Shown one piece after another: positions 1 through 64,000 of a stretch of 64,000 bases of DNA. The position numbers were made by a program, and so were the translations under genes. The notes under the pieces were generated by a model. The model saw only the letters and a list, made by a program, of their open reading frames with translations. It was not told where the DNA came from and did not search any database. Positions within the stretch are counted from its first letter, which is position 1. Each line of letters opens with the position of its first letter. This DNA comes from a virus: IMG/VR virus record IMGVR_UViG_3300044647_001247, positions 32,001 to 96,000 of that record, one strand, 5' to 3'.

Positions 1-2
1 AA

Positions 3-1193
3 AGTGCTATTAACCAAGTTGTACGTGTAAGTGCAAATGGTGTAGGTCTTACAGCTGATGAAACTTACAGACTTCGTATAGATCTTAAAGGTTCTCCTGC
101 ATTACGGTATTTAAGTCATCAATTGTATAGAGTTGTTGATTATTGGTCTGGTTGTGTAAATACAACTACTGCTACACATAAAAAAGATCCAGTGATGGCT
201 TTGTTAGCATGGAAAGATCAAATTAACACCTATCCTTTGTTTGATCAAATGGTTAAGGCTCGTGTGTATAAGTATGTAACTGTACTTTCTGCTACAGGTG
301 CTGCTACTGGTGTAACTACTCTTCAGGCTACTATTCCTATGACTAGTACCACTGGTGTTGTAGTGGGTCAAAAAGTTATCGGTACTGGTATTCCTGCTAA
401 TAGCTTTGTAACCACTGTAACTGCTAATACAAGTATTGTTGTTAAATTTCCTGCACAAGCTGTAGCTCCTACTATTGGTGCGGCTGTATCTATGCAGTTT
501 TTTAGTGATGTATACACTGAAGCTGGTACAGTAGCTCTTATTCCTGGTACAAGTGTAGCAACTGGTTTAACTTCTACTGCTTACTCAGCAGATGCTGATG
601 CAGCTAGTTTCACCTACACTCAGCAGCCTCATATTGAATTAACACTTGGTTTTGTAGAAACTACTTTTGGTGCATGTACTTTCACTCCTACTGATAAGTA
701 TGAACTGGAACCTTTGGTAGCATATCTTTCTGTAATTGACGAGAGTGGTGACGTATGTATTTCTGCTCCTTTTGTAGCAAATACTGCTGCTATCACTGCT
801 GCCAATCCTTATTTATCTAGCCATGGTATTGAGATTCAAGCTGTTCAGCAAGTTTCTGGACTGGGTGAAACCTTATTACGTGAATTGATTTTGGACGGAC
901 GTTATCTTCAGAATGCCTATCCTGATAGTTCTAGAGTGGAACATCTGCGTATGCGTGAGATTGAAGCAGATCCTATGTTAGCTCAAGTTACACGTAGTGC
1001 TTTATATGATAAAGTAATTGTTCTTCATAACGTTCCTCGTTGGAACAATCCTAACGGAACTTATGATAATGATCAATATGCTTTAGTATTTAATGTAACG
1101 GCCGGTACAGCTACCACTGCTATTACTAACTATTTCGTTACTGCCGCAAACGCTGCTCAGGGTGCTAACACCATTGCTTTAGAAACTTATTAA
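3..1193 (+). CDS. Virion structural protein, probably auxiliary/minor capsid protein of crAss-like phages (5'-truncated by window edge)
   Basis: Frame is open from nt 3 (SAINQVVRVSANG...TYRLRIDLKGSPALRYLSH), so the TTG start at 123 is not the real start. Thr/Ala-rich, followed by a strong terminator. Position fits the crAss-like capsid module. Confidence 0.65.
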   Translation, partial: SAINQVVRVSANGVGLTADETYRLRIDLKGSPALRYLSHQLYRVVDYWSGCVNTTTATHKKDPVMALLAWKDQINTYPLFDQMVKARVYKYVTVLSATGAATGVTTLQATIPMTSTTGVVVGQKVIGTGIPANSFVTTVTANTSIVVKFPAQAVAPTIGAAVSMQFFSDVYTEAGTVALIPGTSVATGLTSTAYSADADAASFTYTQQPHIELTLGFVETTFGACTFTPTDKYELEPLVAYLSVIDESGDVCISAPFVANTAAITAANPYLSSHGIEIQAVQQVSGLGETLLRELILDGRYLQNAYPDSSRVEHLRMREIEADPMLAQVTRSALYDKVIVLHNVPRWNNPNGTYDNDQYALVFNVTAGTATTAITNYFVTAANAAQGANTIALETY

Positions 1194-1215
1194 GCAATTT
1201 AATCCTATAACAATC

Positions 1216-1250
1216 AGGGAGAGTGTACAGTTGTGCACCTCCCTTTTTGT
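1216..1250 (+). terminator. Rho-independent terminator
   Basis: GGGAGAGTGTACA-GT-TGTGCACCTCCC hairpin followed by TTTTTGTTTTT. Confidence 0.85.
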
Positions 1251-1294
1251 TTTTGGAAAAGTGGTAAAAATTCAGTAAATTAATATTGAGGAGT
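1251..1294 (+). promoter_or_regulatory. Putative late promoter, copy 1
   Basis: TTTTGG upstream of AAAAATTCAGTAAATTAATATTGAGGAGT (1266-1294), which is 26/29 identical to 6761-6789. Lies directly after a terminator. Confidence 0.65.
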
Positions 1295-1333
1295 TGTATT
1301 TAAAATTATAATAAATTATAAAAGTTTATATCA

Positions 1334-1876
1334 ATGGCTAGTAAACATCAGTTAAGTTTAGAAATACTAGAGACTAATAATACAAAGGTGTTTAGAGTGG
1401 CTGATACTAGCACCTACAGTGATAATATTCCTGTAGATTGTGGTCTTTTACAAATTACTTCTCCCGGGTTTAGTCAACCTGTAAATATAGATGTGCAAAG
1501 TGGCTTTAATTTAATATTAAATGCATGTACATTAGGTATACAAAGTTCTGGTTGTGAGAATGCTCAAGTTTTACCAGATGGTGTGTATACAATTCGTTTT
1601 TCTGTTTCTCCTAATTCTGTAGTTTATGTTGAGTATGATCATTTGAGAATAACTCAAACTAACAATCTTTATTATAAAGAATTGTGTAAACTTGAAATGT
1701 CTGCTTGTGAACCAGATGCTGATGTAAAAGAACAATTAAAAGAACTTTCTTTAATTAAGAATTTTATTGATGGTGCCAAAGCAAAGGTGGAATATTGTGC
1801 TGATTTAGAAACAGGAATGGATATGTTAATATATGCTCAAAAAAGACTTCTTAAATTAGTTGATTCTTGTAATTAA
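1334..1876 (+). CDS. Conserved virion structural protein (head/tail junction region)
   Basis: 180-aa ORF with A-rich leader, several Cys, in the structural operon. Confidence 0.6.
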   Translation: MASKHQLSLEILETNNTKVFRVADTSTYSDNIPVDCGLLQITSPGFSQPVNIDVQSGFNLILNACTLGIQSSGCENAQVLPDGVYTIRFSVSPNSVVYVEYDHLRITQTNNLYYKELCKLEMSACEPDADVKEQLKELSLIKNFIDGAKAKVEYCADLETGMDMLIYAQKRLLKLVDSCN

Positions 1877-1892
1877 TAAAAAAACCAATTTT

Positions 1893-2030
1893 ATGGGACA
1901 GTGTTCATATTGCAAATCTCCTTTCACTTGTTCATGTCAAATAAGAGTTGCCTCAGATGGTACAAAACTTTGTGCTAGTTGCGTTCCTATTTATGAACAA
2001 TTATTACAAAATAATATAAATACTCAATAA
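1893..2030 (+). CDS. Small Cys-rich protein, 45 aa (not in ORF track)
   Basis: MGQCSYCKSPFTCSCQIRVASDGTKLCASCVPIYEQLLQNNINTQ*. CxxC/CxC/CxxC pattern; fills the gap between neighbours; AAAACCAATTTT leader. Confidence 0.7.
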   Translation: MGQCSYCKSPFTCSCQIRVASDGTKLCASCVPIYEQLLQNNINTQ

Positions 2031-2035
2031 TAATA

Positions 2036-2626
2036 ATGAGAAATTTACTTCCTAATGTAATAGGGCATAATAAGACATATGCTAATGCTGTGGAACAATT
2101 ATTTAAGTCCATAAGATATGGAATTAATAGTTGTAAAACAAAGTCTTCTTATGATCAAGCTGTTATAAGAAAGCAAATTGTTAGTTGGCAACTTAATGAA
2201 GATAATGATGCTTTAACAACTGCTTCTATACAATATAACACTTGGCTTCCAGTTACTTATGAAGTGAATACTTCCGGAGCTATTGAGTCTGGAGGTTCTT
2301 CTCAATGTTCTCCTGCAGCACTATCTTTAGGATATACCTATCCAGGTGGAACACAGAATATTATTGATGTTAATAGTGGTGGTTGTATAACTAGAATTAA
2401 TCTAAACCCCACTGTAAATATTGGTGGAGGAACTGCTGATTATATTCATACACAATCTGTTGCTGCAACCACTTGGAATATAACTCACAATTTAGGTTTT
2501 ATTCCAAATGTATTTGTATTAGACGGGTCTGGTGTAGAAATTATTGGTTCTGTAACCTCTGCTACAACAACAACATTGGTATTAACTTTTTCTCAATCTG
2601 TTTCTGGAACAGCATATTTAACTTAA
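2036..2626 (+). CDS. Virion structural protein with C-terminal beta domain typical of fibre-associated proteins
   Basis: C-terminal YIHTQSVAATTWNITHNLG...LVLTFSQSVSGTAYLT module; directly precedes fibre gene. Confidence 0.6.
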   Translation: MRNLLPNVIGHNKTYANAVEQLFKSIRYGINSCKTKSSYDQAVIRKQIVSWQLNEDNDALTTASIQYNTWLPVTYEVNTSGAIESGGSSQCSPAALSLGYTYPGGTQNIIDVNSGGCITRINLNPTVNIGGGTADYIHTQSVAATTWNITHNLGFIPNVFVLDGSGVEIIGSVTSATTTTLVLTFSQSVSGTAYLT

Positions 2627-2627
2627 G

Positions 2628-5288
2628 ATGCCATCTAAAAAATATCTACATGATATTGACTTAGTTCAAAATCAGCTATTAAATGCTGTTTTAGATAGTA
2701 GATCATCTGCTCCTGCTTCTGGAGTGGATGGGCAGATTTATTATAATAATGCATCAAAGCAGTTTTTTTATTATAATGGAACAACCACTTTATGGCAAGC
2801 AATAGCTGGGGCTGGACTAACAAACCCAATGACTGCATTAGGTGACATTATATATGGTGGAGCTTCTGGTGCTGTTACAAGACTAGCTGGTAACATCACT
2901 ACAACTAAACAGTTTCTATCACAAACTGGTACAGGATCTGCTTCTGCTGCTCCAACTTGGGCAACATTAGCAGGATCTGATATAACAGGAGCTGCACTTA
3001 CTAGTAGTAATGACACTAACGTAACTATTACACTTGGTGGAACTCCAGCTACTTCTTTACTTAGAGCAGCTTCTTTGACATTAGGATGGACAGGTACACT
3101 TGCCGTGGCAAGAGGAGGTACAGGTCTTGGAACTCTAGGTACAGCAAATCAACTCATAAGAGTTAATGCAGGTGGTACAGCTTTAGAATATTTTACGTCA
3201 ACATTCCTCACAGCTAACCAAACAATCACTCTTACAGGAGTGGTGACAGGATCAGGAACAACATCTATTACAACAGCTATTGCTAACGGAGCCATTACAA
3301 ATGCTATGTTAGCTAATGGAGCTGTAGCTAACTTAAGTGGTACCAATAGTGGAGACAATGCTGTAAACTCTTTATATTCAGGATTGGTATCTAATGCTAC
3401 ACACACGGGTGATGCTACAGGTGCAACAACATTAACTGTTGTAGCATTAAGAGGTGTGGCTCTACCTGCATTAGGAGCATCTGCAGGATTTTTGAGATAT
3501 ACAGGAACAGGTACTAATACATGGGTGTTTGATACCAGTGTATACATCACTGCCAACCAAACTATAACATTAACAGGAAACGTAACAGGTTCAGGAACCA
3601 CTGCTATAACAACTACAATAGGAACTAACGTAGTTACAAACGCTATGCTTGCCCAAATAGCAACTGCAAGAATAAGAGGTAGGGTAACCGCAGGCACAGG
3701 TAATGTTGAGGACTTAACAGGCACACAAGCAACCACGCTATTAGATTCATTTGCAGGAAGTGTAAAAGGTTTAGTTCCTGTTAGTGTAGGTGGTACAACT
3801 AATTTCCTTCGTGCAGATGGAGTTTGGGCAGCACCAGCAGGTGGTGGAGGTGGAGGAAGCCCAGCAGGTTCTAATACACAAATACAATACAACAATAGTG
3901 GAGCATTTGGAGCAAGTGCAAGTTTAACTTGGGATGGAACAGCTATAACAGCACCATTATACAAGAGAGTAGCTGCAATTCCTGTTAACACCGTATCTGA
4001 TGCTATTTTACTAGAAAATACAACAGCAGCAACAGGTGTTTTCCCTAATGTTGGTTTTTCTCCTGCTATACACTTTAAGGGTACAGGATGGCCTAATCCC
4101 GGTTCATCTTCTGTTCCTATTGACATGAGAATGTACCTCACAAGTGAATCGTTTGGACAAGCATCAGGTAGGTTTGTGTTGGACTACTCAAGCAATGGTT
4201 CTGCGTACAAAGAAGCACTTGTTGTTGACGCTTCCACTTCTTTTAATACCACACTTCTTAGGTTGATAGCTCCCGGCGCAGGAGCGGTATTGGAAACGCA
4301 AGGAGCAAGTGTGTTGTTTACAAAATTAGGAGGTCAGCACGATATAGTATTTGGAGATGGGACTGTAGCTTATTTTTCTTTTAGAACAGATGCTTCTACA
4401 ACTAAAATGAGCATTAGAAATTACAGCGGAAGTGCTGATTTGTTAACAGTATTTAGAACATCAGGTAATGTAGTTATAGCAAATACATCAGACAACGGAG
4501 TAGATAAACTACAAGTTAACGGTTCTGCAATAGCAACTTCATTAAAAATAACAGGTGGAACAGCAGCACAAATACTTGCAGCAGATGGCTCTGTTATAAC
4601 AGCAGGAACGGGTATAACCATATCAGGTGGAACTATTAGCTCTACGGGTGGTGGTGGTGGAGGAACTACTACATTCGCAGTAACATTTAATAATAGTGGA
4701 ACAGGTGCAGCTTCTAGTACTACTTTTGATGGGTCGGCAGCAAGAACAATATCATACAACACTATAGGTGCCAATAAGGTTATTACATCAGGTGCTTCTG
4801 CTCCAACAGGTGGTGTAGATGGAGATATTTATTTACAAACAGATATTTCTTTTTTAACAGGAAGTGGTGCTGCAAATCAAATAGCATACTTTTCAAGTGC
4901 TACAGCAGTAGTAGGAAGTAACGACTATCAATGGGATAATACAAATAAAATACTTACAGTTAATGGATTATTTAGAGGAACTGTAACAGCTAATAGACAA
5001 ACTGCATCATATACACTTGTACTAGGAGACAATGGTAAGTTAATTGAAATGAATGTAGGTTCTGCTAATAACTTAACCGTTCCTTTAAATTCAAGTGTAG
5101 CTTTTCCAATAGGAACACAAATAGATGTAATTCAATATGGTGCAGGGCAAACAACAATAGTAGCAACAAGTGGTGTAACAATAAATAGTCAAAGTGGTTA
5201 TTTAAAAATAGGGGTGAGATATTCAGCAGTAACTCTTATTAAAATAGGAACAAACGAATGGTATTGTATTGGTAATCTAGTAGCTTAA
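2628..5288 (+). CDS. Tail fibre protein 1 (886 aa)
   Basis: Gly/Thr/Ala-rich. Typical fibre modules: GTLAVARGGTG, TANQTITLTG x2, GSNTQIQYNNSGAF, C-terminal YTLVLGDNGKLIEM...WYCIGNL domain. Confidence 0.85.
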   Translation: MPSKKYLHDIDLVQNQLLNAVLDSRSSAPASGVDGQIYYNNASKQFFYYNGTTTLWQAIAGAGLTNPMTALGDIIYGGASGAVTRLAGNITTTKQFLSQTGTGSASAAPTWATLAGSDITGAALTSSNDTNVTITLGGTPATSLLRAASLTLGWTGTLAVARGGTGLGTLGTANQLIRVNAGGTALEYFTSTFLTANQTITLTGVVTGSGTTSITTAIANGAITNAMLANGAVANLSGTNSGDNAVNSLYSGLVSNATHTGDATGATTLTVVALRGVALPALGASAGFLRYTGTGTNTWVFDTSVYITANQTITLTGNVTGSGTTAITTTIGTNVVTNAMLAQIATARIRGRVTAGTGNVEDLTGTQATTLLDSFAGSVKGLVPVSVGGTTNFLRADGVWAAPAGGGGGGSPAGSNTQIQYNNSGAFGASASLTWDGTAITAPLYKRVAAIPVNTVSDAILLENTTAATGVFPNVGFSPAIHFKGTGWPNPGSSSVPIDMRMYLTSESFGQASGRFVLDYSSNGSAYKEALVVDASTSFNTTLLRLIAPGAGAVLETQGASVLFTKLGGQHDIVFGDGTVAYFSFRTDASTTKMSIRNYSGSADLLTVFRTSGNVVIANTSDNGVDKLQVNGSAIATSLKITGGTAAQILAADGSVITAGTGITISGGTISSTGGGGGGTTTFAVTFNNSGTGAASSTTFDGSAARTISYNTIGANKVITSGASAPTGGVDGDIYLQTDISFLTGSGAANQIAYFSSATAVVGSNDYQWDNTNKILTVNGLFRGTVTANRQTASYTLVLGDNGKLIEMNVGSANNLTVPLNSSVAFPIGTQIDVIQYGAGQTTIVATSGVTINSQSGYLKIGVRYSAVTLIKIGTNEWYCIGNLVA

Positions 5289-5290
5289 AA

Positions 5291-6037
5291 ATGAAAGCAG
5301 GGATAGTAGATAATGTTCAAAGAATAGTTACAAGTGGACTTGTATTAAACCTAGATGCAGGAAACCCACTATCGTATCCTGGAACAGGAACAGTATGGAC
5401 TGATTTAAGTGGATATGGAAATAATGCCACGTTAACAAATGGGCCAACATATTCAACAGACGGAGGTGGAAGTATATACTTCGATGGCTCTGATGATTAT
5501 GCACCAATAGGAACTAATGGATTTCCATTTGGAGCTAGTCCTGGGACATTGTCTGCTTGGACTAAAAGACAAGGAGGACCTTCTAATGAGAATATGTACC
5601 AATGGTTTATAACTTATGGAACAGGTTCTCCAGGAAGAGCTAGATTTATAGGTGCTATTGATTATCAAGATAACTTTTATCCCCTACCTACTCTTGGTTC
5701 ATTAATTGCAGGAGGATATGCAGGAGGACCTTGTCCACCAGGGTCTATAGGATGTGATGCTAGTTATGAACTTATAAAAGTGCCAGAGTTAACTTGGTTT
5801 AATTTAACAGGAACTTATGATGGACAATACGCTAGAGTATATTACAACGGGATACTTTATTTAACATATAGAGTAGACTGGAATGCATTATCTGGTAATG
5901 CTCAGCTAGCAAGACAAGTAAATGGGGGTGAATATTATAATGGATATATAGCTACTGCGTATAATTACAATCGTGCATTATCTGATGCAGAAGTCTTGCA
6001 AAACTTTAACGCACTAAAATCAAGATATGGATTATAA
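5291..6037 (+). CDS. LamG/concanavalin A-like lectin-domain virion protein
   Basis: IVTSGLVLNLDAGNPLSYPGTGTVWTDLSG, FDGSDDY, WFNLTGTYDG, YNRALSDAEVLQNFNA motifs. Confidence 0.85.
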   Translation: MKAGIVDNVQRIVTSGLVLNLDAGNPLSYPGTGTVWTDLSGYGNNATLTNGPTYSTDGGGSIYFDGSDDYAPIGTNGFPFGASPGTLSAWTKRQGGPSNENMYQWFITYGTGSPGRARFIGAIDYQDNFYPLPTLGSLIAGGYAGGPCPPGSIGCDASYELIKVPELTWFNLTGTYDGQYARVYYNGILYLTYRVDWNALSGNAQLARQVNGGEYYNGYIATAYNYNRALSDAEVLQNFNALKSRYGL

Positions 6038-6049
6038 AAACAAAATAAT

Positions 6050-6322
6050 ATGTTAACACAACCACCATTAAACAGAATCTTTATGATTCTAAACGTAAGT
6101 GAAGTATCAAAAATAGACTTCAACCAAGTTGAAGAAACTGATGCTACCACTATTAGAAAATCAATAGACGGTACAAAAACTTTTATTAAATATGAAAGTG
6201 GGTCAAATCCATCATTTTTAGGTAGTTTGACTACTAAAGAGGGTCCCTATACATATCCTCAGATATTAAATGTTTTAACCGGTTCTGCATGGACTGCTCC
6301 TATAACTGGTTCTCTTAACTAA
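6050..6322 (+). CDS. Small hypothetical protein accompanying LamG gene
   Basis: 90 aa with IDFNQVEET...TIRKSIDGTKTFIKY...GPYTY motif, in operon context. Confidence 0.65.
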   Translation: MLTQPPLNRIFMILNVSEVSKIDFNQVEETDATTIRKSIDGTKTFIKYESGSNPSFLGSLTTKEGPYTYPQILNVLTGSAWTAPITGSLN

Positions 6323-6332
6323 ATTTTAAAAT

Positions 6333-6482
6333 ATGGGATTTAGAATTAATAGTGGAGGATTCAGAGTTAGTAGTGGTGTGATGAATATTAAACCACCTAT
6401 GCAGTTGGAGACTCCGTGCTTGGAGATATTTATTTACAATATGTTTAAAACTATAAAAAATGAAAAAGATACAACCATTTAA
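6333..6482 (+). pseudogene. Short ORF, possible truncated gene remnant (49 aa)
   Basis: MGFRINSGGFRVSSGVMNIKPP... with a plausible leader; the second half looks non-coding and overlaps the next gene. Confidence 0.3.
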
Positions 6483-6738
6483 CATTTGGGTAAACGGACA
6501 AAATAAATCAGCAAAGTATATGTTTCTTCGTTGTGGAACAGATAACCTAGAAGATTCAGCAATGTTTTACTATTCACTACACGAAGCAACTTTAAACAAA
6601 GATGGTGAAGAAATTTCTGGAAATATTTTAACAGAAGGAAACATTACAATGACAGGAACACCATATACTAACTGGGAGACAAATCCTCAAGCATGGACCT
6701 GGGCTACAGGACAACTTGGTATAACAGTGTTAGTTTAA
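6460..6738 (+). CDS. Small fibre-associated hypothetical protein
   Basis: 92 aa, MKKIQPFNIWVNG...DNLEDSAMFYYSL...AWTWATGQLGITV; last gene of fibre cassette 1. Confidence 0.7.
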   Translation: MKKIQPFNIWVNGQNKSAKYMFLRCGTDNLEDSAMFYYSLHEATLNKDGEEISGNILTEGNITMTGTPYTNWETNPQAWTWATGQLGITVLV

Positions 6739-6746
6739 TATGTTGA

Positions 6747-6789
6747 TTTTTTACACTGCAAAAAATTCAGTATATTATTAGTGAGGAGT
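6747..6789 (+). promoter_or_regulatory. Putative late promoter, copy 2
   Basis: AAAAATTCAGTATATTATTAGTGAGGAGT, near-identical to 1266-1294; intergenic. Confidence 0.65.
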
Positions 6790-6801
6790 GTGTGTGTGTG
6801 T
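6788..6801. repeat. (GT)7 microsatellite
   Basis: gtgtgtgtgtgtgt read directly, immediately downstream of the promoter motif. Confidence 0.9.
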
Positions 6802-6844
6802 ATGTTTTTCATATATTTATAAATAATAATATAACTATTCAATA

Positions 6845-7294
6845 ATGCCAGATAATGTAGGATATACCCCAGGTATAGGGGCAACAGTAGCAGCAGAGGA
6901 AATACTTGGTATTTTATTCCAAAGAATAAAGCTGACTCTTGGTGCAGATGGTGTAAATGATGGAGATGTAAGTTCTTCAAATCCTATGCCAACACAAGCC
7001 CAAAAAACAGATGAATTGCTGTCAACCATACAGATGCTTATGGGAATCCTTGTAGGTATGTGCGAAAGCCTTCAAGTGGTAGATGCAGCACAAAGACAAC
7101 GTATTGCTATTGATGCTATTGCAGCAGGATTAACACTTGCCACTGTAACTACTGTAGGCACTGTATCTACTGTATCTACTGTAACAAACGTAGCTGCCCA
7201 AACTTCAATGGCAGGTATGGATAGAGAAATGTATATTAATATAGCAGACCAAACGTATGCATTGTGCATTCGTCAACACTTAAAATTTGAATAA
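6845..7294 (+). CDS. Virion fibre/spike-associated protein (149 aa)
   Basis: N-terminal DNVGYTPG...QRIKLTLGADGVNDGDVSSSNPMP module; TVx triplet repeats at 7142-7195. Confidence 0.65.
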   Translation: MPDNVGYTPGIGATVAAEEILGILFQRIKLTLGADGVNDGDVSSSNPMPTQAQKTDELLSTIQMLMGILVGMCESLQVVDAAQRQRIAIDAIAAGLTLATVTTVGTVSTVSTVTNVAAQTSMAGMDREMYINIADQTYALCIRQHLKFE

Positions 7295-9929
7295 TATGCC
7301 AGCTTTAGTATCAAATACATTAATGAGAGGAGTGGATAAACCTGTATGGCAATGGACACGTTTTGCCCCAGCAGTTAGTTCTGCAATATCAAGTTCTTGT
7401 GCCGCAGATAATGGTAACTTTTTGCCAGAAGAACATGGAAGATATATACCTTATTTAATTTCTGCAACATCTTTTGTAAAATATGATACTTGGACTGATA
7501 TGTATCAACCTTTATCAGCCCCACCTATTGCACCTGTTACATTTTCCTCAATGAAATATAGTGCAGCTTTTGGTATAGAGGGTAGTGTTATTGCAGCAGG
7601 AGCAAGCACACTAACTATACCATCTGTTACAATGCAATCATTACTTGGGTATGATGTAGAAATTATATCAGGAACAGGTGCAGGACAAATACGAACTATT
7701 ACGGGTGTAGCAGAACCTATTATTGCTGATAGTGGGATAGTAACTGCTGTAAATAACGTAGTAGGTGCTTTAAACATTACAGATACATTAAAGGCTTTTG
7801 CAATTAATCAATATACAGGATATACACTTCGTATAACAGGTAATGCTGGGGTTAGTCAGATTAGAAGAATATTATCAAACACTGCCACTCAAATAGTTTT
7901 GGGTGATGTAACCCAAGCAAATGAAATTTGGAACAACCCTGCTGTATTCAACCCTGCAATTAATGCAACAGCAGGTTCACAAGCTGCATATTCTATTGAA
8001 TCACAAGTTGTAACTGTTGATTCTGCGTGGACTGTTCAACCTGATGCCACTTCTGTGTTTAAGGTTAAAACAGGAATTGTTATTTTAGTTTCTAGTGCTG
8101 CTGCTGCTCCGTTTTTCACTATGCAAGCCTATGACATGATTTCAGACACATGGTATATTATACCATCTATGTCTGGTATTTTTGCAGCAGTAGGTACAGA
8201 TTGCAGTATTGAAAGTACTACTGAAAACTCATCCTTATGGTATCGTGGTATTGCTGCATCAACAAGCACTGTAACTACATTGGTAGATTCTTCACTTGGA
8301 GTTGATAGAAAAGCATGGGAAGTTAACCAGTGGAAAGATTATTGGGTGTATATTTATTCAGGTGCAGGAGCAGGACAAATTCGTAAGATTGATAGTAATA
8401 CTGCTAACACGTTAACATGGACTACTCATATTAGTCCACATCCTAATGCAACAAGTAGATATTTTATTCTTGGATTTGATGCAGGAATAGCAACAGCAGG
8501 AGCTGCTTCTAGCATCACTGATTCAACTAAATCTTGGGTAGTAGACCGTTGGAAAAACTATGCAGTTAGAATCATGGCAGGTACGGGAGCAGGACAAGTA
8601 AAACCAATTGCATCTAATACAGCCACTGCACTAACTATTGTGGGCACTTGGGCAACTACACCTGATAACACATCTGTGTTTGTTATACAAGCTGACCCTA
8701 ATAAAGTATATCTTCAATTAGGAAGTGTTGCAGGATTGCCTATTCATAATATTGATTCACAAACTCCTACTTTTGGTAGACAGCAAGATTTTGGTATAGC
8801 AAGAAGTGGTTCTGCAACAGTTGCAGGTAACAGACCTGTAGCAATCACTACATTTGCAAATGCTACAACAACTGCAACTGTTACAACTGCACATAACCAT
8901 CAATTTAAGGTGGGTCAGTTGGTAACTGTTAGGGGTGCTACAGACGCAAATTTTAATGTGACGAATGTGGCTATTGCCACTGTACCATCAGCTACAACTT
9001 TTACCTACACAATGGCAGGAACACCTGCTGCTACTACTATTGCAAGCAACCAATCAACAACTGTACTTGTTGATGCTTCAAAGTCATGGACAGTAAACCA
9101 ATGGGCAGGACAAACAGTGTATATGTACACAACAGCAGTTACAGGGGCTACGGGAGCTGTAACAGGACAATCTTTTAGAATTGCAAGTAATACAGCAACC
9201 ACGTTAACACTTGTAGCTACTGCCACTGCTCCAACTAATGGTGTGAGTAGATATAGCATATCAACATCATCTGCTATTGGTGCTGCTGATTTTGGTGTAG
9301 CTACAGGTACTCAATCTACCACCACACTTCAAGACACTACAAAATCTTGGGCAGTTAATATTTGGGCAGGTAAAAGAGTAAGATATATAACCACAACGGG
9401 GGGACCAATAGAGGTTACAATTACCTCTAATACAGCAAATACACTTACTTTACCAACAACTAGTGCTGCAACTACTCTCGTTACAGGATATGTAATATTG
9501 GAGCAAACAGTAAAAGGGCTTGGTGTTAGTATGAACTGGACATTTGGAACAAGTGATTTGCTGACAAGAGGTAGGTATATGTTTTCAACACGTGGTGGTG
9601 CTGCTATTGGATTTGATAGATTTGATTTAACTACCGATAGGTGTAATCTTATATTTACAACTCCATTAACAGAAACCCTAACCACAGGTACAATGACTGC
9701 GTATGATGGTATGGACAATATATTCTTTCAGAAGGATGCTACACAAAGAGTGATGTCCTTGAACGTGGTAACGGGGAAGGTGAATGGTGGTTCTATGTAT
9801 CCTTACGCAGCACCAACAGCAATTATTGGCAATAGGATGGAAATCTTTACAACCAAAGATGGACTAAAATACATTTGGTTAAACCGGGCTTCTTTTGCAG
9901 AATGTTTCAAATGCTTAATCTTTTGGTAA
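7287..9929 (+). CDS. Repeat-rich adhesin / receptor-binding protein (880 aa; start may be ATG at 7296)
   Basis: About six copies of a TL.D..K.W.VNQW.G..V.I..G.GAGQ.R.I.SNTA..LT repeat, an FCCH-like insert (TATVTTAHNHQFKVGQLVTV), and propeller-like termini (YDTWTD, FDLTTD). Confidence 0.75.
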   Translation: MNNMPALVSNTLMRGVDKPVWQWTRFAPAVSSAISSSCAADNGNFLPEEHGRYIPYLISATSFVKYDTWTDMYQPLSAPPIAPVTFSSMKYSAAFGIEGSVIAAGASTLTIPSVTMQSLLGYDVEIISGTGAGQIRTITGVAEPIIADSGIVTAVNNVVGALNITDTLKAFAINQYTGYTLRITGNAGVSQIRRILSNTATQIVLGDVTQANEIWNNPAVFNPAINATAGSQAAYSIESQVVTVDSAWTVQPDATSVFKVKTGIVILVSSAAAAPFFTMQAYDMISDTWYIIPSMSGIFAAVGTDCSIESTTENSSLWYRGIAASTSTVTTLVDSSLGVDRKAWEVNQWKDYWVYIYSGAGAGQIRKIDSNTANTLTWTTHISPHPNATSRYFILGFDAGIATAGAASSITDSTKSWVVDRWKNYAVRIMAGTGAGQVKPIASNTATALTIVGTWATTPDNTSVFVIQADPNKVYLQLGSVAGLPIHNIDSQTPTFGRQQDFGIARSGSATVAGNRPVAITTFANATTTATVTTAHNHQFKVGQLVTVRGATDANFNVTNVAIATVPSATTFTYTMAGTPAATTIASNQSTTVLVDASKSWTVNQWAGQTVYMYTTAVTGATGAVTGQSFRIASNTATTLTLVATATAPTNGVSRYSISTSSAIGAADFGVATGTQSTTTLQDTTKSWAVNIWAGKRVRYITTTGGPIEVTITSNTANTLTLPTTSAATTLVTGYVILEQTVKGLGVSMNWTFGTSDLLTRGRYMFSTRGGAAIGFDRFDLTTDRCNLIFTTPLTETLTTGTMTAYDGMDNIFFQKDATQRVMSLNVVTGKVNGGSMYPYAAPTAIIGNRMEIFTTKDGLKYIWLNRASFAECFKCLIFW

Positions 9930-10090
9930 TGAATATAGCTAAATTAATAAATCAATGCGAGATACGCTTGGATTATCTTAGAATTCAATTGTTGACTTAC
10001 ACTCAATTGGGTAATATTGAAATGATATTAAAGCTTGAAACGGAGATAGCTGAAACAGAGCAAACAATAGCCATGCTAAAAAATAGTTAA
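9929..10090 (+). CDS. Small coiled-coil protein (53 aa)
   Basis: TAATG stop/start coupling at 9927-9931 gives MNIAKLINQCEIRL...; the TTG start at 9875 is less likely. Confidence 0.65.
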   Translation: MNIAKLINQCEIRLDYLRIQLLTYTQLGNIEMILKLETEIAETEQTIAMLKNS

Positions 10091-10092
10091 CA

Positions 10093-10260
10093 ATGCTTCT
10101 TACGTTATTACAGTCACAGGGTGCTCCACCATCACCAAGTGGTGTTACTGTGTGGTTGAAAGTGGGAAGTGTTTGGAAACAAGCTACTATGTATATTAAG
10201 GTGGCTGGTACATGGAAGACTGCCACTACTTTTACAAAAATATCAGGAACTTGGAAATAA
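10093..10260 (+). CDS. Small fibre-tip-like protein, 55 aa (not in ORF track)
   Basis: MLLTLLQSQGAPPSPSGVTVWLKVGSVWKQATMYIKVAGTWKTATTFTKISGTWK*, with three K[VI]xxxWK repeats. Confidence 0.75.
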   Translation: MLLTLLQSQGAPPSPSGVTVWLKVGSVWKQATMYIKVAGTWKTATTFTKISGTWK

Positions 10261-10266
10261 TAAGAT

Positions 10267-13200
10267 GTGCCAATATATTCTACAACAAGACAGCCCGTAC
10301 AACCAGAACAAGGAATACTTAGACAAGACTTAAATGTAATTAGTCCTGGTCATGCTGTTATTAGAAAAATCATTGCTGGTTCCAATATAGAATTAACATA
10401 CACTGGAATAGATCCTGGTACAGGTGATGTTACAATAAGTTATGTTCCATCTTCTTCAAGTCCTAATCCAAATGTAGTTTTATTTAATAATACAGGGTCA
10501 GGTAATAGTTCTGGTTCTAGTTATAATGGATCTCAATCTATTACAATTAGTTATAACAGCATTGGTGCACAAGGAGAATCCCCAAGTCTTACCTCTCTTA
10601 CTAATTTAGTTTATTCAGGCACTACAGCATTTGTAAAAATGACTGGTGCTAATCTATTTACATTAGACACAAATGTCTATCTCACTGCTAATCAGACTAT
10701 TACACTCTCAGGTGATATCACTGGCTCTGGTAATACAGCCATATCTACCCTTATTTCTAATAATGTTGTAACATTAGCAAAGCTTGCTCAAGTATCTACG
10801 TCCACTATATTAGGTAGAGTGACAGGTGGCACTGGTAATGTAGAAGCACTAACTAGTGCACAAGCTACAACTGTTTTAAATGTTTTCACTGATCTTTTAA
10901 AAGGACTAGTTCCAGCTTCAGGTGGAGGTAGTACTAACTTCTTGAGATCTGATGGTGTATGGGCTGCTCCTCCTGGAGGTGGGGGAGGTAGTGCTGGAAC
11001 CACTACTAACTCACTCACTATTAACAATTCAGGAAGTGGTAATTCATCAGGTATCACTTTTAATGGTAGTGCTGCTGTCACTATAAGTTATAACACTGTT
11101 GGGGCACAACAAGCTAGTTCAGTGCTATCTGGATTGGCTGCTCTTTCTTGGACTTCAGGTACACCGTTTGTTAAGATGACAGCAGCTGGAACATTTTCTC
11201 TTGACACTGCCACTTACTATTTAGCTTCCAATCCATCAGGTTATACAAATAATACAGGCACAGTTACATCTGTAGCCATTACTCTACCTGGAATATTTGG
11301 TTTAACAGGTTCTCCCATCACTACATCAGGCACTCTATCTGTCACCTTAGCTAGCCAAACTGCTAATACAGTGTTTATTGCTCCTAATGGATCAGCAGGT
11401 GCTCCTACATTTAGAGCTTTACTTTTAGCAGATCTTCCTTCTCTATCTACAACAAATGTAAGTGAGGGTACAAATCTTTATTATACGGATGTACGTGTTC
11501 GTGCTGCAGTGAGTTTTGTAGCAGGTACTGGTGCATACAACTCTTCTACAGGTGTATTTACAATACCCACTAATACTAATCAACTTGTTAATGGTGCAGG
11601 TTATATAACAGGATATACGGAAACTGATACACTAGCTTCTGTAACAGGAAGAGGTGCTACTACAACAATTGCTATTAGTGCTCCTAACTTTTATGATGCT
11701 ATAGGATCTTATAATGTGAATTTAGGTTCAGGAGGTACTGAAGGCAGAGCACTAGTAGTAGGATATTCCGGAGGTAGTTATGGTGGTATAGGTTATAATG
11801 TTCGGCATACAACTACAGGTGGGTCTTATATAGCTCCAGGAACAGATACTTCTTCTTACATTTTATTTTCAGCTGGAGGAATTAATTTTTATGGTGCACC
11901 ATCAGGAGCAGCAGGTCGTACTTTAAGTTATACAACTCTTGGAACTTTTAGTAGTTCAGGACTTTTTAATGCTGTAAATATTAATGTTAATGGAAACCAA
12001 GTTCTTCACGCAGCTAACTATAACTCATACTCTCCAACATTAACAGGAACTGGTGCAAGTGGTACTTGGGGAATAAGCATATCAGGAACAGCTGCTAACA
12101 GTACACAATTTGCAGGAATAGGTTATGGTGGTGGGTATAGTTCTGGAACAGTGTCTTATTTCATGATATATAATGGTACTAACTCAAGATGGGAAGCATA
12201 TACAGCATCATCTTTAGGTCCAACATTCTTAGGACTTGGTTCTAATGCATACACTTCCACTGCTTATTTACCACTTTCTGGTGGCACTATGGGAGGTCAT
12301 ATAAACATGGGTGCATGGAATATTACAAATATCACTACATTAGGAGCAGTCACTTTAAACCTAAGTGGAACAGCTACTGTAGGTGCTATTTCTACTCCTA
12401 TTATACAAGGAAGTGGAGGTTCATATATACAATCCACATCAACAGGAGTTGCTTACACACAAAACTGGCAAATAAGAGAAAAGTCAGGAGGTAGTGGCAA
12501 TACAAATGTGATTTATGCACCACAATTAGCATTCCACTGGGGAGGTGTAGTAGCTTCAAGTATTTTATTGGAGTCATCAGGTAGAGTTTCTGTAAGAGAT
12601 AACCCAGGAACAAGCTATGAAAAATTCATAGCTGGTGCTACAACTATTGTTGGATATAGTGATTCTATATATTTATATGTTAACTATAATAATACATTAA
12701 ATGTTTGTACAGTTTCAGCTACTAGTACAGGTGTATCAGCACATGGTATTTTGGATCTATACAAAGGAGGTACAAGTAATATACAATTAAATGCCAATAA
12801 TACTTCTAATAGTTATATAAATGCCGGTAATTTTGGAATAGGTACTACAAGTCCATCTCAACTTTTACATGTAAATGGTAATGCTTTAGTTGCATCTTTT
12901 TTATATATTAATACTATAAGTGATAATGTAGTAAGTAACGCTAACCAAATAACAGGAAATAATACTGGTAGCAGTTATACTCAGTGGAGAATTAAAGGAT
13001 CTAAAAACAGTTATGCGGGTTTTTTTGATGAATATAGTAGTGTTAACGGAATGATGTACGATAGTGGTGGTAATGGTGGTATATATAGAGAAACTAATGG
13101 TCGTTGGTATTTATATCATAATGTAGGTAATAACTGTTTAGGAGTTGCTGCTTCTACTACATCATCTTCATACAGATTGTATGTAAGTGGTGCAATATAT

Positions 13201-13518
13201 TCTACAGATGATATAGTGGCTTATTCTGATAGAAGAAAGAAGACAAACATTACAACTATTGACAATGCATTAGATAAGGTGAATAGAATGCGGGGTGTAT
13301 TTTATGATAAGATTGATGATATAAAAAAAGGTAGACAAACAGGAGTGATAGCTCAAGAAATAAATGAGGTGTTACCTGAAGTGGTTACTTATGCTAAAGA
13401 TGTAGATGAGTATGGTGTATCTTATGGAAACGTAGTGGGTGTACTTATTGAAGCTATTAAAGAACAACAATTGCAAATTGAACAGCTTAAAACTAAATTA
13501 GATGGCATTTCCAGCTAG
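10267..13518 (+). CDS. Tail fibre protein 2 with C-terminal peptidase S74 intramolecular chaperone
   Basis: Fibre repeats plus C-terminal YSDRRKKTNI...ALDKVNRMRGV...GVIAQEI...LIEAIKEQQ chaperone signature. Confidence 0.9.
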   Translation: MPIYSTTRQPVQPEQGILRQDLNVISPGHAVIRKIIAGSNIELTYTGIDPGTGDVTISYVPSSSSPNPNVVLFNNTGSGNSSGSSYNGSQSITISYNSIGAQGESPSLTSLTNLVYSGTTAFVKMTGANLFTLDTNVYLTANQTITLSGDITGSGNTAISTLISNNVVTLAKLAQVSTSTILGRVTGGTGNVEALTSAQATTVLNVFTDLLKGLVPASGGGSTNFLRSDGVWAAPPGGGGGSAGTTTNSLTINNSGSGNSSGITFNGSAAVTISYNTVGAQQASSVLSGLAALSWTSGTPFVKMTAAGTFSLDTATYYLASNPSGYTNNTGTVTSVAITLPGIFGLTGSPITTSGTLSVTLASQTANTVFIAPNGSAGAPTFRALLLADLPSLSTTNVSEGTNLYYTDVRVRAAVSFVAGTGAYNSSTGVFTIPTNTNQLVNGAGYITGYTETDTLASVTGRGATTTIAISAPNFYDAIGSYNVNLGSGGTEGRALVVGYSGGSYGGIGYNVRHTTTGGSYIAPGTDTSSYILFSAGGINFYGAPSGAAGRTLSYTTLGTFSSSGLFNAVNINVNGNQVLHAANYNSYSPTLTGTGASGTWGISISGTAANSTQFAGIGYGGGYSSGTVSYFMIYNGTNSRWEAYTASSLGPTFLGLGSNAYTSTAYLPLSGGTMGGHINMGAWNITNITTLGAVTLNLSGTATVGAISTPIIQGSGGSYIQSTSTGVAYTQNWQIREKSGGSGNTNVIYAPQLAFHWGGVVASSILLESSGRVSVRDNPGTSYEKFIAGATTIVGYSDSIYLYVNYNNTLNVCTVSATSTGVSAHGILDLYKGGTSNIQLNANNTSNSYINAGNFGIGTTSPSQLLHVNGNALVASFLYINTISDNVVSNANQITGNNTGSSYTQWRIKGSKNSYAGFFDEYSSVNGMMYDSGGNGGIYRETNGRWYLYHNVGNNCLGVAASTTSSSYRLYVSGAIYSTDDIVAYSDRRKKTNITTIDNALDKVNRMRGVFYDKIDDIKKGRQTGVIAQEINEVLPEVVTYAKDVDEYGVSYGNVVGVLIEAIKEQQLQIEQLKTKLDGISS

Positions 13519-14083
13519 TGGTACAATATCATTCAATAATGCAAGGACAGAAATGGGTCAATCTGCAATGACTGATTATTCTTTTAGACGTTGGGCATCA
13601 GGTGCTGGTTGTGATAATGACACAACAAGTGGTCAAAGATATGCTCCTATAAATGTACATTCTTCTAATTCTGGAAAATATTCTACATCTTGTACAAATT
13701 ATCAAATGTCAAACTGGTATAATTATGATCATAGTCTTAATTATGCTAGTGATGGAACATTTAGAAATCTTTTTCTATCCTATTTAGCAAGTTGTGTATG
13801 TTGTCAAGGATCAATGATTATATTTGATTTAGGTACAACTAATAAAACATTTGATATTACAATTGATGGTACATCTACTGATTTTGCAAATATTTATAAA
13901 ATTGCAGTTTTTTATGGAAAACCATGGTCTTCAAATGGTGTAGGTGCAGGTAGTAGTAGTCTTGTTTATGATTATACTTATCCTTCTACTTCAGGTTTAA
14001 CTGTAACAATTAATTATAATTACACTTATAATAGCAGTGTTGGTCAATATTTATATGTTGTTGTTTATACAACTTGTACTTAA
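13502..14083 (+). CDS. Putative fibre-tip adhesin
   Basis: MAFPASGTISFNNARTEMG N-terminus, typical of adhesins placed downstream of S74-containing fibres; overlaps fibre stop. Confidence 0.6.
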   Translation: MAFPASGTISFNNARTEMGQSAMTDYSFRRWASGAGCDNDTTSGQRYAPINVHSSNSGKYSTSCTNYQMSNWYNYDHSLNYASDGTFRNLFLSYLASCVCCQGSMIIFDLGTTNKTFDITIDGTSTDFANIYKIAVFYGKPWSSNGVGAGSSSLVYDYTYPSTSGLTVTINYNYTYNSSVGQYLYVVVYTTCT

Positions 14084-14097
14084 TTAAAATACTATTT

Positions 14098-14391
14098 ATG
14101 GCAATACAGGTAAAAGTTACACCAGGTGCGTCAAGTTATGAATATGATTTTGATGATTCTGGTTATAGCACTGGTTCTCAAGCATGTACTAATTATGCAG
14201 CATTAACAAGTGTATATGCTGCTGAGGCAACAGGTGACCTTGTCACTCAATTTTATACAAATTCTGGATTAACTACCACATTTTCTGGTACATCTTCAAC
14301 TTTCTATGCTTGGACAAGAGTAGGAGCAGGTACTACTTATCGTGGACAAGTGAATTCATCAGGAGTTACAAGTTTAATTAGCAATTGTTAA
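14098..14391 (+). CDS. Small virion-associated hypothetical protein
   Basis: ATG at 14098 gives MAIQVKVTPG...; Ser/Thr/Gly-rich with a Cys pair. Confidence 0.6.
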   Translation: MAIQVKVTPGASSYEYDFDDSGYSTGSQACTNYAALTSVYAAEATGDLVTQFYTNSGLTTTFSGTSSTFYAWTRVGAGTTYRGQVNSSGVTSLISNC

Positions 14392-14476
14392 ATTCGTATT
14401 ATTTTTAACATATGTTAATAACTTTTACAACATTACATTACATCTATTAATATCTTTGAGTTACAAAACCACATTT

Positions 14477-14971
14477 ATGAAAAAAATTACATTAAAACTA
14501 GTTGAGTTCTACAATCTTGACGCAGAGCTGAATGGTATAGTTGATCAAACAACAGGTGCTAAAAAGTCTTTTGGTCTTCTAGGAGAGAAGCTTTCTCTTG
14601 TTACTAAGTATTGGCTTACTGATCTTGCTAAAAAAGTAGCTGCTGAAAAAGTTGCAATAGAAGAACTTAGAAACGAACTTATTAAAAAATATGGTAAAGA
14701 AGAAAATGGGAATATTACAATCCCCATGTTAATAGATGATGATTCTAATGATGAAGAAACAGCAAGTAAAAAATTAAATCCTGATTTTCAACAGTTTGAA
14801 AAAGAATTTAATGAGCTTTTACAAACAGAAAAAGAAGTTGAATATAAACCAATTAAGCTTTCTGAATTAGAAAAGGTTGAAACATCAGAAAACTATGCTA
14901 CATTTTTCAAACTCTTAAATGAAGGAATCTCAGAAAATCCTGATAATGTTGTACCAATGACGCCTAGATAA
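14477..14971 (+). CDS. Hypothetical acidic helical protein, possible fibre assembly chaperone
   Basis: ATG at 14477 (MKKITLKLVEF...) with ACAAAACCACATTT leader; followed by a terminator. Confidence 0.65.
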   Translation: MKKITLKLVEFYNLDAELNGIVDQTTGAKKSFGLLGEKLSLVTKYWLTDLAKKVAAEKVAIEELRNELIKKYGKEENGNITIPMLIDDDSNDEETASKKLNPDFQQFEKEFNELLQTEKEVEYKPIKLSELEKVETSENYATFFKLLNEGISENPDNVVPMTPR

Positions 14972-14993
14972 TGTGTGGGTTTTAGTATTTATT

Positions 14994-15026
14994 AAAGCAC
15001 TCTCTTAAAATGAGGGTGCTTTTTTA
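14994..15026 (+). terminator. Rho-independent terminator
   Basis: AAAGCACTCTC-TTAAAAT-GAGGGTGCTTT followed by a T tract. Confidence 0.85.
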
Positions 15027-15069
15027 TTTTGGTACTATCTGTAAAATTTTGTATATTATAGTGTAGAGT
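15027..15069 (+). promoter_or_regulatory. Putative late promoter, copy 3
   Basis: TTTTGG starts 24 nt before GTATATTATAGTGTAGAG, the same spacing as copy 1. Confidence 0.6.
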
Positions 15070-15092
15070 GATTCTAATTTAAACTATAATAT

Positions 15093-15395
15093 ATGATTTT
15101 ATTTTCATTTATTTCAGACAGGTATAAATATACATTTCCTCAAGCTATTGCTGAGGTTGTTTCTGTTACAAAATCAAAATATGTAATGGCAGTGCCTCCT
15201 GGCTCTCAGCAACCTATTGAAGGTCAAGTGAATTTATATGCAAATTTTAATATATATGCTAGCCTTAATTCAAAAAATCAAGGTGGACAACCTATAGAAT
15301 CTATTTCTAAAAACTATTTGTGTGATGAATTTGATGAAGCATTTACTAAAGCAGAAGAACTGTTTTTAGATGAAGTGGGTGGTACATCTGTTTAA
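15093..15395 (+). CDS. Hypothetical protein (100 aa)
   Basis: ORF after the promoter motif, with A-rich leader. Confidence 0.6.
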   Translation: MILFSFISDRYKYTFPQAIAEVVSVTKSKYVMAVPPGSQQPIEGQVNLYANFNIYASLNSKNQGGQPIESISKNYLCDEFDEAFTKAEELFLDEVGGTSV

Positions 15396-15415
15396 TTTAA
15401 TATATCTGATATAAT

Positions 15416-16642
15416 ATGTTACCTAAATCTAATGCTGCTAGTCAGGGTTGTATTCCTGTTTCTTCAAATTGTGTCGTATGGCAGGGACCTGATCTTTCCT
15501 GTCTTAACCTCTGCAACGGTGACACTGTTTCTGATGTAGTTTACAAGGTAGCTACAGACTTATGCACTATTAAGTCCACTCTGGATTTGACAAGCTTAGA
15601 CCTCACTTGTTTGGTCTCTTTTTGCTCTTCTGTAAATCCGGCACCCACTACAAAAACCCTGTCAGCAGTATTAGATTTTATTATAGATAAGGTTTGCTGT
15701 TTACAAGCTACTATTCCTGGAAGTCCAGGATCTACTTATACAGAACCCACTCTCACTCTTCCTACATGTTTACAATATGTAGATGGTGGTACAGGACTTA
15801 CAGTAACACAACTTGTTCATAATCAATACACTCTGCGAATAGCTAATCAGTATTGCTCTTTAAAAGCCACTGTTGATTCTCAAACAACTACACTTACTAG
15901 TCACAACGCACGAATTACAGCATTAGAAAATGCTCCTGCAATAACTCTTCCTACTGTTACACCTAATTGCATTCTTCCTAGTGTTCCTACACAAATGAAC
16001 GTTGTATTAGATAAGTTAGAAGAAGAATATTGTCTTCTTAGAACAGCTTTAGGATCTAACACTCAAATTACAGCAGCTGCTTCTCAGCAGTGTACCGCAT
16101 TAAGTGCTGCATCAGCACTTAGCCAAGCTGGTGCAATGTCATCTATAACTGGTTGGAATTCAACTGTTGCTAACATGTCACAAGCTATGCAGAATCTTTG
16201 GATCACTGTATGTGATATGAGAGCTGTTATAGCTGATCTTAAAAACTGCTGTGGTCAAACAGATTGTTCTGGATTTATTCTTGAATACAGTGCTACAGCT
16301 AATGGTGCCCGTCAGGAAGTATATCTTGACTTTAACCCAACCACTATTATTCCTTCAGGCTTTATTCAGGCTGTTCAAAACACTACAGTTGTTATTTCTG
16401 ATGGAACTAATAGTAAGTCTTTTGTAATTAACATTGTAACAGAAGCTGCTAATGTCAGTCCTTATACATTTATTGTAGCTGGTGGAAGTGTAGTGGGAAC
16501 TCCTCTTAATAGCTCAATGCCATACACTGTTGTTGTTAATGCATTCATATCTAAGAGTAATAATGTATGTAATAAATCTGTAACTAAAAATATCACTGTA
16601 CCTTGTCCAATTGTGACTAGTGTAAGTGCAACCTTAATATAA
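15416..16642 (+). CDS. Cys-rich virion fibre/structural protein (408 aa)
   Basis: 20 Cys by my count; N-terminal SNCVVWQGPDLSC module; coiled-coil RITALEN. Confidence 0.7.
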   Translation: MLPKSNAASQGCIPVSSNCVVWQGPDLSCLNLCNGDTVSDVVYKVATDLCTIKSTLDLTSLDLTCLVSFCSSVNPAPTTKTLSAVLDFIIDKVCCLQATIPGSPGSTYTEPTLTLPTCLQYVDGGTGLTVTQLVHNQYTLRIANQYCSLKATVDSQTTTLTSHNARITALENAPAITLPTVTPNCILPSVPTQMNVVLDKLEEEYCLLRTALGSNTQITAAASQQCTALSAASALSQAGAMSSITGWNSTVANMSQAMQNLWITVCDMRAVIADLKNCCGQTDCSGFILEYSATANGARQEVYLDFNPTTIIPSGFIQAVQNTTVVISDGTNSKSFVINIVTEAANVSPYTFIVAGGSVVGTPLNSSMPYTVVVNAFISKSNNVCNKSVTKNITVPCPIVTSVSATLI

Positions 16643-16643
16643 T

Positions 16644-17189
16644 ATGAATATTACATTAACATGGACTCCAGGTGCTGGTGCATCAAATCAAGATGTTCAG
16701 TATAAGTTATCTACTGAGCCAACTATTTGGACTACACATTCTAGTGTAGCTGCTGGTGTTGCTACAGCAACTATAAATGGTTTGTTAGATAATAGAATAT
16801 ATGATTTTAGAGTGGTTACAAACTGTGCAGGAGGGATATCAACATCTGCTGCTACACAACAAATTAACATTATATGTCCAACTGTCACTACCAATCCATC
16901 AAGTACTACCATTGGTTTTAGCTTTCCTGAAATTGGTGGTTCTATAACAGGTTACACTGCTAAGATATTTGACACTACAGGAACTACATTAATATCTTCT
17001 CAAACACCAGCTGGTACCACTACAAGAACAGGATCATTCACTAGTTTAACCGCTAGTACAAATTATAAGATACGTATAGAAATAGCTGCAGGGTCTTTTT
17101 CTAAAACAAACTGTTCTTTTATAAGTGTTACGACCACTGCAAGTCCCACTTGTAATCCACCCACTGGTGTTACAGCTACCCTAGTATAA
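16644..17189 (+). CDS. Fibronectin type III (two-domain) virion decoration protein
   Basis: ITLTWTP...ATINGLLDNRIYDFRVVTNC and FTSLTASTNYKIRI FN3 signatures. Confidence 0.8.
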   Translation: MNITLTWTPGAGASNQDVQYKLSTEPTIWTTHSSVAAGVATATINGLLDNRIYDFRVVTNCAGGISTSAATQQINIICPTVTTNPSSTTIGFSFPEIGGSITGYTAKIFDTTGTTLISSQTPAGTTTRTGSFTSLTASTNYKIRIEIAAGSFSKTNCSFISVTTTASPTCNPPTGVTATLV

Positions 17190-17215
17190 TTAAAAAACAT
17201 TAAATAATACACACT

Positions 17216-17869
17216 ATGTCTTGCGGATGCACACATACACCTTGTGAACCTTGTTGCTCTAGTTACGGATCATCTGTAAGCTATGTTCTTCCAGATTGTC
17301 CTGGTGGAGAACCTTGTGATGAAATAAGTGAAGCACCTTGTGTTTTATATAAGGGACCTAATCTTCCTGCTCTTGGTATAAGTAATAATGATAGACTCAT
17401 CACTATATTAACAAAACTTCATAAAGTGCTGAATGGTGTCATAACACCAACTATTCCATTAACTACTTATACAGCAACAAACACTACAACGCTACCTTCT
17501 ATTCCTACATTTAATATTAGTTATTTAGGACTTGGTCCTGTTTATACATCAACAGCAGGAGCAACAAGTTCTTCAACCACAATAACAGTGGGTTCTACAA
17601 CTAACCTTGTAATAGGTATGGTGGTAGAAGTTACTGCTGGTGTAGGTGCGTTTGCTACAAACACACTTGTTGTAACTATTCCTAGTGCAACTACATTTAC
17701 AGTTTCTCAAGTTCCTAGTACCCCTCTTTCTGGAGGAGCTACTGTTGTTACAGGAACGGGTTCTACACACACTATATTTAGTTTAAAAGTGGTAAAAAAT
17801 ATTCCTCAATCTTTTAAAGCGTTTACAGGTTCTGTAGTAACAGACTCTGGAACAGGAACAGTTGTATAA
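17216..17869 (+). CDS. Cys-rich virion protein
   Basis: MSCGCTHTPCEPCC N-terminus; CVLYKGPNLPALGI module homologous to the N-terminus of 15416-16642. Confidence 0.7.
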   Translation: MSCGCTHTPCEPCCSSYGSSVSYVLPDCPGGEPCDEISEAPCVLYKGPNLPALGISNNDRLITILTKLHKVLNGVITPTIPLTTYTATNTTTLPSIPTFNISYLGLGPVYTSTAGATSSSTTITVGSTTNLVIGMVVEVTAGVGAFATNTLVVTIPSATTFTVSQVPSTPLSGGATVVTGTGSTHTIFSLKVVKNIPQSFKAFTGSVVTDSGTGTVV

Positions 17870-17880
17870 AATTATAATAT

Positions 17881-18309
17881 ATGGCTTCTTTGTGCAATAC
17901 ATATAAAACCTTACAAGTTGCTTTTACAGCACCGGCAGTATCTCCTGCTAATGGATATTTAGTTAAATGGAGAATAGTTGGTGATACAAACTGGAATACA
18001 GTTACTCAAAATCAAAATCCCATCACTATAGCAGGTGTTCCTTCTTGTTATAATATTGAAGGTAGTATACAAGCTGATTGCGGTGGAGGAAACTTTGGTT
18101 CTCCTATAGTGTTTGCAATATCTTCAAGTTCTAATATTTGCAGACAAGTCACTCTATTACAGACAGCAGTTTATTATTATGTTGCTTGTAATAGTTCTGA
18201 ACAAGTGCAAATTATAAATAATGCTGCCACTCCACAAACAATCTGTATAAAAGATGGTACATTAAGTGGTGGAACATTCACTGATTTAAATACAAGTTGT
18301 AATATATAA
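17881..18309 (+). CDS. FN3/Ig-like virion protein
   Basis: TLQVAFTAPAVSPANGYLVKWR...EGSIQADCGGG; paralogous to next gene. Confidence 0.7.
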   Translation: MASLCNTYKTLQVAFTAPAVSPANGYLVKWRIVGDTNWNTVTQNQNPITIAGVPSCYNIEGSIQADCGGGNFGSPIVFAISSSSNICRQVTLLQTAVYYYVACNSSEQVQIINNAATPQTICIKDGTLSGGTFTDLNTSCNI

Positions 18310-18316
18310 TTAAGTT

Positions 18317-19240
18317 ATGGCCACATTAAGTGTATCGTTTACTCCTCCTGGAACACCCCCTGCAAATGGTTATAGGGTGCAATACTGGCTTGCATCAGAT
18401 CCTTCTACTATATTTACAGTGTCACCCAATCCTACATCATCTCCTGTTACTATTACAGGTCTTACTGGAACTTTTTATCAAGGTACTATAGAAGCTGATT
18501 GTGGTGGGGGGTTATATTCTTCTTTAAATACTTTTTCAGCCAATACAATAACAGGAGATCCTTGTTTATCAGGAAATACACTTGCTAATGCAAACTGTTC
18601 TCTTACTGAAACTAAAACATTTACACTATCTACAGGTTTTTCAACAACTGTAAATTTATATGGTTTTTATTATTCAGGAACAGGAATAAGAACTATATCA
18701 GGAAGACTGTTAAATAACAGTAATGCTTTAATCCAAGAGTTTACTTATACGCAAACAGGGGCTAGTGTAGGAACGACTAGTCCTAGTTTTTATACACTTA
18801 CTAATATATCAGGATCTGCTGTAAGTTATAAACTTCAAATTGACACTGTAATTTGCACCAACGGTACAGGTGTTGGAGCCATGACTGCTAGTGGTTGCAC
18901 ATCTACAAGTCCTTCTGTAGTAGTTAATAACGCTACATTCTCTGGTTTAACTATATCAGCAGTAACTGTTAATAGTGTTGCTGTAACATATGAAACAGGT
19001 GTTAACTTACCTATTGCATATTCAGGTTTAGGTTATTTTAGAACTACACAAGTGGGAACATTTAATATAGCTGTTTCATATAGCAATCCTGCTGTTTCTA
19101 GTCCAAGAGCTATACGTGTAACAGGTAGTAATGGTGTTTCTCAAACACAAACTTCTCAAGCAACAAGTGCAACACTTACATTTAGTAACGTAGTGGTAAA
19201 CACTTCACAATCTGTACAGATAGCTATTGTGCAGAGTTAA
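18317..19240 (+). CDS. FN3/Ig-like multidomain virion protein
   Basis: TLSVSFTPPGTPPANGYRVQYW...QGTIEADCGGG plus beta-rich C-terminal domains. Confidence 0.7.
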   Translation: MATLSVSFTPPGTPPANGYRVQYWLASDPSTIFTVSPNPTSSPVTITGLTGTFYQGTIEADCGGGLYSSLNTFSANTITGDPCLSGNTLANANCSLTETKTFTLSTGFSTTVNLYGFYYSGTGIRTISGRLLNNSNALIQEFTYTQTGASVGTTSPSFYTLTNISGSAVSYKLQIDTVICTNGTGVGAMTASGCTSTSPSVVVNNATFSGLTISAVTVNSVAVTYETGVNLPIAYSGLGYFRTTQVGTFNIAVSYSNPAVSSPRAIRVTGSNGVSQTQTSQATSATLTFSNVVVNTSQSVQIAIVQS

Positions 19241-19279
19241 AATATAAAGTCAGTGGTTTTGTTGGTTTACCCACACGAC

Positions 19280-19318
19280 AGGTCTCGGTGTTTCTACATT
19301 GAGACCTTAATTTTATTA
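19280..19318 (+). terminator. Rho-independent terminator
   Basis: AGGTCTCGGTGT-TTCT-ACATTGAGACCT followed by TAATTTTATT. Confidence 0.75.
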
Positions 19319-19402
19319 AACTGTTTATAAAATGTGCATAAAATATGTTAGAGTTATATAATATAATCTAACTTTATGCACCATATACCAAATACTAAAA
19401 TT

Positions 19403-20719
19403 ATGTCTTTAATTAATCAGGTGTATGGTTCTCTCAGATGGAAAAAAACTGATGAGTTCTGTGCGACAAAGTTAGGTGTTTCATTACAGAAATACCAAGA
19501 AATCAAAAAACAAATCTCAGAAACAAAACAACTGCTACAAGAAGAATTAGATTCTAGTCTTATAGAGTTTGTAGGTAAAAGAATGCTAGAACTTATTGAT
19601 GACGAAGGAATTAAGAATGAGTATGTTTTAGATATGAAATACAATCTACAAGATGCTATACTTTCTGAGAAAGAAAAGGTGATAGAATTTAGAGAAAATT
19701 TAGATGACTGCACTGCTGAAATTAAAGGAATAGCTTTTGTAGAACCAAAAAGTCCTGAAGAAATAATAAGGATTTTAAAAATTGACACTACAAAATGGAA
19801 GCTTAGCTCCTATTGGAATAAGCAACATAAAGACCATTGGCTTATTTCTGCCATGGTTACTCAAAAGACTTTAGAAGAAAAAGATTTTTTAAAGGAAGTG
19901 ATTGAAAACTTCCAGCCAAGTTATACACCAGTTGCAGAGGTGCATTTGAATGACACATTCGTTTTACCTACAGTGGGGGTTTTGAGTATTCAAGACCTTC
20001 ACTTTGGTAAAGAAGGTAATGATGGAGTGGCTGATGACTTTAGAGAAGCTATTAGTAATTTAGTATTAAAGGCTTATAAAAGTCATAAACTTGATAAAAT
20101 CATTTATGTATTTGGTGGTGATCTTTTAAACATGGATAGTTTTCATGGATCTACTACAAAGGGTACACCTGTAGATAATGATTTAAGAGCACAAGATGCT
20201 TATAAAATAGCATTTGATTCATTATACTGGAGTGTAAACTTTGTAAAACAATTTTGTAATAATCTCCATGTAGTGTATCTACCTGGTAATCATGATAGAC
20301 TTAGTAGCTATCATATGGCTCATGCTCTTTCCAAATGTTTTAATACAGCTTCTAATATCATATTTGATGTTGAATATGCTGAAAGAAAAGTTATTACTTA
20401 CGGTGATAACTTTTTTGCTTTTGAGCATGGTGATATTAGCTCAAAAAATACTCCTTTAGTATATGCAACAGAATTTCCAAAACAGTGGGGTGCAACAAAT
20501 TATAGAACTTGTTACACCGGTCACTGGCACCATAAGAAAACAACTCAGTATATATCTGAAAATGAAATACACGGATTTGCCATTAAACATCTTCCTTCTC
20601 TCTCTAAACCTGACTACTGGCATTACCATAACAAATATACAGGTGCTAAACGCCAAGCTATTATTGAAATCCATGATCAGAGGAAAGGTAAAATATCTGA
20701 GTTTGTATATACAGCGTAA
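19403..20719 (+). CDS. Calcineurin-like metallophosphoesterase with N-terminal HTH-like region (alternative start 19376)
   Basis: All five motifs present: DLHFG, GGDLLNMD, PGNHD, EHGD, GHWHH. Confidence 0.85.
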   Translation: MSLINQVYGSLRWKKTDEFCATKLGVSLQKYQEIKKQISETKQLLQEELDSSLIEFVGKRMLELIDDEGIKNEYVLDMKYNLQDAILSEKEKVIEFRENLDDCTAEIKGIAFVEPKSPEEIIRILKIDTTKWKLSSYWNKQHKDHWLISAMVTQKTLEEKDFLKEVIENFQPSYTPVAEVHLNDTFVLPTVGVLSIQDLHFGKEGNDGVADDFREAISNLVLKAYKSHKLDKIIYVFGGDLLNMDSFHGSTTKGTPVDNDLRAQDAYKIAFDSLYWSVNFVKQFCNNLHVVYLPGNHDRLSSYHMAHALSKCFNTASNIIFDVEYAERKVITYGDNFFAFEHGDISSKNTPLVYATEFPKQWGATNYRTCYTGHWHHKKTTQYISENEIHGFAIKHLPSLSKPDYWHYHNKYTGAKRQAIIEIHDQRKGKISEFVYTA

Positions 20720-20775
20720 ACCTGTAAGGTTTAGTTTTAAACTATAGAGATTTTTACGTAAATTATTAATGTAGA
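20717..20775 (+). promoter_or_regulatory. Inverted repeat plus late-promoter-like motif, copy 4
   Basis: TAAACCT-GTA-AGGTTTA-G-TTTTAAACT, then GTAAATTATTAATGTAGA; same architecture at 33954-34010. Confidence 0.6.
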
Positions 20776-20780
20776 CAACT

Positions 20781-21389
20781 GTGAGTAAACCATATAAAAA
20801 ACCAGATCTTAACGCTCCTAGGTATAGACCAAAGAAGTTAAATTTTACCAATGCTACTTTTTATGAGCAATTTGTAAAAGATAATCCTAAGTATTCAAGT
20901 CTCATCACTCTAGAAATGTTTAAGAATATAATTACCACGTTCAATGGTAAAATCTGGAAAACTGTGGTAGAAGACAGAGATGGTGTAGAACTTCCTGAGC
21001 AGCTTGGTTTTATTTTTATAGGTACATGTCCTCGTAAAAAAAGTAATATAGATTTTAATAAATCAGAGAAATATGGAGTAACACTCCAGAATCAAAACTG
21101 GGAGTCTGATCAGTATATAGCTAAGATATTCTATACAAATTTTGAAACTAAGTATAGGTTTAAACATCATGAGATGTGGGGATTTTCTGGTGTTAGAGAT
21201 TTCAAAAGAACAATAGGTCAAACCTATCCCAAAGAGTGGAAGAAGTATTTAATGGTTGATAACTTAGTGAGAATAAGTAGAATATTTAGAAAGCAAAGAT
21301 TCAAACAACATAAACAAGAATTAACTAAAGACCTTCTTGAAACATATGATGAATTTAATTTAGAAAATCCATGGGCAGAACTACAATAG
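20781..21389 (+). CDS. IHF/HU-like DNA-binding protein of crAss-like phages
   Basis: Basic 202-aa protein with DGVELPEQLGFIFI motif; syntenic position before ring/muzzle genes as in crAss-like phages. Confidence 0.6.
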   Translation: MSKPYKKPDLNAPRYRPKKLNFTNATFYEQFVKDNPKYSSLITLEMFKNIITTFNGKIWKTVVEDRDGVELPEQLGFIFIGTCPRKKSNIDFNKSEKYGVTLQNQNWESDQYIAKIFYTNFETKYRFKHHEMWGFSGVRDFKRTIGQTYPKEWKKYLMVDNLVRISRIFRKQRFKQHKQELTKDLLETYDEFNLENPWAELQ

Positions 21390-22045
21390 GAAACGTTATT
21401 TCAAGAATACGTACACAGGTTAAGGCTGTTAGGCAAGATGCTTTCTTGACTGATCGGGCCATTTATGCTTTTATATTAAAGCATAGTAAGTGGCTCATGA
21501 AAAGAGAAGATAGTAAAAATAAACTTCTTGGTTATTCTGGTATTATACAAACCTTGGATTTTGTTGAATTAGAAGAAATTGATAAAGTGGAAGCTAAGTG
21601 TACAGGAGTATCTTCAGATTGTGTTATTAAAAGAACTAAATCTGTAATGCCTGTATTTATGCAGGGATATTATGGTCCACTAATTAGAAGTGTAACTTCT
21701 TTAGATGCATCTGAAGAACTTCAAATTACCAATCCTAGTACGTATTTGGTAATGAGTAGAAGCAAAAACTTCAAATATAATAAAACTAAATACTATTGGT
21801 ATTTAAATGATTATTTATATTTTCCTAATTTAGAATGGGATGCTATTCGTGTAGAAGGAATATTTGAAGATGATATTTCTAATTTTACTTGTGCACAAGA
21901 TAGTTGTGTTCAGAAAGTTGATCAACCTTTTAATGTACCTGATTATCTTTCTGGTGAGATAGAAAATAATGTATTTAAAGATCTTGTAGGAATGCTTCAA
22001 CTACCCTCAGATGTAAGTGCAGATAAGCAAAATATAAGTAGATGA
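21371..22045 (+). CDS. Tail ring / tubular protein
   Basis: crAss-like synteny; KYYWYLNDYLYFPN...IRVEGIFED motif. Confidence 0.7.
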   Translation: MGRTTIGNVISRIRTQVKAVRQDAFLTDRAIYAFILKHSKWLMKREDSKNKLLGYSGIIQTLDFVELEEIDKVEAKCTGVSSDCVIKRTKSVMPVFMQGYYGPLIRSVTSLDASEELQITNPSTYLVMSRSKNFKYNKTKYYWYLNDYLYFPNLEWDAIRVEGIFEDDISNFTCAQDSCVQKVDQPFNVPDYLSGEIENNVFKDLVGMLQLPSDVSADKQNISR

Positions 22046-22908
22046 AAACAGAACTTTCATATAAAACATTTGATGAACTTCTTAGTGAGGTGGCAACAGA
22101 CTTTGCCACTTATAACAATGAGGGGATGATTGAACCAGGTCAACTTATCAAGGTGGCTCAAAGAGTTAGTTATGATTTGGGTCTTAGAATACATGGTACA
22201 AAAGAAAAAGTTTTAGAGGTAACAAATAAAAAAACAAAGCTTCCTGATGATTTTTATGTTTTAAACTATGCTTATTTATGTGGTAAGTATAGTGTTACAA
22301 ATGCTGTCCTATCAGGAAGACAAACAGAAGATGTTATTTTAAATAGTTCTTATTGTTCTAAATGTGGAGAGCCCGATCCTACATGCACTTGTGAAAAAAC
22401 ATACACTATTGAATGTAACACAGGAGAGAAGATATTTGTACAGGTGGTTGAAAAAAGAAAATATGAAACCAGGGTGTATGATAGTTTTACACCTATCAGC
22501 ATTGCAACATCTACTGGAAGAATAGATGCTCTAGATGATTCTAAACCAGCTGGTTATATTAAGAACAAGTTTATATACACTAATATAGAAGAGGGAAGTT
22601 TGTTTATATCTTATGAAGGTGCTCTAGAAGATGAACATGGAAACTTGTTAGTATTAGATCACCCTATGATTAATGAATATTATGAATATGCTTTTAAGCA
22701 AAGGATTCTTGAAAATCTATACATTAATGGAGAAGATGTAATGCAAAAAATGCAACTTATAGAACAGCGTCTTAGAGCTGCTCGTAATAATGCTTTAACA
22801 ATAGTGAACACTCCAAATTTTTCAGAAATGAAGAAATTATGGGAAACAAACCGTAAAGCTCAATATGGACGATATTATAATATGTTCAAATCAGGAGAAA
22901 GCTGGTAA
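22042..22908 (+). CDS. Tail ring / tubular protein
   Basis: ATGA overlap with previous gene; KLPDDFYVL and ISYEGALEDEHGNLLVLDHP motifs; Cys-rich insert CSKCGEPDPTCTC. Confidence 0.7.
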   Translation: MKTELSYKTFDELLSEVATDFATYNNEGMIEPGQLIKVAQRVSYDLGLRIHGTKEKVLEVTNKKTKLPDDFYVLNYAYLCGKYSVTNAVLSGRQTEDVILNSSYCSKCGEPDPTCTCEKTYTIECNTGEKIFVQVVEKRKYETRVYDSFTPISIATSTGRIDALDDSKPAGYIKNKFIYTNIEEGSLFISYEGALEDEHGNLLVLDHPMINEYYEYAFKQRILENLYINGEDVMQKMQLIEQRLRAARNNALTIVNTPNFSEMKKLWETNRKAQYGRYYNMFKSGESW

Positions 22909-23275
22909 CACCTTCAGACGTTGCAGCACAACTATACAGTTTACAACTTATGGATGTAAGCTTGTTATTGCTGTAGTGGATAGTGTTAAAAAAGAGGTGG
23001 AGAAATTATATAAAAAATACAAGATTGATGAGGAATTTGATGATGATGCAGAAGGGGCATTAGTAATGCCTGATATGAAAACTTATTATTTACTTCTAGG
23101 AAAGGCGTTCATCACTCATAACACTATAGCTCATGAAGTGTTTCATGCATCTGTAAGAATTACAGAACATCGTGGAATAACTGATGAAGAAACTCAAGCT
23201 TGGATGGCAGGGCACATTACAGAGATATTATATAAGTTTTTAGAAAAAAAGAAGTTAGAAGTAAAACATGGCTGA
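22865..23275 (+). CDS. Small zincin-like metallopeptidase (start uncertain)
   Basis: TIAHEVFHA (HExxH) followed by DEETQAW (candidate third-ligand Glu). Confidence 0.7.
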   Translation: MDDIIICSNQEKAGNTFRRCSTTIQFTTYGCKLVIAVVDSVKKEVEKLYKKYKIDEEFDDDAEGALVMPDMKTYYLLLGKAFITHNTIAHEVFHASVRITEHRGITDEETQAWMAGHITEILYKFLEKKKLEVKHG

Positions 23276-26200
23276 GCAACAACAAAATCCTGGAGTGATC
23301 ACTAACACCTTTAGTAATGGTATGGTGAAAGACTACAATGAAACATTTGTAGGAGAAGGATTATATACTCATGCTCGCAATGTTGTAAGTAATTCACATG
23401 ATGGTCAGCTTGGTGTAAAAGGTAATGAGCCAGCTAACTTAAGTTGCATCACTCTTCCTTATAGCTTAATAGGATGTATTCATCTTTCTGATGATCAATG
23501 GTCTGTATATACAACAGATGATACTAATTCTGAGATAGGAATATTTGATGAAAGTCAATGCACTTATACAAAGGTGGTAAATGATCCATGTTTAGGATTT
23601 AAAAGATCTAACTTAATTACAGGTGCTTCACGTAAACGTTATGATTGCGATAGACCTGTTTATTGGGTTGATGCACTGAATCCAGATAGATTTATGGATC
23701 TTAGTAATCCCCCTTTTAAATATATAGAAACTATAGTTGATGGTTGTAAAGTAAAAACTATAACACAACCTTTACAGCTTGATTGTGAAAAGATAAGACT
23801 TGCATCTTTAATACAACATCCTTGTTTAATCTTAAATAAAGGAAAAGTTGCAGGAACTTTACCTAATGGTTCTTATCAAGTTGCTATAGCTTACACTGAA
23901 GATGGTGTTAGATTAACCGGGTATATTGGAATATCAGAAGTACAATCATTATTTACACATGAAAATGTTAGTTCTTCTTTAGAACTATCAATTACTACTA
24001 TAGATACAACATTTGACGAATTTGAGTTAGTTGTAATTGGTCGTATTAATGGTACAACAGTAGTTAAAAAAATAGGAAACTACTCAACCTCACAAGGTAA
24101 AATATACATTGACAGGTGGGATCAAGAGTTTGAAACAGTGCCAATTAGTCAAGTGGTATTTAGAGGAGACTCTTCTGAAAAAAGTGATGCTATATACGAA
24201 GTGAATAATTATTTATTAAAAATTGGAGACTATTCAAAGTTTAAATTTAATTATCAAAAACAAGCTAATAATATAAATGTTAGTTGGACAGCTGTTCAAT
24301 ATCCTTCTAATTATTATTTTAAAGGTGGAAATAATACTGGTTATTTAAGAGATGAACAATATTCATTTTTTATAAGATGGGTATACAACACTGGTGAACG
24401 TTCTGAGTCCTATCATATACCTGGAAGAGATGCTCTAGCTAGTGATAGAACTTTAGTAATGGGAGATGATGCTTTTGAAACATCTGGTATAGATTCTATT
24501 ACAAGAGAAAGATGGCAGGTGTATAATACAGCCACTTTAGATAATCTAAATAGTTACACTCTTTCTGATGGAGGGCTTGTTATAGCATCAGGTAAAATGG
24601 GATTTTGGGAAAGCACTGAAAAATATCCAGATAACACTCCTGATATTTGGGGAACATTATGTGGAAAAAACATTAGACATCATAAGATGCCTGATGAAAC
24701 TACAGCTCCATCCTTAAATTTATTTTCAAATAATGGTAAATTTATTAATATTCTTGGAGTTAACTTTAGTAATATAACTCATCCTTTAGACAACCAAGGT
24801 AATCCTATACAGTCAATTGTAGGATATGAATTATTAAGAGGATCTAGAGAAGGTAATAAATCTATTATTGGAAAAGGACTGCTTAATAATATGAGGGAAT
24901 ATTCTATTCCTAATCAAACAACTAAAGGGCTTTTTCAAAATTATCCATACAATGATTTAAGACCAGATCCTTATTTAACAGATTCTCCTAATTTAGATGG
25001 TCAATCTGCATTAAAAGGACAAGCTAATGTTTCCACTTCAAAAATGAGTGGCTATAAAAAGAATATATTTTCATTTCATAGTCCTGATGTAACTTTTTCC
25101 AATCCTTTTTTAAATGCCAATGAACTAACTATTTATCAGGAAGTGTATGGTGAATCTAATGGTAGATTTGTTAATTCTTGGAAACATCCTAAATTTAAAG
25201 TTTTAAGTAATTTTAGTTCAGTTTTCGGAGATGTAGCTTCTATAATAAGCACAGTTCAAACAGCTCTTGGAGCACTTGGAGGAGGTCTTGATTTAAAAAT
25301 TGAAGCTGATAAAGATGCTCCTGTATCAACAGGACTAACTTTAAATCCAAACTATGCTGGAGATACAGTTACTGTTTTTGGTTCAGGTGCCTCACCTTTA
25401 ACTATTGCACAGTTTATTGCAGCAGGTGTTGCAAATGGACTTTTAATAGGTGCGTTGATAGGAACAGGTATTCTACCAGCAATGTATAAACAACAGTATT
25501 TAAGACTTTTTATATATTTAATTCCTAAAAAACAATACTCAGCTCAATATAATTCACATGGTGTTTATGATGGAGGAGCCATACCAAAAAAAATAGGTAA
25601 TAAAAGAAGAAAGATTAAAGAAGCATTATATATAGGAAGTGGAAATAGCCAGTTTAATTCTGACTATTTTGTTAATAACACAGCTAGAAGTAATGTAGTT
25701 GTTTTAGAAACTGAAAAAGATTTGGATGATCCAACCACTACAGACAATAGTAGAGTGACATTAGGTGAAGCAAATAGTAATTTATATCAAAATATTAAAA
25801 CAACTATATCAAGTCACTATGGTGCTTTAAAAATTAGCATACCTTCTCAATATGGTCAATTAGGTGGAATAAAACAATTTCCTATAAATGGAGGTTGTAT
25901 TTTTAACACTACACCTGATAAGACTAAAAAGTTTAATACATCTTCTCCACTTTTTAACGGAGACACTTATATAAATAAATTTACTGAAAAAAACACAATG
26001 TTCTTTTTCACTGATTGGATGATTGGTGAGCCTGATAGAACTGAATGGGATTACACTTTATATATGTATATTCCCTATCCAAGATTTTGGATAAATAATG
26101 TAGAAGAAAATGTAGCTTTTTTAGAAGCAGCTGATAATTATAGATCATTAGATAAAAGAACATCTGGTTTCTTACATGTAAGTTCTGGATATTTTTATTT

Positions 26201-27866
26201 ATTTAATTCTGGTGTTAGAGAGTTTTTTGTTGAAAGTGAGGTTAATTTAGCATATAGAGATTGGGAAGAAGATCCATCTAAGCGTCATTATGATTCTGAT
26301 AGATACACTGATCTTGATAGTATGTTTAGAAGTGACATTATAAAAAGTGGAAACTTTTATAAATATGATTATAACTTAAGTGTATCTAAATTATTTAATT
26401 CTCATATTACTTGGGGAAATATATTAGGTCTTGATTATGATCCTACCACTGCAGAAAAATGTTACGTATATAGACCTAGTAGAGTTAGATATTCTCTTCC
26501 TCAATTTCAAGAATCAAAAAAAGATAACTGGAGAATATATTTAACTAACAATTATAAAGATTTTGACTCTCCTGTAACATCTATAAAATCTGTAAATAAA
26601 ACAGGTGCTTTGTTTATGATGTCAAGACAGAGTCCTATGCAGTTTATGGGTGTAGAAGAACTGAAGCTAGATGGAACGGGTGCTAAAATTACAATAGGTG
26701 ATGGGGGGCTTTTTAATCAACCTTTACAACAAATTGTAAATACCGAAAGTTCTTTTGAGTATGGTTCTTGCCAAAGTAAGTATTGTTCTATTAATACAAT
26801 ACACGGTGTTTTTTGGGTGAGTCAAAATCAGGGAAAGATATTTCAGTATGCTGGACAAATAAAAGAGATATCTAAAAATGGTCTTAAGTGGTGGTTTGCT
26901 AGATATTTACCTAGTGAACTATTAGCAGCGTATCCCACCTATCCTTATTTTGATAACCCGGTAATTGGTGTAGGGGTACAAATAATGTATGACAATACTA
27001 ATGAGATTGTATATATTACTAAGAAAGACTATAAACCACTAAAAACCAATTTGTTATTTGACTCAAAAGGTTTTTATGAAATAAGTTCATCTAATGGTAA
27101 GGTGTACATTCCTTTAACTAACACTAGTTATTTTGAAGATGCTAGCTGGACTATATCATATGATCCAAACGGGAATGATGGTAAAGGTGCTTGGGTTAGT
27201 TTTCATGACTGGATACCTAGCTTTTTAATTCCTGGGAAAGCTCATTTTATGAGTGTCAATCAAAATTCTATATGGAAGCATAATGTAAGATGTGATAAGT
27301 TCTGTAATTTTTATGGTGTAGATTATCCTTTTGAAATTGAGTTTATATCATCTACGGGTCAGCAAGTTGTTTCTATGAGAAACGTAGAGTATATATTAGA
27401 AGCTTATAAAATTCACAATGAATGCAGAGATGAGTTCCATGTATTAGATGCAAACTTTGATCAGGCTATTATATATAATTCAGAACAAGTATCTGGACTT
27501 TTAGAACTAGAACTTAAGAATAAAACCAACCCGGTGGCAATGCTTAGTTATCCTCAGATAAGAGCACAATCTATAGGAATAAACTATTCTAAAGAAGAGC
27601 AAAAGATTAGATTTAATCAATTTTGGGATATAACAAAAGAAAGAGGAGAGTTTGCCCCAAATACAAACATTCCAATGTTTATTACAGAGGCTAATGGATA
27701 TAAGTTTAAAATCAATCCAGCTTATGTAAACTATCAAAAGTCACCATTAGAGCGTAAGAAGTTTCGTCACAATTTAAATAAAGTGTTCTTAAGAAAGTTT
27801 AAAAGTGATGATGTAAAGATGTTATTTAAAATATCTAATCAGAAAATACAACTTAGTCAAAGGTAA
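23268..27866 (+). CDS. Tail muzzle / stabilization protein (P22 gp10-like) of crAss-like phages
   Basis: 1532 aa with NTFSNGMVKD, YLRDEQYSFFIRW, GDTYINKF and SWTISY...WVSFHDW motifs; synteny after ring genes. Confidence 0.8.
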   Translation: MAEQQQNPGVITNTFSNGMVKDYNETFVGEGLYTHARNVVSNSHDGQLGVKGNEPANLSCITLPYSLIGCIHLSDDQWSVYTTDDTNSEIGIFDESQCTYTKVVNDPCLGFKRSNLITGASRKRYDCDRPVYWVDALNPDRFMDLSNPPFKYIETIVDGCKVKTITQPLQLDCEKIRLASLIQHPCLILNKGKVAGTLPNGSYQVAIAYTEDGVRLTGYIGISEVQSLFTHENVSSSLELSITTIDTTFDEFELVVIGRINGTTVVKKIGNYSTSQGKIYIDRWDQEFETVPISQVVFRGDSSEKSDAIYEVNNYLLKIGDYSKFKFNYQKQANNINVSWTAVQYPSNYYFKGGNNTGYLRDEQYSFFIRWVYNTGERSESYHIPGRDALASDRTLVMGDDAFETSGIDSITRERWQVYNTATLDNLNSYTLSDGGLVIASGKMGFWESTEKYPDNTPDIWGTLCGKNIRHHKMPDETTAPSLNLFSNNGKFINILGVNFSNITHPLDNQGNPIQSIVGYELLRGSREGNKSIIGKGLLNNMREYSIPNQTTKGLFQNYPYNDLRPDPYLTDSPNLDGQSALKGQANVSTSKMSGYKKNIFSFHSPDVTFSNPFLNANELTIYQEVYGESNGRFVNSWKHPKFKVLSNFSSVFGDVASIISTVQTALGALGGGLDLKIEADKDAPVSTGLTLNPNYAGDTVTVFGSGASPLTIAQFIAAGVANGLLIGALIGTGILPAMYKQQYLRLFIYLIPKKQYSAQYNSHGVYDGGAIPKKIGNKRRKIKEALYIGSGNSQFNSDYFVNNTARSNVVVLETEKDLDDPTTTDNSRVTLGEANSNLYQNIKTTISSHYGALKISIPSQYGQLGGIKQFPINGGCIFNTTPDKTKKFNTSSPLFNGDTYINKFTEKNTMFFFTDWMIGEPDRTEWDYTLYMYIPYPRFWINNVEENVAFLEAADNYRSLDKRTSGFLHVSSGYFYLFNSGVREFFVESEVNLAYRDWEEDPSKRHYDSDRYTDLDSMFRSDIIKSGNFYKYDYNLSVSKLFNSHITWGNILGLDYDPTTAEKCYVYRPSRVRYSLPQFQESKKDNWRIYLTNNYKDFDSPVTSIKSVNKTGALFMMSRQSPMQFMGVEELKLDGTGAKITIGDGGLFNQPLQQIVNTESSFEYGSCQSKYCSINTIHGVFWVSQNQGKIFQYAGQIKEISKNGLKWWFARYLPSELLAAYPTYPYFDNPVIGVGVQIMYDNTNEIVYITKKDYKPLKTNLLFDSKGFYEISSSNGKVYIPLTNTSYFEDASWTISYDPNGNDGKGAWVSFHDWIPSFLIPGKAHFMSVNQNSIWKHNVRCDKFCNFYGVDYPFEIEFISSTGQQVVSMRNVEYILEAYKIHNECRDEFHVLDANFDQAIIYNSEQVSGLLELELKNKTNPVAMLSYPQIRAQSIGINYSKEEQKIRFNQFWDITKERGEFAPNTNIPMFITEANGYKFKINPAYVNYQKSPLERKKFRHNLNKVFLRKFKSDDVKMLFKISNQKIQLSQR

Positions 27867-30811
27867 TGAAACGGACAGATTCTATATTACAGCAGTTTTA
27901 TATGTCTAGGCTTCCTAAAGCTCAGATGGGACTAGCCATATCTGATGGTACAAGGGTGGCACCAAGACCAAAAGCTTTAACTGAAGCTGAATATCAAGAA
28001 AATGAACGTGCTAGAAAAATAACAAAAGAAGGCACTGAAAGACGAAATAAGCAAATTTTAGAAGAAAGACAAAAAGCAAGAAATACAAAAGGTACATTTA
28101 AGGAAAAGAACTTTAACATAGGTGAGAAGTTTAGAATGTTTCCTGGTAGTGTAGGTGGTGCAGGAGAACTCTTTGATGACTATATCAATCCTTTAAAGTT
28201 TGTTGGAGACATGGCTTCAAATCTAGGTAATTCTAGAACACCCCAAGAAGCAGCTCTAAATGTAGCAATGACAGCAGGACTTGGTGCTCTTGGATTTGAC
28301 CCATTAGGTAGTGGATTAAAATCTTCAGCTTTTAAAGAAGCACGTGCATCTTTTCCAAAATTTATAGATGAAGTTTCATATTCTATAAATAAACCTAAGT
28401 CTGTAGAACAAATAACTAATAAGAATTTATATAAAGAATTAGGATCTCCTTTGAATATTTCAGAAGGATTAAATAATCAAGGTGTATTTAGTTTAAAAAG
28501 ATTTCCTGACCATGTTGTAAAATTTGAGCCTGTTGAAACAGTAGGTAGAGGTATTGGTTATCCTGAATATACAAATTTTGATTTTGTAAGTGCTATGAAA
28601 AATATAAAAGATAAACCTAACATAGCAAAGGTTAAAAATCAACTTAATGTAGAAAATAACAAGAGAGCTCTTATAATGAATAGGATTGATGATGGATACC
28701 GTCCTTTAGATCTTAATCCTATCAATTATAGAAAAATGCCAGATGACTCAGTTCGTAAAATGTACTATGACTTAAAAGATGTTATTAACAATGATTTAGG
28801 TTTTGATTTTATGGGTAACAACTACCTATACAATCCTAAAACAAAAGATTTTTCATTATTTGATTTTTCTCCACAATTTAAAGCAGGTAATGATGGTAAT
28901 TCACAATTCTGGATTAATGATGTTTTAGGTAATACTAATAGTAATTTACTTGGTAAAGCTCAAGCTAATAAAAACTTAAAAACAGCAATTATATCTAAGC
29001 TTGTTAATGATCATAGAGTGGCTGGACAAAATTTATTTAAAGAGATTGGTACAGGATATACATTACGAAGTCATGCTGATATTTCAAAACTTCTTGATAA
29101 AGGTGATAAGTTTGCTTTTCAAAAATTTAATAATGCACTTAAAGATGTTGATATATATCAGCAAGGTGGTGTAATAAAAGATGACAGAGGACAATGGGCA
29201 CATCCAGGTAAAGTAACTCGTATATCTAGTCCTAATATAACTATGAAGGGTGTACCCTATCCTGTACTAGGTGTAGGTTCTAATGGTGAAGAACAAATGA
29301 TGTATCCAGGACAAGAATATAATTTTGGTGGTGCATCTTATGTAGATGAATATCCTATGATGAAAAATGGTGGAGAAATGATTAAACGTAAAGATGGTAG
29401 TTATTCTAAAAGAGGACTCTGGGATAACATTAGAGCTAATAAAGGCTCAGGTAAAAAACCTAGTAAAGAAATGCTAGAACAAGAACGTAAAATAAAATCT
29501 AAAGAAATGAAATACGGAGGAACAAATAACTCAGGCTTTGAAGCTTTACCAGAATATGTACAAGCTAAAATATTAGCTAACATGGGATATGGTGGATATT
29601 ATAATCCAATGATGGAAGAAGGTGGTGAACCTAATGGTGGCATGGCACTAGGTCAGATAATGGCTGTTTCAGATAAGATGAATAAGCTTCGTCAGTTTAT
29701 ATCTCCTGATAAAAACTTAGATCCATGGATTGCTTCTAAGCTTGCAGTTATGGATGATAGTGCAGATGCTATTGCTAATTATATGATGTACAATCCTGAA
29801 GCTCAGGGTGATGAAGAAGAAATCTCACAAATGAGTAGAGGAGGATATGTTGTAAGTAGAAGTAGTGCACGTAAGGGTAAGACACATAAAGTGACAGGTC
29901 CTGATGGAACTGTTAAATACTTTGGTGATTCTAAGTTAGGACAGCATCCTGATGATCCTGAAAGAAAAAAAGCATTCTATGCTCGTCATAAAAAGAATTT
30001 AGATTCTAATCCATATTTTAGAGCCTTTGCTAAAGAAACATGGCAGCAGGGTGGACAACCTGGTTTATCATTTTGGAATGCTAGTAAAACTCCACAAGGT
30101 GCTGTTACACCTACAGGAATGTCAAATTATTTTAATGATAATAAACAAGGTTTTGATCAAGCAAATTTTACTAAAAAGATGCAGGAGTTAAATCTTGATA
30201 CATCAAGTAATGTATCATTACAACAAGATATGATGAAAAAATATCCTGATCTTGTAAATCAAGTGATGTCTGAATATGGTGATACAAATGCAGGTAGATT
30301 TGATGATGGTATTATAGGAGCTAGAGTTATTAATGCTGCTAGTAAAATTCCTACTCAAACTAAACAAGTTCCTCCTCAAATACAACAATCAATGGCACCT
30401 CCTCCTGCTACATATAAAAATCCAAATGCAGGATATGTAGTTAATGTAAGAGGAGATGATAATGACGGAGCTTATTATTTTCCTAGCTCTGAAAACTTTG
30501 ACAAACTTAGTTCAGCAATACCTGGTGGTAAAGAATACAGAGATGGTTATAAAGGAGCAACAGTTAATATGACTAATGCAAACTTTATGAAACAATACGG
30601 AAACAACTACAAAGAAGCACTAGGTCAAGCATACAAACGTAATCCACAAAATCCTGAGCAGTATATTCCAATGCAAAGAAATGGAGGATCTACTTGGTCT
30701 GGTAATAACTGGTATCAAAATGGAGGTTTAGTAAATGGTGCAGAAATGGAAGTGACACCTGAACAAGCTGAGATGTTACGTCAACAAGGTTATGAATTTG
30801 AAATAATTTAA
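27866..30811 (+). CDS. Internal virion (cargo) polyprotein with kinase-like domain and small modules
   Basis: TAATG-coupled to muzzle gene; no Cys seen; nine xxGG motifs; kinase-like motifs VVK, DFMGNN, LFDFS. Confidence 0.7.
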   Translation: MKRTDSILQQFYMSRLPKAQMGLAISDGTRVAPRPKALTEAEYQENERARKITKEGTERRNKQILEERQKARNTKGTFKEKNFNIGEKFRMFPGSVGGAGELFDDYINPLKFVGDMASNLGNSRTPQEAALNVAMTAGLGALGFDPLGSGLKSSAFKEARASFPKFIDEVSYSINKPKSVEQITNKNLYKELGSPLNISEGLNNQGVFSLKRFPDHVVKFEPVETVGRGIGYPEYTNFDFVSAMKNIKDKPNIAKVKNQLNVENNKRALIMNRIDDGYRPLDLNPINYRKMPDDSVRKMYYDLKDVINNDLGFDFMGNNYLYNPKTKDFSLFDFSPQFKAGNDGNSQFWINDVLGNTNSNLLGKAQANKNLKTAIISKLVNDHRVAGQNLFKEIGTGYTLRSHADISKLLDKGDKFAFQKFNNALKDVDIYQQGGVIKDDRGQWAHPGKVTRISSPNITMKGVPYPVLGVGSNGEEQMMYPGQEYNFGGASYVDEYPMMKNGGEMIKRKDGSYSKRGLWDNIRANKGSGKKPSKEMLEQERKIKSKEMKYGGTNNSGFEALPEYVQAKILANMGYGGYYNPMMEEGGEPNGGMALGQIMAVSDKMNKLRQFISPDKNLDPWIASKLAVMDDSADAIANYMMYNPEAQGDEEEISQMSRGGYVVSRSSARKGKTHKVTGPDGTVKYFGDSKLGQHPDDPERKKAFYARHKKNLDSNPYFRAFAKETWQQGGQPGLSFWNASKTPQGAVTPTGMSNYFNDNKQGFDQANFTKKMQELNLDTSSNVSLQQDMMKKYPDLVNQVMSEYGDTNAGRFDDGIIGARVINAASKIPTQTKQVPPQIQQSMAPPPATYKNPNAGYVVNVRGDDNDGAYYFPSSENFDKLSSAIPGGKEYRDGYKGATVNMTNANFMKQYGNNYKEALGQAYKRNPQNPEQYIPMQRNGGSTWSGNNWYQNGGLVNGAEMEVTPEQAEMLRQQGYEFEII

Positions 30812-30815
30812 TATT

Positions 30816-33800
30816 ATGAAAATACGCATTACAAAAAAAGGATTGCCTAAAGCACAATGGCAAAATAGTCAAATACCAGGAGGTCAAGCTATTAATCCAA
30901 GAAAAGTAGCAGGAAAGGAAAACTTGACCTCTTGGAATGTTTTTGATAATGCACCACAGCAAGGTGTTCCTACACAATTTATTGATCCTCAATCAGTTGT
31001 AAACACAGAACGTAATGTTTGGAATTATAGTCCCTATCGTAATAGTCAAGGTGAAAGTATAACAGGTGATGAGTATTATAATCAATTTTGGACTCCTCCT
31101 AACACTCCTGCAAAAACTGCTCCTAATATAAATAAAAAATCTACTTATAAAAAAACAAATAACTTTAATGATTATTTTGCTGCAGGAGCAATGACATTAA
31201 ATGCTTTAGATAATAGACAAACTGATAAGGAGTTGGAAGCTTCTTGGCGGAATGGTCTTATTAGTCCTGGTATTATTGATTATTCTCAAAACAGAGGAGA
31301 TTATGAAATGAACACTGGTATGGTAGACCCTTATAATACAGGAGCAAAAAACAAAGGACAATTTACTAATTCTTTTTATACTTCACAGTTTCAAGAAGGT
31401 GGTATATTTACACTAAATGAGGTGCAACAAGCTATATTACCTAATATGTTATCGGTAGCTTATGAAAGAAACACACCTGCATCAACATATGTTAATCCAC
31501 CTAATAATTCATTAAAAATAGATTACACAGATGCTGCTGATTTTATTAAATCACAGGAAGGATTTATACCAAAAGCAAAATGGGACTATGCTCAATATAG
31601 TGTAGGATATGGCACAAAAGCTAAAAATAAGAATGAAGTTATTTCTAAAGAAGAAGCTGAAAATAGATTAAAATTAGAACTTGCTCCTGTAATGGAAAAA
31701 ATACAGAGCAAGCTTAAAGTTCCTATTAATTCAGGTCAACTTATAGCTCTTGCTTCTATAAATTATAATACAGGTTCTTTAGCAAATAAATTAATTGATA
31801 GAATTAATAAGGGTGAAAGTCCTGACATTATAGCAAATACTATTAAAAGCATGGCATTAACTGGTGTGGGTAGTAATAAAATATTACCGGGATTAGTTAA
31901 ACGTAGGAATGAAGAAGCTGGCTTATTTTTACGTGGTTATGAAAATGGTGGTGAAAATACAGAAATTATGAAAATACGTATTACAAATTCTCCTGAGAAA
32001 ATGGAGTATGGTGGTCAATCTAATTATGCATTAGATCTTGGAAGAAAGAATATGTACACTGATATGCCTACTTCTCCATATGAAAGTGTAAGTAAAACAA
32101 TTCAGGAAGTTCCTGAAGAGTTTGCTACAATAGAAGCAGAAAAAGGAGAAACTATTCTTACTGATGTAGATGGTGATGGTATCAGAGAACATATGAATAT
32201 TGAAGGTAAATATCATGAATATGGTGGTACTAATCTTGCAGCTAATCCTGGTGATTTTGTTTTTTCTAATCATAAACCAAAGATGGCAATCAAAGATCCA
32301 ACTGTTTTAAAACTATTTGATAAGAAGTTTAAGAAAGGTGGTTACACTCCTGCTGAAATAGCAAAGCAGTATGACTTAAATAAATACAAAGCAGTGTTAG
32401 AAAATAAAGATGCTGATAAGTATGATAAAAATACAGCAGAATTAATGTCTAATAATATTAATAAAAAGTTAGGTATGTTGTCTTTTGTACAAGAAGCTAT
32501 AAAAGGTTTTCCACAAGGAATACCTGAAGTGGCTAAGTCAACAATGGGTCAAAATAATCAAGTTGCATATGGTGGGTATATTCCTGAAATGGCTTATGGT
32601 GGTTATCTGGAACAATATCAAGATAAGGGGCAAGTTACTCCTTCTTGGCTTAAACCATGGTTAAAATCTAATACACAAAAAGGTAGAACAAGTCCCACTG
32701 GAAAAATGACAACTTATAATCCAGATGTAGATAATATATACAAAGAGCTTGACTATTGGCAGAAAAGAGCAGGAAGAAATTTTAAGAGTGCTGATGATAT
32801 GCAATCTTTTATATATTCTTCAATAGAAAAGGAAGATCCTTCTATAATAGAAGATATGTGGAAGAAGTGGGGGAACACAGCAAAAAGTAAAAACACTGAT
32901 CTAGCTAATTTTGCTGATAATACAATAGGAGCAAGAACTGCTGATTTACTAAATACTTATAGAACAAAAAGAGGGCAACCTGTTTCTATACCTAGAAATG
33001 TTAAATCTAATTTTAATCTTCCTCCTTTAAATACAAATTCTATAGATTTGCCATTAACTGTTCCTAATCCATTTACACCACCTTCAGATAAAGTTCCTGA
33101 TTTTAATGAATCAAAAGGTAATACTCCTTATGGTTGGACAAATCCTGATAAAAGAAATTTAGCTAATGCTCTTATAAATAGAAGCTATATTAAAAAATAT
33201 CCTAGTGTAAGGTCAGATGTTAATCCTGCTATGTCTGATTTTAGAAATATGGATTGGAGAGGAAAGGCAGCGGAGCTTCAAGGAACTTATAATAGCCAAC
33301 TTAATACATTAGGTAATTTTCAGTCACCCACCTCTTTAGCTGCAAATATGTCCTTTATGGCAGGACAGCAGGGTGAAAATTTAGTTAATCGTGCTATAGA
33401 ACCTACAGAACAACAAAATGTAAATATTTATAATCAAGTGGCTGGACAGAATGCAAACATTATGAATAACGCATTAGCTAATGCTGCACAAAATAAGTTC
33501 TTACGTTCTGGAGAGAGAGCAGTAGTAAATCAGAGGTATAATCAAGAAATGATTGATTTTAACAATGCATATACACAAGCACGAAATCAAGGAGAGAATA
33601 ATGCTGCTGGTATATATAATACTAATGTAACAGAAAGTCCTTATTATTATATAGATCCTGCTACACAAAGAATGAAGTTTAATTCTGATAATGCACGTGC
33701 TGCTTTTGAAGCAGCTAGAAGAAGTGCTGGCCCGTCTGATAATGATGTAGTAGCTAAGTATCTTCAAATACGTAGTTCTTTAACAGGTGTTCCTGATGAT

Positions 33801-33953
33801 GAAAAGGATGATGTAACAAGAGCTATAATGGGTCTTGATAAATCAGCTAGAGGTAGAATGTCTCAGACAACATTTCCTTTTGATCAAATACGAAATAGAA
33901 CTACAGTACAACAACCTGTTACAGGTAATTATTCACAAAATCCTAACGGATAA
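30816..33953 (+). CDS. Internal virion (cargo) protein with GH24 lysozyme domain
   Basis: FIKSQEG...WDYAQYSVGYGT...QLIALASINYNTG...LPGLVKRRNEEAGLF at 31530-31932; IEAEKGE...HEYGG module. Confidence 0.8.
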   Translation: MKIRITKKGLPKAQWQNSQIPGGQAINPRKVAGKENLTSWNVFDNAPQQGVPTQFIDPQSVVNTERNVWNYSPYRNSQGESITGDEYYNQFWTPPNTPAKTAPNINKKSTYKKTNNFNDYFAAGAMTLNALDNRQTDKELEASWRNGLISPGIIDYSQNRGDYEMNTGMVDPYNTGAKNKGQFTNSFYTSQFQEGGIFTLNEVQQAILPNMLSVAYERNTPASTYVNPPNNSLKIDYTDAADFIKSQEGFIPKAKWDYAQYSVGYGTKAKNKNEVISKEEAENRLKLELAPVMEKIQSKLKVPINSGQLIALASINYNTGSLANKLIDRINKGESPDIIANTIKSMALTGVGSNKILPGLVKRRNEEAGLFLRGYENGGENTEIMKIRITNSPEKMEYGGQSNYALDLGRKNMYTDMPTSPYESVSKTIQEVPEEFATIEAEKGETILTDVDGDGIREHMNIEGKYHEYGGTNLAANPGDFVFSNHKPKMAIKDPTVLKLFDKKFKKGGYTPAEIAKQYDLNKYKAVLENKDADKYDKNTAELMSNNINKKLGMLSFVQEAIKGFPQGIPEVAKSTMGQNNQVAYGGYIPEMAYGGYLEQYQDKGQVTPSWLKPWLKSNTQKGRTSPTGKMTTYNPDVDNIYKELDYWQKRAGRNFKSADDMQSFIYSSIEKEDPSIIEDMWKKWGNTAKSKNTDLANFADNTIGARTADLLNTYRTKRGQPVSIPRNVKSNFNLPPLNTNSIDLPLTVPNPFTPPSDKVPDFNESKGNTPYGWTNPDKRNLANALINRSYIKKYPSVRSDVNPAMSDFRNMDWRGKAAELQGTYNSQLNTLGNFQSPTSLAANMSFMAGQQGENLVNRAIEPTEQQNVNIYNQVAGQNANIMNNALANAAQNKFLRSGERAVVNQRYNQEMIDFNNAYTQARNQGENNAAGIYNTNVTESPYYYIDPATQRMKFNSDNARAAFEAARRSAGPSDNDVVAKYLQIRSSLTGVPDDEKDDVTRAIMGLDKSARGRMSQTTFPFDQIRNRTTVQQPVTGNYSQNPNG

Positions 33954-34009
33954 TAAACTTAGCAAGTTTAATTTTAAACTTTAATAGTTTTTGCTTAAAT
34001 TAATAGTAG
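33954..34009 (+). promoter_or_regulatory. Inverted repeat plus late-promoter-like motif, copy 5
   Basis: TAAACTT-AGC-AAGTTTA-A-TTTTAAACT, then TTAAATTAATAGTAGA. Confidence 0.6.
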
Positions 34010-37000
34010 ATGGCAACCTTTATACCAGGAGATCAACCCTTAAGAATGGATCCGGTGTTATACACTCCGGACTATAATTTTTTGCGATATGTATTGCAGA
34101 AGAAAGATGCACAATATGAACAAGGTTTAAAATCAGTAAGTGGTACTATAGGTTCTTTGAAAAAAGAAATGTCAGACCCAACTAATGTACAAAGACGAGA
34201 TGAGTATTTTAAACTTGCTGAAAGTCAACTTAAAAAAATCTCTTCTGCTGATTTATCTTTACAGCAAAATGTAAATAGTGCTAATGCAATATTTGATCCT
34301 ATAGCTACAGATCCTGGTATTGTATATGATATGTATCACACTGCTAATAATAGAAAGCAGTTAGCTGCAATGGAATCATGGGCCAGTTCAGATGATATGG
34401 CAACACGTAAAAAATTTAATCCTGAAATATATAATTGGGTTAAAAAAGATTTAGATAGTTTGAAAAATGGTAATGGTGATATTAATAGTTATAAGGTTCA
34501 GGGTAGAAAAGCTTTTGCTTATATAGATGCCCAAGATATTATTAATGAAGCTGCAAAGCAACAAGGTTTTAAAACAGAAAAAGATGATAAAGGTAATCCT
34601 TACTTAATAACTACTACAGAAGGTCCTGATTTTGCACCTAATTACAAAGTGTTTGCAGAAAATGTTTTAGGTGCAAACTCTATTTATCAGCAACAACTAA
34701 GTATTCTAGGTCAAGCTGCTAACGAACGGGTACTAGATGAAGCTCGTTTTAATTCTGCATATGCAGATCTTTCACAGACTCAGATACTTAAAAAATACTT
34801 TACAGACAATTATGATAAAGATAGAAAGGAAAATGAAAGTTATTTATCTCAACTAACTGATGATTTTGCTACACAAAGAAAAGAGTTACTTGCTTATGGT
34901 GAAAGTAATAGAGATAAACTTAATAGTGATTCAAAACTTGCTAATGCTTATGCTCAAAAAGTTTATTCATTAGAAAGTCAAGAAGCTCAGTTAGAAAATC
35001 AACGTCGTGCTTTTAATACTCGTTTTGGTTCAGATAACACTGCTAAAATTGCTCTAAAAGAAAAGTATGTAACTGATGCTGTAAACAATCCAGAAGGATT
35101 TTTTGCTCAAAGATATAAGCTTAATGATATAATGCGTTTTAGTAATATGCGTTCAGCATCTTTTAGCCAGACTATAAAAGCTGATCAAGCTTATTTAGGT
35201 ATATTAAATGCTAGAGATAAAAGTTTAAATACAATAAATAATATAAAAGATGATCAGTTTGATAATAAAATTGATGCTATTGGTTTAGGAATAAAAACTA
35301 CTGAAACAGCTTATAAGTTACAAGGTAAAGATAGTAAAGGTGAAAGAACAAAGAATAGTAGTGGTGAGAATAAAGAAGCTGATATTGAGTTTGCAGGAAA
35401 TAGTCAAACTCAAGTAACTGTTCAAAGACATATTTCTAACTTAAATAACAGTATAGCTTTAAACACTGCTAGTGCTATTCAAGAGCTTACATCACCTGTT
35501 GGTGGATTAGCTATTTTAGAAAGCATGGGTGTTAAGCCAGAAGCAATAGGTTTTATCAGACAATATTATACAAGATCTATGATTGATCCTAAAACTAAAA
35601 TTAGGCTTGATGAGTCTAATGCTTTATCAGAAGCTTATAGATCTTTATTTGCTTTTGCTAAGAATAATAATAGTGCTGACGTCGTGGATAAAATGAGAGA
35701 TCAAGTAAAAGAGGGAGTAACAAAGGATAAAGTAGACATACCTAGTCTTTTACGTATGGCTGTAAAAAACTACACACCAAAGAATGAAAATGAAATTGCT
35801 TCTATTAGTGCGTTAATTGAATATGAAAAAAACCTGTCTCAGGTAAACAACTTATCTGGACAGCTTGAAGTTGCTACTAATAGTGTAATTTCAAATATAA
35901 TTAAAGATCCAAAAAAAACTAAGGAGTTTTCAAATGTCATTGTTAATGATAATGGAAAGAATAGAGTGGTAGATCCTAGTGATATTGTTAAGAAACTACC
36001 ATCTAAAGGATGGATGATAAAAGGTATAATTGGAAATAATCCTACTACATTAACTGAAGAAGATAAAAAAATTATTTCTAATGGTATGTTTAGCGGTACA
36101 TTAAATGTAGAAGTTAATGGTCGAGGTAACTCTGACTCAGGTGAATATTTTGAAACAACATTTGAATATAAAGGAGAAAGCTATAGACTTAGAACAGATG
36201 AGCCAATTATACCTGCAACTAAAGAATTGAATAGTAAGTTAAATAAGTTAAATGAGATGGTTCCTATACCTGCATTATCTTCTGAAGAAGGTGTTATTGG
36301 AGCTGCCCGTTTTTATTTACGTAATGATCTTAAAGAAAACATGCGTATTATAATAGCTGGTGACGCTACTACTACATCTTCTAATATTATAGATGGTGAT
36401 ACTGAAAAGCAAGTTGATCCTGAAATGCAAAAAAAAGTAAGAGCTGCTATTGGTGATAAAAAGATGATAGACTCAGGATCAATGTATATAATTAAAGGTT
36501 CACCCTTAAATAATGGTGGGCAAGTTGTTTCAATTACATTTCCTCAAGGTGAGTTAACATCTGACGGTAAACCTAAAAATGAAATAGCGGGGAAAACTTT
36601 TTATTTTCCTATTAATGTAGATAGTAAAAGTCCTGAAATAATAAAGGTGTTTGATCAGATGGATCAATTAGATGAATGGATGAATGTATCTAATAAAAAT
36701 AAACCATATGTTATGGATCACTTTGAAGGACTTGGTATAAAAGTTGAAGTGATACCTAGTCAACCAGGATCTAAAGTGGGAACTGTAAAAATGTATTCTA
36801 AATTTAATCCAGATAGCTCTAAATACGAGGATGAAATGCGTGTAGTTGATAATATTACTTTTGATTTAAATAAGATAACATTTTCTGAATTAAAACAAGA
36901 GATGTTTCAAAAATTTATTATGCCTTCTGTAAAAGCACGTATGAGTTATAACAAACAAGTTAGTGTTCAAGGTTTTGGAGTAGAAAGTATAATTAATCGT

Positions 37001-37012
37001 CTTCGTAAATAA
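34010..37012 (+). CDS. Internal virion (cargo/ejection) protein (1000 aa)
   Basis: No Cys seen; helical; YTPDYNFL...ADLSLQQNV N-terminus; synteny upstream of vRNAP. Confidence 0.7.
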   Translation: MATFIPGDQPLRMDPVLYTPDYNFLRYVLQKKDAQYEQGLKSVSGTIGSLKKEMSDPTNVQRRDEYFKLAESQLKKISSADLSLQQNVNSANAIFDPIATDPGIVYDMYHTANNRKQLAAMESWASSDDMATRKKFNPEIYNWVKKDLDSLKNGNGDINSYKVQGRKAFAYIDAQDIINEAAKQQGFKTEKDDKGNPYLITTTEGPDFAPNYKVFAENVLGANSIYQQQLSILGQAANERVLDEARFNSAYADLSQTQILKKYFTDNYDKDRKENESYLSQLTDDFATQRKELLAYGESNRDKLNSDSKLANAYAQKVYSLESQEAQLENQRRAFNTRFGSDNTAKIALKEKYVTDAVNNPEGFFAQRYKLNDIMRFSNMRSASFSQTIKADQAYLGILNARDKSLNTINNIKDDQFDNKIDAIGLGIKTTETAYKLQGKDSKGERTKNSSGENKEADIEFAGNSQTQVTVQRHISNLNNSIALNTASAIQELTSPVGGLAILESMGVKPEAIGFIRQYYTRSMIDPKTKIRLDESNALSEAYRSLFAFAKNNNSADVVDKMRDQVKEGVTKDKVDIPSLLRMAVKNYTPKNENEIASISALIEYEKNLSQVNNLSGQLEVATNSVISNIIKDPKKTKEFSNVIVNDNGKNRVVDPSDIVKKLPSKGWMIKGIIGNNPTTLTEEDKKIISNGMFSGTLNVEVNGRGNSDSGEYFETTFEYKGESYRLRTDEPIIPATKELNSKLNKLNEMVPIPALSSEEGVIGAARFYLRNDLKENMRIIIAGDATTTSSNIIDGDTEKQVDPEMQKKVRAAIGDKKMIDSGSMYIIKGSPLNNGGQVVSITFPQGELTSDGKPKNEIAGKTFYFPINVDSKSPEIIKVFDQMDQLDEWMNVSNKNKPYVMDHFEGLGIKVEVIPSQPGSKVGTVKMYSKFNPDSSKYEDEMRVVDNITFDLNKITFSELKQEMFQKFIMPSVKARMSYNKQVSVQGFGVESIINRLRK

Positions 37013-37025
37013 CTGACATCCTTTT

Positions 37026-40000
37026 ATGGAAAACTTCAAAATAAATACAAATTTATATATACCTTCTACACCAAATGTTGAGCAACAGCTGAAAGAAACT
37101 CAAGCTAGTGAAAACTACATTCAATCTGTAATACCTAGTTCTTCTGATATTGCAGCTAGTATATCAATGCCTGGAGATAGTATTGTAGATCTTATTAATC
37201 AGATAGAAAAGTATAATGCTGAGAGTGAAGCTTTACTAGCTCAATCCAACTCTGAAATATCAACTATCGGGTCATACCAATTTGATCAACGAGCTGCCAT
37301 AAATGATATTGCTAAGAAACTAAATCCTAAAGCACCTACATTAAAATCATCTGCTTCAGGTGCTTATTTAGGTACAGTTGGTGAACTAGAACGTTATTCT
37401 AGTTCAGATAATTTTAAAATCTTTGGTTTTAATAGTGCTTTAGGAGAAGAACAAGAATATAAATATGGTCGTGCTATGACCTGGGGTGATACATTAGGTA
37501 AAGCTTTTGCTGGTGGTGGAGCTATTGCTGCTGATACTTTTATAGAAGGATGGAAAGGCTGGGGACGTATGGCTGAAGCTTTATATACATGGGATTCTTC
37601 TAAACTTATGGGTTCCAAAGAAGAACGTTATGAAATTGCTAAACAGCAAGAAGCAATCTTTAATAAGTATGCTATATATAATACAGCTGAATCAGAAGAT
37701 TCTCTTTTAAATAGACAGTTCTTTGGTAACATGTTACAACAAGCTGGTTTTACAATTGGTGCATTTGGTCAAATGATTGTAGAAAACTATTTAACTGCAG
37801 GTATAGGAAAAGCCATTAGTGCATCAGTTGGTATGTTTGCAAAAGCTAAAGGGCTTAGCACAGCTATGAACGTAGGTGAGCTCATCAACGACACCCGTAA
37901 AGCTCAACAGGTTATTTCAAACACACAAAGAGTAAACAACGCTCTTAAGCAGATACCTCGTGCCTTAGTACCATTATTTGGTACAATAGAAGATGCAGTC
38001 AAAGCCGGTAAGGCTGGAGCTGGTACACTTCAGTTGGGTATGATTGGTCTAGGTGGTATCAAAAGAGAGCTTAGTATATTTAACATGGCTCGTTCAGAAG
38101 CCATCTTTGAAGCTGCTTCCACTTATAAAGAGATGGAAGATAAACTACTAAAAGAGTTTATAAATACAAACGGAAGACAACCTACTAATACAGAACTGGA
38201 AAACATCCGTAAAACAGCTGACGACGCTTCGTCTGATAACTTTGCTTCCAACTTGGGCATCCTGACACTGATGAATAGGATACAGTTTGGTAACATGTTC
38301 AAAAACTTTAACACCTCTAAGAAGATCTTTTCTAAGAACGCTGCTGCTTTTGCAGATGATGTATTTGAGGTGAGCGGTAAGGTAGGAGGTAAAATAGTAA
38401 CCAAGGTTTATGAGAAAGGCTTTATAGGAAGACTTGGATCAGTTGGAGATATTGCTAAAACTTTTGGCAAGAAGAAAGCTGCCTGGGAAGCCAGTAAGTC
38501 CATGGGTCTTGGTCTAATGAAGTTTGAAGGATCTGAAGGAGCCCAGGAACTTATACAGGAAGCGTCTAATAAAGGATTGAGTCAGTATCATTATGACCTA
38601 TATCATGGTAAGAAAGGATACGGTAGTAAACTAGACAATGTACTGGAAAGCATTCAAAACCCTATCACAGATATTGATGGGGCCAAAACCTTTTTGATGG
38701 GTGCTCTTACAGGACGTTTCATTGCTCCTGTATCATATGCCGGTGGTAAAATATTTGGTGGTAAACAAGCTCAAGAAATAGCTGCTCAGAAAAGACAGGC
38801 TATTGATGTCATCAACAGTTTCTACAGTGATCCTACACAATACACTAAAGAGTGGATTGCTAACGTGAAGGTTCAGAACAAAGCTGCTGAAACAATGGAA
38901 CAAGCTGTTGCCAACGGTGACAAGTATACATTCTATAATGCTAAAGATTCTGCTTTTGCAAAAGCTATATCATCAGCTATTAAACTTAATATGTATGAAT
39001 CTTTAAAAGACACAATGAATGAGTTGGGTAAAAACTTAAGTGATACAGAGTTTAAAGAAGCTTTTAATATGGATGCTAGTGAAACTAGTCGTCAAGGAGT
39101 ATCAGAGTTTATGAATAATGTTACTCAACAAATGGATGATTATTTTACTTTATATACCAACTTAAAAGATAAATATGGAGACAGGATTGTTCCTGAGCTA
39201 TATCGTTATAATAAACCAGAAGAATATGAGAATGTAAAAATTTCTAAGATTGCATTAGACAATGCTATAGAAATGCTTACTACTAATGTATATAAAGCAA
39301 GACAGTCTACTAAAAGAGCAGTGCAATTGCAACGTGAGATGGCTGCTAATATAAATATAGGAGCTTCTTCTATAGAAGTTTTAAACAAACTAGGAAGTGA
39401 ACAATCTATTAATGATCATGTAGATATCCTTCAAAAAGAAGTTTCTTTTTATGAGAGTGTTGATACATTATCACCTGAGCAAAGAAAAGAATTTAATAGA
39501 AAGAAGCAAGAACTTAAATTAGCTGAGGGTTGGAAAAACGCGTTTGAAGATGTAATGACTGGTCAGGGAGAAAGTTATTTTGATCCTAAGACAATTCGTG
39601 AAATATATGCTGCTTATGAAGAGTTAGTTAACTTTTATAATAAGTCTGAAGAAAAAAATGTTGCAGTTTCTATAGAAGATATAGAAGACAACTTTAGTAA
39701 GTTCTTAGATTATATACAGCTTAATAAAGATAATAAGGCTTATATAGATGCTATGAATATTTTGGCTGATCCTTATAATATAAGCTTGATTATAGAAGCT
39801 ACAAAAAGCTCGCTTAAGGAAATAGGTACACGTAATCAAAAAGAACACATACAAGAAGTGCAGGCCATTACAGAAGATAAGATAGAAGAACCTGCTGAAC
39901 TAATAGAACTTGTAGAAGAAGCTAAGTATCCTGATTTACCATCTATAAACAAACCTGAAGAACCTGCTCCATCTGCTCCTGAGCAATCACTTAATAAAGA

Positions 40001-40337
40001 ACAAAAGGCTGCTTTAGAAAAAGCTTATCAGGAAGCATATGCTAAGTATAAACAAGATGCAGAAGCTGCAGGTAATAGTATTGCTAACTACGGACAATGG
40101 AAAGATTTTAGTGTTGCTGCTAAAGATATACGTAAAAAATTTGATTTAGGTGGTGTTTCTGAAAAAAAAGAACCTGAAACTTACGTAGAGAATTTTGATG
40201 TAGCTACAGTTAACACAGAAAATATTTCCACAGATGTTGTAGATGAGATTTTGAGTTCTAGAGAATCAAAAAAAAGTGATAACTTTGATAGTAATACGGA
40301 TGAATTTTTCACTAACCTTACTGTTTGTAATATCTAA
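37026..40337 (+). CDS. Internal virion (cargo/ejection) protein with Gly/Ala-rich putative membrane-inserting helices
   Basis: FFGNMLQQAGFTIGAFGQMIVE, EGSEGAQELIQ and FLMGALTG segments; single Cys three residues from the C-terminus. Confidence 0.7.
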   Translation: MENFKINTNLYIPSTPNVEQQLKETQASENYIQSVIPSSSDIAASISMPGDSIVDLINQIEKYNAESEALLAQSNSEISTIGSYQFDQRAAINDIAKKLNPKAPTLKSSASGAYLGTVGELERYSSSDNFKIFGFNSALGEEQEYKYGRAMTWGDTLGKAFAGGGAIAADTFIEGWKGWGRMAEALYTWDSSKLMGSKEERYEIAKQQEAIFNKYAIYNTAESEDSLLNRQFFGNMLQQAGFTIGAFGQMIVENYLTAGIGKAISASVGMFAKAKGLSTAMNVGELINDTRKAQQVISNTQRVNNALKQIPRALVPLFGTIEDAVKAGKAGAGTLQLGMIGLGGIKRELSIFNMARSEAIFEAASTYKEMEDKLLKEFINTNGRQPTNTELENIRKTADDASSDNFASNLGILTLMNRIQFGNMFKNFNTSKKIFSKNAAAFADDVFEVSGKVGGKIVTKVYEKGFIGRLGSVGDIAKTFGKKKAAWEASKSMGLGLMKFEGSEGAQELIQEASNKGLSQYHYDLYHGKKGYGSKLDNVLESIQNPITDIDGAKTFLMGALTGRFIAPVSYAGGKIFGGKQAQEIAAQKRQAIDVINSFYSDPTQYTKEWIANVKVQNKAAETMEQAVANGDKYTFYNAKDSAFAKAISSAIKLNMYESLKDTMNELGKNLSDTEFKEAFNMDASETSRQGVSEFMNNVTQQMDDYFTLYTNLKDKYGDRIVPELYRYNKPEEYENVKISKIALDNAIEMLTTNVYKARQSTKRAVQLQREMAANINIGASSIEVLNKLGSEQSINDHVDILQKEVSFYESVDTLSPEQRKEFNRKKQELKLAEGWKNAFEDVMTGQGESYFDPKTIREIYAAYEELVNFYNKSEEKNVAVSIEDIEDNFSKFLDYIQLNKDNKAYIDAMNILADPYNISLIIEATKSSLKEIGTRNQKEHIQEVQAITEDKIEEPAELIELVEEAKYPDLPSINKPEEPAPSAPEQSLNKEQKAALEKAYQEAYAKYKQDAEAAGNSIANYGQWKDFSVAAKDIRKKFDLGGVSEKKEPETYVENFDVATVNTENISTDVVDEILSSRESKKSDNFDSNTDEFFTNLTVCNI

Positions 40338-40345
40338 TATATTCT

Positions 40346-43300
40346 ATGAATAAGTGTAGTATAAGTATACAGATTTTTGCCAATTTTACTAAGCAACTGT
40401 TAGCTCAAGATGCTAAGTATAAAAACTTTGCTGAAGTTGCAACGTTTATTATCAAGCGTCCTGGACAACCTGATAGTGTAAAGATGGTTGCTCTTAAAGG
40501 ACTTGCTAAGATATATGATCAGCTGGCTAAAAAAGACCAGACCTTTAGCTTTTCTGCAGATGACAGCAAAATCATTGATGTAGATTTGGAAAAAGATGAT
40601 TTAGAAACACAGTTTAAAAACATTGCTGCTAACTACCAAGTACGTCCTTCAGCTCCTCTTTCTATAGATACTATCAAGAATGATATAAAAAATCTTTCTT
40701 CTCTTCCAGTTTTGCAATTGCAGGACGCTGTTACTAAAATCGTAAAAGACATAGCTGCTCTTGCCAAAACTAATTTTCGTAAGAGTGCAGACGACATGGT
40801 TAAAATCATTGGTGAGCTTTATGATAGAGCTATTACTGAGCTAGATAAAAATACAGCAGTGAGTCCTATTATTCGGAACTCACTTACACAGCTTCTTAAT
40901 ACCGAAAAGAATATTGCTACAGAAGCTGCCAGTGATTATATTCCTTTAAAGAATACAATATACGGGGATACTAAAATCATAGTCAAGAAAGACGGTGGAA
41001 TATTTGAAGTTTTAAGAGACACTACTGGAAAATATATTGACATTAATTCATCAGATAGTTCAGAAGTAATATTTGATAGATCTGTTGGAGATCAGTTATT
41101 TAATCTTAGAGTGGACAGTTCACCTTTTGTAGGTGGTAACGATGGCACTCAATATATATTTTCTCACAATGAGTTGAGAAATGGTATGACCTTACGTGAT
41201 CGTACCGGGAAAGTTATAACTAACCAATTGCTTAGTTTTGATAATCCACTTTCTGCTCTTGAAGTGGTAGCTTCCCGTACAGAAATACAACGTAACCAAG
41301 ACCGCATTAGTAGAATTCGTTCAGAAATACCTACACGTACTCTTGAAACACAAGAGGTAGTCTCACAACAAAAAGCTTTGCTAGCAGGTAATCCTGTGCT
41401 TAGTGTATTTTCTCCTTTAGAAGGTGCACAAATACAGTTTCGTATTCCAGGGCAGCAAGGAGCTATGATATTATATGGTATAGATAACTATGCTATTATC
41501 TATCCTGATAATCGTACAGTGGCTGTAGACTTTTCTGAGACTCAGAAACAACTTATTTTAAAGCTTGCCCGCAAGAATACTACTAATGAAAATGGAATAA
41601 ATGTAACAGAACCTATTACAGAAGAAGACTTTTATAATCTGAAAGCCAGTTATGAAAAATTTAAAGATTTTAAGAAAGCTGTACAAGAAATCCTTGATCA
41701 AAATAAAAACCAATCTGAAATTATTTTACCACAAGCTTTAGTTACTGCTTATATTAATCTTGCCCGTACTGGTGAAGCTATTGCTGTTGCACCCAGTGCA
41801 GATCAACAAGCTAGTCTAACTACATTGTTAAACAAAGAAGGAGGTCCTGGACAGATTAGTTTTAATGTAGTAGAAGCTTTAGATGATAATTCTTATTCTG
41901 AACCACGTCGTGTTACTAAACCTATTATAGTAGCTAAACAAGGTGGTGTTTGGACATTTATATCAGACCTTAAGGGTAATGAGATGGTTGCTGTTGATCG
42001 TGATGATAGAAAAGAATATATGTCTTTTTCTGATTATATGCAAAATGAACTTAAAATATCTCCAGATATTAACATACAAAAGTTTCCAAGTTCTTTTGCA
42101 TGGCTTTATCAGAAACCTAATGGTAAATTACAACCTATTGCTCTTAAGTATATACCAGTAGAAAATAGTGCAGATATTGCACGACTTGCTATGGGGTTTG
42201 GTCAGTTACTAAAAAAAATGAGTGATCCTCAAACAGAAGGACCAAAAGAACTCAGAAACTTTAACTTGAACGTCTTTGGTTTTTCTCCCTATAATCCAAC
42301 AGGTGCTACAAGTTTTGCAGGTGACTTTGACGTATTTAAAGATCCAAGTGGTGAACGCAGTGTGTCTATTCAGATTCGTCCTATGACTATGAACTGGAGC
42401 CAAGTACCTCGGGATGTAAGAAAGGCTTTAACTGTATATATAGATGTTCCTGTTATGACTGCTTTTTTAAAAGTGGTACGTATAGCTGCAGAAATACCTG
42501 CATTTAAATCACAGAAAAATGACCTTAATACAGCGGCTGGTAAAAATGCTTTGGTAAAATTTATAGATGAAGATCCCCAGCTTCGTAAACAACTTATGAG
42601 TGCTTATGAAGATATTAATACACACCTCTATCGTAAGTTTCAGTCTATAGGTGAAAAACTTACTAAGACTTCTTATAATGGCGAGTTTGATATACCTAAG
42701 ATTTACACACTGATGGAAAATGAAAAAAGTGATCTTAGTGGAAGATGGAAGCTTAAAATAAAAGATCGTCAAACTGGTAATGATGTAACTAACTTTAACA
42801 ACTATCGTAGCATGACTACGGAAGAAGTGTTTACATTTGGTGGTATTCAGGCTGTGTTTGCAGGACCAAACGTTTCTGCTATACAGACAGTTAATAAACC
42901 AGCTCCAGTAACACAAAATCCTGCTAACAACACTACAGCAGATAATGTTCCTGGTACTGCTGGAACTATAGAGATAGATCTTAATTTTGAAGATGGTGCT
43001 TTTGAACTTGCTATGGATACTGAACTTTTCCAAGCATATCAAGCAGGGCAGTTTCAGCAAGAACTAGATTGGATTAAAGCAAATCTACCAAAAGAAATCA
43101 GCGTAGAAGACCTAGCTGATATTATGGATAATCTTAAAGCTGAAGGTCGTGTACTTGGTTATTTTAGAGACCGAGTTATCTATCTCAATGAACAGCTTTC
43201 TGGTAGAGGATCAGGATATCATGAAGCATTCCATGGTGTGTTTAGAAAACTAATGGATGCTTCTACTCGTGATCGTTACTTAAAACTTACCAAAGAAAAA

Positions 43301-46300
43301 ATAGGAGCTGTTTCTAAAGAGCAGATTCAAGAATTCCGTCAAAGACGTTCTCTTTATCATTTATCTAATGCTCAGGTTATAGATCGTATAGCAGAAGAAT
43401 ATTTAGCTGATAAATTTAAAGCATATAAGTTAGAAGGTCGTGGTGCTCAGGAAGGTTGGCTAAATAAGCTAATGAACTTAATAGATAGTATCATTCGTTT
43501 TTTTAACAAAAATTATAAAGAAATAGATAACCTGTTTCAAAGAATTGATACAGGATTCTATAAGAATGCAAAGATTGTAGGTGAGTTTAAGGAAGGTGCG
43601 TTTGAAATGCTATCTACCCGTAGTACACTAGTAACAGGTCCTACAGGAAAAGCTATACAAAGAAAGAACTTTCTTAATAAAATTGACCAAGCACAGTTGA
43701 TAAATAGACTAGCTGAACTAACTTCTTTTTCAGTAGGTAAAAACTTTGAAGAAAAGTTTGCAGGAGCTCGTAAAGAGCTAATAGCAGAAATGAACATAGA
43801 TAACCTAATTGCTCAAAATCCTTCTGAAGAATTAGCTATTCGTACACGTTATGAATCCATTCTTCAGGATAAACTTTATACTCTAGGTGTACCTGTATCT
43901 ATGATTAATGAAACAGGTAATGTTACTATGGATCAGAACTTAAATTTAATACAAAAGGATCCTGTACAGCTAGCAGCTTATAATAAGCAGCAAGCTGATA
44001 CATTAAAGTCTTTAAAGCAACAAGTTAGTCAAAAGATAAACAACATTTCTATATCAAACATATACTTTGATCCCGACGCTATGCTGAATGAAGAAGAGTT
44101 TGATGAAGATGATCTAGGTGATGAAACAAATTATGAAGATAGCTTTGTAAACATAAATACTTTGGACGGCTTGAGCCGTCAGTTTCGTTCATTTTTTGGT
44201 CTAATTTCTTATATTCATACAGACGATCTGGGAGTACAAACCACCCGTATGGTAGATGGAGCTACAGTTTTTGATACCATGATGAAAATCTTAGCTGACA
44301 CACCTGTAGAAAAGATGATGTCTCGTATGGAAGAAACTCTAGAAAAAATGCTAGAGTCTGATAACATGGTAGCATATGATCGTCTTAATGCAGTGTGGGA
44401 TAAGATGAAAAAATACTTTGGTCTTAATGAAAATAATCAACCTACACGTAATACAAATCTTTATAATCAGTTTATTGATGTATTTAATGTAGCAGATCTA
44501 TCTACAGATGTATACTATGTAAACACTCGTAATGATTCTTCTAGTCTTAGAGTTATTGATGCCACTATACAAAATGATATTAATCAGTATTATGAAAAGT
44601 TAAGAAGAAAGTATGAGAATGGTTTTATGAAAAAGTCTACCAAAGATCGTGAAGATATTCTTCGTGTATCCAAAGCTATTCTTAAAACTGAAGTGACTGT
44701 ACCAACAGACCTTGGTAGTCAAAGTTATAATTCAATAAAAGCTAAAGCAAAAAAAGTACACAAGGCTCTTAATGATATAGGTATTATATTACCTCTGCAT
44801 ACCGTTATTTACTCTTTAATTGCAATTGATGTAAAAGAAAATAAAGTAGAGTTAAAACCTAAAAGTAAATCTTTAAAGCAATACATATTAGATCAAGAAC
44901 TTATTAATACAGGAGCTTATCTTGATAAAGATTTTTTTGATAAAATTGTTAGATATGTAGATGAAAATACAAATATTTTTGATAAGTCTGTAGATAAAGA
45001 TGTTGCTACAGAAGGAACTCTTGGTCTTACTGACTTAGAAAAGAATCAGCTTCGTTTAAAGAAAAGAGGACTGGGTTTAATTAATTCTGTACTAAAAAAG
45101 ACAGGACGTTATGTTGTTAAGTATGATCTTGATACTGTAGTGTCTGTATTTCGTAATGCAGAAGGTAAAAATGTTTATCGTTATGTACGTAAAAGTCCAC
45201 CATTATTAATAGCACAGTCATTGAGAGAAAAAGGATGGCAAGATACTTATTCTGATTTTTCAACTGTTGCTAAGTTCTTACAAGACAACCCACTTACAGC
45301 TAATAAGCCTGAAAATTTGCTCTACTTACAAAACATTGAGCTTAGAAGTTTTGGTGGAGCTCGTCAAACACTTAAAGGTGTAGAACGAGATGGTGTTACA
45401 GCTAAGACTATTGATACAGCAGGTTACTATCTAAGCTATGTCCTGATGTCTATGAACCGTAAAACAACTATAAATAATAACGCTGCTATTACAACTTTTT
45501 CTAGGATGCTTACTCAAAATGAAGCTTCTAATACTATATATATGATACCAAATCTATATAAAAGAATGGTAACAAATAATGGATATATAGTTGAAAATAA
45601 AGAAAATATAGTGGTTAAAGGTTTTGTAGACGTTATCAAACAAGAATACCAGCGTATACAAAGAGAATGGACTACACGTAAAGATCAGAATAAAGAAAAA
45701 TTTAATAATTATAATGCTGTTTTAAATCCTGATGGATCTGTAAACACAGAAGATCCATCTTTGCGTGCGTACAACTTTAATATGCTTGCTGATTTTTTTG
45801 AGTTTAATAATCTTGCATCTAAAACATCTAATCCACTACGTGCTGATATCCGCAATCAACTTATACAAAGTGCAAAAGATGGAATAAAGTTTGATAAGCT
45901 TGATATTGGTTTACTGCAGCGTGAACTTCTTAATTATGCAGAAGAAAAGTTTACTGCTCATTTAAACATACTAAAGTCTTACAAACTAGTTGAAGAAAAT
46001 GAACAGACTAGTGAACTTATGAGCCGTCTTATTCCTGATAGTTACACCGTTGATGGTACAACTGTAAGTATTGAATCAGAGGATTCTAATCTAGAGTCTT
46101 ATCTAAAAGATGTCTATTTTAACGTATTTATAAACAACTTGCAGGTGTCACAGTTTTTTGATGGTGATATAGCAATGGGTGTTAAAAACTTTGCTGACTA
46201 CTTTAAGCGTCAGAAAATGAACGTTGCTGCTGGACCTTCTATGAAGAGTGGTAATCATACTGTAGCATATGTAGATGAAATTACTGTTCTTATTAATGAT

Positions 46301-49300
46301 AACAATCTTGAAGAAGGGCAGTATGACGAGAATGATGAAATGCCTGAAGGATTTATAAATCGTTCACAAAAAGTCAAAAGTTTTGATGGTCAGTCTGTTA
46401 CAACAATAGAACATCGTATTGAACAATATCGTAAACAGGGAAGACTTGTTGATAATGCAGAAGAGCAAAAATCTGTAGAAGAGATTCTTAAAGCTAGCCG
46501 TTACAGTAAACTTACTGAAGAAGAAGTAGACTTCTTGAGAAGTAACAAGGTAGTGCTTGGACCAAAGAAAACAGTAACGGGTGCTTTAGTATACTATCAT
46601 AAACAAGCAGAACACGTTTTGTTTCGTACAGATAGTTCTTATATGGTTGTACCAGATGGAATGACGCGTGCTCAGGTTGAAAAAAGACTAGCAGAATTAT
46701 ATAATCAAACTGACATTCTCCGGTCCAAGCTTCGTAATGCAGATACATATGATATCACAGCAGAGGGAGGTGTGCAATTTATAGAAGATCAGCTTCGTGA
46801 TGTTTACTCTCAAATCCATAGATATTGGGAACCATTACCAAATCGTGCTGCTCATCACTATATGCTTAATTCTATGGAATTTAATGATATTGACCAGCTT
46901 ATGGATCTCACTTCTTCTAAAAAAGCTACATTACTTCCTACAAAAGTTAACAGTGGTGCTATTACTGATCTCAGTAAATCTAAACTTTTAGTACCAAATA
47001 TTTATAAGTTTGATCAGGTAGAAACTTCTAAAGTTTCTACAGATATTAGTTCTACTACACAGCTTCAACATCTGATAGATACAGATATTAATCTTGATGA
47101 TAAAGAAGTTGACTCTAATTTAAAAGATGCTATTCTGCAATATCGTAAGTTAACTGGTAGACTATCTCAAGTAGGTCTTGACAGACTAAATAACATCATT
47201 AAAGATGAAAATGGTAATGTAGAAGTACGTGAGATTATCCGTAGTATGAGAGATGGTCTTGAAACTCAGGGAGCTGATAGTAACACTTTAAAGTTCTTTG
47301 AGATAAGAGATGATCAGCCTGTACACAACATTAATCTTCCTTTGTTGAAGAAGATGTTTACTTATTACTACTTTGCTTTTTATTCTAATAATGTATTTAG
47401 TAAACGTCAAAGTGGTAGAAAAGATTATATAGTTACTAGCTGGGGATATAAACTTATTGAAAATCGTACTACTGGTGAAGTTATTAAAAGTGATGAGATT
47501 GCAAAAAATCCACAAAAGTATAATGACACTTCTAAATATAAGCTTCGCTACCCTGGTGTAAAGTATGATAAAGTTAACAACCGTTACATTGTAGAAGTTA
47601 TGGTTCCTCGTCCGTATTTTAAGAACCAGGAAGAGATTGAACTTTTTGAACGTAAACTTAGTGAGTTTTTATCTACACGTATTCCAACAGAAGATAAACG
47701 TTCTATGATTGTAGCTAAAGTTGTAGATTTTATTGATGGAGCTTACCAAAATACTATTGTTATACCACAGCTTATTCACGTACTTTCAGGTTCTGACCTT
47801 GACATTGACTCTTTATATTCTCATACGTTTGCTACTTATGAAGACTTTAACGGTAAGCAAAAAGTATATGGTGAGGCAAACACTCCTAAAGAACAGTTTG
47901 TAGAATATTTACAAAGTATGATGCAAGATGAAACACTAGCCTCACTTATAAAAGTAGAATTAGATAAAGTGTATAAAGAAAAAATCACTGATGTTCCTGA
48001 ATCTTTACAAGATTTAGCAGAAGATTTAAATTTACCTTTTTACAATTACACTAAAGAACAGTGGATGGCTGCTTTAGATGAACTCAGAATACAACGTAAC
48101 AATATATATGAGCAGGTGCAGTCTACAAAAGAAAAGCGTAAGCAGACTCAAGAGATTTATGAAAAAGTAAAAGCTGAAAATGAACAAATGGTTCAGCAAA
48201 TTACTGATAGTCTCAAAGCTTTTTTAAAAGAGCAAGACATAAAAACTACTCCAGATAAATTTGCTGAATTACTTTGGGAACAGACAGCTATAATGAAATC
48301 TAATTTCCGTGAGCAGGGTGATCTTCGTGTTTCTTTAGAAAAAATGAATAGCCGTATTAAAGATAGTTATGAAAATATAGCTACAGCTAATAAAAGAATT
48401 ACTAATTCATCTAATGAATTACAACGTATTAGTAGATTGATGAAAGTTTTAGCCACTTTGAACATACTTGCTCGAAAAAATATGCCTATTACAGCAAAAC
48501 AGTATGCTAAAGAAGTTTCTAAAAAAGGATCACTTGTTCCTGAAACATTGCAAAATGATCTACTTCAGGTCAAGATAGATATACTTAGTAATCCTTATAC
48601 ATTTAAAAAATTATATATACAAGAACGTTCTGATATATCTAGGTTTGAAAATATAGCAGTGGCTATGAAAAAAAGTATTAAAGATGTTATTAATAAAAAT
48701 AATATTTTTTCACCAGATGGTATCATTGGATCTCGTGATATGGTTAAAAGTTCTGGTGCAGGTATTGGTATAGCAGCTAACGTTAATAAGTTTGCAGCTT
48801 TTGCTTCTAAGAAAGGCTTGAAGCTAAGTAATCCTATATGGAATGTTAACGGTAAAAACTATTCAGACTTTACAGCTGATAGTGAAAACCGGCCGATATC
48901 AGACATTGGTAATGCATTAGGTATGCAGGCAGATGCTAAAAGTAATCCTATTCCTGCTGTACTTAATCTTAATGAAGTTAGTTTACCTATCACACTAGTT
49001 ATGATTGCACAAAAGCTTCCTTTAGAGATGGCTATTACAATCAATTCTGTACCACTTATATATAAAGTGATACAACGTGTTATGGAAGAAAAACGTGAAA
49101 TACGTACAATAGCAGATTTGTTTAACAAACGTAGTCTTACAAGCATTGCTCGTGATGAGATGAGTGAGGCCATTGAAAAACTTAAAGAAGATGGTTTGCA
49201 GGCAGAGCTTTTTGAAGTAGATGATGAACAAAACATTATCTATGATATGGCTGGTAATCCTAAATTTAAAACTGATTTGTTTTTAGATTATGACTTTAAT

Positions 49301-51850
49301 TATACTCCCACAGATAGATCTTCCGCTGAAGACTTTGGTTTTAAACTTAACAACAAACTGGGTATTCCATTGTCAGATGATTCTACACAAGTTTATTTGC
49401 TGCATAAATATATTCAGACAAGTAATCTAAACAATGATGTATTTGCTTTAGGTTCTATCTTAAACTTGTATAAAAAACTTAAACCAAGTTGGAAGTCTGT
49501 AGACCGGACATTAAAGAATTATGCTTATCTAACTGGTGTACTTACAGAGAAGAGTCAGTTTGCTAATATTGAGGAGATTCTAAAAAACTCTCCAGAGTTT
49601 AAACCTTTAATACAAGGTTTAAAAGAACTTTCTGAAAATGCTGAAGTTATTCTTATAGAGCGTCATCCTGTAATGAAAGCTATTGATGATACTATTAAAG
49701 GAGGTTTACAAGCATTTAATTTAGATGAACAAGTAGAACAAAGAATCACGGATCAAATTACTAAATACTTTATTATTAACAAGTTTCGTCAGCAAACAGA
49801 AACAGAGCTTAATGAAGAATTACTTAAACCTACTCCTAATCTTCTTGTTGTACAGTCACTTAAAACTGCTCTTGAAATGTTTAATGCTGATTTTTGGAAA
49901 GGAGAACCTACAAATGCAGATGTTACTTCTATAGAGCAGGACTTTCAATATCTTAAAGATAATCATGAGGGTAATCCTTTTGTAGACTATTTAAAAGAGC
50001 GTACACGTCAAGGAATAAGTTTTATTGAAGCTCTTAGTAGAATGAAACTTGAAAAGGAGTATGCAGAAAATGTTAATGATGGATTTTTACTATTGCAGAA
50101 TTCACCTGATACTCGTAGTAAACTTATAGCTCGTAAACTATTTCACTATACACTTGTAAAAGATGGACTAGGGTATGGTTCAAATACTTTTATCAATTAT
50201 ATAAACCCGCAGGATCCACAAACATTTGAGAAAATATCCAAGTATTTGAATGAGTTTCAAACAACTTTGGTTGAGTTTAACAAGAAGAATCGTGTTCTTA
50301 TACAAAAAGGTAAAGCAGAAAGTTATTACAAAAAGTTCAATGATTTGCTTAATGACTTCTTTGGTAAGAAAGCTGATTTGAATGTATACATGAGTTCTAT
50401 CATTAACCGTATAGGACTTTACGCTGGCAACAATGACATTATGGTTAAGAGTCGTATGGCACTTATCAAAAGTAAGAAAAGCCGATTTGCAGGTATAGAG
50501 CCTGCGTTGATAATGGAAGAGATGAAATACTTACTTCCTGATACACATGCTCTCACTCCTAAAGATGTTTATACAGAGCTGGAAGAGAATCCAGAGAATA
50601 TTGAGTTTTGGTTGCCTACTTCTAAAGAAACTGGTATAGGTAAACTTGTAATAGATACCGCTAAAACCTATTCTAATATTTCTAATATTATTCTTTCTCA
50701 AATGAATGTTCGCCAGGGTGCACAATTTAATGGCGATGATGGTAAAACTCAGACTTATGTGTTTCCACTGTTTGTAAAGAATAACTTTGGTCAAATACTA
50801 CGTTTAACAGAAGTGGATGGTGCACGCCTTAGTGAGAAAGTTATTAACAATCTTACTTCAAAACTTCAGGGAAAATCTTATAATGACAGTGTATCTGGTG
50901 TTCGTGCTACTTATATAGTGGCTGAACAAGAAGGTACTGATAGTATTCTTAATCTTGGATTTAGTGAGCAAGAAGCTCGTGAACTTTACAAGTTTGCACA
51001 GGAAGATAACGACAATCAATTTTTGGATATAAGTATTACTGCTAAATTTGATCAAGTACTTCAAAAACTACGTAATGTTTATAAGGTAGAGCCCAAACGT
51101 CTTAATTTATTAGCTCGTATTGTTAAGAGTGAAGTGATGAATAGTGCTGCCATTACATTTGAAAAGCAAAAGAATAATTTGTTTTATATTGACTACACAG
51201 TAGATACAAAAGATCGTGGTCCTGTACAACGTAAACTTTATCTTCGTCCAAGTGTTACTGATCCTTTAAGTATTACTATAGAAATGAGGGAACGTGAAAT
51301 AGTAACTGGAATAGAAACTTTGGTACAGCTTGAAGATAATATGCGTGAGTTTCCTGCAGTAGAGATTGAATTTGTAAAACGTGGTAAGCAATTCCGTGGA
51401 CCTAGGGTTACAAAGCCAGCTAATCCTATCACTAAAGAAATGGTAGCTGAAGTGGTAAAAAATTATCAAGTTCCACAAGATAGAAAGCTTAAAACAAAAT
51501 TAACATTTACTATATTTGCAGATACTCAGTGGAATCTTCTAAAAGAAAATCTTAATCTAGATAAACTTGTTCAGATATTTAATGATGTACATACTATTTC
51601 AGTAAATCAACAAGCTCCTATACAAGAATCTTCTAGTGCTTTTTCTTCATTTACTATTCCAGCTGGTTTTGTATTACGTCCTAATGCTCCTGATATAAAA
51701 GCTTATATTTCTCAAATGCGTAAAGTTAGTGATAAGAGTGAAACTGAGCTTATAGAAATGTATAAGAAGATTAATCTTATTGCTACTTCTACTAGAGATA
51801 TAAATGATGTAAGAAAGGATAAAGATTCTGGTGATTGTATTATTTTATAA
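40346..51850 (+). CDS. Virion-packaged single-chain two-barrel RNA polymerase with zincin-like domain (crAss-like, phi14:2 gp66 type)
   Basis: 3834 aa; catalytic SGSDLDID (DLDID at 47795-47809) preceded by TRIPT; DYFKR and FDGQ motifs; HEAFH at 43220-43234. Confidence 0.88.
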   Translation: MNKCSISIQIFANFTKQLLAQDAKYKNFAEVATFIIKRPGQPDSVKMVALKGLAKIYDQLAKKDQTFSFSADDSKIIDVDLEKDDLETQFKNIAANYQVRPSAPLSIDTIKNDIKNLSSLPVLQLQDAVTKIVKDIAALAKTNFRKSADDMVKIIGELYDRAITELDKNTAVSPIIRNSLTQLLNTEKNIATEAASDYIPLKNTIYGDTKIIVKKDGGIFEVLRDTTGKYIDINSSDSSEVIFDRSVGDQLFNLRVDSSPFVGGNDGTQYIFSHNELRNGMTLRDRTGKVITNQLLSFDNPLSALEVVASRTEIQRNQDRISRIRSEIPTRTLETQEVVSQQKALLAGNPVLSVFSPLEGAQIQFRIPGQQGAMILYGIDNYAIIYPDNRTVAVDFSETQKQLILKLARKNTTNENGINVTEPITEEDFYNLKASYEKFKDFKKAVQEILDQNKNQSEIILPQALVTAYINLARTGEAIAVAPSADQQASLTTLLNKEGGPGQISFNVVEALDDNSYSEPRRVTKPIIVAKQGGVWTFISDLKGNEMVAVDRDDRKEYMSFSDYMQNELKISPDINIQKFPSSFAWLYQKPNGKLQPIALKYIPVENSADIARLAMGFGQLLKKMSDPQTEGPKELRNFNLNVFGFSPYNPTGATSFAGDFDVFKDPSGERSVSIQIRPMTMNWSQVPRDVRKALTVYIDVPVMTAFLKVVRIAAEIPAFKSQKNDLNTAAGKNALVKFIDEDPQLRKQLMSAYEDINTHLYRKFQSIGEKLTKTSYNGEFDIPKIYTLMENEKSDLSGRWKLKIKDRQTGNDVTNFNNYRSMTTEEVFTFGGIQAVFAGPNVSAIQTVNKPAPVTQNPANNTTADNVPGTAGTIEIDLNFEDGAFELAMDTELFQAYQAGQFQQELDWIKANLPKEISVEDLADIMDNLKAEGRVLGYFRDRVIYLNEQLSGRGSGYHEAFHGVFRKLMDASTRDRYLKLTKEKIGAVSKEQIQEFRQRRSLYHLSNAQVIDRIAEEYLADKFKAYKLEGRGAQEGWLNKLMNLIDSIIRFFNKNYKEIDNLFQRIDTGFYKNAKIVGEFKEGAFEMLSTRSTLVTGPTGKAIQRKNFLNKIDQAQLINRLAELTSFSVGKNFEEKFAGARKELIAEMNIDNLIAQNPSEELAIRTRYESILQDKLYTLGVPVSMINETGNVTMDQNLNLIQKDPVQLAAYNKQQADTLKSLKQQVSQKINNISISNIYFDPDAMLNEEEFDEDDLGDETNYEDSFVNINTLDGLSRQFRSFFGLISYIHTDDLGVQTTRMVDGATVFDTMMKILADTPVEKMMSRMEETLEKMLESDNMVAYDRLNAVWDKMKKYFGLNENNQPTRNTNLYNQFIDVFNVADLSTDVYYVNTRNDSSSLRVIDATIQNDINQYYEKLRRKYENGFMKKSTKDREDILRVSKAILKTEVTVPTDLGSQSYNSIKAKAKKVHKALNDIGIILPLHTVIYSLIAIDVKENKVELKPKSKSLKQYILDQELINTGAYLDKDFFDKIVRYVDENTNIFDKSVDKDVATEGTLGLTDLEKNQLRLKKRGLGLINSVLKKTGRYVVKYDLDTVVSVFRNAEGKNVYRYVRKSPPLLIAQSLREKGWQDTYSDFSTVAKFLQDNPLTANKPENLLYLQNIELRSFGGARQTLKGVERDGVTAKTIDTAGYYLSYVLMSMNRKTTINNNAAITTFSRMLTQNEASNTIYMIPNLYKRMVTNNGYIVENKENIVVKGFVDVIKQEYQRIQREWTTRKDQNKEKFNNYNAVLNPDGSVNTEDPSLRAYNFNMLADFFEFNNLASKTSNPLRADIRNQLIQSAKDGIKFDKLDIGLLQRELLNYAEEKFTAHLNILKSYKLVEENEQTSELMSRLIPDSYTVDGTTVSIESEDSNLESYLKDVYFNVFINNLQVSQFFDGDIAMGVKNFADYFKRQKMNVAAGPSMKSGNHTVAYVDEITVLINDNNLEEGQYDENDEMPEGFINRSQKVKSFDGQSVTTIEHRIEQYRKQGRLVDNAEEQKSVEEILKASRYSKLTEEEVDFLRSNKVVLGPKKTVTGALVYYHKQAEHVLFRTDSSYMVVPDGMTRAQVEKRLAELYNQTDILRSKLRNADTYDITAEGGVQFIEDQLRDVYSQIHRYWEPLPNRAAHHYMLNSMEFNDIDQLMDLTSSKKATLLPTKVNSGAITDLSKSKLLVPNIYKFDQVETSKVSTDISSTTQLQHLIDTDINLDDKEVDSNLKDAILQYRKLTGRLSQVGLDRLNNIIKDENGNVEVREIIRSMRDGLETQGADSNTLKFFEIRDDQPVHNINLPLLKKMFTYYYFAFYSNNVFSKRQSGRKDYIVTSWGYKLIENRTTGEVIKSDEIAKNPQKYNDTSKYKLRYPGVKYDKVNNRYIVEVMVPRPYFKNQEEIELFERKLSEFLSTRIPTEDKRSMIVAKVVDFIDGAYQNTIVIPQLIHVLSGSDLDIDSLYSHTFATYEDFNGKQKVYGEANTPKEQFVEYLQSMMQDETLASLIKVELDKVYKEKITDVPESLQDLAEDLNLPFYNYTKEQWMAALDELRIQRNNIYEQVQSTKEKRKQTQEIYEKVKAENEQMVQQITDSLKAFLKEQDIKTTPDKFAELLWEQTAIMKSNFREQGDLRVSLEKMNSRIKDSYENIATANKRITNSSNELQRISRLMKVLATLNILARKNMPITAKQYAKEVSKKGSLVPETLQNDLLQVKIDILSNPYTFKKLYIQERSDISRFENIAVAMKKSIKDVINKNNIFSPDGIIGSRDMVKSSGAGIGIAANVNKFAAFASKKGLKLSNPIWNVNGKNYSDFTADSENRPISDIGNALGMQADAKSNPIPAVLNLNEVSLPITLVMIAQKLPLEMAITINSVPLIYKVIQRVMEEKREIRTIADLFNKRSLTSIARDEMSEAIEKLKEDGLQAELFEVDDEQNIIYDMAGNPKFKTDLFLDYDFNYTPTDRSSAEDFGFKLNNKLGIPLSDDSTQVYLLHKYIQTSNLNNDVFALGSILNLYKKLKPSWKSVDRTLKNYAYLTGVLTEKSQFANIEEILKNSPEFKPLIQGLKELSENAEVILIERHPVMKAIDDTIKGGLQAFNLDEQVEQRITDQITKYFIINKFRQQTETELNEELLKPTPNLLVVQSLKTALEMFNADFWKGEPTNADVTSIEQDFQYLKDNHEGNPFVDYLKERTRQGISFIEALSRMKLEKEYAENVNDGFLLLQNSPDTRSKLIARKLFHYTLVKDGLGYGSNTFINYINPQDPQTFEKISKYLNEFQTTLVEFNKKNRVLIQKGKAESYYKKFNDLLNDFFGKKADLNVYMSSIINRIGLYAGNNDIMVKSRMALIKSKKSRFAGIEPALIMEEMKYLLPDTHALTPKDVYTELEENPENIEFWLPTSKETGIGKLVIDTAKTYSNISNIILSQMNVRQGAQFNGDDGKTQTYVFPLFVKNNFGQILRLTEVDGARLSEKVINNLTSKLQGKSYNDSVSGVRATYIVAEQEGTDSILNLGFSEQEARELYKFAQEDNDNQFLDISITAKFDQVLQKLRNVYKVEPKRLNLLARIVKSEVMNSAAITFEKQKNNLFYIDYTVDTKDRGPVQRKLYLRPSVTDPLSITIEMREREIVTGIETLVQLEDNMREFPAVEIEFVKRGKQFRGPRVTKPANPITKEMVAEVVKNYQVPQDRKLKTKLTFTIFADTQWNLLKENLNLDKLVQIFNDVHTISVNQQAPIQESSSAFSSFTIPAGFVLRPNAPDIKAYISQMRKVSDKSETELIEMYKKINLIATSTRDINDVRKDKDSGDCIIL

Positions 51851-51867
51851 ACCTACCAAATATTAAT

Positions 51868-54800
51868 ATGCCCTGTCAAGTATTTAGAAATTCCAAACGT
51901 GAAATTGTTAAAGTGGTTGCACCTAATGGACAACCTTCCAAGTTATATAAAGACATTCTTGCTCGTCCTGAAATTGAGGGTAATAAAGAAGCTGCTCTTG
52001 ATGTATGGTTGTCTGCCTATACAGACGACTTTAAAAAGAAGTATGGTGACTGGGAGAATACTACAACGTCTACTACTGTTAATCAGTCATCCATAGTGGT
52101 AGATCAAAACGGAGAACCTTTAGCAAAGTATGTACTTCCTAATGCAACTTATAATCTTTCTGAAATTGCTGAGCAATTTAATTATCAGCAATCTGAGCTT
52201 CAAAGAAACTTTATGTTTACTTCAGGTTTAACTTTAATGAGTCGTGACAAGGCCCAGAGAATAGTAGACTGGGTCGCTAAGAATAATAAGTATAACTCTA
52301 TTGAAGTGAATATTCGTGGTGTCAATGACGGTTCTAAAATTATGTATACTGTAAACATATCTGAAAAACCTTTAAAACAACTTTATGAGCTGCAGTCTCA
52401 ACAGTTGATTGAGCTTCAAAAATTTCAGATAAATCAAGTAATTAATAGATTAGCTATTAAGTTTCCAAAGCTGCAGACTAAATGGATTACAGCTGAAGAT
52501 CTTATGCAGCAAGATCATCCTGTAGATGTATCTACTATACGTGGTTTTGTACGTGACGGTATAATATATCTTGTAGAAGGTAGAGCTACTGAGTCTATTG
52601 CTATAGAAGAAATTTTACATCCTTTTATTGAATCACTTTTTCAAGATAATCGTGCTTTATTTACAGGATTATTTAACAAAGGAAAAGAGCGTTACCCGGA
52701 GTTATGGAAAAAGATCCAAGGAGCATATCTTGAAAGTCGTAGTTTTATTGAGGTTGATCGTAAAAAAGAACTAGTTACTCGTGTACTTCAGCAAGTATTA
52801 CAGGAAGATATAAGTAATCCTGAGAAATCTTTTCAGGAACTAAAATCTCTTTTACAAAGATTCTTTAATTGGCTTAGTGAATTAATGCAGGAGGTTTTTG
52901 ATATCCGTACGGATGGCAATATTATGATACAGGCTTACAACCTTCCTACTAAGATTAGTTACGAAGAGCTGTCTGATATCATTAACACTAAAAATGTACA
53001 GCTTTCTACAGCTGTTGCAGATGCCAACTCTTATAACACAGACGGTGAAATGGACAACCAGGAATTAAACAATTCCAAGGACCGTAAACTTGCCCGTGTT
53101 GAAGAGCAAATGGACATCGTGCGTAGTGTAATTACAGACCTGAAAAAGGCTAAAGGAACTGACGCTAAGATTGCCACACTTGAAAAAGTGTTGATCAACC
53201 TTAATAAGTATCGTCAGATTATACAAAATGATGAATACACTGTATCAGTTACCAATCTTACTGGTGGTGGCCAGATAGATAACCAGGAGACTTATAATGA
53301 CTTTAAAGAGTTTGGAACATTTATTCACTTTGTGCTGGAGAATGTACAGAAGATGAGTGTTGAATCTAATAAAAAAGTGACTACTATTCTTACTCGTGAA
53401 ATGTTTGACATGCTGGCTGATAACTATCCTGGTGAATTTAATATTGTAAACCTGGACAGAGATCAGATGTATGATATGAGCCAGGAGATGATTAGCTATT
53501 TGCAATACTATATTACTAGTGGGTACACGCTTCTTCCTGAAATATCAGTAGTTGGTAAGGATCGTAACGACCGTAACGTAGTAGGACGTGTGGACATCAT
53601 GGCCATAGCCCCTAGTGGTGCTATAGAAATTGTGGACCTGAAAACCAAGAAAGTGTACACTAATGCACAAATCGGTTTAATGTTTAATAAACCATATCCT
53701 GTTGCTACAACTGAGCAAACAGATACTGCATTTTCTAATACCAGGAGATCTGTATATGACAGTTGGGACACTCAGCTTGGTATATATGAAAGACTATATG
53801 CACAAGAAGGAATTCCGGTAGGTCGTAAAAGTGTACTGGTTTTAGTATACCGTGGTGACATGGTAGACGTTACAGATATTAATACTCCTGGTCAATTTCA
53901 GTTTGAATACTCAGGATATGAATTTTTAAACTACAGCTCAGATCAACGTCAGAATGGAACTGATCTTGAAAAGCTTAACTATGCAAACACTGATCGTAAA
54001 GTTAAACGTGTTATTCCTGTAGCAGGAGAAGTTTTAGAAGATACAAAGACTTCTAAAGAGCCTATTATCTTTAACCTTAAAGATGAAGATTACAAACGTC
54101 TTTTAGCTAACCTGGAATCTATTGCTGCAGAAGAAATTAAAAAGATTGAAAAGTCTTTATCTGAACTGGATGAAAACAATGAGAACGATAAAAAGCTCAG
54201 GGATTATTATAAAGCACGCCGTGAGTCTATTCGTAAAATACAAGATAGTTTTAAGAAAGAAACTTGGGAACCTGCGTATAAGCTCACTGCTATTATGCAG
54301 TTTATGAGTGACAACACTGCTGCTATGAAGCAGACAGCACAGGACATTGCTAACATTAAAGATCCTGTAGAAAAAGCCCGTAAGCTGGACGACCTGAAGA
54401 ACAAGGCTGTAGCCTTTAACTATTTTCTTTCAGACATCCGTGAGTTGTTGATCAATCTTAATGATGAGCGTAATGATAAAGCTATCAACCTTCTTGATAA
54501 TATCCAATCTAATATTGATTACACTATAGGTATATTTAATGAGCTTGGTTTTAATTATCTAGTTGATATACTTAAAGATTCTATGAGTCCTGAGACTTTG
54601 CAAAAACTTAATGCGGAAAGATTTGAGAGTATAGATCCACTAATTACTCATCTTAAAAAGAAATTAGAAAAGCTTAAAAACCAAAAAGATCAAGGAGGTA
54701 CTGGTACCACTATATCTTATTCTATTTGGCAGGGTCTATCTAATATCGCCCGCAGTATTGCAAAGGTGCCTATTGATACCAAAAATGAAATAGAGGCTTT

Positions 54801-57800
54801 AGAAGTACGTATTAAATCTTTAGAGCTGCGTAAGCAGGGCATTAACCTGGATGATAAGTCTGTACGTCAATATATTCAGGGTATTTTAGATAAAAACTCT
54901 TTGTATTATATTGGATCAGATACTACAGTGCTAACTGATTTTATAGCAGCATCATCAAATGCAGATTTAGGTGTTTCTGGTTTTGCCAATCATTTAAAGT
55001 TTATTGAGGTAAGAGCTAAACAACTCTATGTAAACTTTATGGAAAAAAATAAATTTCAGAGTCTTTATGATAAATTCCGTAAAGGAAAAATGGACATTGA
55101 TAAAATTAATGCTCCTATATCAGAGATTAGAGAAGTTACTGAATATAATGCAGAAGGTCAACCTGTACTTAAAAGATTTCGTTCTTTTGTTGATCCTGTT
55201 ACTGAAGAGTATAAAAATGTATTTAAAAAGTACTGGAATGACATGAGAATGCTAAATAAGCAGATTCGTGAAACTGGTGACGTAGATCAGAAAAAAGAAC
55301 TTGCTCGTCAAAAAGCTGCTTTAGTACAGGCACAAAAAACATGGAGACTTGAAAACTCCCAGATGCCATACGTAGACGAGATCTATGAATTGGATAAGTT
55401 TTTGCCTGAAGAATTTAAGCAAAAAAGAGATGAGCTGTATGAAGAGCGTGAAGCTATAATGGCACAAGTAGGACTTAATGAAGAAGAGAAACTTTCTGAG
55501 GAAGACCTGGAAAGTCTTGCTGAAATAGAAATTCAGCTTAAAAAACTTAAGCAGGAAACCATTGAAAAAAACTCTTCTTACCAGGAGTATTTAGATAAGA
55601 TGGAAAAATACTACAGCTATGAACCTAATGTATTTTTCTTTGAGCGTATTAAAAGTTCCAAACAGATTGAGTATGCAGATGACCCGGTAGCTTTTAAAAA
55701 GTGGATGGAGCTGAATACATACAAAACACCCAAGCAGGAATATTATGATACCCTTGCTGATCTGTATGATTCTTTATACAACTTACTTCCTAAGAATGAA
55801 GTTATCCAAGAGCTCAGAGAAAAACAGCGTTCTTTACTTAGAGCTTATAAACGTAATGGTTATGTTGATACACGTTTCTTATCGGCTGAAGACATTAAGC
55901 TTTATGAAGAAATAGAACAGCAGCTTTCAGAAATCCGTGAAGGCAGTGGAAGTATTATGGCAGGTCTTGGCAAAGAAGACAAAGATGCTGTACGTGAGAT
56001 TTTTGATGAACTTAACTCTATAACTGCAATATTTGTTAATCCTTATTATGATAGGGACTATTCTGCAAGAATGGAGGCGTTAGATCAAAAACTTTTTATA
56101 TATAATGAAGCTAAACGTAAAAGTGAAGTGGCTACAGGTATAGATAAAATGCAGTTAGAGCGTGAAACTGTGCAAGCTCTTGAAAACTTTTATGAAGAAG
56201 AAAAAGAGTTTGAGACATGGTATAATATAAATCATGATAATGTATATGAGTCTAAGTTGTTAGGTAAATCTTTAAATCCTGTTGCTAAAGCATTTAACTT
56301 TGTAAGGCTTCCAAGTGATCCTAATATGATGGAGGTAAAACCTTCACCAAAGTATAGTATCCGTAAGTTAAAAGAGGAAGCATTTAATAAGAACTACCAG
56401 GAAACAGTAGACGGGTTTCCAATGCCGCGTGGTATGAAATCTGTAGATGGTGTAGTAAAAATAGACAAGACATCTAAGTGGGTTAACTCCCGTTACGAGC
56501 AGCTCACTAAAGAAACAGATAACTTTGATTTCTATACAAAGTTTGTTGGTCAATTTATTAAGATGCAAGACGAGACTTATGGTCGTAACCTAGGGTACTT
56601 CTTTCCTGGTTTTGAAGAGACTTCCCTGCAGATCTATAAAGACAAAGGTTTTACAGAAGGTTTTAAAAAGAACTTTGAGATCTTCAAACAGAAGAACTTC
56701 TCTGCCAGCAGTATATTTGATTACTCTGTTAATGAGATAGCTACTGGTAATGATACCATGGTAAGGATGAAGTTTAATCGTCCTATCAATCTTAATGAAG
56801 CACAAGCTACTGTAGATGGTATTGGCTCTGTGATTAGATGGTATGAAGAAGCATTTATTAATCAAGCTGTAGGAGAAGCTCAGCCTTTGGTAAGTTCTAC
56901 GCTTTCTTATCTAAATAATCTTTATAAACAGCTTGACCAGTCTAATATTGCTGATAAAGAAGTTCGTAAAACTAATTTAAAAAGAGTAATAGACTCTTAC
57001 ACTTTTGAATATGAAAAAATAATTAAAGGTGAAACCAAGCTTAATCAGGGAAATATGAGTAAGTTAGGTGATACTTTATTAAAAACAATTGGTTTTACCC
57101 GTCTTGGTTTTGACCTGGCTAACCAGGTTGGTAACTACTTTTCAGGAAATGTTCAGACATTCCTGGGTGGTCACAAAACAGGACAGTATAACAATAAGAA
57201 CCTGGCTGTAGCTAAAAAACAATTCTATGGTTCAGATGGTTTGATGGCGTCATTACTGAGGGATTCTAATAAGATGTCAGGGTTTACCCACATGACCAAG
57301 ATGTATCTTTTTTTTAATCCTGCTCAAGCTGATCTTAAAAATACATATGACAAAACTCGTTCTACTAGTCAGCGTATTGGTCAAGGAGCTATGGACTTAC
57401 AACCTGCTTTTTGGATACAAGATAAAGGAGAAATAGAAATATCTTCTACTATATGGCTTGCTATGATGGATAACCGCAGGGTTAAACTGGTAGCTGAGCG
57501 TAATGCAGATGGTACTATTAAGACCTACCAGACTGAAGCTGATGGTACTGTAAAAACTATTTCTGCTTTTGAAGCATATGTTTCTAATGCTGAAGGAGAG
57601 ATTGTTATACGTGATGATGTTGACTGGACAAAGAATGATGAAAAAAGTATTATGAGTGCTATATATTCTGAAATACGTAGAACTCAGGGTAACTATGCAT
57701 CAGCAGATAAGACCAGAGCAGAACGTGGTATTCTTGGAAGGTTCTTGGTATTCTATCGTAAGTACTTAATGCCTTTTGTACTAAACCGTTTTGGTGCTAG

Positions 57801-58416
57801 AAGAGATAGTGCTGAATCTGGTGAGGTGGCAATGGGTTATTATAATGCTTTAATACGTGGTTTATACTACTATCGTTGGAAGCTTTTTGCAGGTATGATT
57901 GGTAAAGATGATTCTGTCTCTCCATTCTATGCAAAAAAAGCTTATTATGCTGTAAGAGAAATAGTAATGGCTTCTATGTTATATATTCTTGGTACTTTTT
58001 TACAAAGTATGGTAAAACGTATGGATGATGATGATGATGATAAAATAGCCAAGAATATTGCTTATCAACTCTTGGCTATTTATATCAAAACTGAGCGTGA
58101 AACTCGTTCAATGGTACCAGTTCCTGTTATTGGTTCTATAGATGAATATATTAATCAATTTACTTCTTTTACTAACTTTGGTAGAGACATCACTCGTGTA
58201 ATTAAACTTACTGAGCATGGTCTTGCTTTAGGTGGAGCACAAGTTTTTGATTCTGAAATGATAGATAGAGCTGCTTACTACCAAAGAAAGACAGGTATAT
58301 TTGATAAAGGAGATGCTAAAATTATGAAAGATATTTATGACGTTTCAGGTTTTATGAACTTTTATGAACTTTATAATCCTGAAGTGAGAGTAGAAGATGC
58401 TTTCAAAAGAAGATGA
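51868..58416 (+). CDS. Large cargo protein with PD-(D/E)xK nuclease and degenerate zincin domains (2182 aa from ATG 51868)
   Basis: GTFIH...PE...GRVD...IVDLKT...QLGIY at 53311-53800; EEILH at 52606-52620; C-terminal RRTQGNY...FYRKYL region. ATG preferred over the overlapping TTG at 51835. Confidence 0.8.
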   Translation: MPCQVFRNSKREIVKVVAPNGQPSKLYKDILARPEIEGNKEAALDVWLSAYTDDFKKKYGDWENTTTSTTVNQSSIVVDQNGEPLAKYVLPNATYNLSEIAEQFNYQQSELQRNFMFTSGLTLMSRDKAQRIVDWVAKNNKYNSIEVNIRGVNDGSKIMYTVNISEKPLKQLYELQSQQLIELQKFQINQVINRLAIKFPKLQTKWITAEDLMQQDHPVDVSTIRGFVRDGIIYLVEGRATESIAIEEILHPFIESLFQDNRALFTGLFNKGKERYPELWKKIQGAYLESRSFIEVDRKKELVTRVLQQVLQEDISNPEKSFQELKSLLQRFFNWLSELMQEVFDIRTDGNIMIQAYNLPTKISYEELSDIINTKNVQLSTAVADANSYNTDGEMDNQELNNSKDRKLARVEEQMDIVRSVITDLKKAKGTDAKIATLEKVLINLNKYRQIIQNDEYTVSVTNLTGGGQIDNQETYNDFKEFGTFIHFVLENVQKMSVESNKKVTTILTREMFDMLADNYPGEFNIVNLDRDQMYDMSQEMISYLQYYITSGYTLLPEISVVGKDRNDRNVVGRVDIMAIAPSGAIEIVDLKTKKVYTNAQIGLMFNKPYPVATTEQTDTAFSNTRRSVYDSWDTQLGIYERLYAQEGIPVGRKSVLVLVYRGDMVDVTDINTPGQFQFEYSGYEFLNYSSDQRQNGTDLEKLNYANTDRKVKRVIPVAGEVLEDTKTSKEPIIFNLKDEDYKRLLANLESIAAEEIKKIEKSLSELDENNENDKKLRDYYKARRESIRKIQDSFKKETWEPAYKLTAIMQFMSDNTAAMKQTAQDIANIKDPVEKARKLDDLKNKAVAFNYFLSDIRELLINLNDERNDKAINLLDNIQSNIDYTIGIFNELGFNYLVDILKDSMSPETLQKLNAERFESIDPLITHLKKKLEKLKNQKDQGGTGTTISYSIWQGLSNIARSIAKVPIDTKNEIEALEVRIKSLELRKQGINLDDKSVRQYIQGILDKNSLYYIGSDTTVLTDFIAASSNADLGVSGFANHLKFIEVRAKQLYVNFMEKNKFQSLYDKFRKGKMDIDKINAPISEIREVTEYNAEGQPVLKRFRSFVDPVTEEYKNVFKKYWNDMRMLNKQIRETGDVDQKKELARQKAALVQAQKTWRLENSQMPYVDEIYELDKFLPEEFKQKRDELYEEREAIMAQVGLNEEEKLSEEDLESLAEIEIQLKKLKQETIEKNSSYQEYLDKMEKYYSYEPNVFFFERIKSSKQIEYADDPVAFKKWMELNTYKTPKQEYYDTLADLYDSLYNLLPKNEVIQELREKQRSLLRAYKRNGYVDTRFLSAEDIKLYEEIEQQLSEIREGSGSIMAGLGKEDKDAVREIFDELNSITAIFVNPYYDRDYSARMEALDQKLFIYNEAKRKSEVATGIDKMQLERETVQALENFYEEEKEFETWYNINHDNVYESKLLGKSLNPVAKAFNFVRLPSDPNMMEVKPSPKYSIRKLKEEAFNKNYQETVDGFPMPRGMKSVDGVVKIDKTSKWVNSRYEQLTKETDNFDFYTKFVGQFIKMQDETYGRNLGYFFPGFEETSLQIYKDKGFTEGFKKNFEIFKQKNFSASSIFDYSVNEIATGNDTMVRMKFNRPINLNEAQATVDGIGSVIRWYEEAFINQAVGEAQPLVSSTLSYLNNLYKQLDQSNIADKEVRKTNLKRVIDSYTFEYEKIIKGETKLNQGNMSKLGDTLLKTIGFTRLGFDLANQVGNYFSGNVQTFLGGHKTGQYNNKNLAVAKKQFYGSDGLMASLLRDSNKMSGFTHMTKMYLFFNPAQADLKNTYDKTRSTSQRIGQGAMDLQPAFWIQDKGEIEISSTIWLAMMDNRRVKLVAERNADGTIKTYQTEADGTVKTISAFEAYVSNAEGEIVIRDDVDWTKNDEKSIMSAIYSEIRRTQGNYASADKTRAERGILGRFLVFYRKYLMPFVLNRFGARRDSAESGEVAMGYYNALIRGLYYYRWKLFAGMIGKDDSVSPFYAKKAYYAVREIVMASMLYILGTFLQSMVKRMDDDDDDKIAKNIAYQLLAIYIKTERETRSMVPVPVIGSIDEYINQFTSFTNFGRDITRVIKLTEHGLALGGAQVFDSEMIDRAAYYQRKTGIFDKGDAKIMKDIYDVSGFMNFYELYNPEVRVEDAFKRR

Positions 58417-58417
58417 T

Positions 58418-58450
58418 AAAAAAAGGGGGGGTTAACTATTCCCTTTTTTA
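58418..58450. terminator. Bidirectional terminator between convergent modules
   Basis: AAAAAAAGGGGGGGTTAACTATTCCCTTTTTT, an A-tract/hairpin/T-tract at the strand switch. Confidence 0.75.
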
Positions 58451-58617
58451 TTTAATATTGTTATACTAAATAACAATATTCCTATACCAACTTCTATGTC
58501 TACACCATCATAATATTTTTCTGTAGATGTTTCAAACGTTTGAATAACATTAACATTAATACCAATAAGTATTTGGTATTTAGGTAGAAATTTTAAACGG
58601 ATATCCTGTATTCCCAT
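58432..58617 (-). CDS. Small hypothetical protein, hydrophobic C-terminus
   Basis: 61 aa, tightly packed after the cREC gene. Confidence 0.55.
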   Translation of the reverse strand: MGIQDIRLKFLPKYQILIGINVNVIQTFETSTEKYYDGVDIEVGIGILLFSITILNKKGNS

Positions 58618-58619
58618 AT

Positions 58620-59081
58620 TTAATTTTTATTAGTTTCTATTATAAATGGATGACGGCCGAGATAGCAATCTTGCTCCCATCCCATGTGTTTTTTAAGACC
58701 GTTAATATAACTTTGTATGTTGGTAGCTCCCACTGGATTGTGTGAATGTACACATACAGAGTTTAACATTGCATTATTCTTTTGTACATATTCTCCTAAC
58801 CACTGAGCACAATCAAGCCCTGTTTTTTCTTTATAGCTTTCATAATCAGGAATTTGATATCCTTGTGCAGTTGTTTGATTTATATAGTCTGTCATGTGTT
58901 CGTTTGCAAGATCATGATCAAAACTAATAAGATCTGGAATACCATTCTTACTAATCCAATCAACAAACTCTTTATAGTTTCTCACTACTACCCATTCTTT
59001 ATATCCTGGAATGGTCGTTGTTGGTGTACGAATATCATCAAGATATAAGCTACGTTTAAGTTGTTTTGTTAGCATGTTCAT
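58620..59081 (-). CDS. Cyclic-phosphate processing receiver (cREC-type) domain protein
   Basis: LYLDDIR, VVRNYKEF, ISFDHDL, KTGLDCAQWL and VHSHNPVG motifs. Confidence 0.85.
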   Translation of the reverse strand: MNMLTKQLKRSLYLDDIRTPTTTIPGYKEWVVVRNYKEFVDWISKNGIPDLISFDHDLANEHMTDYINQTTAQGYQIPDYESYKEKTGLDCAQWLGEYVQKNNAMLNSVCVHSHNPVGATNIQSYINGLKKHMGWEQDCYLGRHPFIIETNKN

Positions 59082-59439
59082 GGGTTATAAGTTCTTTTAG
59101 CATTTTATTATCATGTTGCAATATAAGTATTTCTTTCATACATGTTTCTACTACATTAGACATTGTTTGTAAAGCTTGTTCATATTGACGTAAATTTATA
59201 CTCACTGTTGTATAACTAAGCTGTTCTCCATCCATTGAAATACCTGTTTGAATTACATATTCATTAGGTAAAGGAGCAGATAAATTAAGCTTGTTCTGTA
59301 ATGGAGAATGTCCTTGTCCTTGAGTTATAGCATGACTATAAATTTTTAAGTTATCTTTCAACCATAGCTTCATTTCATCATGAAGAAAAAACCTGGGCTT
59401 ATCCCCAGGTTTTCTTTCTTTTAGTATATCTTCTATCAT
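59056..59439 (-). CDS. Hypothetical protein (127 aa)
   Basis: Packed in the - strand operon; coiled-coil C-terminus. Confidence 0.6.
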   Translation of the reverse strand: MIEDILKERKPGDKPRFFLHDEMKLWLKDNLKIYSHAITQGQGHSPLQNKLNLSAPLPNEYVIQTGISMDGEQLSYTTVSINLRQYEQALQTMSNVVETCMKEILILQHDNKMLKELITHEHANKTT

Positions 59440-59448
59440 ATATGTTTA

Positions 59449-60135
59449 TTATTTTATAAGTTTACTAATCCAAGATTTACTAGTTTCTTTTTGTAACTTT
59501 TCTTCAAGATCTTTTATTTTCTCTTCAAGTTGCTTTTCACGAGTTTTAGTTTCTCTTTCATTTAAAAGATCGTCATACTTATTTTGAAGATCTTGTATTC
59601 GGGACTCATATGATTCTATTTCAGAATGATGATTTTTAGTACGAGCTATAATTTCATCTTCATACTCTTTACTAAGTTCAGCAAGTTTTTGAACTTGTGT
59701 ACTCACTTTATATTTTAATGTACCTATCTCTTGTGATACAGCATCTTCAGCTTGTTGACGTATATCTGCCTGAACATCTTCAAAATTTATATATTCTTTG
59801 ACTTCATTTATTACATCAGTACCTGTAGGTGTATATAAATTAATGGAATAGCTATATAATAGTTGATCAAGTCTACCTTCAAATTTATACATACTTTTTG
59901 CATCAATTCCTAGTTTATATAAGTTTGACTTTAGTAAACTCCTTACTTTAGATATAATATCATACACTACATTATTACTTGTAGGGTAATTTTTAGTAAT
60001 TTTTACAATACGTCTATCTGCTTTTTCTTTTGCAAGTTCTGCTTTTAGAGTTTTTATAATTTCTTCTTTTTTCTTTGTGTCATCTCTCATTTTATCTATA
60101 TCTGAAAGACTCATTGTTACTGTACCTGTTGTCAT
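59449..60135 (-). CDS. Coiled-coil hypothetical protein
   Basis: 228 aa, heptad-rich, ends in the amphipathic SWISKLIK. Confidence 0.65.
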   Translation of the reverse strand: MTTGTVTMSLSDIDKMRDDTKKKEEIIKTLKAELAKEKADRRIVKITKNYPTSNNVVYDIISKVRSLLKSNLYKLGIDAKSMYKFEGRLDQLLYSYSINLYTPTGTDVINEVKEYINFEDVQADIRQQAEDAVSQEIGTLKYKVSTQVQKLAELSKEYEDEIIARTKNHHSEIESYESRIQDLQNKYDDLLNERETKTREKQLEEKIKDLEEKLQKETSKSWISKLIK

Positions 60136-60145
60136 ATTTTATATT

Positions 60146-60679
60146 TTAATAGTTTTGATGATATTTTGATTCTTGTACACCTGTTTGACCATTGTATTTA
60201 CTTCCAGACTTTTGATCATATGTCTCTAAGATTTCTCCTTCTACACGAGCAAATTCTATTTGACAAATCTTCATATTAGGATAGACTTTTACAGCACGTG
60301 TAGCTACTAATTCTAGAACTAAACTTCCTTCAAAGCCTGTATCTATAAAGCCGGCCGTAACATGTACAAACAGGCCCAGACGTCCTAAAGAACTCTTTCC
60401 TTCCACCTTTGCACGTATATTATTCTTCACTCCTATACGCTCATTACAAGCATATAAATACACTTCACCGGGATATAGTATTCTCCCTTCTTCAGGAATA
60501 GTGAGCTCAATAGTTTCATTGGGTTTTTTAGGATCTAATACACCCTCTTTATAAACTTTAAACTGAGGTGCTAATGTAAGATCTACACTGTTTGGATTTA
60601 CATGTGCAGGATTTAGTGGTTCTATCACTATACCACCTGTTTTGATTTCTTCTAAAATAACTTTGTCACTTAATATCAT
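60146..60679 (-). CDS. dcd: dCTP deaminase
   Basis: MILSD...NPNSVDLTL, GKSSLGRLGL, AGFIDTGFEG, KICQI and KYNGQ motifs. Confidence 0.92.
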   Translation of the reverse strand: MILSDKVILEEIKTGGIVIEPLNPAHVNPNSVDLTLAPQFKVYKEGVLDPKKPNETIELTIPEEGRILYPGEVYLYACNERIGVKNNIRAKVEGKSSLGRLGLFVHVTAGFIDTGFEGSLVLELVATRAVKVYPNMKICQIEFARVEGEILETYDQKSGSKYNGQTGVQESKYHQNY

Positions 60680-60686
60680 ATTATTC

Positions 60687-60962
60687 TTATTTTAAAAACT
60701 TAGATCTACTTATTAAAATTTGTTCTTTGTATTCTGGTTCCATTTTAGATAATCTACAAGCAACATCTTTTCCATATAAAGGAGAGTGCACTCTATTTTT
60801 ACTTGCACATTTTTGCAAGACAGTTTTAGCATCTATACCAAGTCTATTACTAGCTTTTGCATAACTAGGATAGATGCCTATTAACTTTTTTAACTCAGGA
60901 TCAAAAACCTTAACACACGTATCTGAGTGAAGTGTGTTAAGGCCTTCTTTAGGATGCTTCAT
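60687..60962 (-). CDS. NUMOD1-like small DNA-binding protein
   Basis: VKVFD...LIGIYPSYAKASNRLGI helix-turn-helix signature; no nuclease domain. Confidence 0.6.
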   Translation of the reverse strand: MKHPKEGLNTLHSDTCVKVFDPELKKLIGIYPSYAKASNRLGIDAKTVLQKCASKNRVHSPLYGKDVACRLSKMEPEYKEQILISRSKFLK

Positions 60963-61177
60963 AAATTATTATATAACTTTCTAACTTTACTACCTAATTC
61001 CATATCATTAGGTGTGTTAACTATTTGAGATACAGGCACTTGTACAGATTTTGTTGCTTTTTCATAGCAATCTATACATAGTTGACCAGCACCTTCAACA
61101 TATCCATATCTGGAATCTATATGATCAGTAACATCATATAAAGTGATTTTGTCACACATTATACATCTATCTTTCAT
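60959..61177 (-). CDS. Small zinc-finger protein
   Basis: CIMC...YVEGAGQLCIDC. Confidence 0.7.
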   Translation of the reverse strand: MKDRCIMCDKITLYDVTDHIDSRYGYVEGAGQLCIDCYEKATKSVQVPVSQIVNTPNDMELGSKVRKLYNNL

Positions 61178-61419
61178 AAACTAGTTTTAGAATTAAATTG
61201 TTCTTCAAATCTTTTTTCTAAATCTTTCCAATAACCACTTTCATCATTAAAGCGGTTACAAATTGTAACCAACTCAGGAAAACCTAGAGCTATCTTAGTT
61301 CTGTTTGATCTATCTAATTTAAATATTGCATCTATAAGAGCAGTCATACCACTACCTAATATACCAAGTTTATAATGCATAAACTTGATTTCCATTTCTG
61401 TTAAGTTACTTGTTTTCAT
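61174..61419 (-). CDS. Hypothetical protein (81 aa)
   Basis: GSGMTALIDAIFKLD..NRTKIALGFPELV motif; overlaps neighbouring genes. Confidence 0.65.
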   Translation of the reverse strand: MKTSNLTEMEIKFMHYKLGILGSGMTALIDAIFKLDRSNRTKIALGFPELVTICNRFNDESGYWKDLEKRFEEQFNSKTSL

Positions 61420-61588
61420 TTGTTATATTTTCATCTGTTAAAAATTTGAATTCATCTTCAAGTTCTTCTATACTGAGCTTATGTGCTTCCCAATCATGCT
61501 CATGATAAATTCCTCTTTCATAACATTCTAGTGCTCCTTTTAGGTCTGCGTATGCACACTTAATAGCTTGTTTCTGTAATAATGTCAT
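61406..61588 (-). CDS. Hypothetical protein (60 aa)
   Basis: ATGA overlap with the kinase gene. Confidence 0.55.
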   Translation of the reverse strand: MTLLQKQAIKCAYADLKGALECYERGIYHEHDWEAHKLSIEELEDEFKFLTDENITNENK

Positions 61589-62325
61589 TGTAGTATTTTT
61601 TCTTTTTTTAAAATATTATGTACAGTGAACATCAAAGATACTAAATCTGAACCATTAAGAATCTTATAATCAAAATTGTAATCATCTAACTGTGTTTCAG
61701 ATGGATGATCATTTACTGCAATAACTCCAGGACGGTCTACACGTATCATAATACCACCTGCATCTTTAACAACTTTAGCATCATTAGGAAATCTACTATC
61801 TGTAATAATCCAATTAGGGTATTGAGGAATTACTTCATTTTCTTCATCTGAATGCTGTTGACAATTATTAATAGGTTTATAATCAGCCATAAGAGCATTC
61901 ACCCATGCAGTAGGATGCAGTCCATTTCTAATAGCATCAGTACCTAGTTTTTGTAAGAAGTCTCTTACAGTCATAGGAACAGATTCCATATCTACTTTTT
62001 TTGGAAATATTCCATTCTGACGTTTACCTGGTTTCATTTTTAAAACATTCCACTCAGGGCCAAGATTGGTCTTTTTGAATTCTTGGTCTTCAAACTTCTT
62101 TTCATCTATGCCAGTTAATATACTAGCTATAGTTTTAAGCTTACCTGACCATTTTTTAATTTCCCAACCAGATTGTTCAGATAACCACCAATCATGATCA
62201 TCTACATTTTTTAGTATTTCTTCTAATGTAAGTTTGCCTACATTAGCACATTGTAAGTATTGAATAATTCTACCTACAGTGTCTTTTCCTGATCCGGCAT
62301 AGCCTGATATTCCAATTATTGCCAT
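61585..62325 (-). CDS. Deoxynucleoside monophosphate kinase
   Basis: P-loop IIGISGYAGSGKDT, plus RDFLQKLGTD, WIITDSRFPND and HPSETQLD. Confidence 0.9.
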   Translation of the reverse strand: MAIIGISGYAGSGKDTVGRIIQYLQCANVGKLTLEEILKNVDDHDWWLSEQSGWEIKKWSGKLKTIASILTGIDEKKFEDQEFKKTNLGPEWNVLKMKPGKRQNGIFPKKVDMESVPMTVRDFLQKLGTDAIRNGLHPTAWVNALMADYKPINNCQQHSDEENEVIPQYPNWIITDSRFPNDAKVVKDAGGIMIRVDRPGVIAVNDHPSETQLDDYNFDYKILNGSDLVSLMFTVHNILKKEKILQ

Positions 62326-62327
62326 AA

Positions 62328-62654
62328 TTATTCTATTTCTTTTGGATTTTTATATTCTTTAAGACAATTTACAACTTTATTATGACCTTCTAAAGCTTCA
62401 TCCCATGTACAATATCTCCACATCTCTCCATCATACTCTCCACCAAATATCATAGTTTCAAATAAAACTGGTTGACCGTTTGGATCCCAGTTATGATCTA
62501 ATTGTAAAAAAACAGTAGACACTTCTTGACCTAATATAACATCTAACCCCACTCTTCTTTTATCAAATGTTTCTTTTGTCAAAGAAGCTGGGAATTCACC
62601 TTCCGGTAACATTTCTGTTGTTTTATCTTCGTTTAATTTATACCAACCTATCAT
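62328..62654 (-). CDS. Conserved phage hypothetical protein
   Basis: VSTVFLQLDH...PVLFETMIFGG...RYCTWDEALEGH motif. Confidence 0.75.
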   Translation of the reverse strand: MIGWYKLNEDKTTEMLPEGEFPASLTKETFDKRRVGLDVILGQEVSTVFLQLDHNWDPNGQPVLFETMIFGGEYDGEMWRYCTWDEALEGHNKVVNCLKEYKNPKEIE

Positions 62655-62675
62655 ATTTCTATTTTTAAAAATTAA

Positions 62676-62717
62676 AATAAATAGTTCTAGGAGATGTTAT
62701 TCTCCCAGAACTATTTT
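62676..62717 (-). terminator. Rho-independent terminator after DUF932 gene
   Basis: AAATAGTTCTAGGAGA-TGTTAT-TCTCCCAGAACTATTT inverted repeat with A-rich left flank (U tract on - strand). Confidence 0.7.
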
Positions 62718-62745
62718 GTTGCAAACTAAAAAAACTATATTTATA

Positions 62746-63594
62746 TTAGTTAAAACTAACACCAAATTCTTTAACAGTTGGTTCTTCTTCCATCATAACT
62801 AATTCTTCACTCTGATAAACTACAGGTGTTCCATCATCACCATTATCTGTAGGTTCATTCAAATCTTGTAACTGGCCAAATTCATTTACAAAAAAGTTGT
62901 GCACTTTTTGATGATCTGAAAGATAAGTCATTGGATGTGAATCTTTTAGAGCAAGTGTTATATGATTGTACAAATCCCAAGCTGAATCTGGATTATTAGA
63001 ATAAGTGTAAGCAGGTATTTCTATTTGACGATGTATCATACCTACTTGTGTAAGTGTAAGAACATCTTGTTCAATTAGAAGACGTCCTATAACACTTCCT
63101 TTTTGAGCTTGAGTAAGATTCACTTGTTTTAACATTTCTTTATCTGCTACAAGATTAGTATAGTATACATTAGCGTGACTAATTTGATATTGTATAGATG
63201 AAACCATATCATTAAAGGCTGTTTTACCTAAGTGCTTTCTTTGAAAGTTAGAAAGATCTCCTGATACCATTCCATTGTCACAAACAAATACGTGTCCACC
63301 AATAGCACACTTAAATTTCATTGTTTTATTATAACTGTTTGACCATGCAAACATTAGTCCCATATCTGCATCTCCACCATCATTATAGTTGAGATGATAA
63401 ATTCCTTGAGCAACTTGACCATCAAGGGTGGTCTTATATAATTCTTTATCAATAGTAAAGTTTCCATTACTTAATTCTTTACGTACAGTGTCTATAATTG
63501 TTCCATGACTAATTACAGAATATTTTCCCCCATGTTGTGGGAGAGGTGTTGTTCTTAAATGTTGCTCTGTTACAAAGCTTGTTTTTGTAGGCAT
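62746..63594 (-). CDS. DUF932-family protein
   Basis: YSVISH, WSNSYNKT, VFVCDNGM and SAWDLYNHIT motifs. Confidence 0.75.
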   Translation of the reverse strand: MPTKTSFVTEQHLRTTPLPQHGGKYSVISHGTIIDTVRKELSNGNFTIDKELYKTTLDGQVAQGIYHLNYNDGGDADMGLMFAWSNSYNKTMKFKCAIGGHVFVCDNGMVSGDLSNFQRKHLGKTAFNDMVSSIQYQISHANVYYTNLVADKEMLKQVNLTQAQKGSVIGRLLIEQDVLTLTQVGMIHRQIEIPAYTYSNNPDSAWDLYNHITLALKDSHPMTYLSDHQKVHNFFVNEFGQLQDLNEPTDNGDDGTPVVYQSEELVMMEEEPTVKEFGVSFN

Positions 63595-63599
63595 AACTA

Positions 63600-64000
63600 T
63601 TATTTAAAAAGTGATAATTGAACTGAGGATTTATATTTAATTATTTCCATTTGTTCTATTTGTTTGTATATTTCATTTAAGTAGTATTTCATATTAATAT
63701 CATACTCCTCAAATGGTTTTTGTTTATCTACATTGTTTACTACTGTTTGCATCCATTCTCCTGCCTCCACTTGAATTTGTCTACCATCAGGATGAGCTTT
63801 AACTAGCTTTACTCCACTATTAGAGATAAAGTATCTAACAATCTTTTGTAAAGATTTAGATTGATAAACACCTTCTTTTTTAATAGTAAGATTAAAAGCT
63901 GTATCTAAATTACAACCTGCCCAGTCTATGTTGACTTTTGGATTATCTCTCCATTCATCTTTAACATAGCTGTCCTCACTCCATTGAGTACTCCATCCAT
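63600..64000 (-). CDS. C-terminus of a family B DNA polymerase (gene starts beyond right edge; not in ORF track)
   Basis: Open frame ...LQKIVRYFISNSG...DGRQIQVEAG...YDINMKYYLNEIYKQI...QLSLFK*, resembling crAss-like PolB C-termini. Confidence 0.7.
   Translation of the reverse strand, partial: GWSTQWSEDSYVKDEWRDNPKVNIDWAGCNLDTAFNLTIKKEGVYQSKSLQKIVRYFISNSGVKLVKAHPDGRQIQVEAGEWMQTVVNNVDKQKPFEEYDINMKYYLNEIYKQIEQMEIIKYKSSVQLSLFK

Follow-up and report, generated by a model that had tools for sequence, protein, structure and literature searches.

A Met/aromatic-x-x-Gly-Gly seam peptide marks module borders in putative cargo proteins of an uncultured crAss-like phage

Crassviruses are among the most abundant phages known and load megadaltons of protein cargo, which is threaded through the tail. 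In the locus described here, two large ORFs just downstream of the muzzle gene are punctuated by a short peptide ending in Gly-Gly, which may be a site of cleavage, a joint, or a handle. The pattern is real and widespread, and apparently undescribed; we favor, at a probability of roughly one half, the reading that these seams are uncut joints or docking handles rather than protease sites. Coordinates refer to the window, the whole 64,000-nt stretch that was analyzed (positions 32,001-96,000 of IMG/VR record IMGVR_UViG_3300044647_001247), which belongs to a 110-kb contig (84% complete) of an uncultured crAss-like phage.

Like the crAss001 genome, the contig encodes a crAss-type major capsid protein (PF23898 Crass_capsid, E = 3.6e-31, above the cut-off) and a tail ring protein (PF24228 CrAss_Ring_1, E = 4.2e-13), the latter upstream of the cargo genes. 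The 1532-aa ORF that follows matches the csAssE-Sib 'Muzzle protein' by tblastn with 96% coverage, as well as virion structural proteins of phi4:1/phi17:2, and its PHROG assignment is virion structural protein (E = 2.7e-63). The genes are laid out as follows.

23268..27866, + strand: muzzle-protein homologue, 1532 aa, directly 5' of the motif-bearing ORFs
27866..30811, + strand: cargo-slot ORF 1 (P0001), 981 aa
30816..33953, + strand: cargo-slot ORF 2 (P0002), 1045 aa
34010..40337, + strand: two more slot proteins, 1000 and 1103 aa, without the motif and kept in relatives
40346-51850: virion-polymerase-like ORF, 3834 aa

P0001 and P0002 occupy the slot just 3' of the muzzle gene that in crAss001 holds the genes of cargo proteins C1 (gp45) and C2 (gp46), after the muzzle and before the virion RNA-polymerase genes. 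The same order (ring protein, muzzle, one to four motif-rich ORFs, conserved 1000- and 1103-aa proteins) was found in 81 loci. Because the two genes fill the post-muzzle slot of a crAss-like virion module, we infer, from position only, that their products are cargo/ejection proteins, putatively packaged in the virion and injected.

In the seam, Met, Tyr, Phe, or Trp is followed by two variable residues and then Gly-Gly (strict form, [MYFW]xxGG). An earlier note, made from the letters alone, had described two polyproteins punctuated by a hydrophobic-x-x-G-G motif; both ORFs exist as described, all 14 motifs that it listed are where it placed them, and the strict form is indeed concentrated there, being ∼11 times denser than in the rest of the contig. 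The strict form occurs 14 times in the 2026 aa of the two ORFs versus 21 times in the 32,696 aa of the rest of the contig (density ratio, 10.8; Fisher p = 3.7e-9), and M..GG occurs 7 versus 3 times (p = 2e-7). Two motifs, YNFGG (29318) and FKKGG (32328), were not on that list. None of 5000 composition-preserving shuffles attained the 9 motifs of ORF 1, and three attained the 5 of ORF 2; of the GG dipeptides, 9 of 13 in ORF 1 (p = 9e-6) and 5 of 8 in ORF 2 (p = 1e-3; binomial tests) have M/Y/F/W at −3. Across 120 homologues, this position is Met in 31%, Tyr in 17%, Phe in 9%, and Trp in 5.5% of cases, with Met enriched 6.6-fold and Leu, Ile, and Val depleted 3- to 5-fold, and the seam glycines rank among the most conserved residues. 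Glycine codon usage at the seam is near background; therefore, selection acts on the protein. In loci with this slot synteny, 1080 of 1361 motifs fall within 26% of the ORF residues; the muzzle homologue has a single strict motif, and the capsid protein has only two (residues 222 and 300), neither of them N-terminal. ORF 1 is fairly Gly-rich (9.7% Gly), as would suit the view that the motif reflects chance or the composition of Gly-rich, low-complexity proteins; this reading, rejected by the shuffle, Fisher, and binomial tests and by position-by-position conservation of the motif in hundreds of homologues, is already refuted, and we leave it almost no probability.

P0001 consists, in order, of an LPKAQ leader, a Gly/Ala-rich hydrophobic segment, a kinase-like domain, small modules joined by seams, and a conserved C-terminal tail.

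27866..27934, + strand: N-terminal leader ending LPKAQMG (LPKAQ at 27911-27925, residues 16-20)
28250..28297, + strand: Gly/Ala-rich hydrophobic segment, residues 129-144
28412..29140, + strand: kinase-like domain, residues ∼183-425, stopping just short of the first motif
29156..29170, + strand: seam YQQGG; pLDDT < 50, HSP starts cluster at 430-434
29171..29359, + strand: beta module m10, residues 436-498; six strands in AlphaFold2, pLDDT 63-85
29318-29332, + strand: YNFGG, inside the beta-module fold
29360..29374, + strand: seam MKNGG; pLDDT dip, HSP starts at 500-502 and ends at 503-505
29375..29506, + strand: basic GLWDNIR module m7, in 38 proteins
29507..29521, + strand: seam MKYGG; both Gly at least 90% conserved, pLDDT dip
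29522..29626, + strand: double seam, 25-aa helical module m0 plus 10-aa spacer; pLDDT < 50 over both motifs
29582-29596, + strand: MGYGG ending m0
29612-29626, + strand: MEEGG ending the 10-aa spacer
29627..29830, + strand: helical DPWIASKL module m2, in 104 proteins; AlphaFold2 helices
29831..29845, + strand: seam MSRGG; second Gly invariant, first at least 90% conserved
29846..30040, + strand: basic KYFGD...RKKAFYARH module m1, 70 aa including the seam; pLDDT 74-91
30041..30055, + strand: seam WQQGG; second Gly invariant, 54 HSPs end at residues 730/731
30671..30727, + strand: MQRNGG (one residue longer) and YQNGG, before the C-terminal tail; HSP starts cluster at 932 and 950-952
30728..30808, + strand: conserved C-terminal tail, ...EMEVTPEQ..LRQQGYEFEII

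LPKAQ lies near the N-terminus of both proteins, as the earlier note had it (residues 10-14 in P0002); at the leader position, relatives (∼120 homologues and slot ORFs) carry ...LQKMQKGG or ...KSQGGG. The tail is common to most of the 120 homologues listed, with 77 HSPs reaching residue 981, and residues 1-400 are covered by only one to four homologues. For the proposed kinase-like module, an ESM Atlas structure search with residues ∼183-425 gave ten rows, each a kinase fold or a cluster annotated as kinase (Pkinase, APH, ABC1; TM 0.48-0.57 over 179-230 aligned residues, from an Atlas model of low confidence, with a whole-protein pLDDT of 0.48), and OspG, RIO1/ABC1, and APH were the nearest named feature clusters; Pfam gave no match in this region, and we treat the predicted kinase-like fold as a lead. 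Because it is rare among homologues, the domain appears to be a variable add-on.

The small modules behave differently. Module m0 occurs in 103 proteins, nearly always at 25 aa (range, 25-34) and sometimes in several copies per protein; m1, 70-71 aa long, has varying neighbors in the 109 proteins that carry it; and m10 stands at the protein start in 10 relatives. The motif is omitted after the last module of a protein, so that where m7 is in last position the protein ends without it. A weak match to DUF5754 (E = 0.086) was obtained for m1, and some homologues carry PF19058; m0, m1, m2, m7, and m10 had no match among GenBank phages. The beta, helical, and KYFGD modules form separate, confident blocks in AlphaFold2, as their proposed independence implied, with MSRGG located at a helix end, ahead of the first strand of the next module.

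P0002 is a lysozyme cassette fused to a class-C slot protein, visibly at a duplicated leader.

31389..31403, + strand: seam FQEGG, ahead of the lysozyme cassette
31548..31916, + strand: GH24-type phage lysozyme domain, residues 245-367 (PF00959, E = 8.7e-17)
31938..31952, + strand: seam YENGG, closing the lysozyme cassette
31965..31987, + strand: in-frame copy of the gene start at 30813-30835 (22/23 nt); both copies encode MKIRIT
31968..33950, + strand: class-C part; stand-alone ORFs of 640-690 aa in relatives align colinearly with it, starting at its first residue
32001-32015, + strand: MEYGG ending the class-C leader
32328, 32562, and 32589, + strand: further class-C motifs FKKGG, VAYGG, and MAYGG

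The lysozyme, recognized as such in the earlier note, spans profile positions 1-125 of 125 at 62.1 bits (cut-off, 22.3); its PHROG is endolysin, and its tblastn matches are endolysins and lysozyme domains of ejection/internal virion proteins. In the class-C alignment, M1, R4, I5, P9, M12, Y14, G15, G16, and Q17 are invariant. The stretch at 32133-32270 (P0002 residues 440-486) resembles gp040 of Cellulophaga phage phi4:1 (E = 5e-4).

Do the seams coincide with module borders? When ∼120 homologues are cut at the motif, the resulting modules have fixed lengths (70, 25, and ∼78 aa) and a shuffled order, and relatives gain, lose, duplicate, and reorder modules at seams. Right-hand HSP ends peak exactly on the second Gly, with 32.5% of these ends within 3 residues, versus 11% for random positions. 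In the AlphaFold model of P0001, 6 of 8 motifs fall in confidence dips between folded blocks, and most motifs come after a predicted helix, in stretches of low confidence. Module exchange among homologues and predicted domain boundaries thus both map to the motifs, as had been proposed. As to the companion idea of concatenated effectors, most motif-bounded modules are instead small conserved pieces (25-80 aa) present in >100 relatives, and the variable enzymatic domains (kinase-like and lysozyme here, YkuD and ART in homologues) are add-ons.

Such a pattern might arise if the seam were a passive linker, a helix-stop and flexible hinge kept through recombination at that point, with neither partner nor cutting: the placement of motifs after helices, the mapping of module exchange to motifs, and the duplicated leader, which indicates recombination at such junctions, would all fit. 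However, neither a helix cap nor a hinge needs Met enriched or Leu, Ile, and Val depleted as observed, the near-background Gly codons give no DNA-level homology signal, and extreme N-termini, which have nothing to join, also conserve the motif; we consider this reading quite unlikely.

The reading we prefer is that the seams are left intact. Each protein is built of a leader, a seam, a module, another seam and module, and so on, then a tail; like C1 and C2 of crAss001, it would be packaged in virions and pushed out through the phage tail. Uncut seams would serve as flexible joints, allowing a chain of mini-domains to pack and to thread through the tail, and would probably also be repeated docking handles for a virion partner (portal, ring protein, or DNA); recognition rather than a plain linker is suggested by the strict choice of Met or an aromatic residue over Leu, Ile, and Val. 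As a secondary consequence, a shared seam would offer an in-frame junction at which new cassettes (kinase-like and lysozyme; YkuD and ART in relatives) could be spliced.

The earlier note supposed that the proteins are cut at, or docked via, the motif. As true polyproteins, they would be cut during assembly or after injection by a phage-encoded but unrecognized enzyme or a host enzyme and would release their modules, as in adenovirus and African swine fever virus. In favor of this, the signature looks like a sharply defined site, with M/Y/F/W fixed three residues before a near-invariant GG and Leu, Ile, and Val excluded; it ends short N-terminal leaders (with M12, Y14, G15, G16, and Q17 invariant in class-C proteins), and it is missing after the last module. 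Clan CE cysteine proteases process virion precursors at Gly-Gly, at (M/I/L)XGG-X in adenovirus and in the polyproteins of African swine fever virus. The likeness lies in a hydrophobic residue at a fixed distance before Gly-Gly and in small basic modules between sites of proteins co-packed with DNA (as we suppose here); in the present phage, however, that residue lies one position farther from GG, searches for C5 and C48 peptidases found none, the cargo proteins are nearly Cys-free, and the virus lineage is different. The head of T4 carries internal proteins that are injected and whose capsid targeting sequence is cut by prohead protease gp21 at (L/I)-x-E. Head packing and injection may be shared here, as is a short N-terminal leader followed by a short conserved site; T4 differs in encoding separate small genes rather than chains and in its (L/I)-x-E site (Phi-x-x-G-G here), and no gp21-type (S77) or HK97-type (S78) protease was detected here.

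Searches of the contig (84% complete) found no match to S78, S77, C48, C39, C5, or MPTase-PolyVal (PF18818), and S78, ClpP, and C48 were all absent from five relatives (97-100% complete). The HExxH motifs near the cargo genes, and a DxDxD motif of the giant ORF, lie as follows.

22865..23275, + strand: 136-aa ORF with an invariant HExxH, directly 5' of the muzzle gene; pLDDT 85.6
43220..43234, + strand: HEAFH within the 3834-aa virion-polymerase-like ORF, the one zincin-like motif conserved in the neighborhood of the cargo genes
47795-47809: DxDxD in the 3834-aa ORF

The 136-aa ORF was largely rejected as a processing enzyme: it has no zincin fold match, is absent from four of the five complete relatives, and is not co-conserved with the motif, being missing from 11 loci where the ring-protein gene is visible 5' of the muzzle gene. 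HEAFH and a downstream AEE..AD.F are kept in two distant complete relatives, making this region of the giant protein a weak candidate protease; that it, in a co-packaged polymerase protein, or else a host enzyme, cuts the seams seems rather improbable. Several observations argue against cutting in general. Motifs are spaced ≤15 residues apart in 223 of 760 cases (29%), with many joints bearing tandem motifs 6-15 residues apart, so that cleavage would produce many peptides of 6-14 residues; cutting those homologues that begin M-Y-Y-Q-Q-G-G would remove just 7 residues; and the capsid protein has no N-terminal site. These spacings and the lack of a match to any known protease family favor uncut seams, and the proposed cleavage found no support; we regard the polyprotein reading overall as doubtful. 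It draws some strength from the leaders, whose motif-ended form resembles cleavable targeting peptides such as that of T4, and from the HExxH...E motif conserved in the co-located giant virion protein, which could be a protease.

Among the closest known counterparts is crAss001 C1: its basic N-terminal leader ends in FDTGG, and it contains a Gly/Ala-rich hydrophobic segment and 21 GG dipeptides, but only 3 strict motifs. A transmembrane helix is predicted at C1 residues 136-158 (PMC10172136); P0001 residues 129-144 resemble the segment at that helix, a resemblance only. The crAss001 structure placed only a few short pieces of C1 (PMC10172136), namely 214-245 and 425-552 (Bayfield et al. 2023, PMC10172136), which are flanked by joints of the [AF][YF]GG type (AYGG, FAEGG, AFGG, FAYGG). 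The AFGG-W bond is continuous in the cryo-EM model because the modeled segment starts at 425, which favors uncut seams, and no cleavage is reported in the crAss001 virion papers or the Crassvirales review. This joint is, however, a noncanonical match to the motif, and homology of P0001/P0002 to gp45 is not significant (BLASTP E = 0.44; hhalign E = 0.19, probability 0.3); PF25725 crAss_CARG1 had no match in the contig at E ≤ 1, and the class-C profile had no hit among PDB sequences. In phi4:1, gp040 (virion structural by MS/MS, KC821632) occupies the corresponding slot, two genes past its muzzle homologue gp042, and has 14 GG, including FQAGG, YQNGG, FQIGG, and FQSGG; it shares one short module with P0002 and is otherwise unrelated at the BLAST level.

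Modular injected proteins as such are already published as polyvalent proteins, which are large, mosaic, multidomain, encoded among late/virion genes, and proposed to be packaged and injected with DNA, and which combine effector enzymes with cell-wall hydrolases and small uncharacterized domains (PMC5512222). Processing by embedded zincins was proposed for them (Iyer, Burroughs, Anand, de Souza, and Aravind 2017, PMC5512222), a point in favor of cleavage. The proteins described here likewise join unrelated domains in one chain, show mosaic architectures among relatives, and lie among virion genes. ART-PolyVal (PF18760) is found on one homologue (P0018) and YkuD on others; PF18818 is absent from the contig, and most modules here are tiny conserved pieces rather than effectors. 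A glycine junction motif is not mentioned in that paper (no occurrence of 'glycine' or 'linker'; PMC5512222), and no description of the seam peptide was found in the literature that could be searched.

In thousands of cargo proteins from metagenomes, module borders are defined by a conserved junction peptide. It predicts where domains start and end, marks where new enzymes (kinase-like, lysozyme, L,D-transpeptidase-like, and ADP-ribosyltransferase) enter the putatively injected chain, and is a candidate ligand of the portal, the ring proteins, or DNA, as well as a candidate cleavage site. Should the seams be cut, small DNA-binding modules and enzymes would be strung into one chain that is packaged, cleaved at Phi-x-x-Gly-Gly, and injected; this would be the first polyprotein strategy in tailed phages, would span a large crAss-like clade, and would have converged on the Gly-Gly processing of adenovirus and African swine fever virus. 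If they are uncut, as we favor, the seam would represent a design rule for translocation-competent, beads-on-a-string proteins.

The Phi-x-x-Gly-Gly peptide [MYFW]xxGG, which we call a seam, is concentrated in two adjacent cargo-slot ORFs of this uncultured crAss-like phage:

27866-30811, + strand: P0001, cargo-slot ORF 1, 981 aa
30816-33953, + strand: P0002, cargo-slot ORF 2, 1045 aa

We found every motif listed in the earlier note at the coordinates given there, as well as two others, YNFGG at 29318 and FKKGG at 32328. Over the whole contig, P0001 and P0002 together (2026 residues) contain 14 motifs and the remaining 32,696 residues contain 21, confirming the enrichment over the rest of the proteome that had been anticipated (ratio, 10.8; Fisher p = 3.7e-9); the form M..GG occurs seven times in these two proteins versus three in the rest of the contig. 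Composition-preserving shuffles matched the observed motif count in 0 of 5000 trials for P0001 and in 3 of 5000 for P0002. A metagenome protein collection yielded 658 near-length and 3151 shorter P0001 homologues (E <= 0.001), almost all of them unnamed, whereas tblastn of P0001 and of single modules against GenBank phages gave no match, and the lysozyme part was the sole source of P0002 matches there. The residue at −3 of the glycine pair in 120 homologues is Met (31%), Tyr (17%), Phe (9%), or Trp (5.5%), with Leu, Ile, and Val 3- to 5-fold depleted. At five seams the glycines are invariant or ≥90% conserved in a 50-sequence alignment, and a weaker extended pattern is visible: Pro at −2 from the hydrophobic residue, Met adjoining that residue, and Glu or Tyr after the glycines. 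At the motif, Gly codons are used at close to background frequencies, which argues against a DNA-level seam (microhomology); selection therefore acts on the peptide, not on a DNA recombination site.

The proposal that the motif brackets discrete modules held up by several approaches. BLAST high-scoring pairs (HSPs) between P0001 and its family begin and end at motifs, 54 of them stopping where WQQGG ends, at residues 730/731. When family members are split at the motif, the segments have nearly fixed lengths (109 proteins contain the 70- to 71-aa segment, 103 the 25-aa segment, and 104 the 69- to 87-aa segment, with further segment families of 26, 30, and 31 aa), and their order, copy number, and neighbors differ between proteins: the 70-aa module is preceded by six different modules across the family, the 25-aa module is present in up to three copies per protein, and modules are also found at protein starts or ends. 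When all pairs within the family are compared, the second Gly is the exact peak for internal right-hand homology breakpoints, with 32.5% lying within 3 residues compared to 11% for random positions, and left-hand breakpoints peak just ahead of the hydrophobic residue; because the family sequences are related, these breakpoints are not independent events. Module gain and loss in homologues thus map to the motifs, as the HSP ends and shuffled segments also indicate. In an AlphaFold2 model of P0001 residues 425 to 740 (mean pLDDT, 64), the confident blocks correspond to the modules, and predicted domain boundaries coincide with the motif in six of eight cases, where it lies in low-confidence dips between blocks; the exceptions are YNFGG, within the beta module, and MSRGG, at a helix end. 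Since proteins in which the GLWDNIR module is last end without a motif, the motif belongs to the junction rather than to the module.

As for the modules themselves, the identity of the P0002 lysozyme domain is certain. P0001 residues 183 to 425 (28412-29140, + strand) look kinase-like in structure comparisons: each of the 10 ESM Atlas rows is a cluster with a kinase fold or a kinase annotation (TM, 0.48 to 0.57), and OspG (an effector kinase), RIO1/ABC1, and APH are the closest feature clusters that have names. Very few relatives carry this domain. Models carried by homologues include YkuD, ART-PolyVal, DUF5872, DUF5754, and DUF3597; the conserved core of the family is made up of zinc ribbons and of small modules, helical or beta and in many cases basic. 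We found no PDB relatives of the core modules: searching PDB with the fold of the module string gave nothing under E = 0.1. Single modules gave only weak Pfam matches to DUF5754 (E = 0.086) and DUF7210. Some family proteins have CxxC...CxxC zinc ribbons as between-seam modules (for example, P0023 residues 466 to 506 and P0011 residues 36 to 50), and a CYxCGG seam variant exists; these hold the only cysteines of otherwise Cys-poor proteins.

Slot ORFs could be sorted into classes by their ends. The first has a leader of the MNKLLQHI...LPGLQKMQKGG type; the second starts with MANKPNNP... or MYYQQGG... and ends with ...QGYxFEI[IM]; the third starts with MKTYKVRIKKSPESMAYGGQ or MKIRITKKGLPKAQ. From these leaders, the LPKAQ seen near both N termini in the earlier note is therefore a leader-end variant of the same junction. 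The C-terminal tail of P0001 (...EMEVTPEQ..LRQQGYEFEII; 30728-30808, + strand) is common to most of the 120 homologues listed, regardless of the upstream part, and could serve as a terminal tag for docking or incorporation.

From residue 385, P0002 is colinear with class-C proteins, the stand-alone 640- to 690-aa slot ORFs of relatives, starting at their first residue. A 23-nt stretch with the P0002 gene start (30813-30835) is repeated in frame 1152 nt downstream (31965-31987); the copies are identical at 22 of 23 nt, and both encode MKIRIT. This repeat and the class-C colinearity argue that the lysozyme cassette, which is bracketed by FQEGG and YENGG, was spliced ahead of a second leader. In relatives the downstream part is a gene of its own, so P0002 either arose by a recent in-frame fusion or has an internal start as well. 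No other case shows cartridge-like insertion as clearly.

The window covers bases 32001-96000 of an IMG/VR virus contig (109.8 kb; 84% complete by CheckV). Genes for a large terminase, a portal, and a crAss-type major capsid protein (PF23898, E = 3.6e-31) are present on this contig; tail-fibre genes lie within the window, as do the following features:

Within the window: crAss ring protein 1 (PF24228, E = 4e-13)
22865-23275, + strand: 136-aa ORF with an HExxH motif, between the ring-protein and muzzle genes
40346-51850, + strand: 3834-aa ORF, with HEAFH at 43220-43234 (residue 959) and DxDxD at 47795-47809

P0001 and P0002 directly follow a 1532-aa ORF that aligns over 96% of its length with a csAssE-Sib protein annotated as muzzle protein, and likewise with Cellulophaga phage phi4:1 and phi17:2 virion proteins; ORFs of 1000, 1103, 3834, and 2193 aa lie 3' of P0002. 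In crAss001, cargo proteins C1 and C2 occupy the equivalent slot, followed by virion RNA-polymerase proteins (PMC10172136). Because its slot position matches theirs, the P0001/P0002 pair is probably packaged and injected. Gene contexts of relatives, drawn from IMG/VR loci only, show the ring-protein and muzzle genes followed by one to four ORFs rich in motifs and then by relatives of the 1000- and 1103-aa proteins (81 loci); 138 ORFs that make up 26% of ORF residues in the IMG/VR loci contain 1080 of the 1361 motifs. Also among the tail and ring genes is a DNA-repair-exonuclease-like gene (19376-20719, + strand; PHROG 704, E = 3e-51), an unusual placement for a nucleic-acid enzyme.

We favor, with a probability of about one-half, the reading that seams are uncut joints or docking handles. 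That a protease cuts them is less likely, and we consider it doubtful: the motif is as sharp as a cleavage site, excludes Leu, Ile, and Val, and ends short leaders, but in 223 of 760 cases consecutive motifs are ≤15 residues apart, many joints are double (for example, MGYGG, five residues, and MEEGG), and some slot proteins start with M-Y-Y-Q-Q-G-G. Nor did we find a match to the protease families searched, either in the contig (MPTase-PolyVal, C48, C39, S78, S77, and C5) or in five relatives that are 97 to 100% complete (S78, ClpP, and C48). The cartridge idea of concatenated, packaged, cut, and injected effectors is supported in part, as regards module bracketing and insertion of the lysozyme cassette at the second leader, but its cleavage step is unsupported.

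The search for an enzyme identified two HExxH motifs. HNTIAHExxHAxVRxTEDR...DEE..W..GH is invariant in the 136-aa ORF, with HExxH invariant in 20 homologues, and its AlphaFold2 model (pLDDT, 85.6) has a beta-beta-alpha-beta-beta-alpha-alpha layout. Neither Foldseek nor VIA-align matched it to a zincin (the top Z, 5.4, was to unrelated alpha/beta proteins), Pfam gave nothing, and PHROGs gave only a family of unknown function. The ORF separates the ring-protein and muzzle genes in 19 of 81 IMG/VR loci, is absent from 11 loci with a visible ring-protein gene upstream of the muzzle gene, and is absent from four of the five complete relatives, which keep motif-rich cargo. Given these absences and the lack of a zincin match, we rejected it as a dedicated processing protease. 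The second motif, HEAFH in the 3834-aa protein, is, like AEE..AD.F farther downstream, conserved in two distant relatives; no part of this protein matched Pfam or PHROG. Its sequence motifs would fit a virion RNA polymerase to which a metallopeptidase-like region is fused; that region resembles the zincin proposed by Iyer et al. to process polyvalent virion proteins (PMC5512222) and would be a weak candidate for cutting seams.

Concatenated, packaged, and injected multidomain proteins have already been published, as polyvalent proteins (PMC5512222) and crassvirus cargo (PMC10172136); in the literature searched, we found no description of a conserved Phi-x-x-Gly-Gly seam. Two further points speak against cutting. 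The crAss001 papers and a Crassvirales review report no processing. Cryo-EM resolved crAss001 C1 (gp45, 90.8 kDa) segments 214 to 245 in the tail barrel and 425 to 552 on the portal (PMC10172136), and these are flanked by AYGG, FAEGG, AFGG, and FAYGG. Because the modelled segment begins at residue 425, the chain is uncut through AFGG-W, a joint that is, however, not a strict motif match. Homology of the P0001/P0002 family to C1 is not significant, the Pfam model of the crAss001 cargo protein 1 family (PF25725) matched nothing in the contig at E <= 1, and the class-C part was likewise rejected as a gp45 homologue for lack of significant similarity. Phage phi4:1 has been cultured, and its virion proteome is known. 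In its equivalent slot, gp040 (895 aa; 28653-31340 of that record) has four [FY]QxGG motifs (FQAGG, YQNGG, FQIGG, and FQSGG) and one module in common with P0002 (E = 5e-4). The phi4:1 gp040 protein is a practical system for asking whether seams are cut.

Follow-up and report, generated by a model that had tools for sequence, protein, structure and literature searches.

A putative protein kinase domain occupying a swappable slot in a cargo-type phage protein

The 64,000-nucleotide stretch of DNA analysed here, called the window, covers positions 32,001 to 96,000 of the IMG/VR virus record IMGVR_UViG_3300044647_001247. At 27866..30811 it encodes a modular cargo-type (polyvalent) phage protein of 981 aa, in which a protein-kinase-like domain occupies an exchangeable slot, with a conserved leader of 24-27 aa on its N-terminal side and conserved modules downstream. 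The presence of a real kinase domain in the exchangeable slot of a protein from the block in which crass-like phages encode their virion cargo suggests that the phage probably delivers a ready-made kinase to its host. The features of this ORF described below are on the plus strand and are given in window positions.

Fold and catalytic residues of the kinase-like domain

The segment at aa 188-424 (28427..29137) is predicted, almost with certainty, to form a compact protein-kinase-like fold that contains N-lobe strands, a hinge, a catalytic loop, a DFG-equivalent and a helical C-terminal part. The AlphaFold (AF2) model of the domain has a pLDDT of 87 and a pTM of 0.84, and helices 185-265 of the model are retained after the DFG-equivalent. 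All 50 matches listed by Foldseek against the PDB are protein kinases (best E 1.7e-6). Similarly, all 50 matches listed by VIA against the PDB are kinase-like folds, with PknS at the top (Z 9.9) and with Rio2 (Z 9.6), maltokinase (Z 8.3) and NleH1 (Z 8.1 over 156/160 residues) among them. The matches listed have Z scores of 8.1-9.9, 156-222 aligned residues, an rmsd of 3.8-6.8 Å and TM scores of 0.37-0.46, and nearly all structure matches in BFVD are annotated viral kinases. The kinase-like fold that was proposed in the initial annotation thus held up both in the model and in the matches listed by the two PDB searches.

Judged by its residues, the domain has a complete catalytic set, consisting of the β-3 lysine K219 (28520..28522, in the VVK at 28514-28522), the catalytic loop D314-F-M-G-N-N319 (28805..28822), in which D314 and N319 have the spacing D-x4-N, and the metal-binding D333 (28862..28864) of the DFG-equivalent (FDFSP; LFDFS). 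The translation and a codon check, with D314 at 28805-28807 and N319 at 28820-28822, place these motifs exactly where they were first read and the YQQGG that closes the kinase at 29156..29170, and the distances of +5 from D to N and +14 from N to D are kinase-like, as had been claimed. The catalytic loop is aligned to that of NleH1, and the DFG-equivalent to its IDIS.

Conservation was counted in an alignment of 46 representatives found with aa 160-445, with 46 or 47 rows per count. The kinase reading had been staked beforehand on the conservation of the K/D/N/D residues, and K219 (46/46), D314 (46/46) and D333 (47/47) are present in all homologues and N319 in 42/46. The four homologues without N319 have the loop GNGN, with the Asn one residue later. 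In the same alignment, G317 is kept in 45/46 and E221 in 41/47 rows. The nucleotide loop is atypical, with the motif G201-x-x-N204-x-G206 (28466..28483) kept in 43-45 of the 47 rows, and across the family it reads G-x-x-N-x-G-V-[FY] rather than the canonical GxGxxG. Ahead of D314, the family alignment shows no conserved His. Since the motifs are conserved across 46 distant homologues, they represent more than chance, and since the family members are only 28-43% identical, the retention of K219, D314 and D333 in every homologue and of N319 in nearly every one indicates selection on catalysis. We consider the domain likely to be catalytically active.

Sequence family and exchangeable slot

The family of the domain comprises 46 clusters at 50% identity and has no catalogue entry. 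Each of the 46 forms part of a phage-type protein with [MYFW]xxGG punctuation, and nearly all of these proteins are long and multidomain. The domain matched no Pfam family at E ≤ 10 and 28 family members matched no Pfam kinase model at E ≤ 0.01, and Pfam, NCBIfam and PHROG identified no kinase family in the domain or in the complete 981-aa protein. The Kinase-PolyVal model (PF18762) matched neither the domain nor the whole 109.8-kb record at E ≤ 10, nor any of the 28 family members, and the OspG_kinase HMM (PF22303) did not match the domain. Likewise, a single-sequence phmmer search against the PDB gave nothing relevant, and a domain-only search of viral contigs found no relative. With the family profile as query against the PDB, NleH1, NleH2 and a related type III effector kinase rank first, weakly (E 0.037-0.089), and the profile alignment to NleH1/NleH2 covers the hinge, the catalytic loop and the DFG-equivalent. 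The nearest named cluster in the ESM Atlas is OspG_kinase (score 0.91), while an APH cluster and a cluster with the T7-kinase family in 11% of its members both score 0.90. Because the family is invisible to the current Pfam and PHROG models, such kinases are missed in phage annotation. The kind is already known, in that kinases of phage polyvalent proteins, including their delivery, were predicted in 2017 (Iyer et al. 2017, PMC5512222), and the family itself is new. Literature searches turned up no description of a phage kinase that is packaged in virions.

The ATG of the 981-aa ORF overlaps the stop codon of the upstream 1532-aa ORF. The protein had no tblastn match in 50,697 phage records, and its 658 homologues have no more than aa ~440-740 and the final ~30 aa in common. 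Annotations obtained for homologues by cluster read solely “hypothetical protein”. The N-terminal leader (aa 1-27, 27866..27946), which contains LPKAQ, is conserved in the closest syntenic phage, here called L002, where 23 of its first 24 residues are identical, and in eight further homologues with 77-91% identity. LPK[AM]Q is present in 19/119 homologues, and LPKAQ is also found in the neighbouring 1045-aa ORF. By its inferred role, the leader is a candidate packaging signal.

The exchangeable cassette that follows the leader, at 27947..29164, has no DNA similarity to L002 in a blastn comparison, while both flanks align (25798-27946 at 77%, 29165-30054 at 89%). At the protein level, identity to L002 resumes precisely at G434-G435, after the kinase; L002 retains the leader of 24 aa and, at 87% identity, the modules downstream, with other sequence between them. 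The YQQGG is thus a module boundary and a homology breakpoint, and its GG is kept in 43-44 of the 47 rows. That recombination breakpoints fall exactly at [MYFW]xxGG motifs suggests that delivered phage effectors are built by a modular grammar. The small conserved modules at aa 436-730 (29171..30055), which account for the 87% identity to L002, are split by the same motif and are modelled by AF2 as small folded modules on low-confidence linkers (pTM 0.30). A PDB structure search with this model gave generic helical-hairpin matches only (Z ≤ 6.6), with no tie to the gp45 portal-bound domain, and the sequence profile of the region had no match in the PDB. They are followed by a second variable region (aa 731-949, 30056..30712), which is unaligned to L002 and holds YkuD in one homologue, and by a conserved C-terminal tail (aa 950-981, 30713..30808), which is 97% identical in L002, present in 101/119 homologues and has a weak match to DUF7210.

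Around the common modules, the homologues contain ART-PolyVal, YkuD, DUF3597, DUF5872 or SET domains. In the homologue P0016, ART-PolyVal is located at 549-700, directly upstream of the same conserved module, and the homologue P0135 contains a SET domain and tandem kinase copies. Unrelated effector-type domains are thus variably combined in one large polypeptide, which is the feature by which polyvalent proteins are recognized (Iyer et al. 2017). The swappable effector slot that the initial annotation had postulated is supported both by the DNA and protein breakpoints relative to L002 and by the alternative domain upstream of the same module in P0016.

Ahead of the kinase, aa 129-151 (28250..28318) form a Gly/Ala-rich, moderately hydrophobic segment with a Kyte-Doolittle maximum of 1.19 over 19 aa, and comparable segments precede the kinase in P0122 and P0126. 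The segment had been described as hydrophobic, Gly/Ala-rich and pre-toxin-like. Its composition is confirmed and its hydrophobicity is only moderate, with a Kyte-Doolittle value that is just 1.19 and speaks against a strong transmembrane helix. The link to a pre-toxin domain was dropped, as there is no homology to one; the segment belongs to an N-terminal module that P0122 and P0126 also have and instead resembles the Gly/Ala-rich predicted TM helix of crAss001 gp45.

Virion-cargo context and alternative explanations

The gene is flanked on one side by a homologue of the crAss001 muzzle protein and on the other by homologues of the virion RNA-polymerase proteins of crAss001, in synteny with crAss001 gp44-gp50. 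The upstream 1532-aa ORF matches phi4:1 gp042 and has a weak match to gp44, the muzzle protein of crAss001 (E 2e-6), and ORFs of 3834 aa and 2193 aa match crAss001 gp47, gp50 and gp49 (E 1e-9 to 4e-6). The crAss001 matches of the 3834-aa and 1532-aa ORFs were obtained by pairwise BLASTP, and phmmer searches with both against the PDB gave no match. The crAss001 proteins gp47, gp50 and gp49 are virion proteins by mass spectrometry (PMC10172136). In the 981-aa protein itself, aa 453-515 match gp040 of Cellulophaga phage phi4:1, with aa 453-503 aligned to aa 30-85 of gp040, and the annotation of gp040 comes from virion MS/MS. A neighbouring ORF of paralogous style contains a lysozyme domain. The crassvirus cargo Pfam models, including crAss_CARG1 (PF25725), did not match the 981-aa protein, while PF25725 detected its positive control, crAss001 gp45, at E 2e-66. 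The designation of the protein as virion cargo is therefore favoured by the synteny and by the module common to phi4:1 gp040, and finds no match among the cargo models. Taken together, gene order and shared module make it fairly probable that the protein is packaged in the virion.

On balance, and with somewhat better than even confidence, the best explanation of the whole is a packaged kinase that is delivered to the host and modifies proteins there. The 981-aa protein would be packaged as phi4:1 gp040 and the cargo proteins of crAss001 are, be extruded with its N terminus first, either before the DNA or together with it, and refold in the cytoplasm. There the kinase would use ATP of the host and phosphorylate Ser/Thr residues of host proteins, or of phage proteins delivered alongside it, and its action would aid take-over or counter-defence without the need for phage transcription. 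The GG motifs may serve as flexible hinges or as cleavage sites that release the kinase. Delivery has against it that a folded kinase of 240 aa would have to unfold for passage through the tail, and delivery combined with early action is close to an even call that leans slightly to the negative. The protein could alternatively be made late and act in the infected cell or in assembly, undelivered, or be a merely structural part of the tail or ejectosome, in which case the kinase would not be an early effector. The location of the gene in a late structural block, read with the tail genes, and the lack of matches to the crAss cargo models agree with such a role. However, the crAss001 and phi4:1 genes at the same position encode virion proteins by mass spectrometry, one module is common to phi4:1 gp040, and the exchange of effector-type cassettes is typical of delivered polyvalent proteins (PMC5512222), so that we consider this explanation unlikely.

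The reading as a protein kinase is challenged by the atypical nucleotide loop (GxxNxG), by the lack of a kinase HMM match and by the moderate fold scores (TM 0.37-0.46, Z 8-10), and the fold by itself does not point to a particular substrate. An enzyme with a kinase fold might instead phosphorylate small molecules, sugars or lipids, like APH, maltokinase and the LPS-core kinases, or transfer nucleotides in the manner of SelO. Such enzymes are included in the fold, as reflected in the maltokinase match (Z 8.3) and the APH cluster (0.90 in the ESM Atlas), and a nucleotide loop with a conserved Asn would suit them. This is nevertheless quite improbable, since protein kinases and Rio kinases head the structural matches, the sequence-level matches are only to the protein kinases NleH1 and NleH2, and ART and SET, the companion domains of the family, modify proteins. 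The non-canonical glycine loop and the absence of the HRD histidine could also point to a pseudokinase or scaffold, in which the fold is kept for binding of ATP or a partner without phosphotransfer. The presence of K219, D314 and D333 in every homologue and of N319 in nearly every one, at 28-43% identity, makes this very hard to believe.

Under the preferred reading of a delivered protein kinase, a broader proposal can tentatively be made. Crass-like and related Bacteroidota phages may carry uncatalogued compact kinases of the NleH/OspG type as virion cargo, which would enter with the DNA and phosphorylate host proteins ahead of any phage gene expression, as one of several interchangeable warheads (kinase, ADP-ribosyltransferase, SET methyltransferase) on a delivery scaffold punctuated by GG motifs. 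Few known viruses are as abundant as the crass-like phages, and their virion cargo amounts to several megadaltons. To our knowledge, the function of this cargo is largely undescribed apart from the RNA polymerase. A kinase that by its residues is catalytically intact, located in a swappable slot of such a cargo-type protein, offers a concrete and testable cargo function.

Comparison with known systems

The Kinase-PolyVal domain (PF18762), a minimal kinase of the Ser/Thr/Tyr type, is similarly a kinase domain embedded in a large multidomain protein of Bacteroidetes-lineage phages, with predicted delivery together with the DNA and co-occurrence with ART-PolyVal in the protein family. It has been described as having a conserved His, an insert and then the Asp, and as having lost the whole C-terminal subdomain (PMC5512222). 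By contrast, the domain in the 981-aa protein has no conserved His before the catalytic Asp and keeps the helical C-terminal part, and is thus set apart from Kinase-PolyVal by HMM and by description. By sequence profile, no solved protein lies nearer than the OspG/NleH effector kinases (PF22303; PDB 4LRJ, 4LRK). They are also compact kinases delivered as effectors, as predicted here, and NleH1 superposes over 156/160 residues with Z 8.1. However, the E-values are only 0.04-0.09, and type III secretion contrasts with a phage virion, and an animal cell with a bacterium as the target.

Like the gene of the PhicrAss001 cargo protein C1 (gp45; PF25725), the gene directly follows that of the muzzle protein and precedes those of the virion RNA polymerase. 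Both proteins have a Gly/Ala-rich hydrophobic N-terminal segment near residues 130-160 and domain-flanking [FI]xxGG motifs. There is however no detectable sequence homology between gp45 and the 981-aa protein, gp45 has no kinase, and its predicted TM helix at 136-158 is stronger (Kyte-Doolittle 1.73) than the segment described here (1.19).

T7 gp0.7 is also a phage kinase that is thought to modify host proteins for take-over, but it is the product of an early gene and is not known as a virion protein, and no sequence relation to the kinase domain was detected. T4 Alt, an ADP-ribosyltransferase that is carried in the phage head and injected along with the DNA, differs in chemistry, phage lineage and packaging signal. 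It is nevertheless a functional precedent, as a protein-modifying enzyme that is made in advance and delivered by the virion, and an ART is carried by the P0016 homologue. If the proposed delivery is true, the kinase would be a pre-made host-modifying enzyme comparable with T4 Alt and the phage counterpart to the tegument or core kinases of large animal viruses.

A conserved kinase-like domain in P0001

All kinase motifs listed in the initial annotation lie within the 981-residue ORF P0001 (27866-30811, plus strand), and translation and codon checks confirmed the position of every one of them: VVK at 28514-28522, with K219 at 28520-28522, D314 at 28805, N319 at 28820, and D333, which is part of LFDFS, at 28862. 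Searches of Pfam, NCBIfam and PHROGs with the single domain sequence gave no match. We collected the family with an exhaustive phmmer search of 1.84 billion cluster representatives, using residues 160-445 of P0001 as the query. The search identified 46 proteins, 36 with E <= 1e-10 and six with E <= 1e-30, that share 28-43% identity with the P0001 domain, except for one short fragment. The matching stretch is located at varying positions in these proteins, which are up to 2575 residues long.

The domain was excised from all 46 proteins and aligned. Residues K219 and D314 are conserved in 46/46, G317 in 45/46, and N319 in 42/46, the remaining four having GNGN, in which the asparagine is placed one residue later. 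D333 is present in all 47 rows of the alignment, E221 in 41/47 and the loop G201-x-x-N204-x-G206 in 43-45 of the 47. The spacings from D to N (+5) and from N to D (+14) are those of protein kinases. The AlphaFold2 model of the domain, based on A1, a subset alignment of 21 family sequences, is confident (mean pLDDT 87, pTM 0.84). It contains, in order, N-lobe strands, a hinge, a long helix and a catalytic loop, after which D333 is flanked by two short strands, with helices beyond. Foldseek returned at least 500 PDB matches at E <= 0.001, and all 50 matches listed are protein kinases (best E 1.7e-6, TM 0.37-0.46), the tighter alignments covering about 170 columns at about 5 Å. VIA-align, an independent fold search against 48,161 chains, likewise gave kinase-like folds in 50 of the 50 matches listed, including PknS (Z 9.9), Rad53, PIM1, Rio2 (Z 9.6), Rio1 and maltokinase, as well as NleH1 (Z 8.1), of which 156 of 160 residues were aligned with an rmsd of 4.2 Å. 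Among the predicted viral structures in BFVD, nearly all Foldseek matches are annotated as kinases, none of them close (TM <= 0.51). Thus, the fold is kinase-like and the K/D/N/D residues are conserved, the two points on which the initial proposal of a kinase-like effector depended. The kinase domain is real, and its pattern of conservation indicates that it is almost certainly under selection for catalysis.

An exchangeable slot bounded by GG motifs

A search with the whole protein identified 658 homologs of P0001 at E <= 0.001. The best 120 of these share only residues from about 440 to 740 and the last 30 or so residues, and none of them covers residues 180-300. The closest syntenic contig, L002, is a 69-kb viral contig collinear with the window. 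The blastn alignment between the two extends over 19120-27946 at 77-80% identity, is absent from 27947-29164, and resumes at 29165-30054 (89%) and 30713-30872 (97.5%). The orthologous protein in L002 has 1193 residues and is near-identical to P0001 in the first 24, 87% identical over residues 434-730 and 97% identical over the last 32. The 87% alignment starts exactly at the GG motif that closes the kinase (YQQGG, 29156-29170, plus strand) and stops exactly at a QGG, while the roughly 320 residues between the leader and the conserved modules in L002 contain no kinase.

The LPK[AM]Q leader is present in 19 of 119 homologs, with about 260 to 945 residues separating it from the first conserved module. 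Other domains are found in several homologs: P0016 contains an ART-PolyVal ADP-ribosyltransferase at residues 549-700, shortly upstream of the conserved module at 734, P0005 has a YkuD domain within the second variable region, and the kinase-bearing P0135 combines tandem kinase copies with a SET (lysine methyltransferase) domain at its N-terminus. The breakpoints in L002, at both the DNA and protein level, the variable leader distance and the alternative domains therefore support the earlier suggestion of a swappable effector slot, and the kinase forms one cassette of a modular phage protein of the cargo type. Two tandem kinase copies are also present in P0136 and P0137. In two further related contigs, L003 (8902-9086, 10012-10731) and L004 (8496-8680, 9644-10133), modules that adjoin each other in P0001 are divided over two adjacent ORFs, and reshuffling has thus not been confined to the interior of single genes.

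The motif [MYFW]xxGG coincides exactly with the homology breakpoints between P0001 and L002. P0001 has nine [MYFWLIV]xxGG motifs, and the first position is M, Y or W in all nine, compared to about 1.3 expected copies of [MYFW]xxGG. The 46 kinase-bearing proteins contain 137 copies versus about 41 expected from composition, an enrichment of about 3.3-fold, and in 43-44 of 47 rows the kinase ends at a GG motif. The virion proteins gp040 of Cellulophaga phage phi4:1 and gp45 of crAss001 have four copies each. The model of residues 436-730 (pTM 0.30) consists of small folded modules with low-confidence linkers at the GG motifs, which may serve as hinges, docking elements or protease sites. The motif also punctuates the 981- and 1045-residue ORFs at 29156-30727 and 31389-32603.

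A proposed virion-cargo context

The source record is 109,819 bp long, with a G+C content of about 33% and an estimated completeness of 84%. The start of P0001 overlaps the stop codon of a 1532-residue ORF (23268-27866), and it is followed by ORFs of 1045, 1000, 1103, 3834 and 2193 residues. The 1532-residue ORF matches PHROG families of virion structural proteins and phi4:1 gp042, and shows weak but collinear similarity to gp44, the muzzle protein of crAss001 (23% over 447 residues, pairwise E 2e-6). It is a distant homolog of gp44 and gp042, and the phages related through it include Cellulophaga phi4:1 and phi17:2, Flavobacterium FpV4, Leptolyngbya Lbo-JY46 and the human-gut csAssE-Sib. The 3834-residue ORF (40346-51850) matches crAss001 gp47 (E 1e-9) and gp50 (E 2e-7), as if the two had been fused, and the 2193-residue ORF (51835-58416) matches gp49 (E 4e-6) and also gp50. 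The latter ORF has a weak PD-(D/E)XK nuclease match at residues 488-608 (E 7e-5).

In crAss001, the gene for the muzzle protein gp44 is followed by the cargo genes gp45 and gp46 and then by the RNA-polymerase proteins gp47, gp49 and gp50, and mass spectrometry of virions identified all five proteins after gp44 (PMC10172136). By this gene order and the flanking matches, P0001 occupies the position of a cargo gene. Residues 453-515 of P0001 are 35% identical to residues 30-97 of phi4:1 gp040 in an alignment that pairs MKNGG with FQAGG (pairwise E 1e-4 to 1e-8), and the annotation of gp040 and its neighbors cites virion MS/MS. The 1045-residue ORF (30816-33953) has an N-terminal LPKAQ leader in the style of P0001 and a Phage_lysozyme domain at residues 245-367 (E 9e-17), between FQEGG and YENGG. 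Lysozymes are typical of ejection proteins, and this ORF probably encodes a cell-wall-cutting ejection protein. P0001 has no match to either of the two crassvirus cargo Pfam models, which counts against a cargo role. Synteny and the shared module make an indirect but fairly coherent case for P0001 as virion cargo, and delivery of the kinase into the host, followed by early action, may reasonably be proposed. The C-terminal ends of the kinase-bearing proteins P0125-P0167 fall into three recurrent tails, an acidic ...QGY.[IV]EE[LM], GGxWL[DN]KY and KTSSERI.Y.H.R.K, which may act as alternative signals for docking or packaging.

The segment upstream of the kinase had been described as hydrophobic and pre-toxin-like. 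The Gly/Ala-rich stretch is present at residues 129-151 (plus strand), but its Kyte-Doolittle peak is only 1.19 over 19 residues, and we found nothing that ties it to the pre-toxin domains of polymorphic toxins. Similar segments follow a DDYINP...GxM motif in P0122 and P0126, two proteins that likewise have an N-terminal kinase, and the segment is missing from homologs with an internal kinase. A better parallel is crAss001 gp45, which has a Gly/Ala-rich segment at about 120-160 with a peak of 1.73; this segment is predicted to form a transmembrane helix and has been proposed to enter the host membrane during ejection (PMC10172136).

Relationship to known kinases

Only three solved proteins, NleH1, NleH2 and a related type III effector kinase, are relatives at the sequence level; they head the profile search, with E-values of 0.089-0.48 for the A1 profile and 0.037-0.048 for A2 (33 sequences). 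The aligned region includes the hinge, the catalytic D-x4-N loop with the helix that precedes it, and the DFG equivalent. In the ESM Atlas, OspG_kinase is the nearest named cluster (0.91), and every closer cluster is viral and unnamed. The sequence links to the NleH/OspG kinases are thus weak but consistent. The Pfam models OspG_kinase (PF22303) and Kinase-PolyVal (PF18762) have no match in the 109,819-bp record at E <= 10, and kinase models matched none of the 28 family members scanned.

Kinases were predicted in the polyvalent proteins of phages of Bacteroidetes and Verrucomicrobia (Iyer et al. 2017; PMC5512222). They have lost the C-terminal subdomain and have a His-insert-Asp arrangement and a conserved Gln (PMC5512222). 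In contrast, no His is conserved ahead of D314 in the alignment of the P0001 family, and the model retains a helical C-terminal part. We therefore regard the P0001 kinases as alike in general kind but as an uncatalogued family of their own, set apart from Kinase-PolyVal by the published description and the PF18762 HMM. Since kinases in delivered polyvalent proteins were already predicted in 2017 (PMC5512222), the P0001 kinases are of a known kind; the new elements are the sequence family itself, missed by current models, its weak links to the NleH/OspG-type minimal kinases, the placement of the kinase within a crass-like cargo block, and the exact boundaries of the cassette.

What the first reader, a model, noticed from the sequence alone, without database searches (positions are those of the whole stretch)
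40326..51876. Only four cysteines in about 10,000 aa of cargo, all at facing termini: a possible disulfide-linked ejection chain
Seen (manual scan of the translations): the 981-, 1045- and 1000-aa cargo proteins have no Cys. The 1103-aa protein has one, third from its C-terminus (TVCNI, 40326). The 3834-aa vRNAP has two, at residue 4 (MNKC, 40355) and fourth from the end (GDCIIL, 51836). The 2182-aa protein has one, at residue 3 (MPC, 51874). The outer ends of the trio lack Cys. Known: N4 virion RNAP is Cys-free, consistent with transit through an oxidising periplasm. Inference: C-to-N disulfides join membrane-channel protein, vRNAP and nuclease protein in gene order into one chain of about 7100 aa. 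The chain would be threaded through the tail in sequence and unlinked by cytoplasmic reduction, acting as a redox-cleavable alternative to gene fusion. I do not know of a description but cannot check the literature.
Basis: partly seen in the sequence, partly recalled or inferred. Interest (0 to 1): 0.9.

Follow-up and report, generated by a model that had tools for sequence, protein, structure and literature searches.

The report
Terminal cysteines chain crAss cargo proteins
Three giant proteins of this crAss-like phage, with its particle-borne RNA polymerase in the middle, have no cysteine except one at each end that faces the next protein; about 250 relatives keep this pattern wherever the genes are cut and lack it where they are fused, which points to still untested end-to-end disulfide links.

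Summary
Six consecutive ORFs (27866-58416, 10,145 codons) hold four Cys codons, at 40326, 40355, 51836 and 51874. At the window's background rate about 124 would be expected.

The four Cys sit at the two junctions 1103 aa | 3834 aa | 2182 aa.
- The C-terminal Cys of the 1103-aa family is in 39/46 homologues; the other seven come mostly from short contigs and look like fragments.
- Cys 3-6 of the 2182-aa family is in 28/28.
- A Cys in the last 15 residues of the polymerase family is in 178/182.
- Flanking sequence is not conserved.

The cut between the first two proteins lies at different places in different lineages, and the Cys pair sits at the cut each time. It is absent where the genes are fused. 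PhiCrAss001 (gp47/gp50/gp49, on convergent strands), phi14:2, DAC15 and p-crAssphage follow the same pattern.

Cyanophage A4 has the same sequence signature, and cryo-EM shows a gp27 Cys1715-gp26 Cys5 disulfide there.

The best reading is end-to-end disulfides forming a thread of about 7,100 aa. The bond itself, the ejection order and release by reduction are untested. The 'membrane channel' label is unsupported.

This scan has already noted the same pattern on other DNA (98 notes, at least 89 genomes). I found no paper describing it for crassviruses.

The parts
27866..30811 (+). 981-aa Cys-free protein at the start of the cargo block
   Evidence: 0 Cys. No Pfam or PHROG hit.
30816..33953 (+). 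1045-aa Cys-free protein with a phage lysozyme domain (residues 245-367, window 31548-31916)
   Evidence: 0 Cys. PF00959 E 8.7e-17. phrog_7 endolysin.
34010..37012 (+). 1000-aa Cys-free protein
   Evidence: 0 Cys. Homologues in nearly all related loci also have 0 Cys.
37026..40337 (+). Chain protein 1 (1103 aa), called the 'GW domain' here after its EGWKGW motif at residue 174
   Evidence: 46 homologues. C1101 is an invariant column. The domain is fused to the polymerase in other lineages.
40326..40328 (+). TGT codon of Cys1101, third residue from the C-terminus of protein 1
   Evidence: 39 of 46 homologues have their one Cys in the last 15 residues.
40346..51850 (+). Chain protein 2 (3834 aa): zincin-like HExxH module plus two-barrel RNA polymerase, the probable virion RNAP
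   Evidence: tblastn to crAssphage RNAP catalytic subunits. BLASTP to PhiCrAss001 gp47 C-terminal part and gp50. C4 and C3831 invariant in 26 sequences of 23-82% identity.
40355..40357 (+). TGT codon of Cys4 of protein 2
43220..43243 (+). HEAFHGVF motif (HExxH, residues 959-966 of protein 2)
   Evidence: H959, E960 and H963 invariant. The region matches PhiCrAss001 gp47 residues 2100-2294, E 1.6e-9. Used as a landmark.
47789..47809 (+). GSDLDID catalytic motif (residues 2482-2488 of protein 2)
   Evidence: D2484, D2486 and D2488 invariant. Aligns with the catalytic region of gp50 and with the DFDID motif of phi14:2 g066 (10.1101/2020.03.07.982082).
51836..51838 (+). TGT codon of Cys3831, fourth residue from the C-terminus of protein 2
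   Evidence: 178 of 182 family members of 2000 aa or more have a Cys in the last 15 residues.
51868..58416 (+). Chain protein 3 (2182 aa), homologue of PhiCrAss001 gp49 and phi14:2 g065, with a PD-(D/E)XK domain (residues 477-597, window 53296-53658)
   Evidence: PF12705 at 23.3 bits against a cut-off of 22. BLASTP to gp49 and g065. 28 homologues.
51874..51876 (+). TGT codon of Cys3 of protein 3
   Evidence: 28 of 28 homologues have a Cys at residue 3-6. It is one of only nine invariant columns.

Best explanation
The three proteins form the RNA-polymerase cargo set of a distant crAss-like phage: GW-domain protein, HExxH plus RNA polymerase, and a nuclease-domain protein. They correspond to PhiCrAss001 gp47/gp50/gp49.

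Selection has removed every cysteine except one within a few residues of each terminus that faces the next protein. The most likely reason is that these cysteines form two inter-protein disulfides: protein 1 Cys1101 to protein 2 Cys4, and protein 2 Cys3831 to protein 3 Cys3.

The disulfides would tie the set into one nearly linear thread of 7,119 residues. Because each link lies at most 15 residues from a chain end (here at most 4), the thread has no loops or branches. It could still pass a narrow tail channel partly unfolded. The absence of other cysteines prevents wrong cross-links.

What is shown and what is inferred:
- Shown here: the pattern, its conservation, its pairing by junction, and its complementarity with gene fusion.
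- Shown elsewhere: one bond of this kind, in phage A4.
- Inferred: that the bond exists in crass virions, that the thread is ejected in gene order, and that host reductants later free the parts.
For: 1. Extreme depletion and placement in the window.

2. Conservation against divergent flanks:
- Protein 1 family: 39/46 have their one Cys in the last 15 residues; the other seven come mostly from short contigs and look like fragments. Only 2 internal Cys occur in 66,036 residues.
- Protein 3 family: 28/28 have Cys at residue 3-6.
- Polymerase family: 178/182 have a C-terminal Cys and 96 have an N-terminal Cys. Internal Cys frequency is 0.019% over 739,865 residues.

3. The pair follows the cut. 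Landmarks GW, HExxH and DxDxD are colinear. The window is cut before HExxH. PhiCrAss001, p-crAssphage and G005 are cut after it. Each has the Cys pair at its own cut and none at the other site.

4. Fusions lack the pair:
- 26 IMG/VR loci have one ORF of more than 1,100-4,300 aa running on from the GW domain; most have no Cys in the stretch read, and none has a Cys where the split forms carry the pair.
- The 4,400-5,000-aa polymerases lack the N-terminal Cys and carry a GW domain (BLASTP; hhalign 97.8%).
- p-crAssphage gp44 is a protein 2-protein 3 fusion and lacks the C-terminal Cys.

5. Each fusion removes exactly the two Cys that face each other.

6. In PhiCrAss001 and DAC15, protein 1 is encoded on the opposite strand, yet the pattern holds. 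So it is not a by-product of gene junction DNA. Intergenic gaps vary from -1 to 58 nt, and both TGT and TGC occur.

7. A4 gp27 has its sole Cys at -3 and gp26 its sole Cys at 5. Cryo-EM shows that disulfide in the virion (PMC12002296).

8. PhiCrAss001 virions contain disulfides in the tail and portal vertex. They carry gp47, gp49 and gp50 as cargo that must partly unfold to leave (PMC10172136).
Against: - No physical evidence exists for any crassvirus.
- Virions assemble in a reducing cytoplasm, and many crassviruses live in the anoxic gut. The bonds would have to form after release or be templated by the fold.
- No sulfhydryl oxidase or thioredoxin was found in the 84%-complete genome.
- The split/fusion pattern rests on few independent evolutionary events. 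The N-terminal Cys state changes only about 9 times on a 145-row tree, and the independent-pair test had no power.
- A few terminal Cys have no visible partner: p-crAssphage gp47 at -2, and the 1236-aa protein of G004 at -1.
- A few family members lack a terminal Cys: P0181, P0202, P0216, P0260.
Confidence: 0.68

Rival explanations
1. The facing cysteines hold the termini together through a bridging metal ion or some other thiol chemistry, not a disulfide.
For: Sequence alone cannot tell a disulfide from a metal bridge. Pairing, conservation and loss on fusion fit any two-thiol clasp. A reducing cytoplasm would favour a metal site during assembly.
Against: Only one Cys is available per terminus. 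No conserved His, Asp or second Cys lies beside it (tails and heads listed). The one solved example with this signature is a disulfide (PMC12002296).
Confidence: 0.1
2. The terminal cysteines bond to something other than the neighbouring cargo protein. Candidates are copies of the same protein (homodimers), the two ends of the polymerase to each other, or portal, tail or capsid proteins that anchor the cargo.
For: PhiCrAss001 structural proteins use many disulfides. Some terminal Cys have no partner in the next gene (p-crAssphage gp47, G004 1236-aa protein).
Against: Every fusion removes exactly the two Cys that face each other and leaves the other pair intact. With other partners, each fusion would leave orphan Cys. 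The outer ends of the set never carry a Cys.
Confidence: 0.12
3. The links exist but serve assembly rather than ejection. They would guarantee 1:1:1 co-packaging of the three proteins. Ejection order and reductive release would play no part.
For: In A4 the bond stabilises a packed pre-ejectosome ring. Nothing here bears on the ejection step.
Against: This does not explain why the Cys must lie within a few residues of the chain end, or why all other Cys are purged. Both fit passage of a linked thread through a channel. Cys suppression is tied to ejected proteins in Schitoviridae.
Confidence: 0.25
4. The pattern has no function. It arises by chance, by nucleotide constraints at gene ends, or as a relic of how the genes were split.
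For: The Cys codons lie near start and stop signals in an AT-rich genome where TGT is a likely codon.
Against: - Chance probability is about 5e-10 in the window alone.
- Conservation exceeds 95% in families down to 22% identity while the flanks vary.
- The pattern holds across convergent genes in PhiCrAss001 and DAC15.
- Spacing to the next gene varies.
Confidence: 0.01

Closest known systems
RNA-polymerase cargo set of cultured crassviruses: PhiCrAss001 gp47-gp50-gp49, Cellulophaga phage phi14:2 g067-g066-g065 (g066 = vRNAP, PDB 6VR4), DAC15 gp078-gp076-gp077
   Same: Homologous modules in the same order: HExxH region, DxDxD polymerase core and the third protein (BLASTP; motifs). The terminal-Cys pattern is the same. 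The proteins are found in virions by mass spectrometry (record notes).
   Different: - Only 21-35% identity in short stretches.
- The first cut lies before the HExxH module instead of after it.
- The proteins are larger (7,119 aa in all, against 5,400-6,100).
- Neither of the two papers I searched for the words cysteine and disulfide (the PhiCrAss001 virion structure and the phi14:2 polymerase preprint) mentions the terminal cysteines, and four library searches found no other paper that does.
- g067 and g065 have no solved structure.
Cyanopodophage A4 (Anabaena phage A-4L) pre-ejectosome proteins gp27 and gp26
   Same: Consecutive ejection proteins. The upstream one has its only Cys third from the C-terminus. 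The downstream one has its only Cys at residue 5. Cryo-EM shows the Cys1715-Cys5 disulfide in the virion (PMC12002296).
   Different: - No detectable sequence similarity.
- A T7-like podophage with a pentameric internal core.
- One link, not a three-protein series.
- No polymerase.
- The paper treats the bond as a structural detail and gives no comparative pattern.
Cys-free ejection proteins of Schitoviridae (N4 gp50 vRNAP, DEV gp71-gp73)
   Same: A giant virion RNA polymerase is ejected into the host. Cysteine is suppressed across the ejection operon. This is explained by passage through the periplasm (PMC11445570).
   Different: - One polypeptide of about 3,500 aa with no Cys at all, so no links.
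- Described as a structurally distinct polymerase (PMC13434306).
- The crass set looks like the same plan cut into pieces and re-joined. The fused 4,400-5,000-aa forms come closest to it.

Membership tests
Crassvirales RNA-polymerase cargo set (gp47/gp50/gp49 type) | Middle protein carries the two-barrel RNAP catalytic DxDxD motif | tested here: met
   GSDLDID at residues 2482-2488. The three Asp are invariant in 26 sequences. tblastn and BLASTP hit crAssphage gp44 and PhiCrAss001 gp50 catalytic regions.
Crassvirales RNA-polymerase cargo set (gp47/gp50/gp49 type) | Homologues of the flanking RNAP-associated proteins in the same order | tested here: met
   Protein 2 residues 904-1076 match gp47 residues 2100-2294 (E 1.6e-9). 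Protein 3 residues 1721-2086 match gp49 (E 5.9e-6) and phi14:2 g065 (E 4.2e-5).
Crassvirales RNA-polymerase cargo set (gp47/gp50/gp49 type) | Proteins are packed in the virion and delivered to the host | not testable with these tools
   The phage is uncultured (IMG/VR record). Packaging is shown only for PhiCrAss001 and phi14:2.
Disulfide-linked consecutive ejection proteins (A4 gp27-gp26 type) | Only Cys of the upstream protein lies next to its C-terminus; only Cys of the downstream protein lies next to its N-terminus | tested here: met
   Window. A-4L gp27 at -3 and gp26 at 5.
Disulfide-linked consecutive ejection proteins (A4 gp27-gp26 type) | Sequence homology to gp27 or gp26 | tested here: not met
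   No BLASTP hit at E 1e-3. The resemblance is in mechanism, not in family.
Disulfide-linked consecutive ejection proteins (A4 gp27-gp26 type) | The inter-protein disulfide is physically present in the virion | not testable with these tools
   This needs gels, mass spectrometry or cryo-EM.
Cys-suppressed ejection proteins of Schitoviridae (N4 gp50 type) | Near-total lack of cysteine in the ejected proteins | tested here: met
   4 Cys in 10,145 residues. Internal frequency is 0.019% in the polymerase family.
Cys-suppressed ejection proteins of Schitoviridae (N4 gp50 type) | One polypeptide carrying the N-terminal, polymerase and C-terminal domains | tested here: not met
   Three ORFs here. Partial fusions exist in relatives.

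The most novel reading that the evidence does not exclude
Terminal cysteine pairs act as a general post-translational substitute for gene fusion in ejected phage proteins. A giant ejection polyprotein can be cut at almost any domain boundary, provided each cut is capped by a Cys at the end of one piece and at residue 3-5 of the next. The pieces are re-joined in the particle and injected as one thread led by the GW-domain protein. Host reductants then separate them, which may also switch the polymerase on. The same device would have arisen independently in crassviruses and in A4-like cyanophages.
Probability: 0.35. Interest if true: 0.9.

Novelty: new variant of a known kind. Interest (0 to 1): 0.8.

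Why it matters
Crassviruses are the most abundant phages of the human gut. How they deliver about 6,000-7,000 residues of polymerase-associated cargo is an open question. A 2026 paper on N4 still calls the relationship of the three crass RNAP-associated proteins to the N4 vRNAP domains unresolved (PMC13434306).

A conserved, junction-specific cysteine pattern gives a concrete and cheap hypothesis. The three proteins would be one covalent thread, equivalent to the single N4 polypeptide.

It can be tested at once in cultured phages (PhiCrAss001, DAC15, phi14:2) with non-reducing gels, cross-link mass spectrometry and point mutants.

It would also explain why these genes can be split and fused so freely. 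It offers a sequence signature for finding ejected proteins in uncultured phages.

Tried and rejected
Gene contexts came from IMG/VR loci and genome handles instead.
I did not resend those rows.
- The run with the window's own protein 1 tail (180 aa) and protein 2 head (480 aa), without alignments, gave no verdict (score 0.02). It counts neither for nor against.
- PHROGs, Pfam and PDB gave nothing for the 1103-aa and 3834-aa proteins.
- Local HMMs of the protein 1 tail and protein 2 head found no counterpart in the linker of fused proteins. So I cannot say the fusion point is residue-exact.
- A search for a phage sulfhydryl oxidase (PF04777) or thioredoxin (PF00085) in the genome found none. 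The PF04777 control was silent everywhere, so that search is uninformative.
- A hydropathy scan found no clear transmembrane segment in the 1103-aa protein.
- The tree-based independent-pairs test had too few informative pairs.

Readings I considered and dropped:
- Lipoprotein Cys: there is no signal peptide or lipobox before residue 3-5.
- CaaX prenylation of CIIL: homologues end in CL, CK, C or CIAEL.
- Split-intein or native-ligation chemistry: the Cys is not the first residue, and no intein domains are present.
- Nucleotide constraint at gene ends: see the fourth rival explanation.
Full report
WHAT IS THERE

The window is bases 32001-96000 of a 109.8-kb IMG/VR virus record, 84% complete. 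Genes run on the + strand up to 58.4 kb. They include tail-fibre-like and virion structural proteins, followed by a block of giant ORFs.

- Cys1101 of 1103, tail TVCNI.
- Cys4 of 3834, head MNKC, and Cys3831 of 3834, tail GDCIIL.
- Cys3 of 2182, head MPC.

The other frames of the same DNA hold 154 and 612 TGY triplets. The other ORFs of the window average 1.23% Cys, so about 124 would be expected. The chance that four random Cys all lie within four residues of an end is about 5e-10.

IDENTITY OF THE PROTEINS

The 3834-aa protein has no Pfam, PHROG or PDB hit. Its residues 2155-2500 do match the RNAP catalytic subunits of crAssphage and relatives.

In an alignment of 26 homologues of 23-82% identity, the invariant columns include:
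- GSDxDxD at 2482-2488;
- an HExxH motif at 959-963;
- Cys4 and Cys3831.

BLASTP gives these matches:
- residues 904-1076 match the C-terminal part of PhiCrAss001 gp47;
- residues 2438-2525 match gp50;
- the 2182-aa protein matches gp49 and phi14:2 g065.

The 2182-aa protein also has a PD-(D/E)XK domain just above the Pfam threshold.

The 1103-aa protein has no family hit and no clear transmembrane segment. I call it the GW domain after a conserved EGWKGW motif. So the trio is a distant version of the crassvirus RNA-polymerase cargo set.

CONSERVATION

Protein 1 family (46 proteins, 27-100% identity):
- 39 have exactly one terminal Cys in the last 15 residues.
- The seven without come mostly from short contigs and look like fragments.
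- Only two internal Cys occur in 66,036 residues.

Protein 3 family (28 proteins, down to 22% identity):
- All have a Cys at residue 3-6.
- It is one of nine invariant columns.

Polymerase family (two searches pooled, 182 proteins of 2000 aa or more, 739,865 residues):
- 178 have a Cys in the last 15 residues, mostly at -1 or -2.
- 96 have one at residue 2-6, mostly residue 3.
- Internal Cys run at 0.019%.

The residues around the Cys differ widely. Tails include CNI, CIIL, KCL, CK and a bare C. Heads include MNKCSISI, MxCQVFRN and MxCPNKNxxEW.

PAIRING BY JUNCTION

In a 71-89% identical genome, all four Cys are kept.

In five more distant, mostly complete genomes (G001-G005), the series have very different sizes: 1774|3719|1169, 2901|3081|2224, 2871|2403|2236, 1930|2829|1273 and 2969|3065|2285. 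Each has a Cys at -1 to -15 of protein 1, at residue 3-4 and at -1 or -2 of protein 2, and at residue 3-4 of protein 3.

Among 37 IMG/VR loci found through the GW domain, all nine in which the GW-containing ORF ends inside the locus show the pair at that end.

THE PAIR MOVES WITH THE CUT AND VANISHES ON FUSION

The landmarks GW, HExxH and DxDxD are colinear in all forms. Four architectures occur:
- The window is cut between GW and HExxH.
- PhiCrAss001, p-crAssphage and G005 are cut between HExxH and DxDxD.
- In 26 IMG/VR loci the ORF that starts with the GW domain runs on for more than 1,100 to 4,300 residues. Most have no Cys in the stretch read; a few have one to four scattered ones, none where the split forms carry the pair.
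- The 4,400-5,000-aa polymerases lack the N-terminal Cys. They carry a GW domain at their start, detected directly by BLASTP in seven and by hhalign at 97.8% probability for the rest.

p-crAssphage gp44 is a fusion of proteins 2 and 3. It has Cys3 but no C-terminal Cys, while gp45 upstream keeps its Cys at -2.

Each fusion therefore removes the two cysteines that face each other and no others. This favours tail-to-next-head pairing over other pairings.

The number of independent architecture changes is small. My tree tests had no power. The argument therefore rests on a few events that all follow the pattern, plus strong purifying selection within each clade.

NOT A DNA-LEVEL EFFECT

In PhiCrAss001 and DAC15 the first protein is on the strand opposite to the other two, yet the pattern holds:
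- PhiCrAss001: gp47 -3; gp50 5 and -9; gp49 5.
- DAC15: gp078 -3; gp076 5 and -1; gp077 4.

In phi14:2 the pattern is g067 -1, g066 3 and -2, g065 3. Intergenic gaps range from -1 to 58 nt, and both Cys codons are used.

LITERATURE

- Cys suppression in ejected proteins of N4-like phages is known and is ascribed to periplasmic passage (PMC11445570).
- PhiCrAss001 virions contain disulfides in the tail and portal vertex. They carry gp45, 46, 47, 49 and 50 as cargo that must partly unfold. The text does not contain the word cysteine, and its disulfides are all in the tail and portal vertex, not the cargo (PMC10172136).
- The phi14:2 vRNAP preprint does not mention cysteines.
- Searches for crassvirus plus cysteine or disulfide found nothing further.
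I checked the paper (PMC12002296): cryo-EM shows a disulfide between gp27 Cys1715 and gp26 Cys5. I also checked the genome: gp27, 1717 aa, has its only Cys at -3; gp26, 1114 aa, has its only Cys at 5. These proteins are not detectably related to the window's.

MECHANISM

I commit to end-to-end disulfides joining the three proteins into a nearly linear thread (confidence about 0.68).

The requirement that each Cys lie next to a chain end, and that no other Cys exist, fits a thread that must pass a channel without loops.

Three parts of the model are inferred:
- formation after release from the reducing cell;
- ejection in gene order with the GW protein first, by analogy with the N-to-C ejection proposed for gp45;
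- reductive separation in the host.

The rivals are a metal clasp, other partners, and a role in packaging only. Chance is excluded.

STANDING

This scan has noted the pattern many times on other genomes (98 notes in at least 89 genomes). I found no published description for crassviruses. It is a new variant of a known kind: Cys-suppressed ejection proteins, plus the single A4 bond.

Noticed in passing
window 43220-43243: An invariant HExxH (zincin-like) motif sits inside the polymerase protein. In PhiCrAss001 and p-crAssphage the homologous module belongs to the upstream protein. A protease in the ejected chain could process the cargo, which would be an alternative to release by reduction.
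   Followed up: partly
window 30816-33953 (domain 31548-31916): The Cys-free 1045-aa cargo-block protein carries a phage lysozyme domain (PF00959). It is probably an ejected cell-wall hydrolase.
   Followed up: partly
L055 4754-7327 (p-crAssphage gp47); G004 block 2-3712: Two terminal Cys have no partner in the next gene. p-crAssphage gp47 (857 aa) has its only Cys at -2, and gp46 after it has none. The 1236-aa protein of G004 and L036 ends in ..KVEFC. These may be links to another partner, or incidental.
   Followed up: no
P0216, P0260, P0181, P0202: Four giant polymerase relatives lack a Cys in the last 15 residues. P0216 and P0260 (about 4,800 aa) have a single internal Cys (at -2112 and at 1094). 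They may be fusions with the third protein that kept one junction Cys, or they may be truncated calls.
   Followed up: no
window 15416-16642 and 17216-17869: Two Cys-rich ORFs lie just upstream of the Cys-free block: 408 aa with 20 Cys, and 217 aa with 8 Cys in the first 42 residues. The 408-aa ORF has no PHROG hit; the 217-aa ORF was not searched against any family library. The contrast in Cys content within one module is striking.
   Followed up: no
window 2628-5288: An 886-aa tail-fibre or minor-tail-like protein (PHROG hits) has its only Cys seven residues from the C-terminus. It is not part of the cargo chain.
   Followed up: partly
heads of downstream proteins, e.g. window 40346-40375 and 51868-51900; G001-G005: N-terminal heads fall into two motif classes. 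One is M-x-C-P-N-x-x-x-x-E/K-W. The other is a strand-like M-x(1-2)-C-[STQKL]-[IVL]-x-[IVL]. The CPN class occurs at the first junction in some genomes and at the second in others, as if the head were a portable module. Tail types seem to co-vary with head types, but the sample is small.
   Followed up: partly
window about 58420-58620: Strand switch after the third chain protein. Genes from 58620 onward are on the - strand, and GC and AT skew change sign.
   Followed up: no
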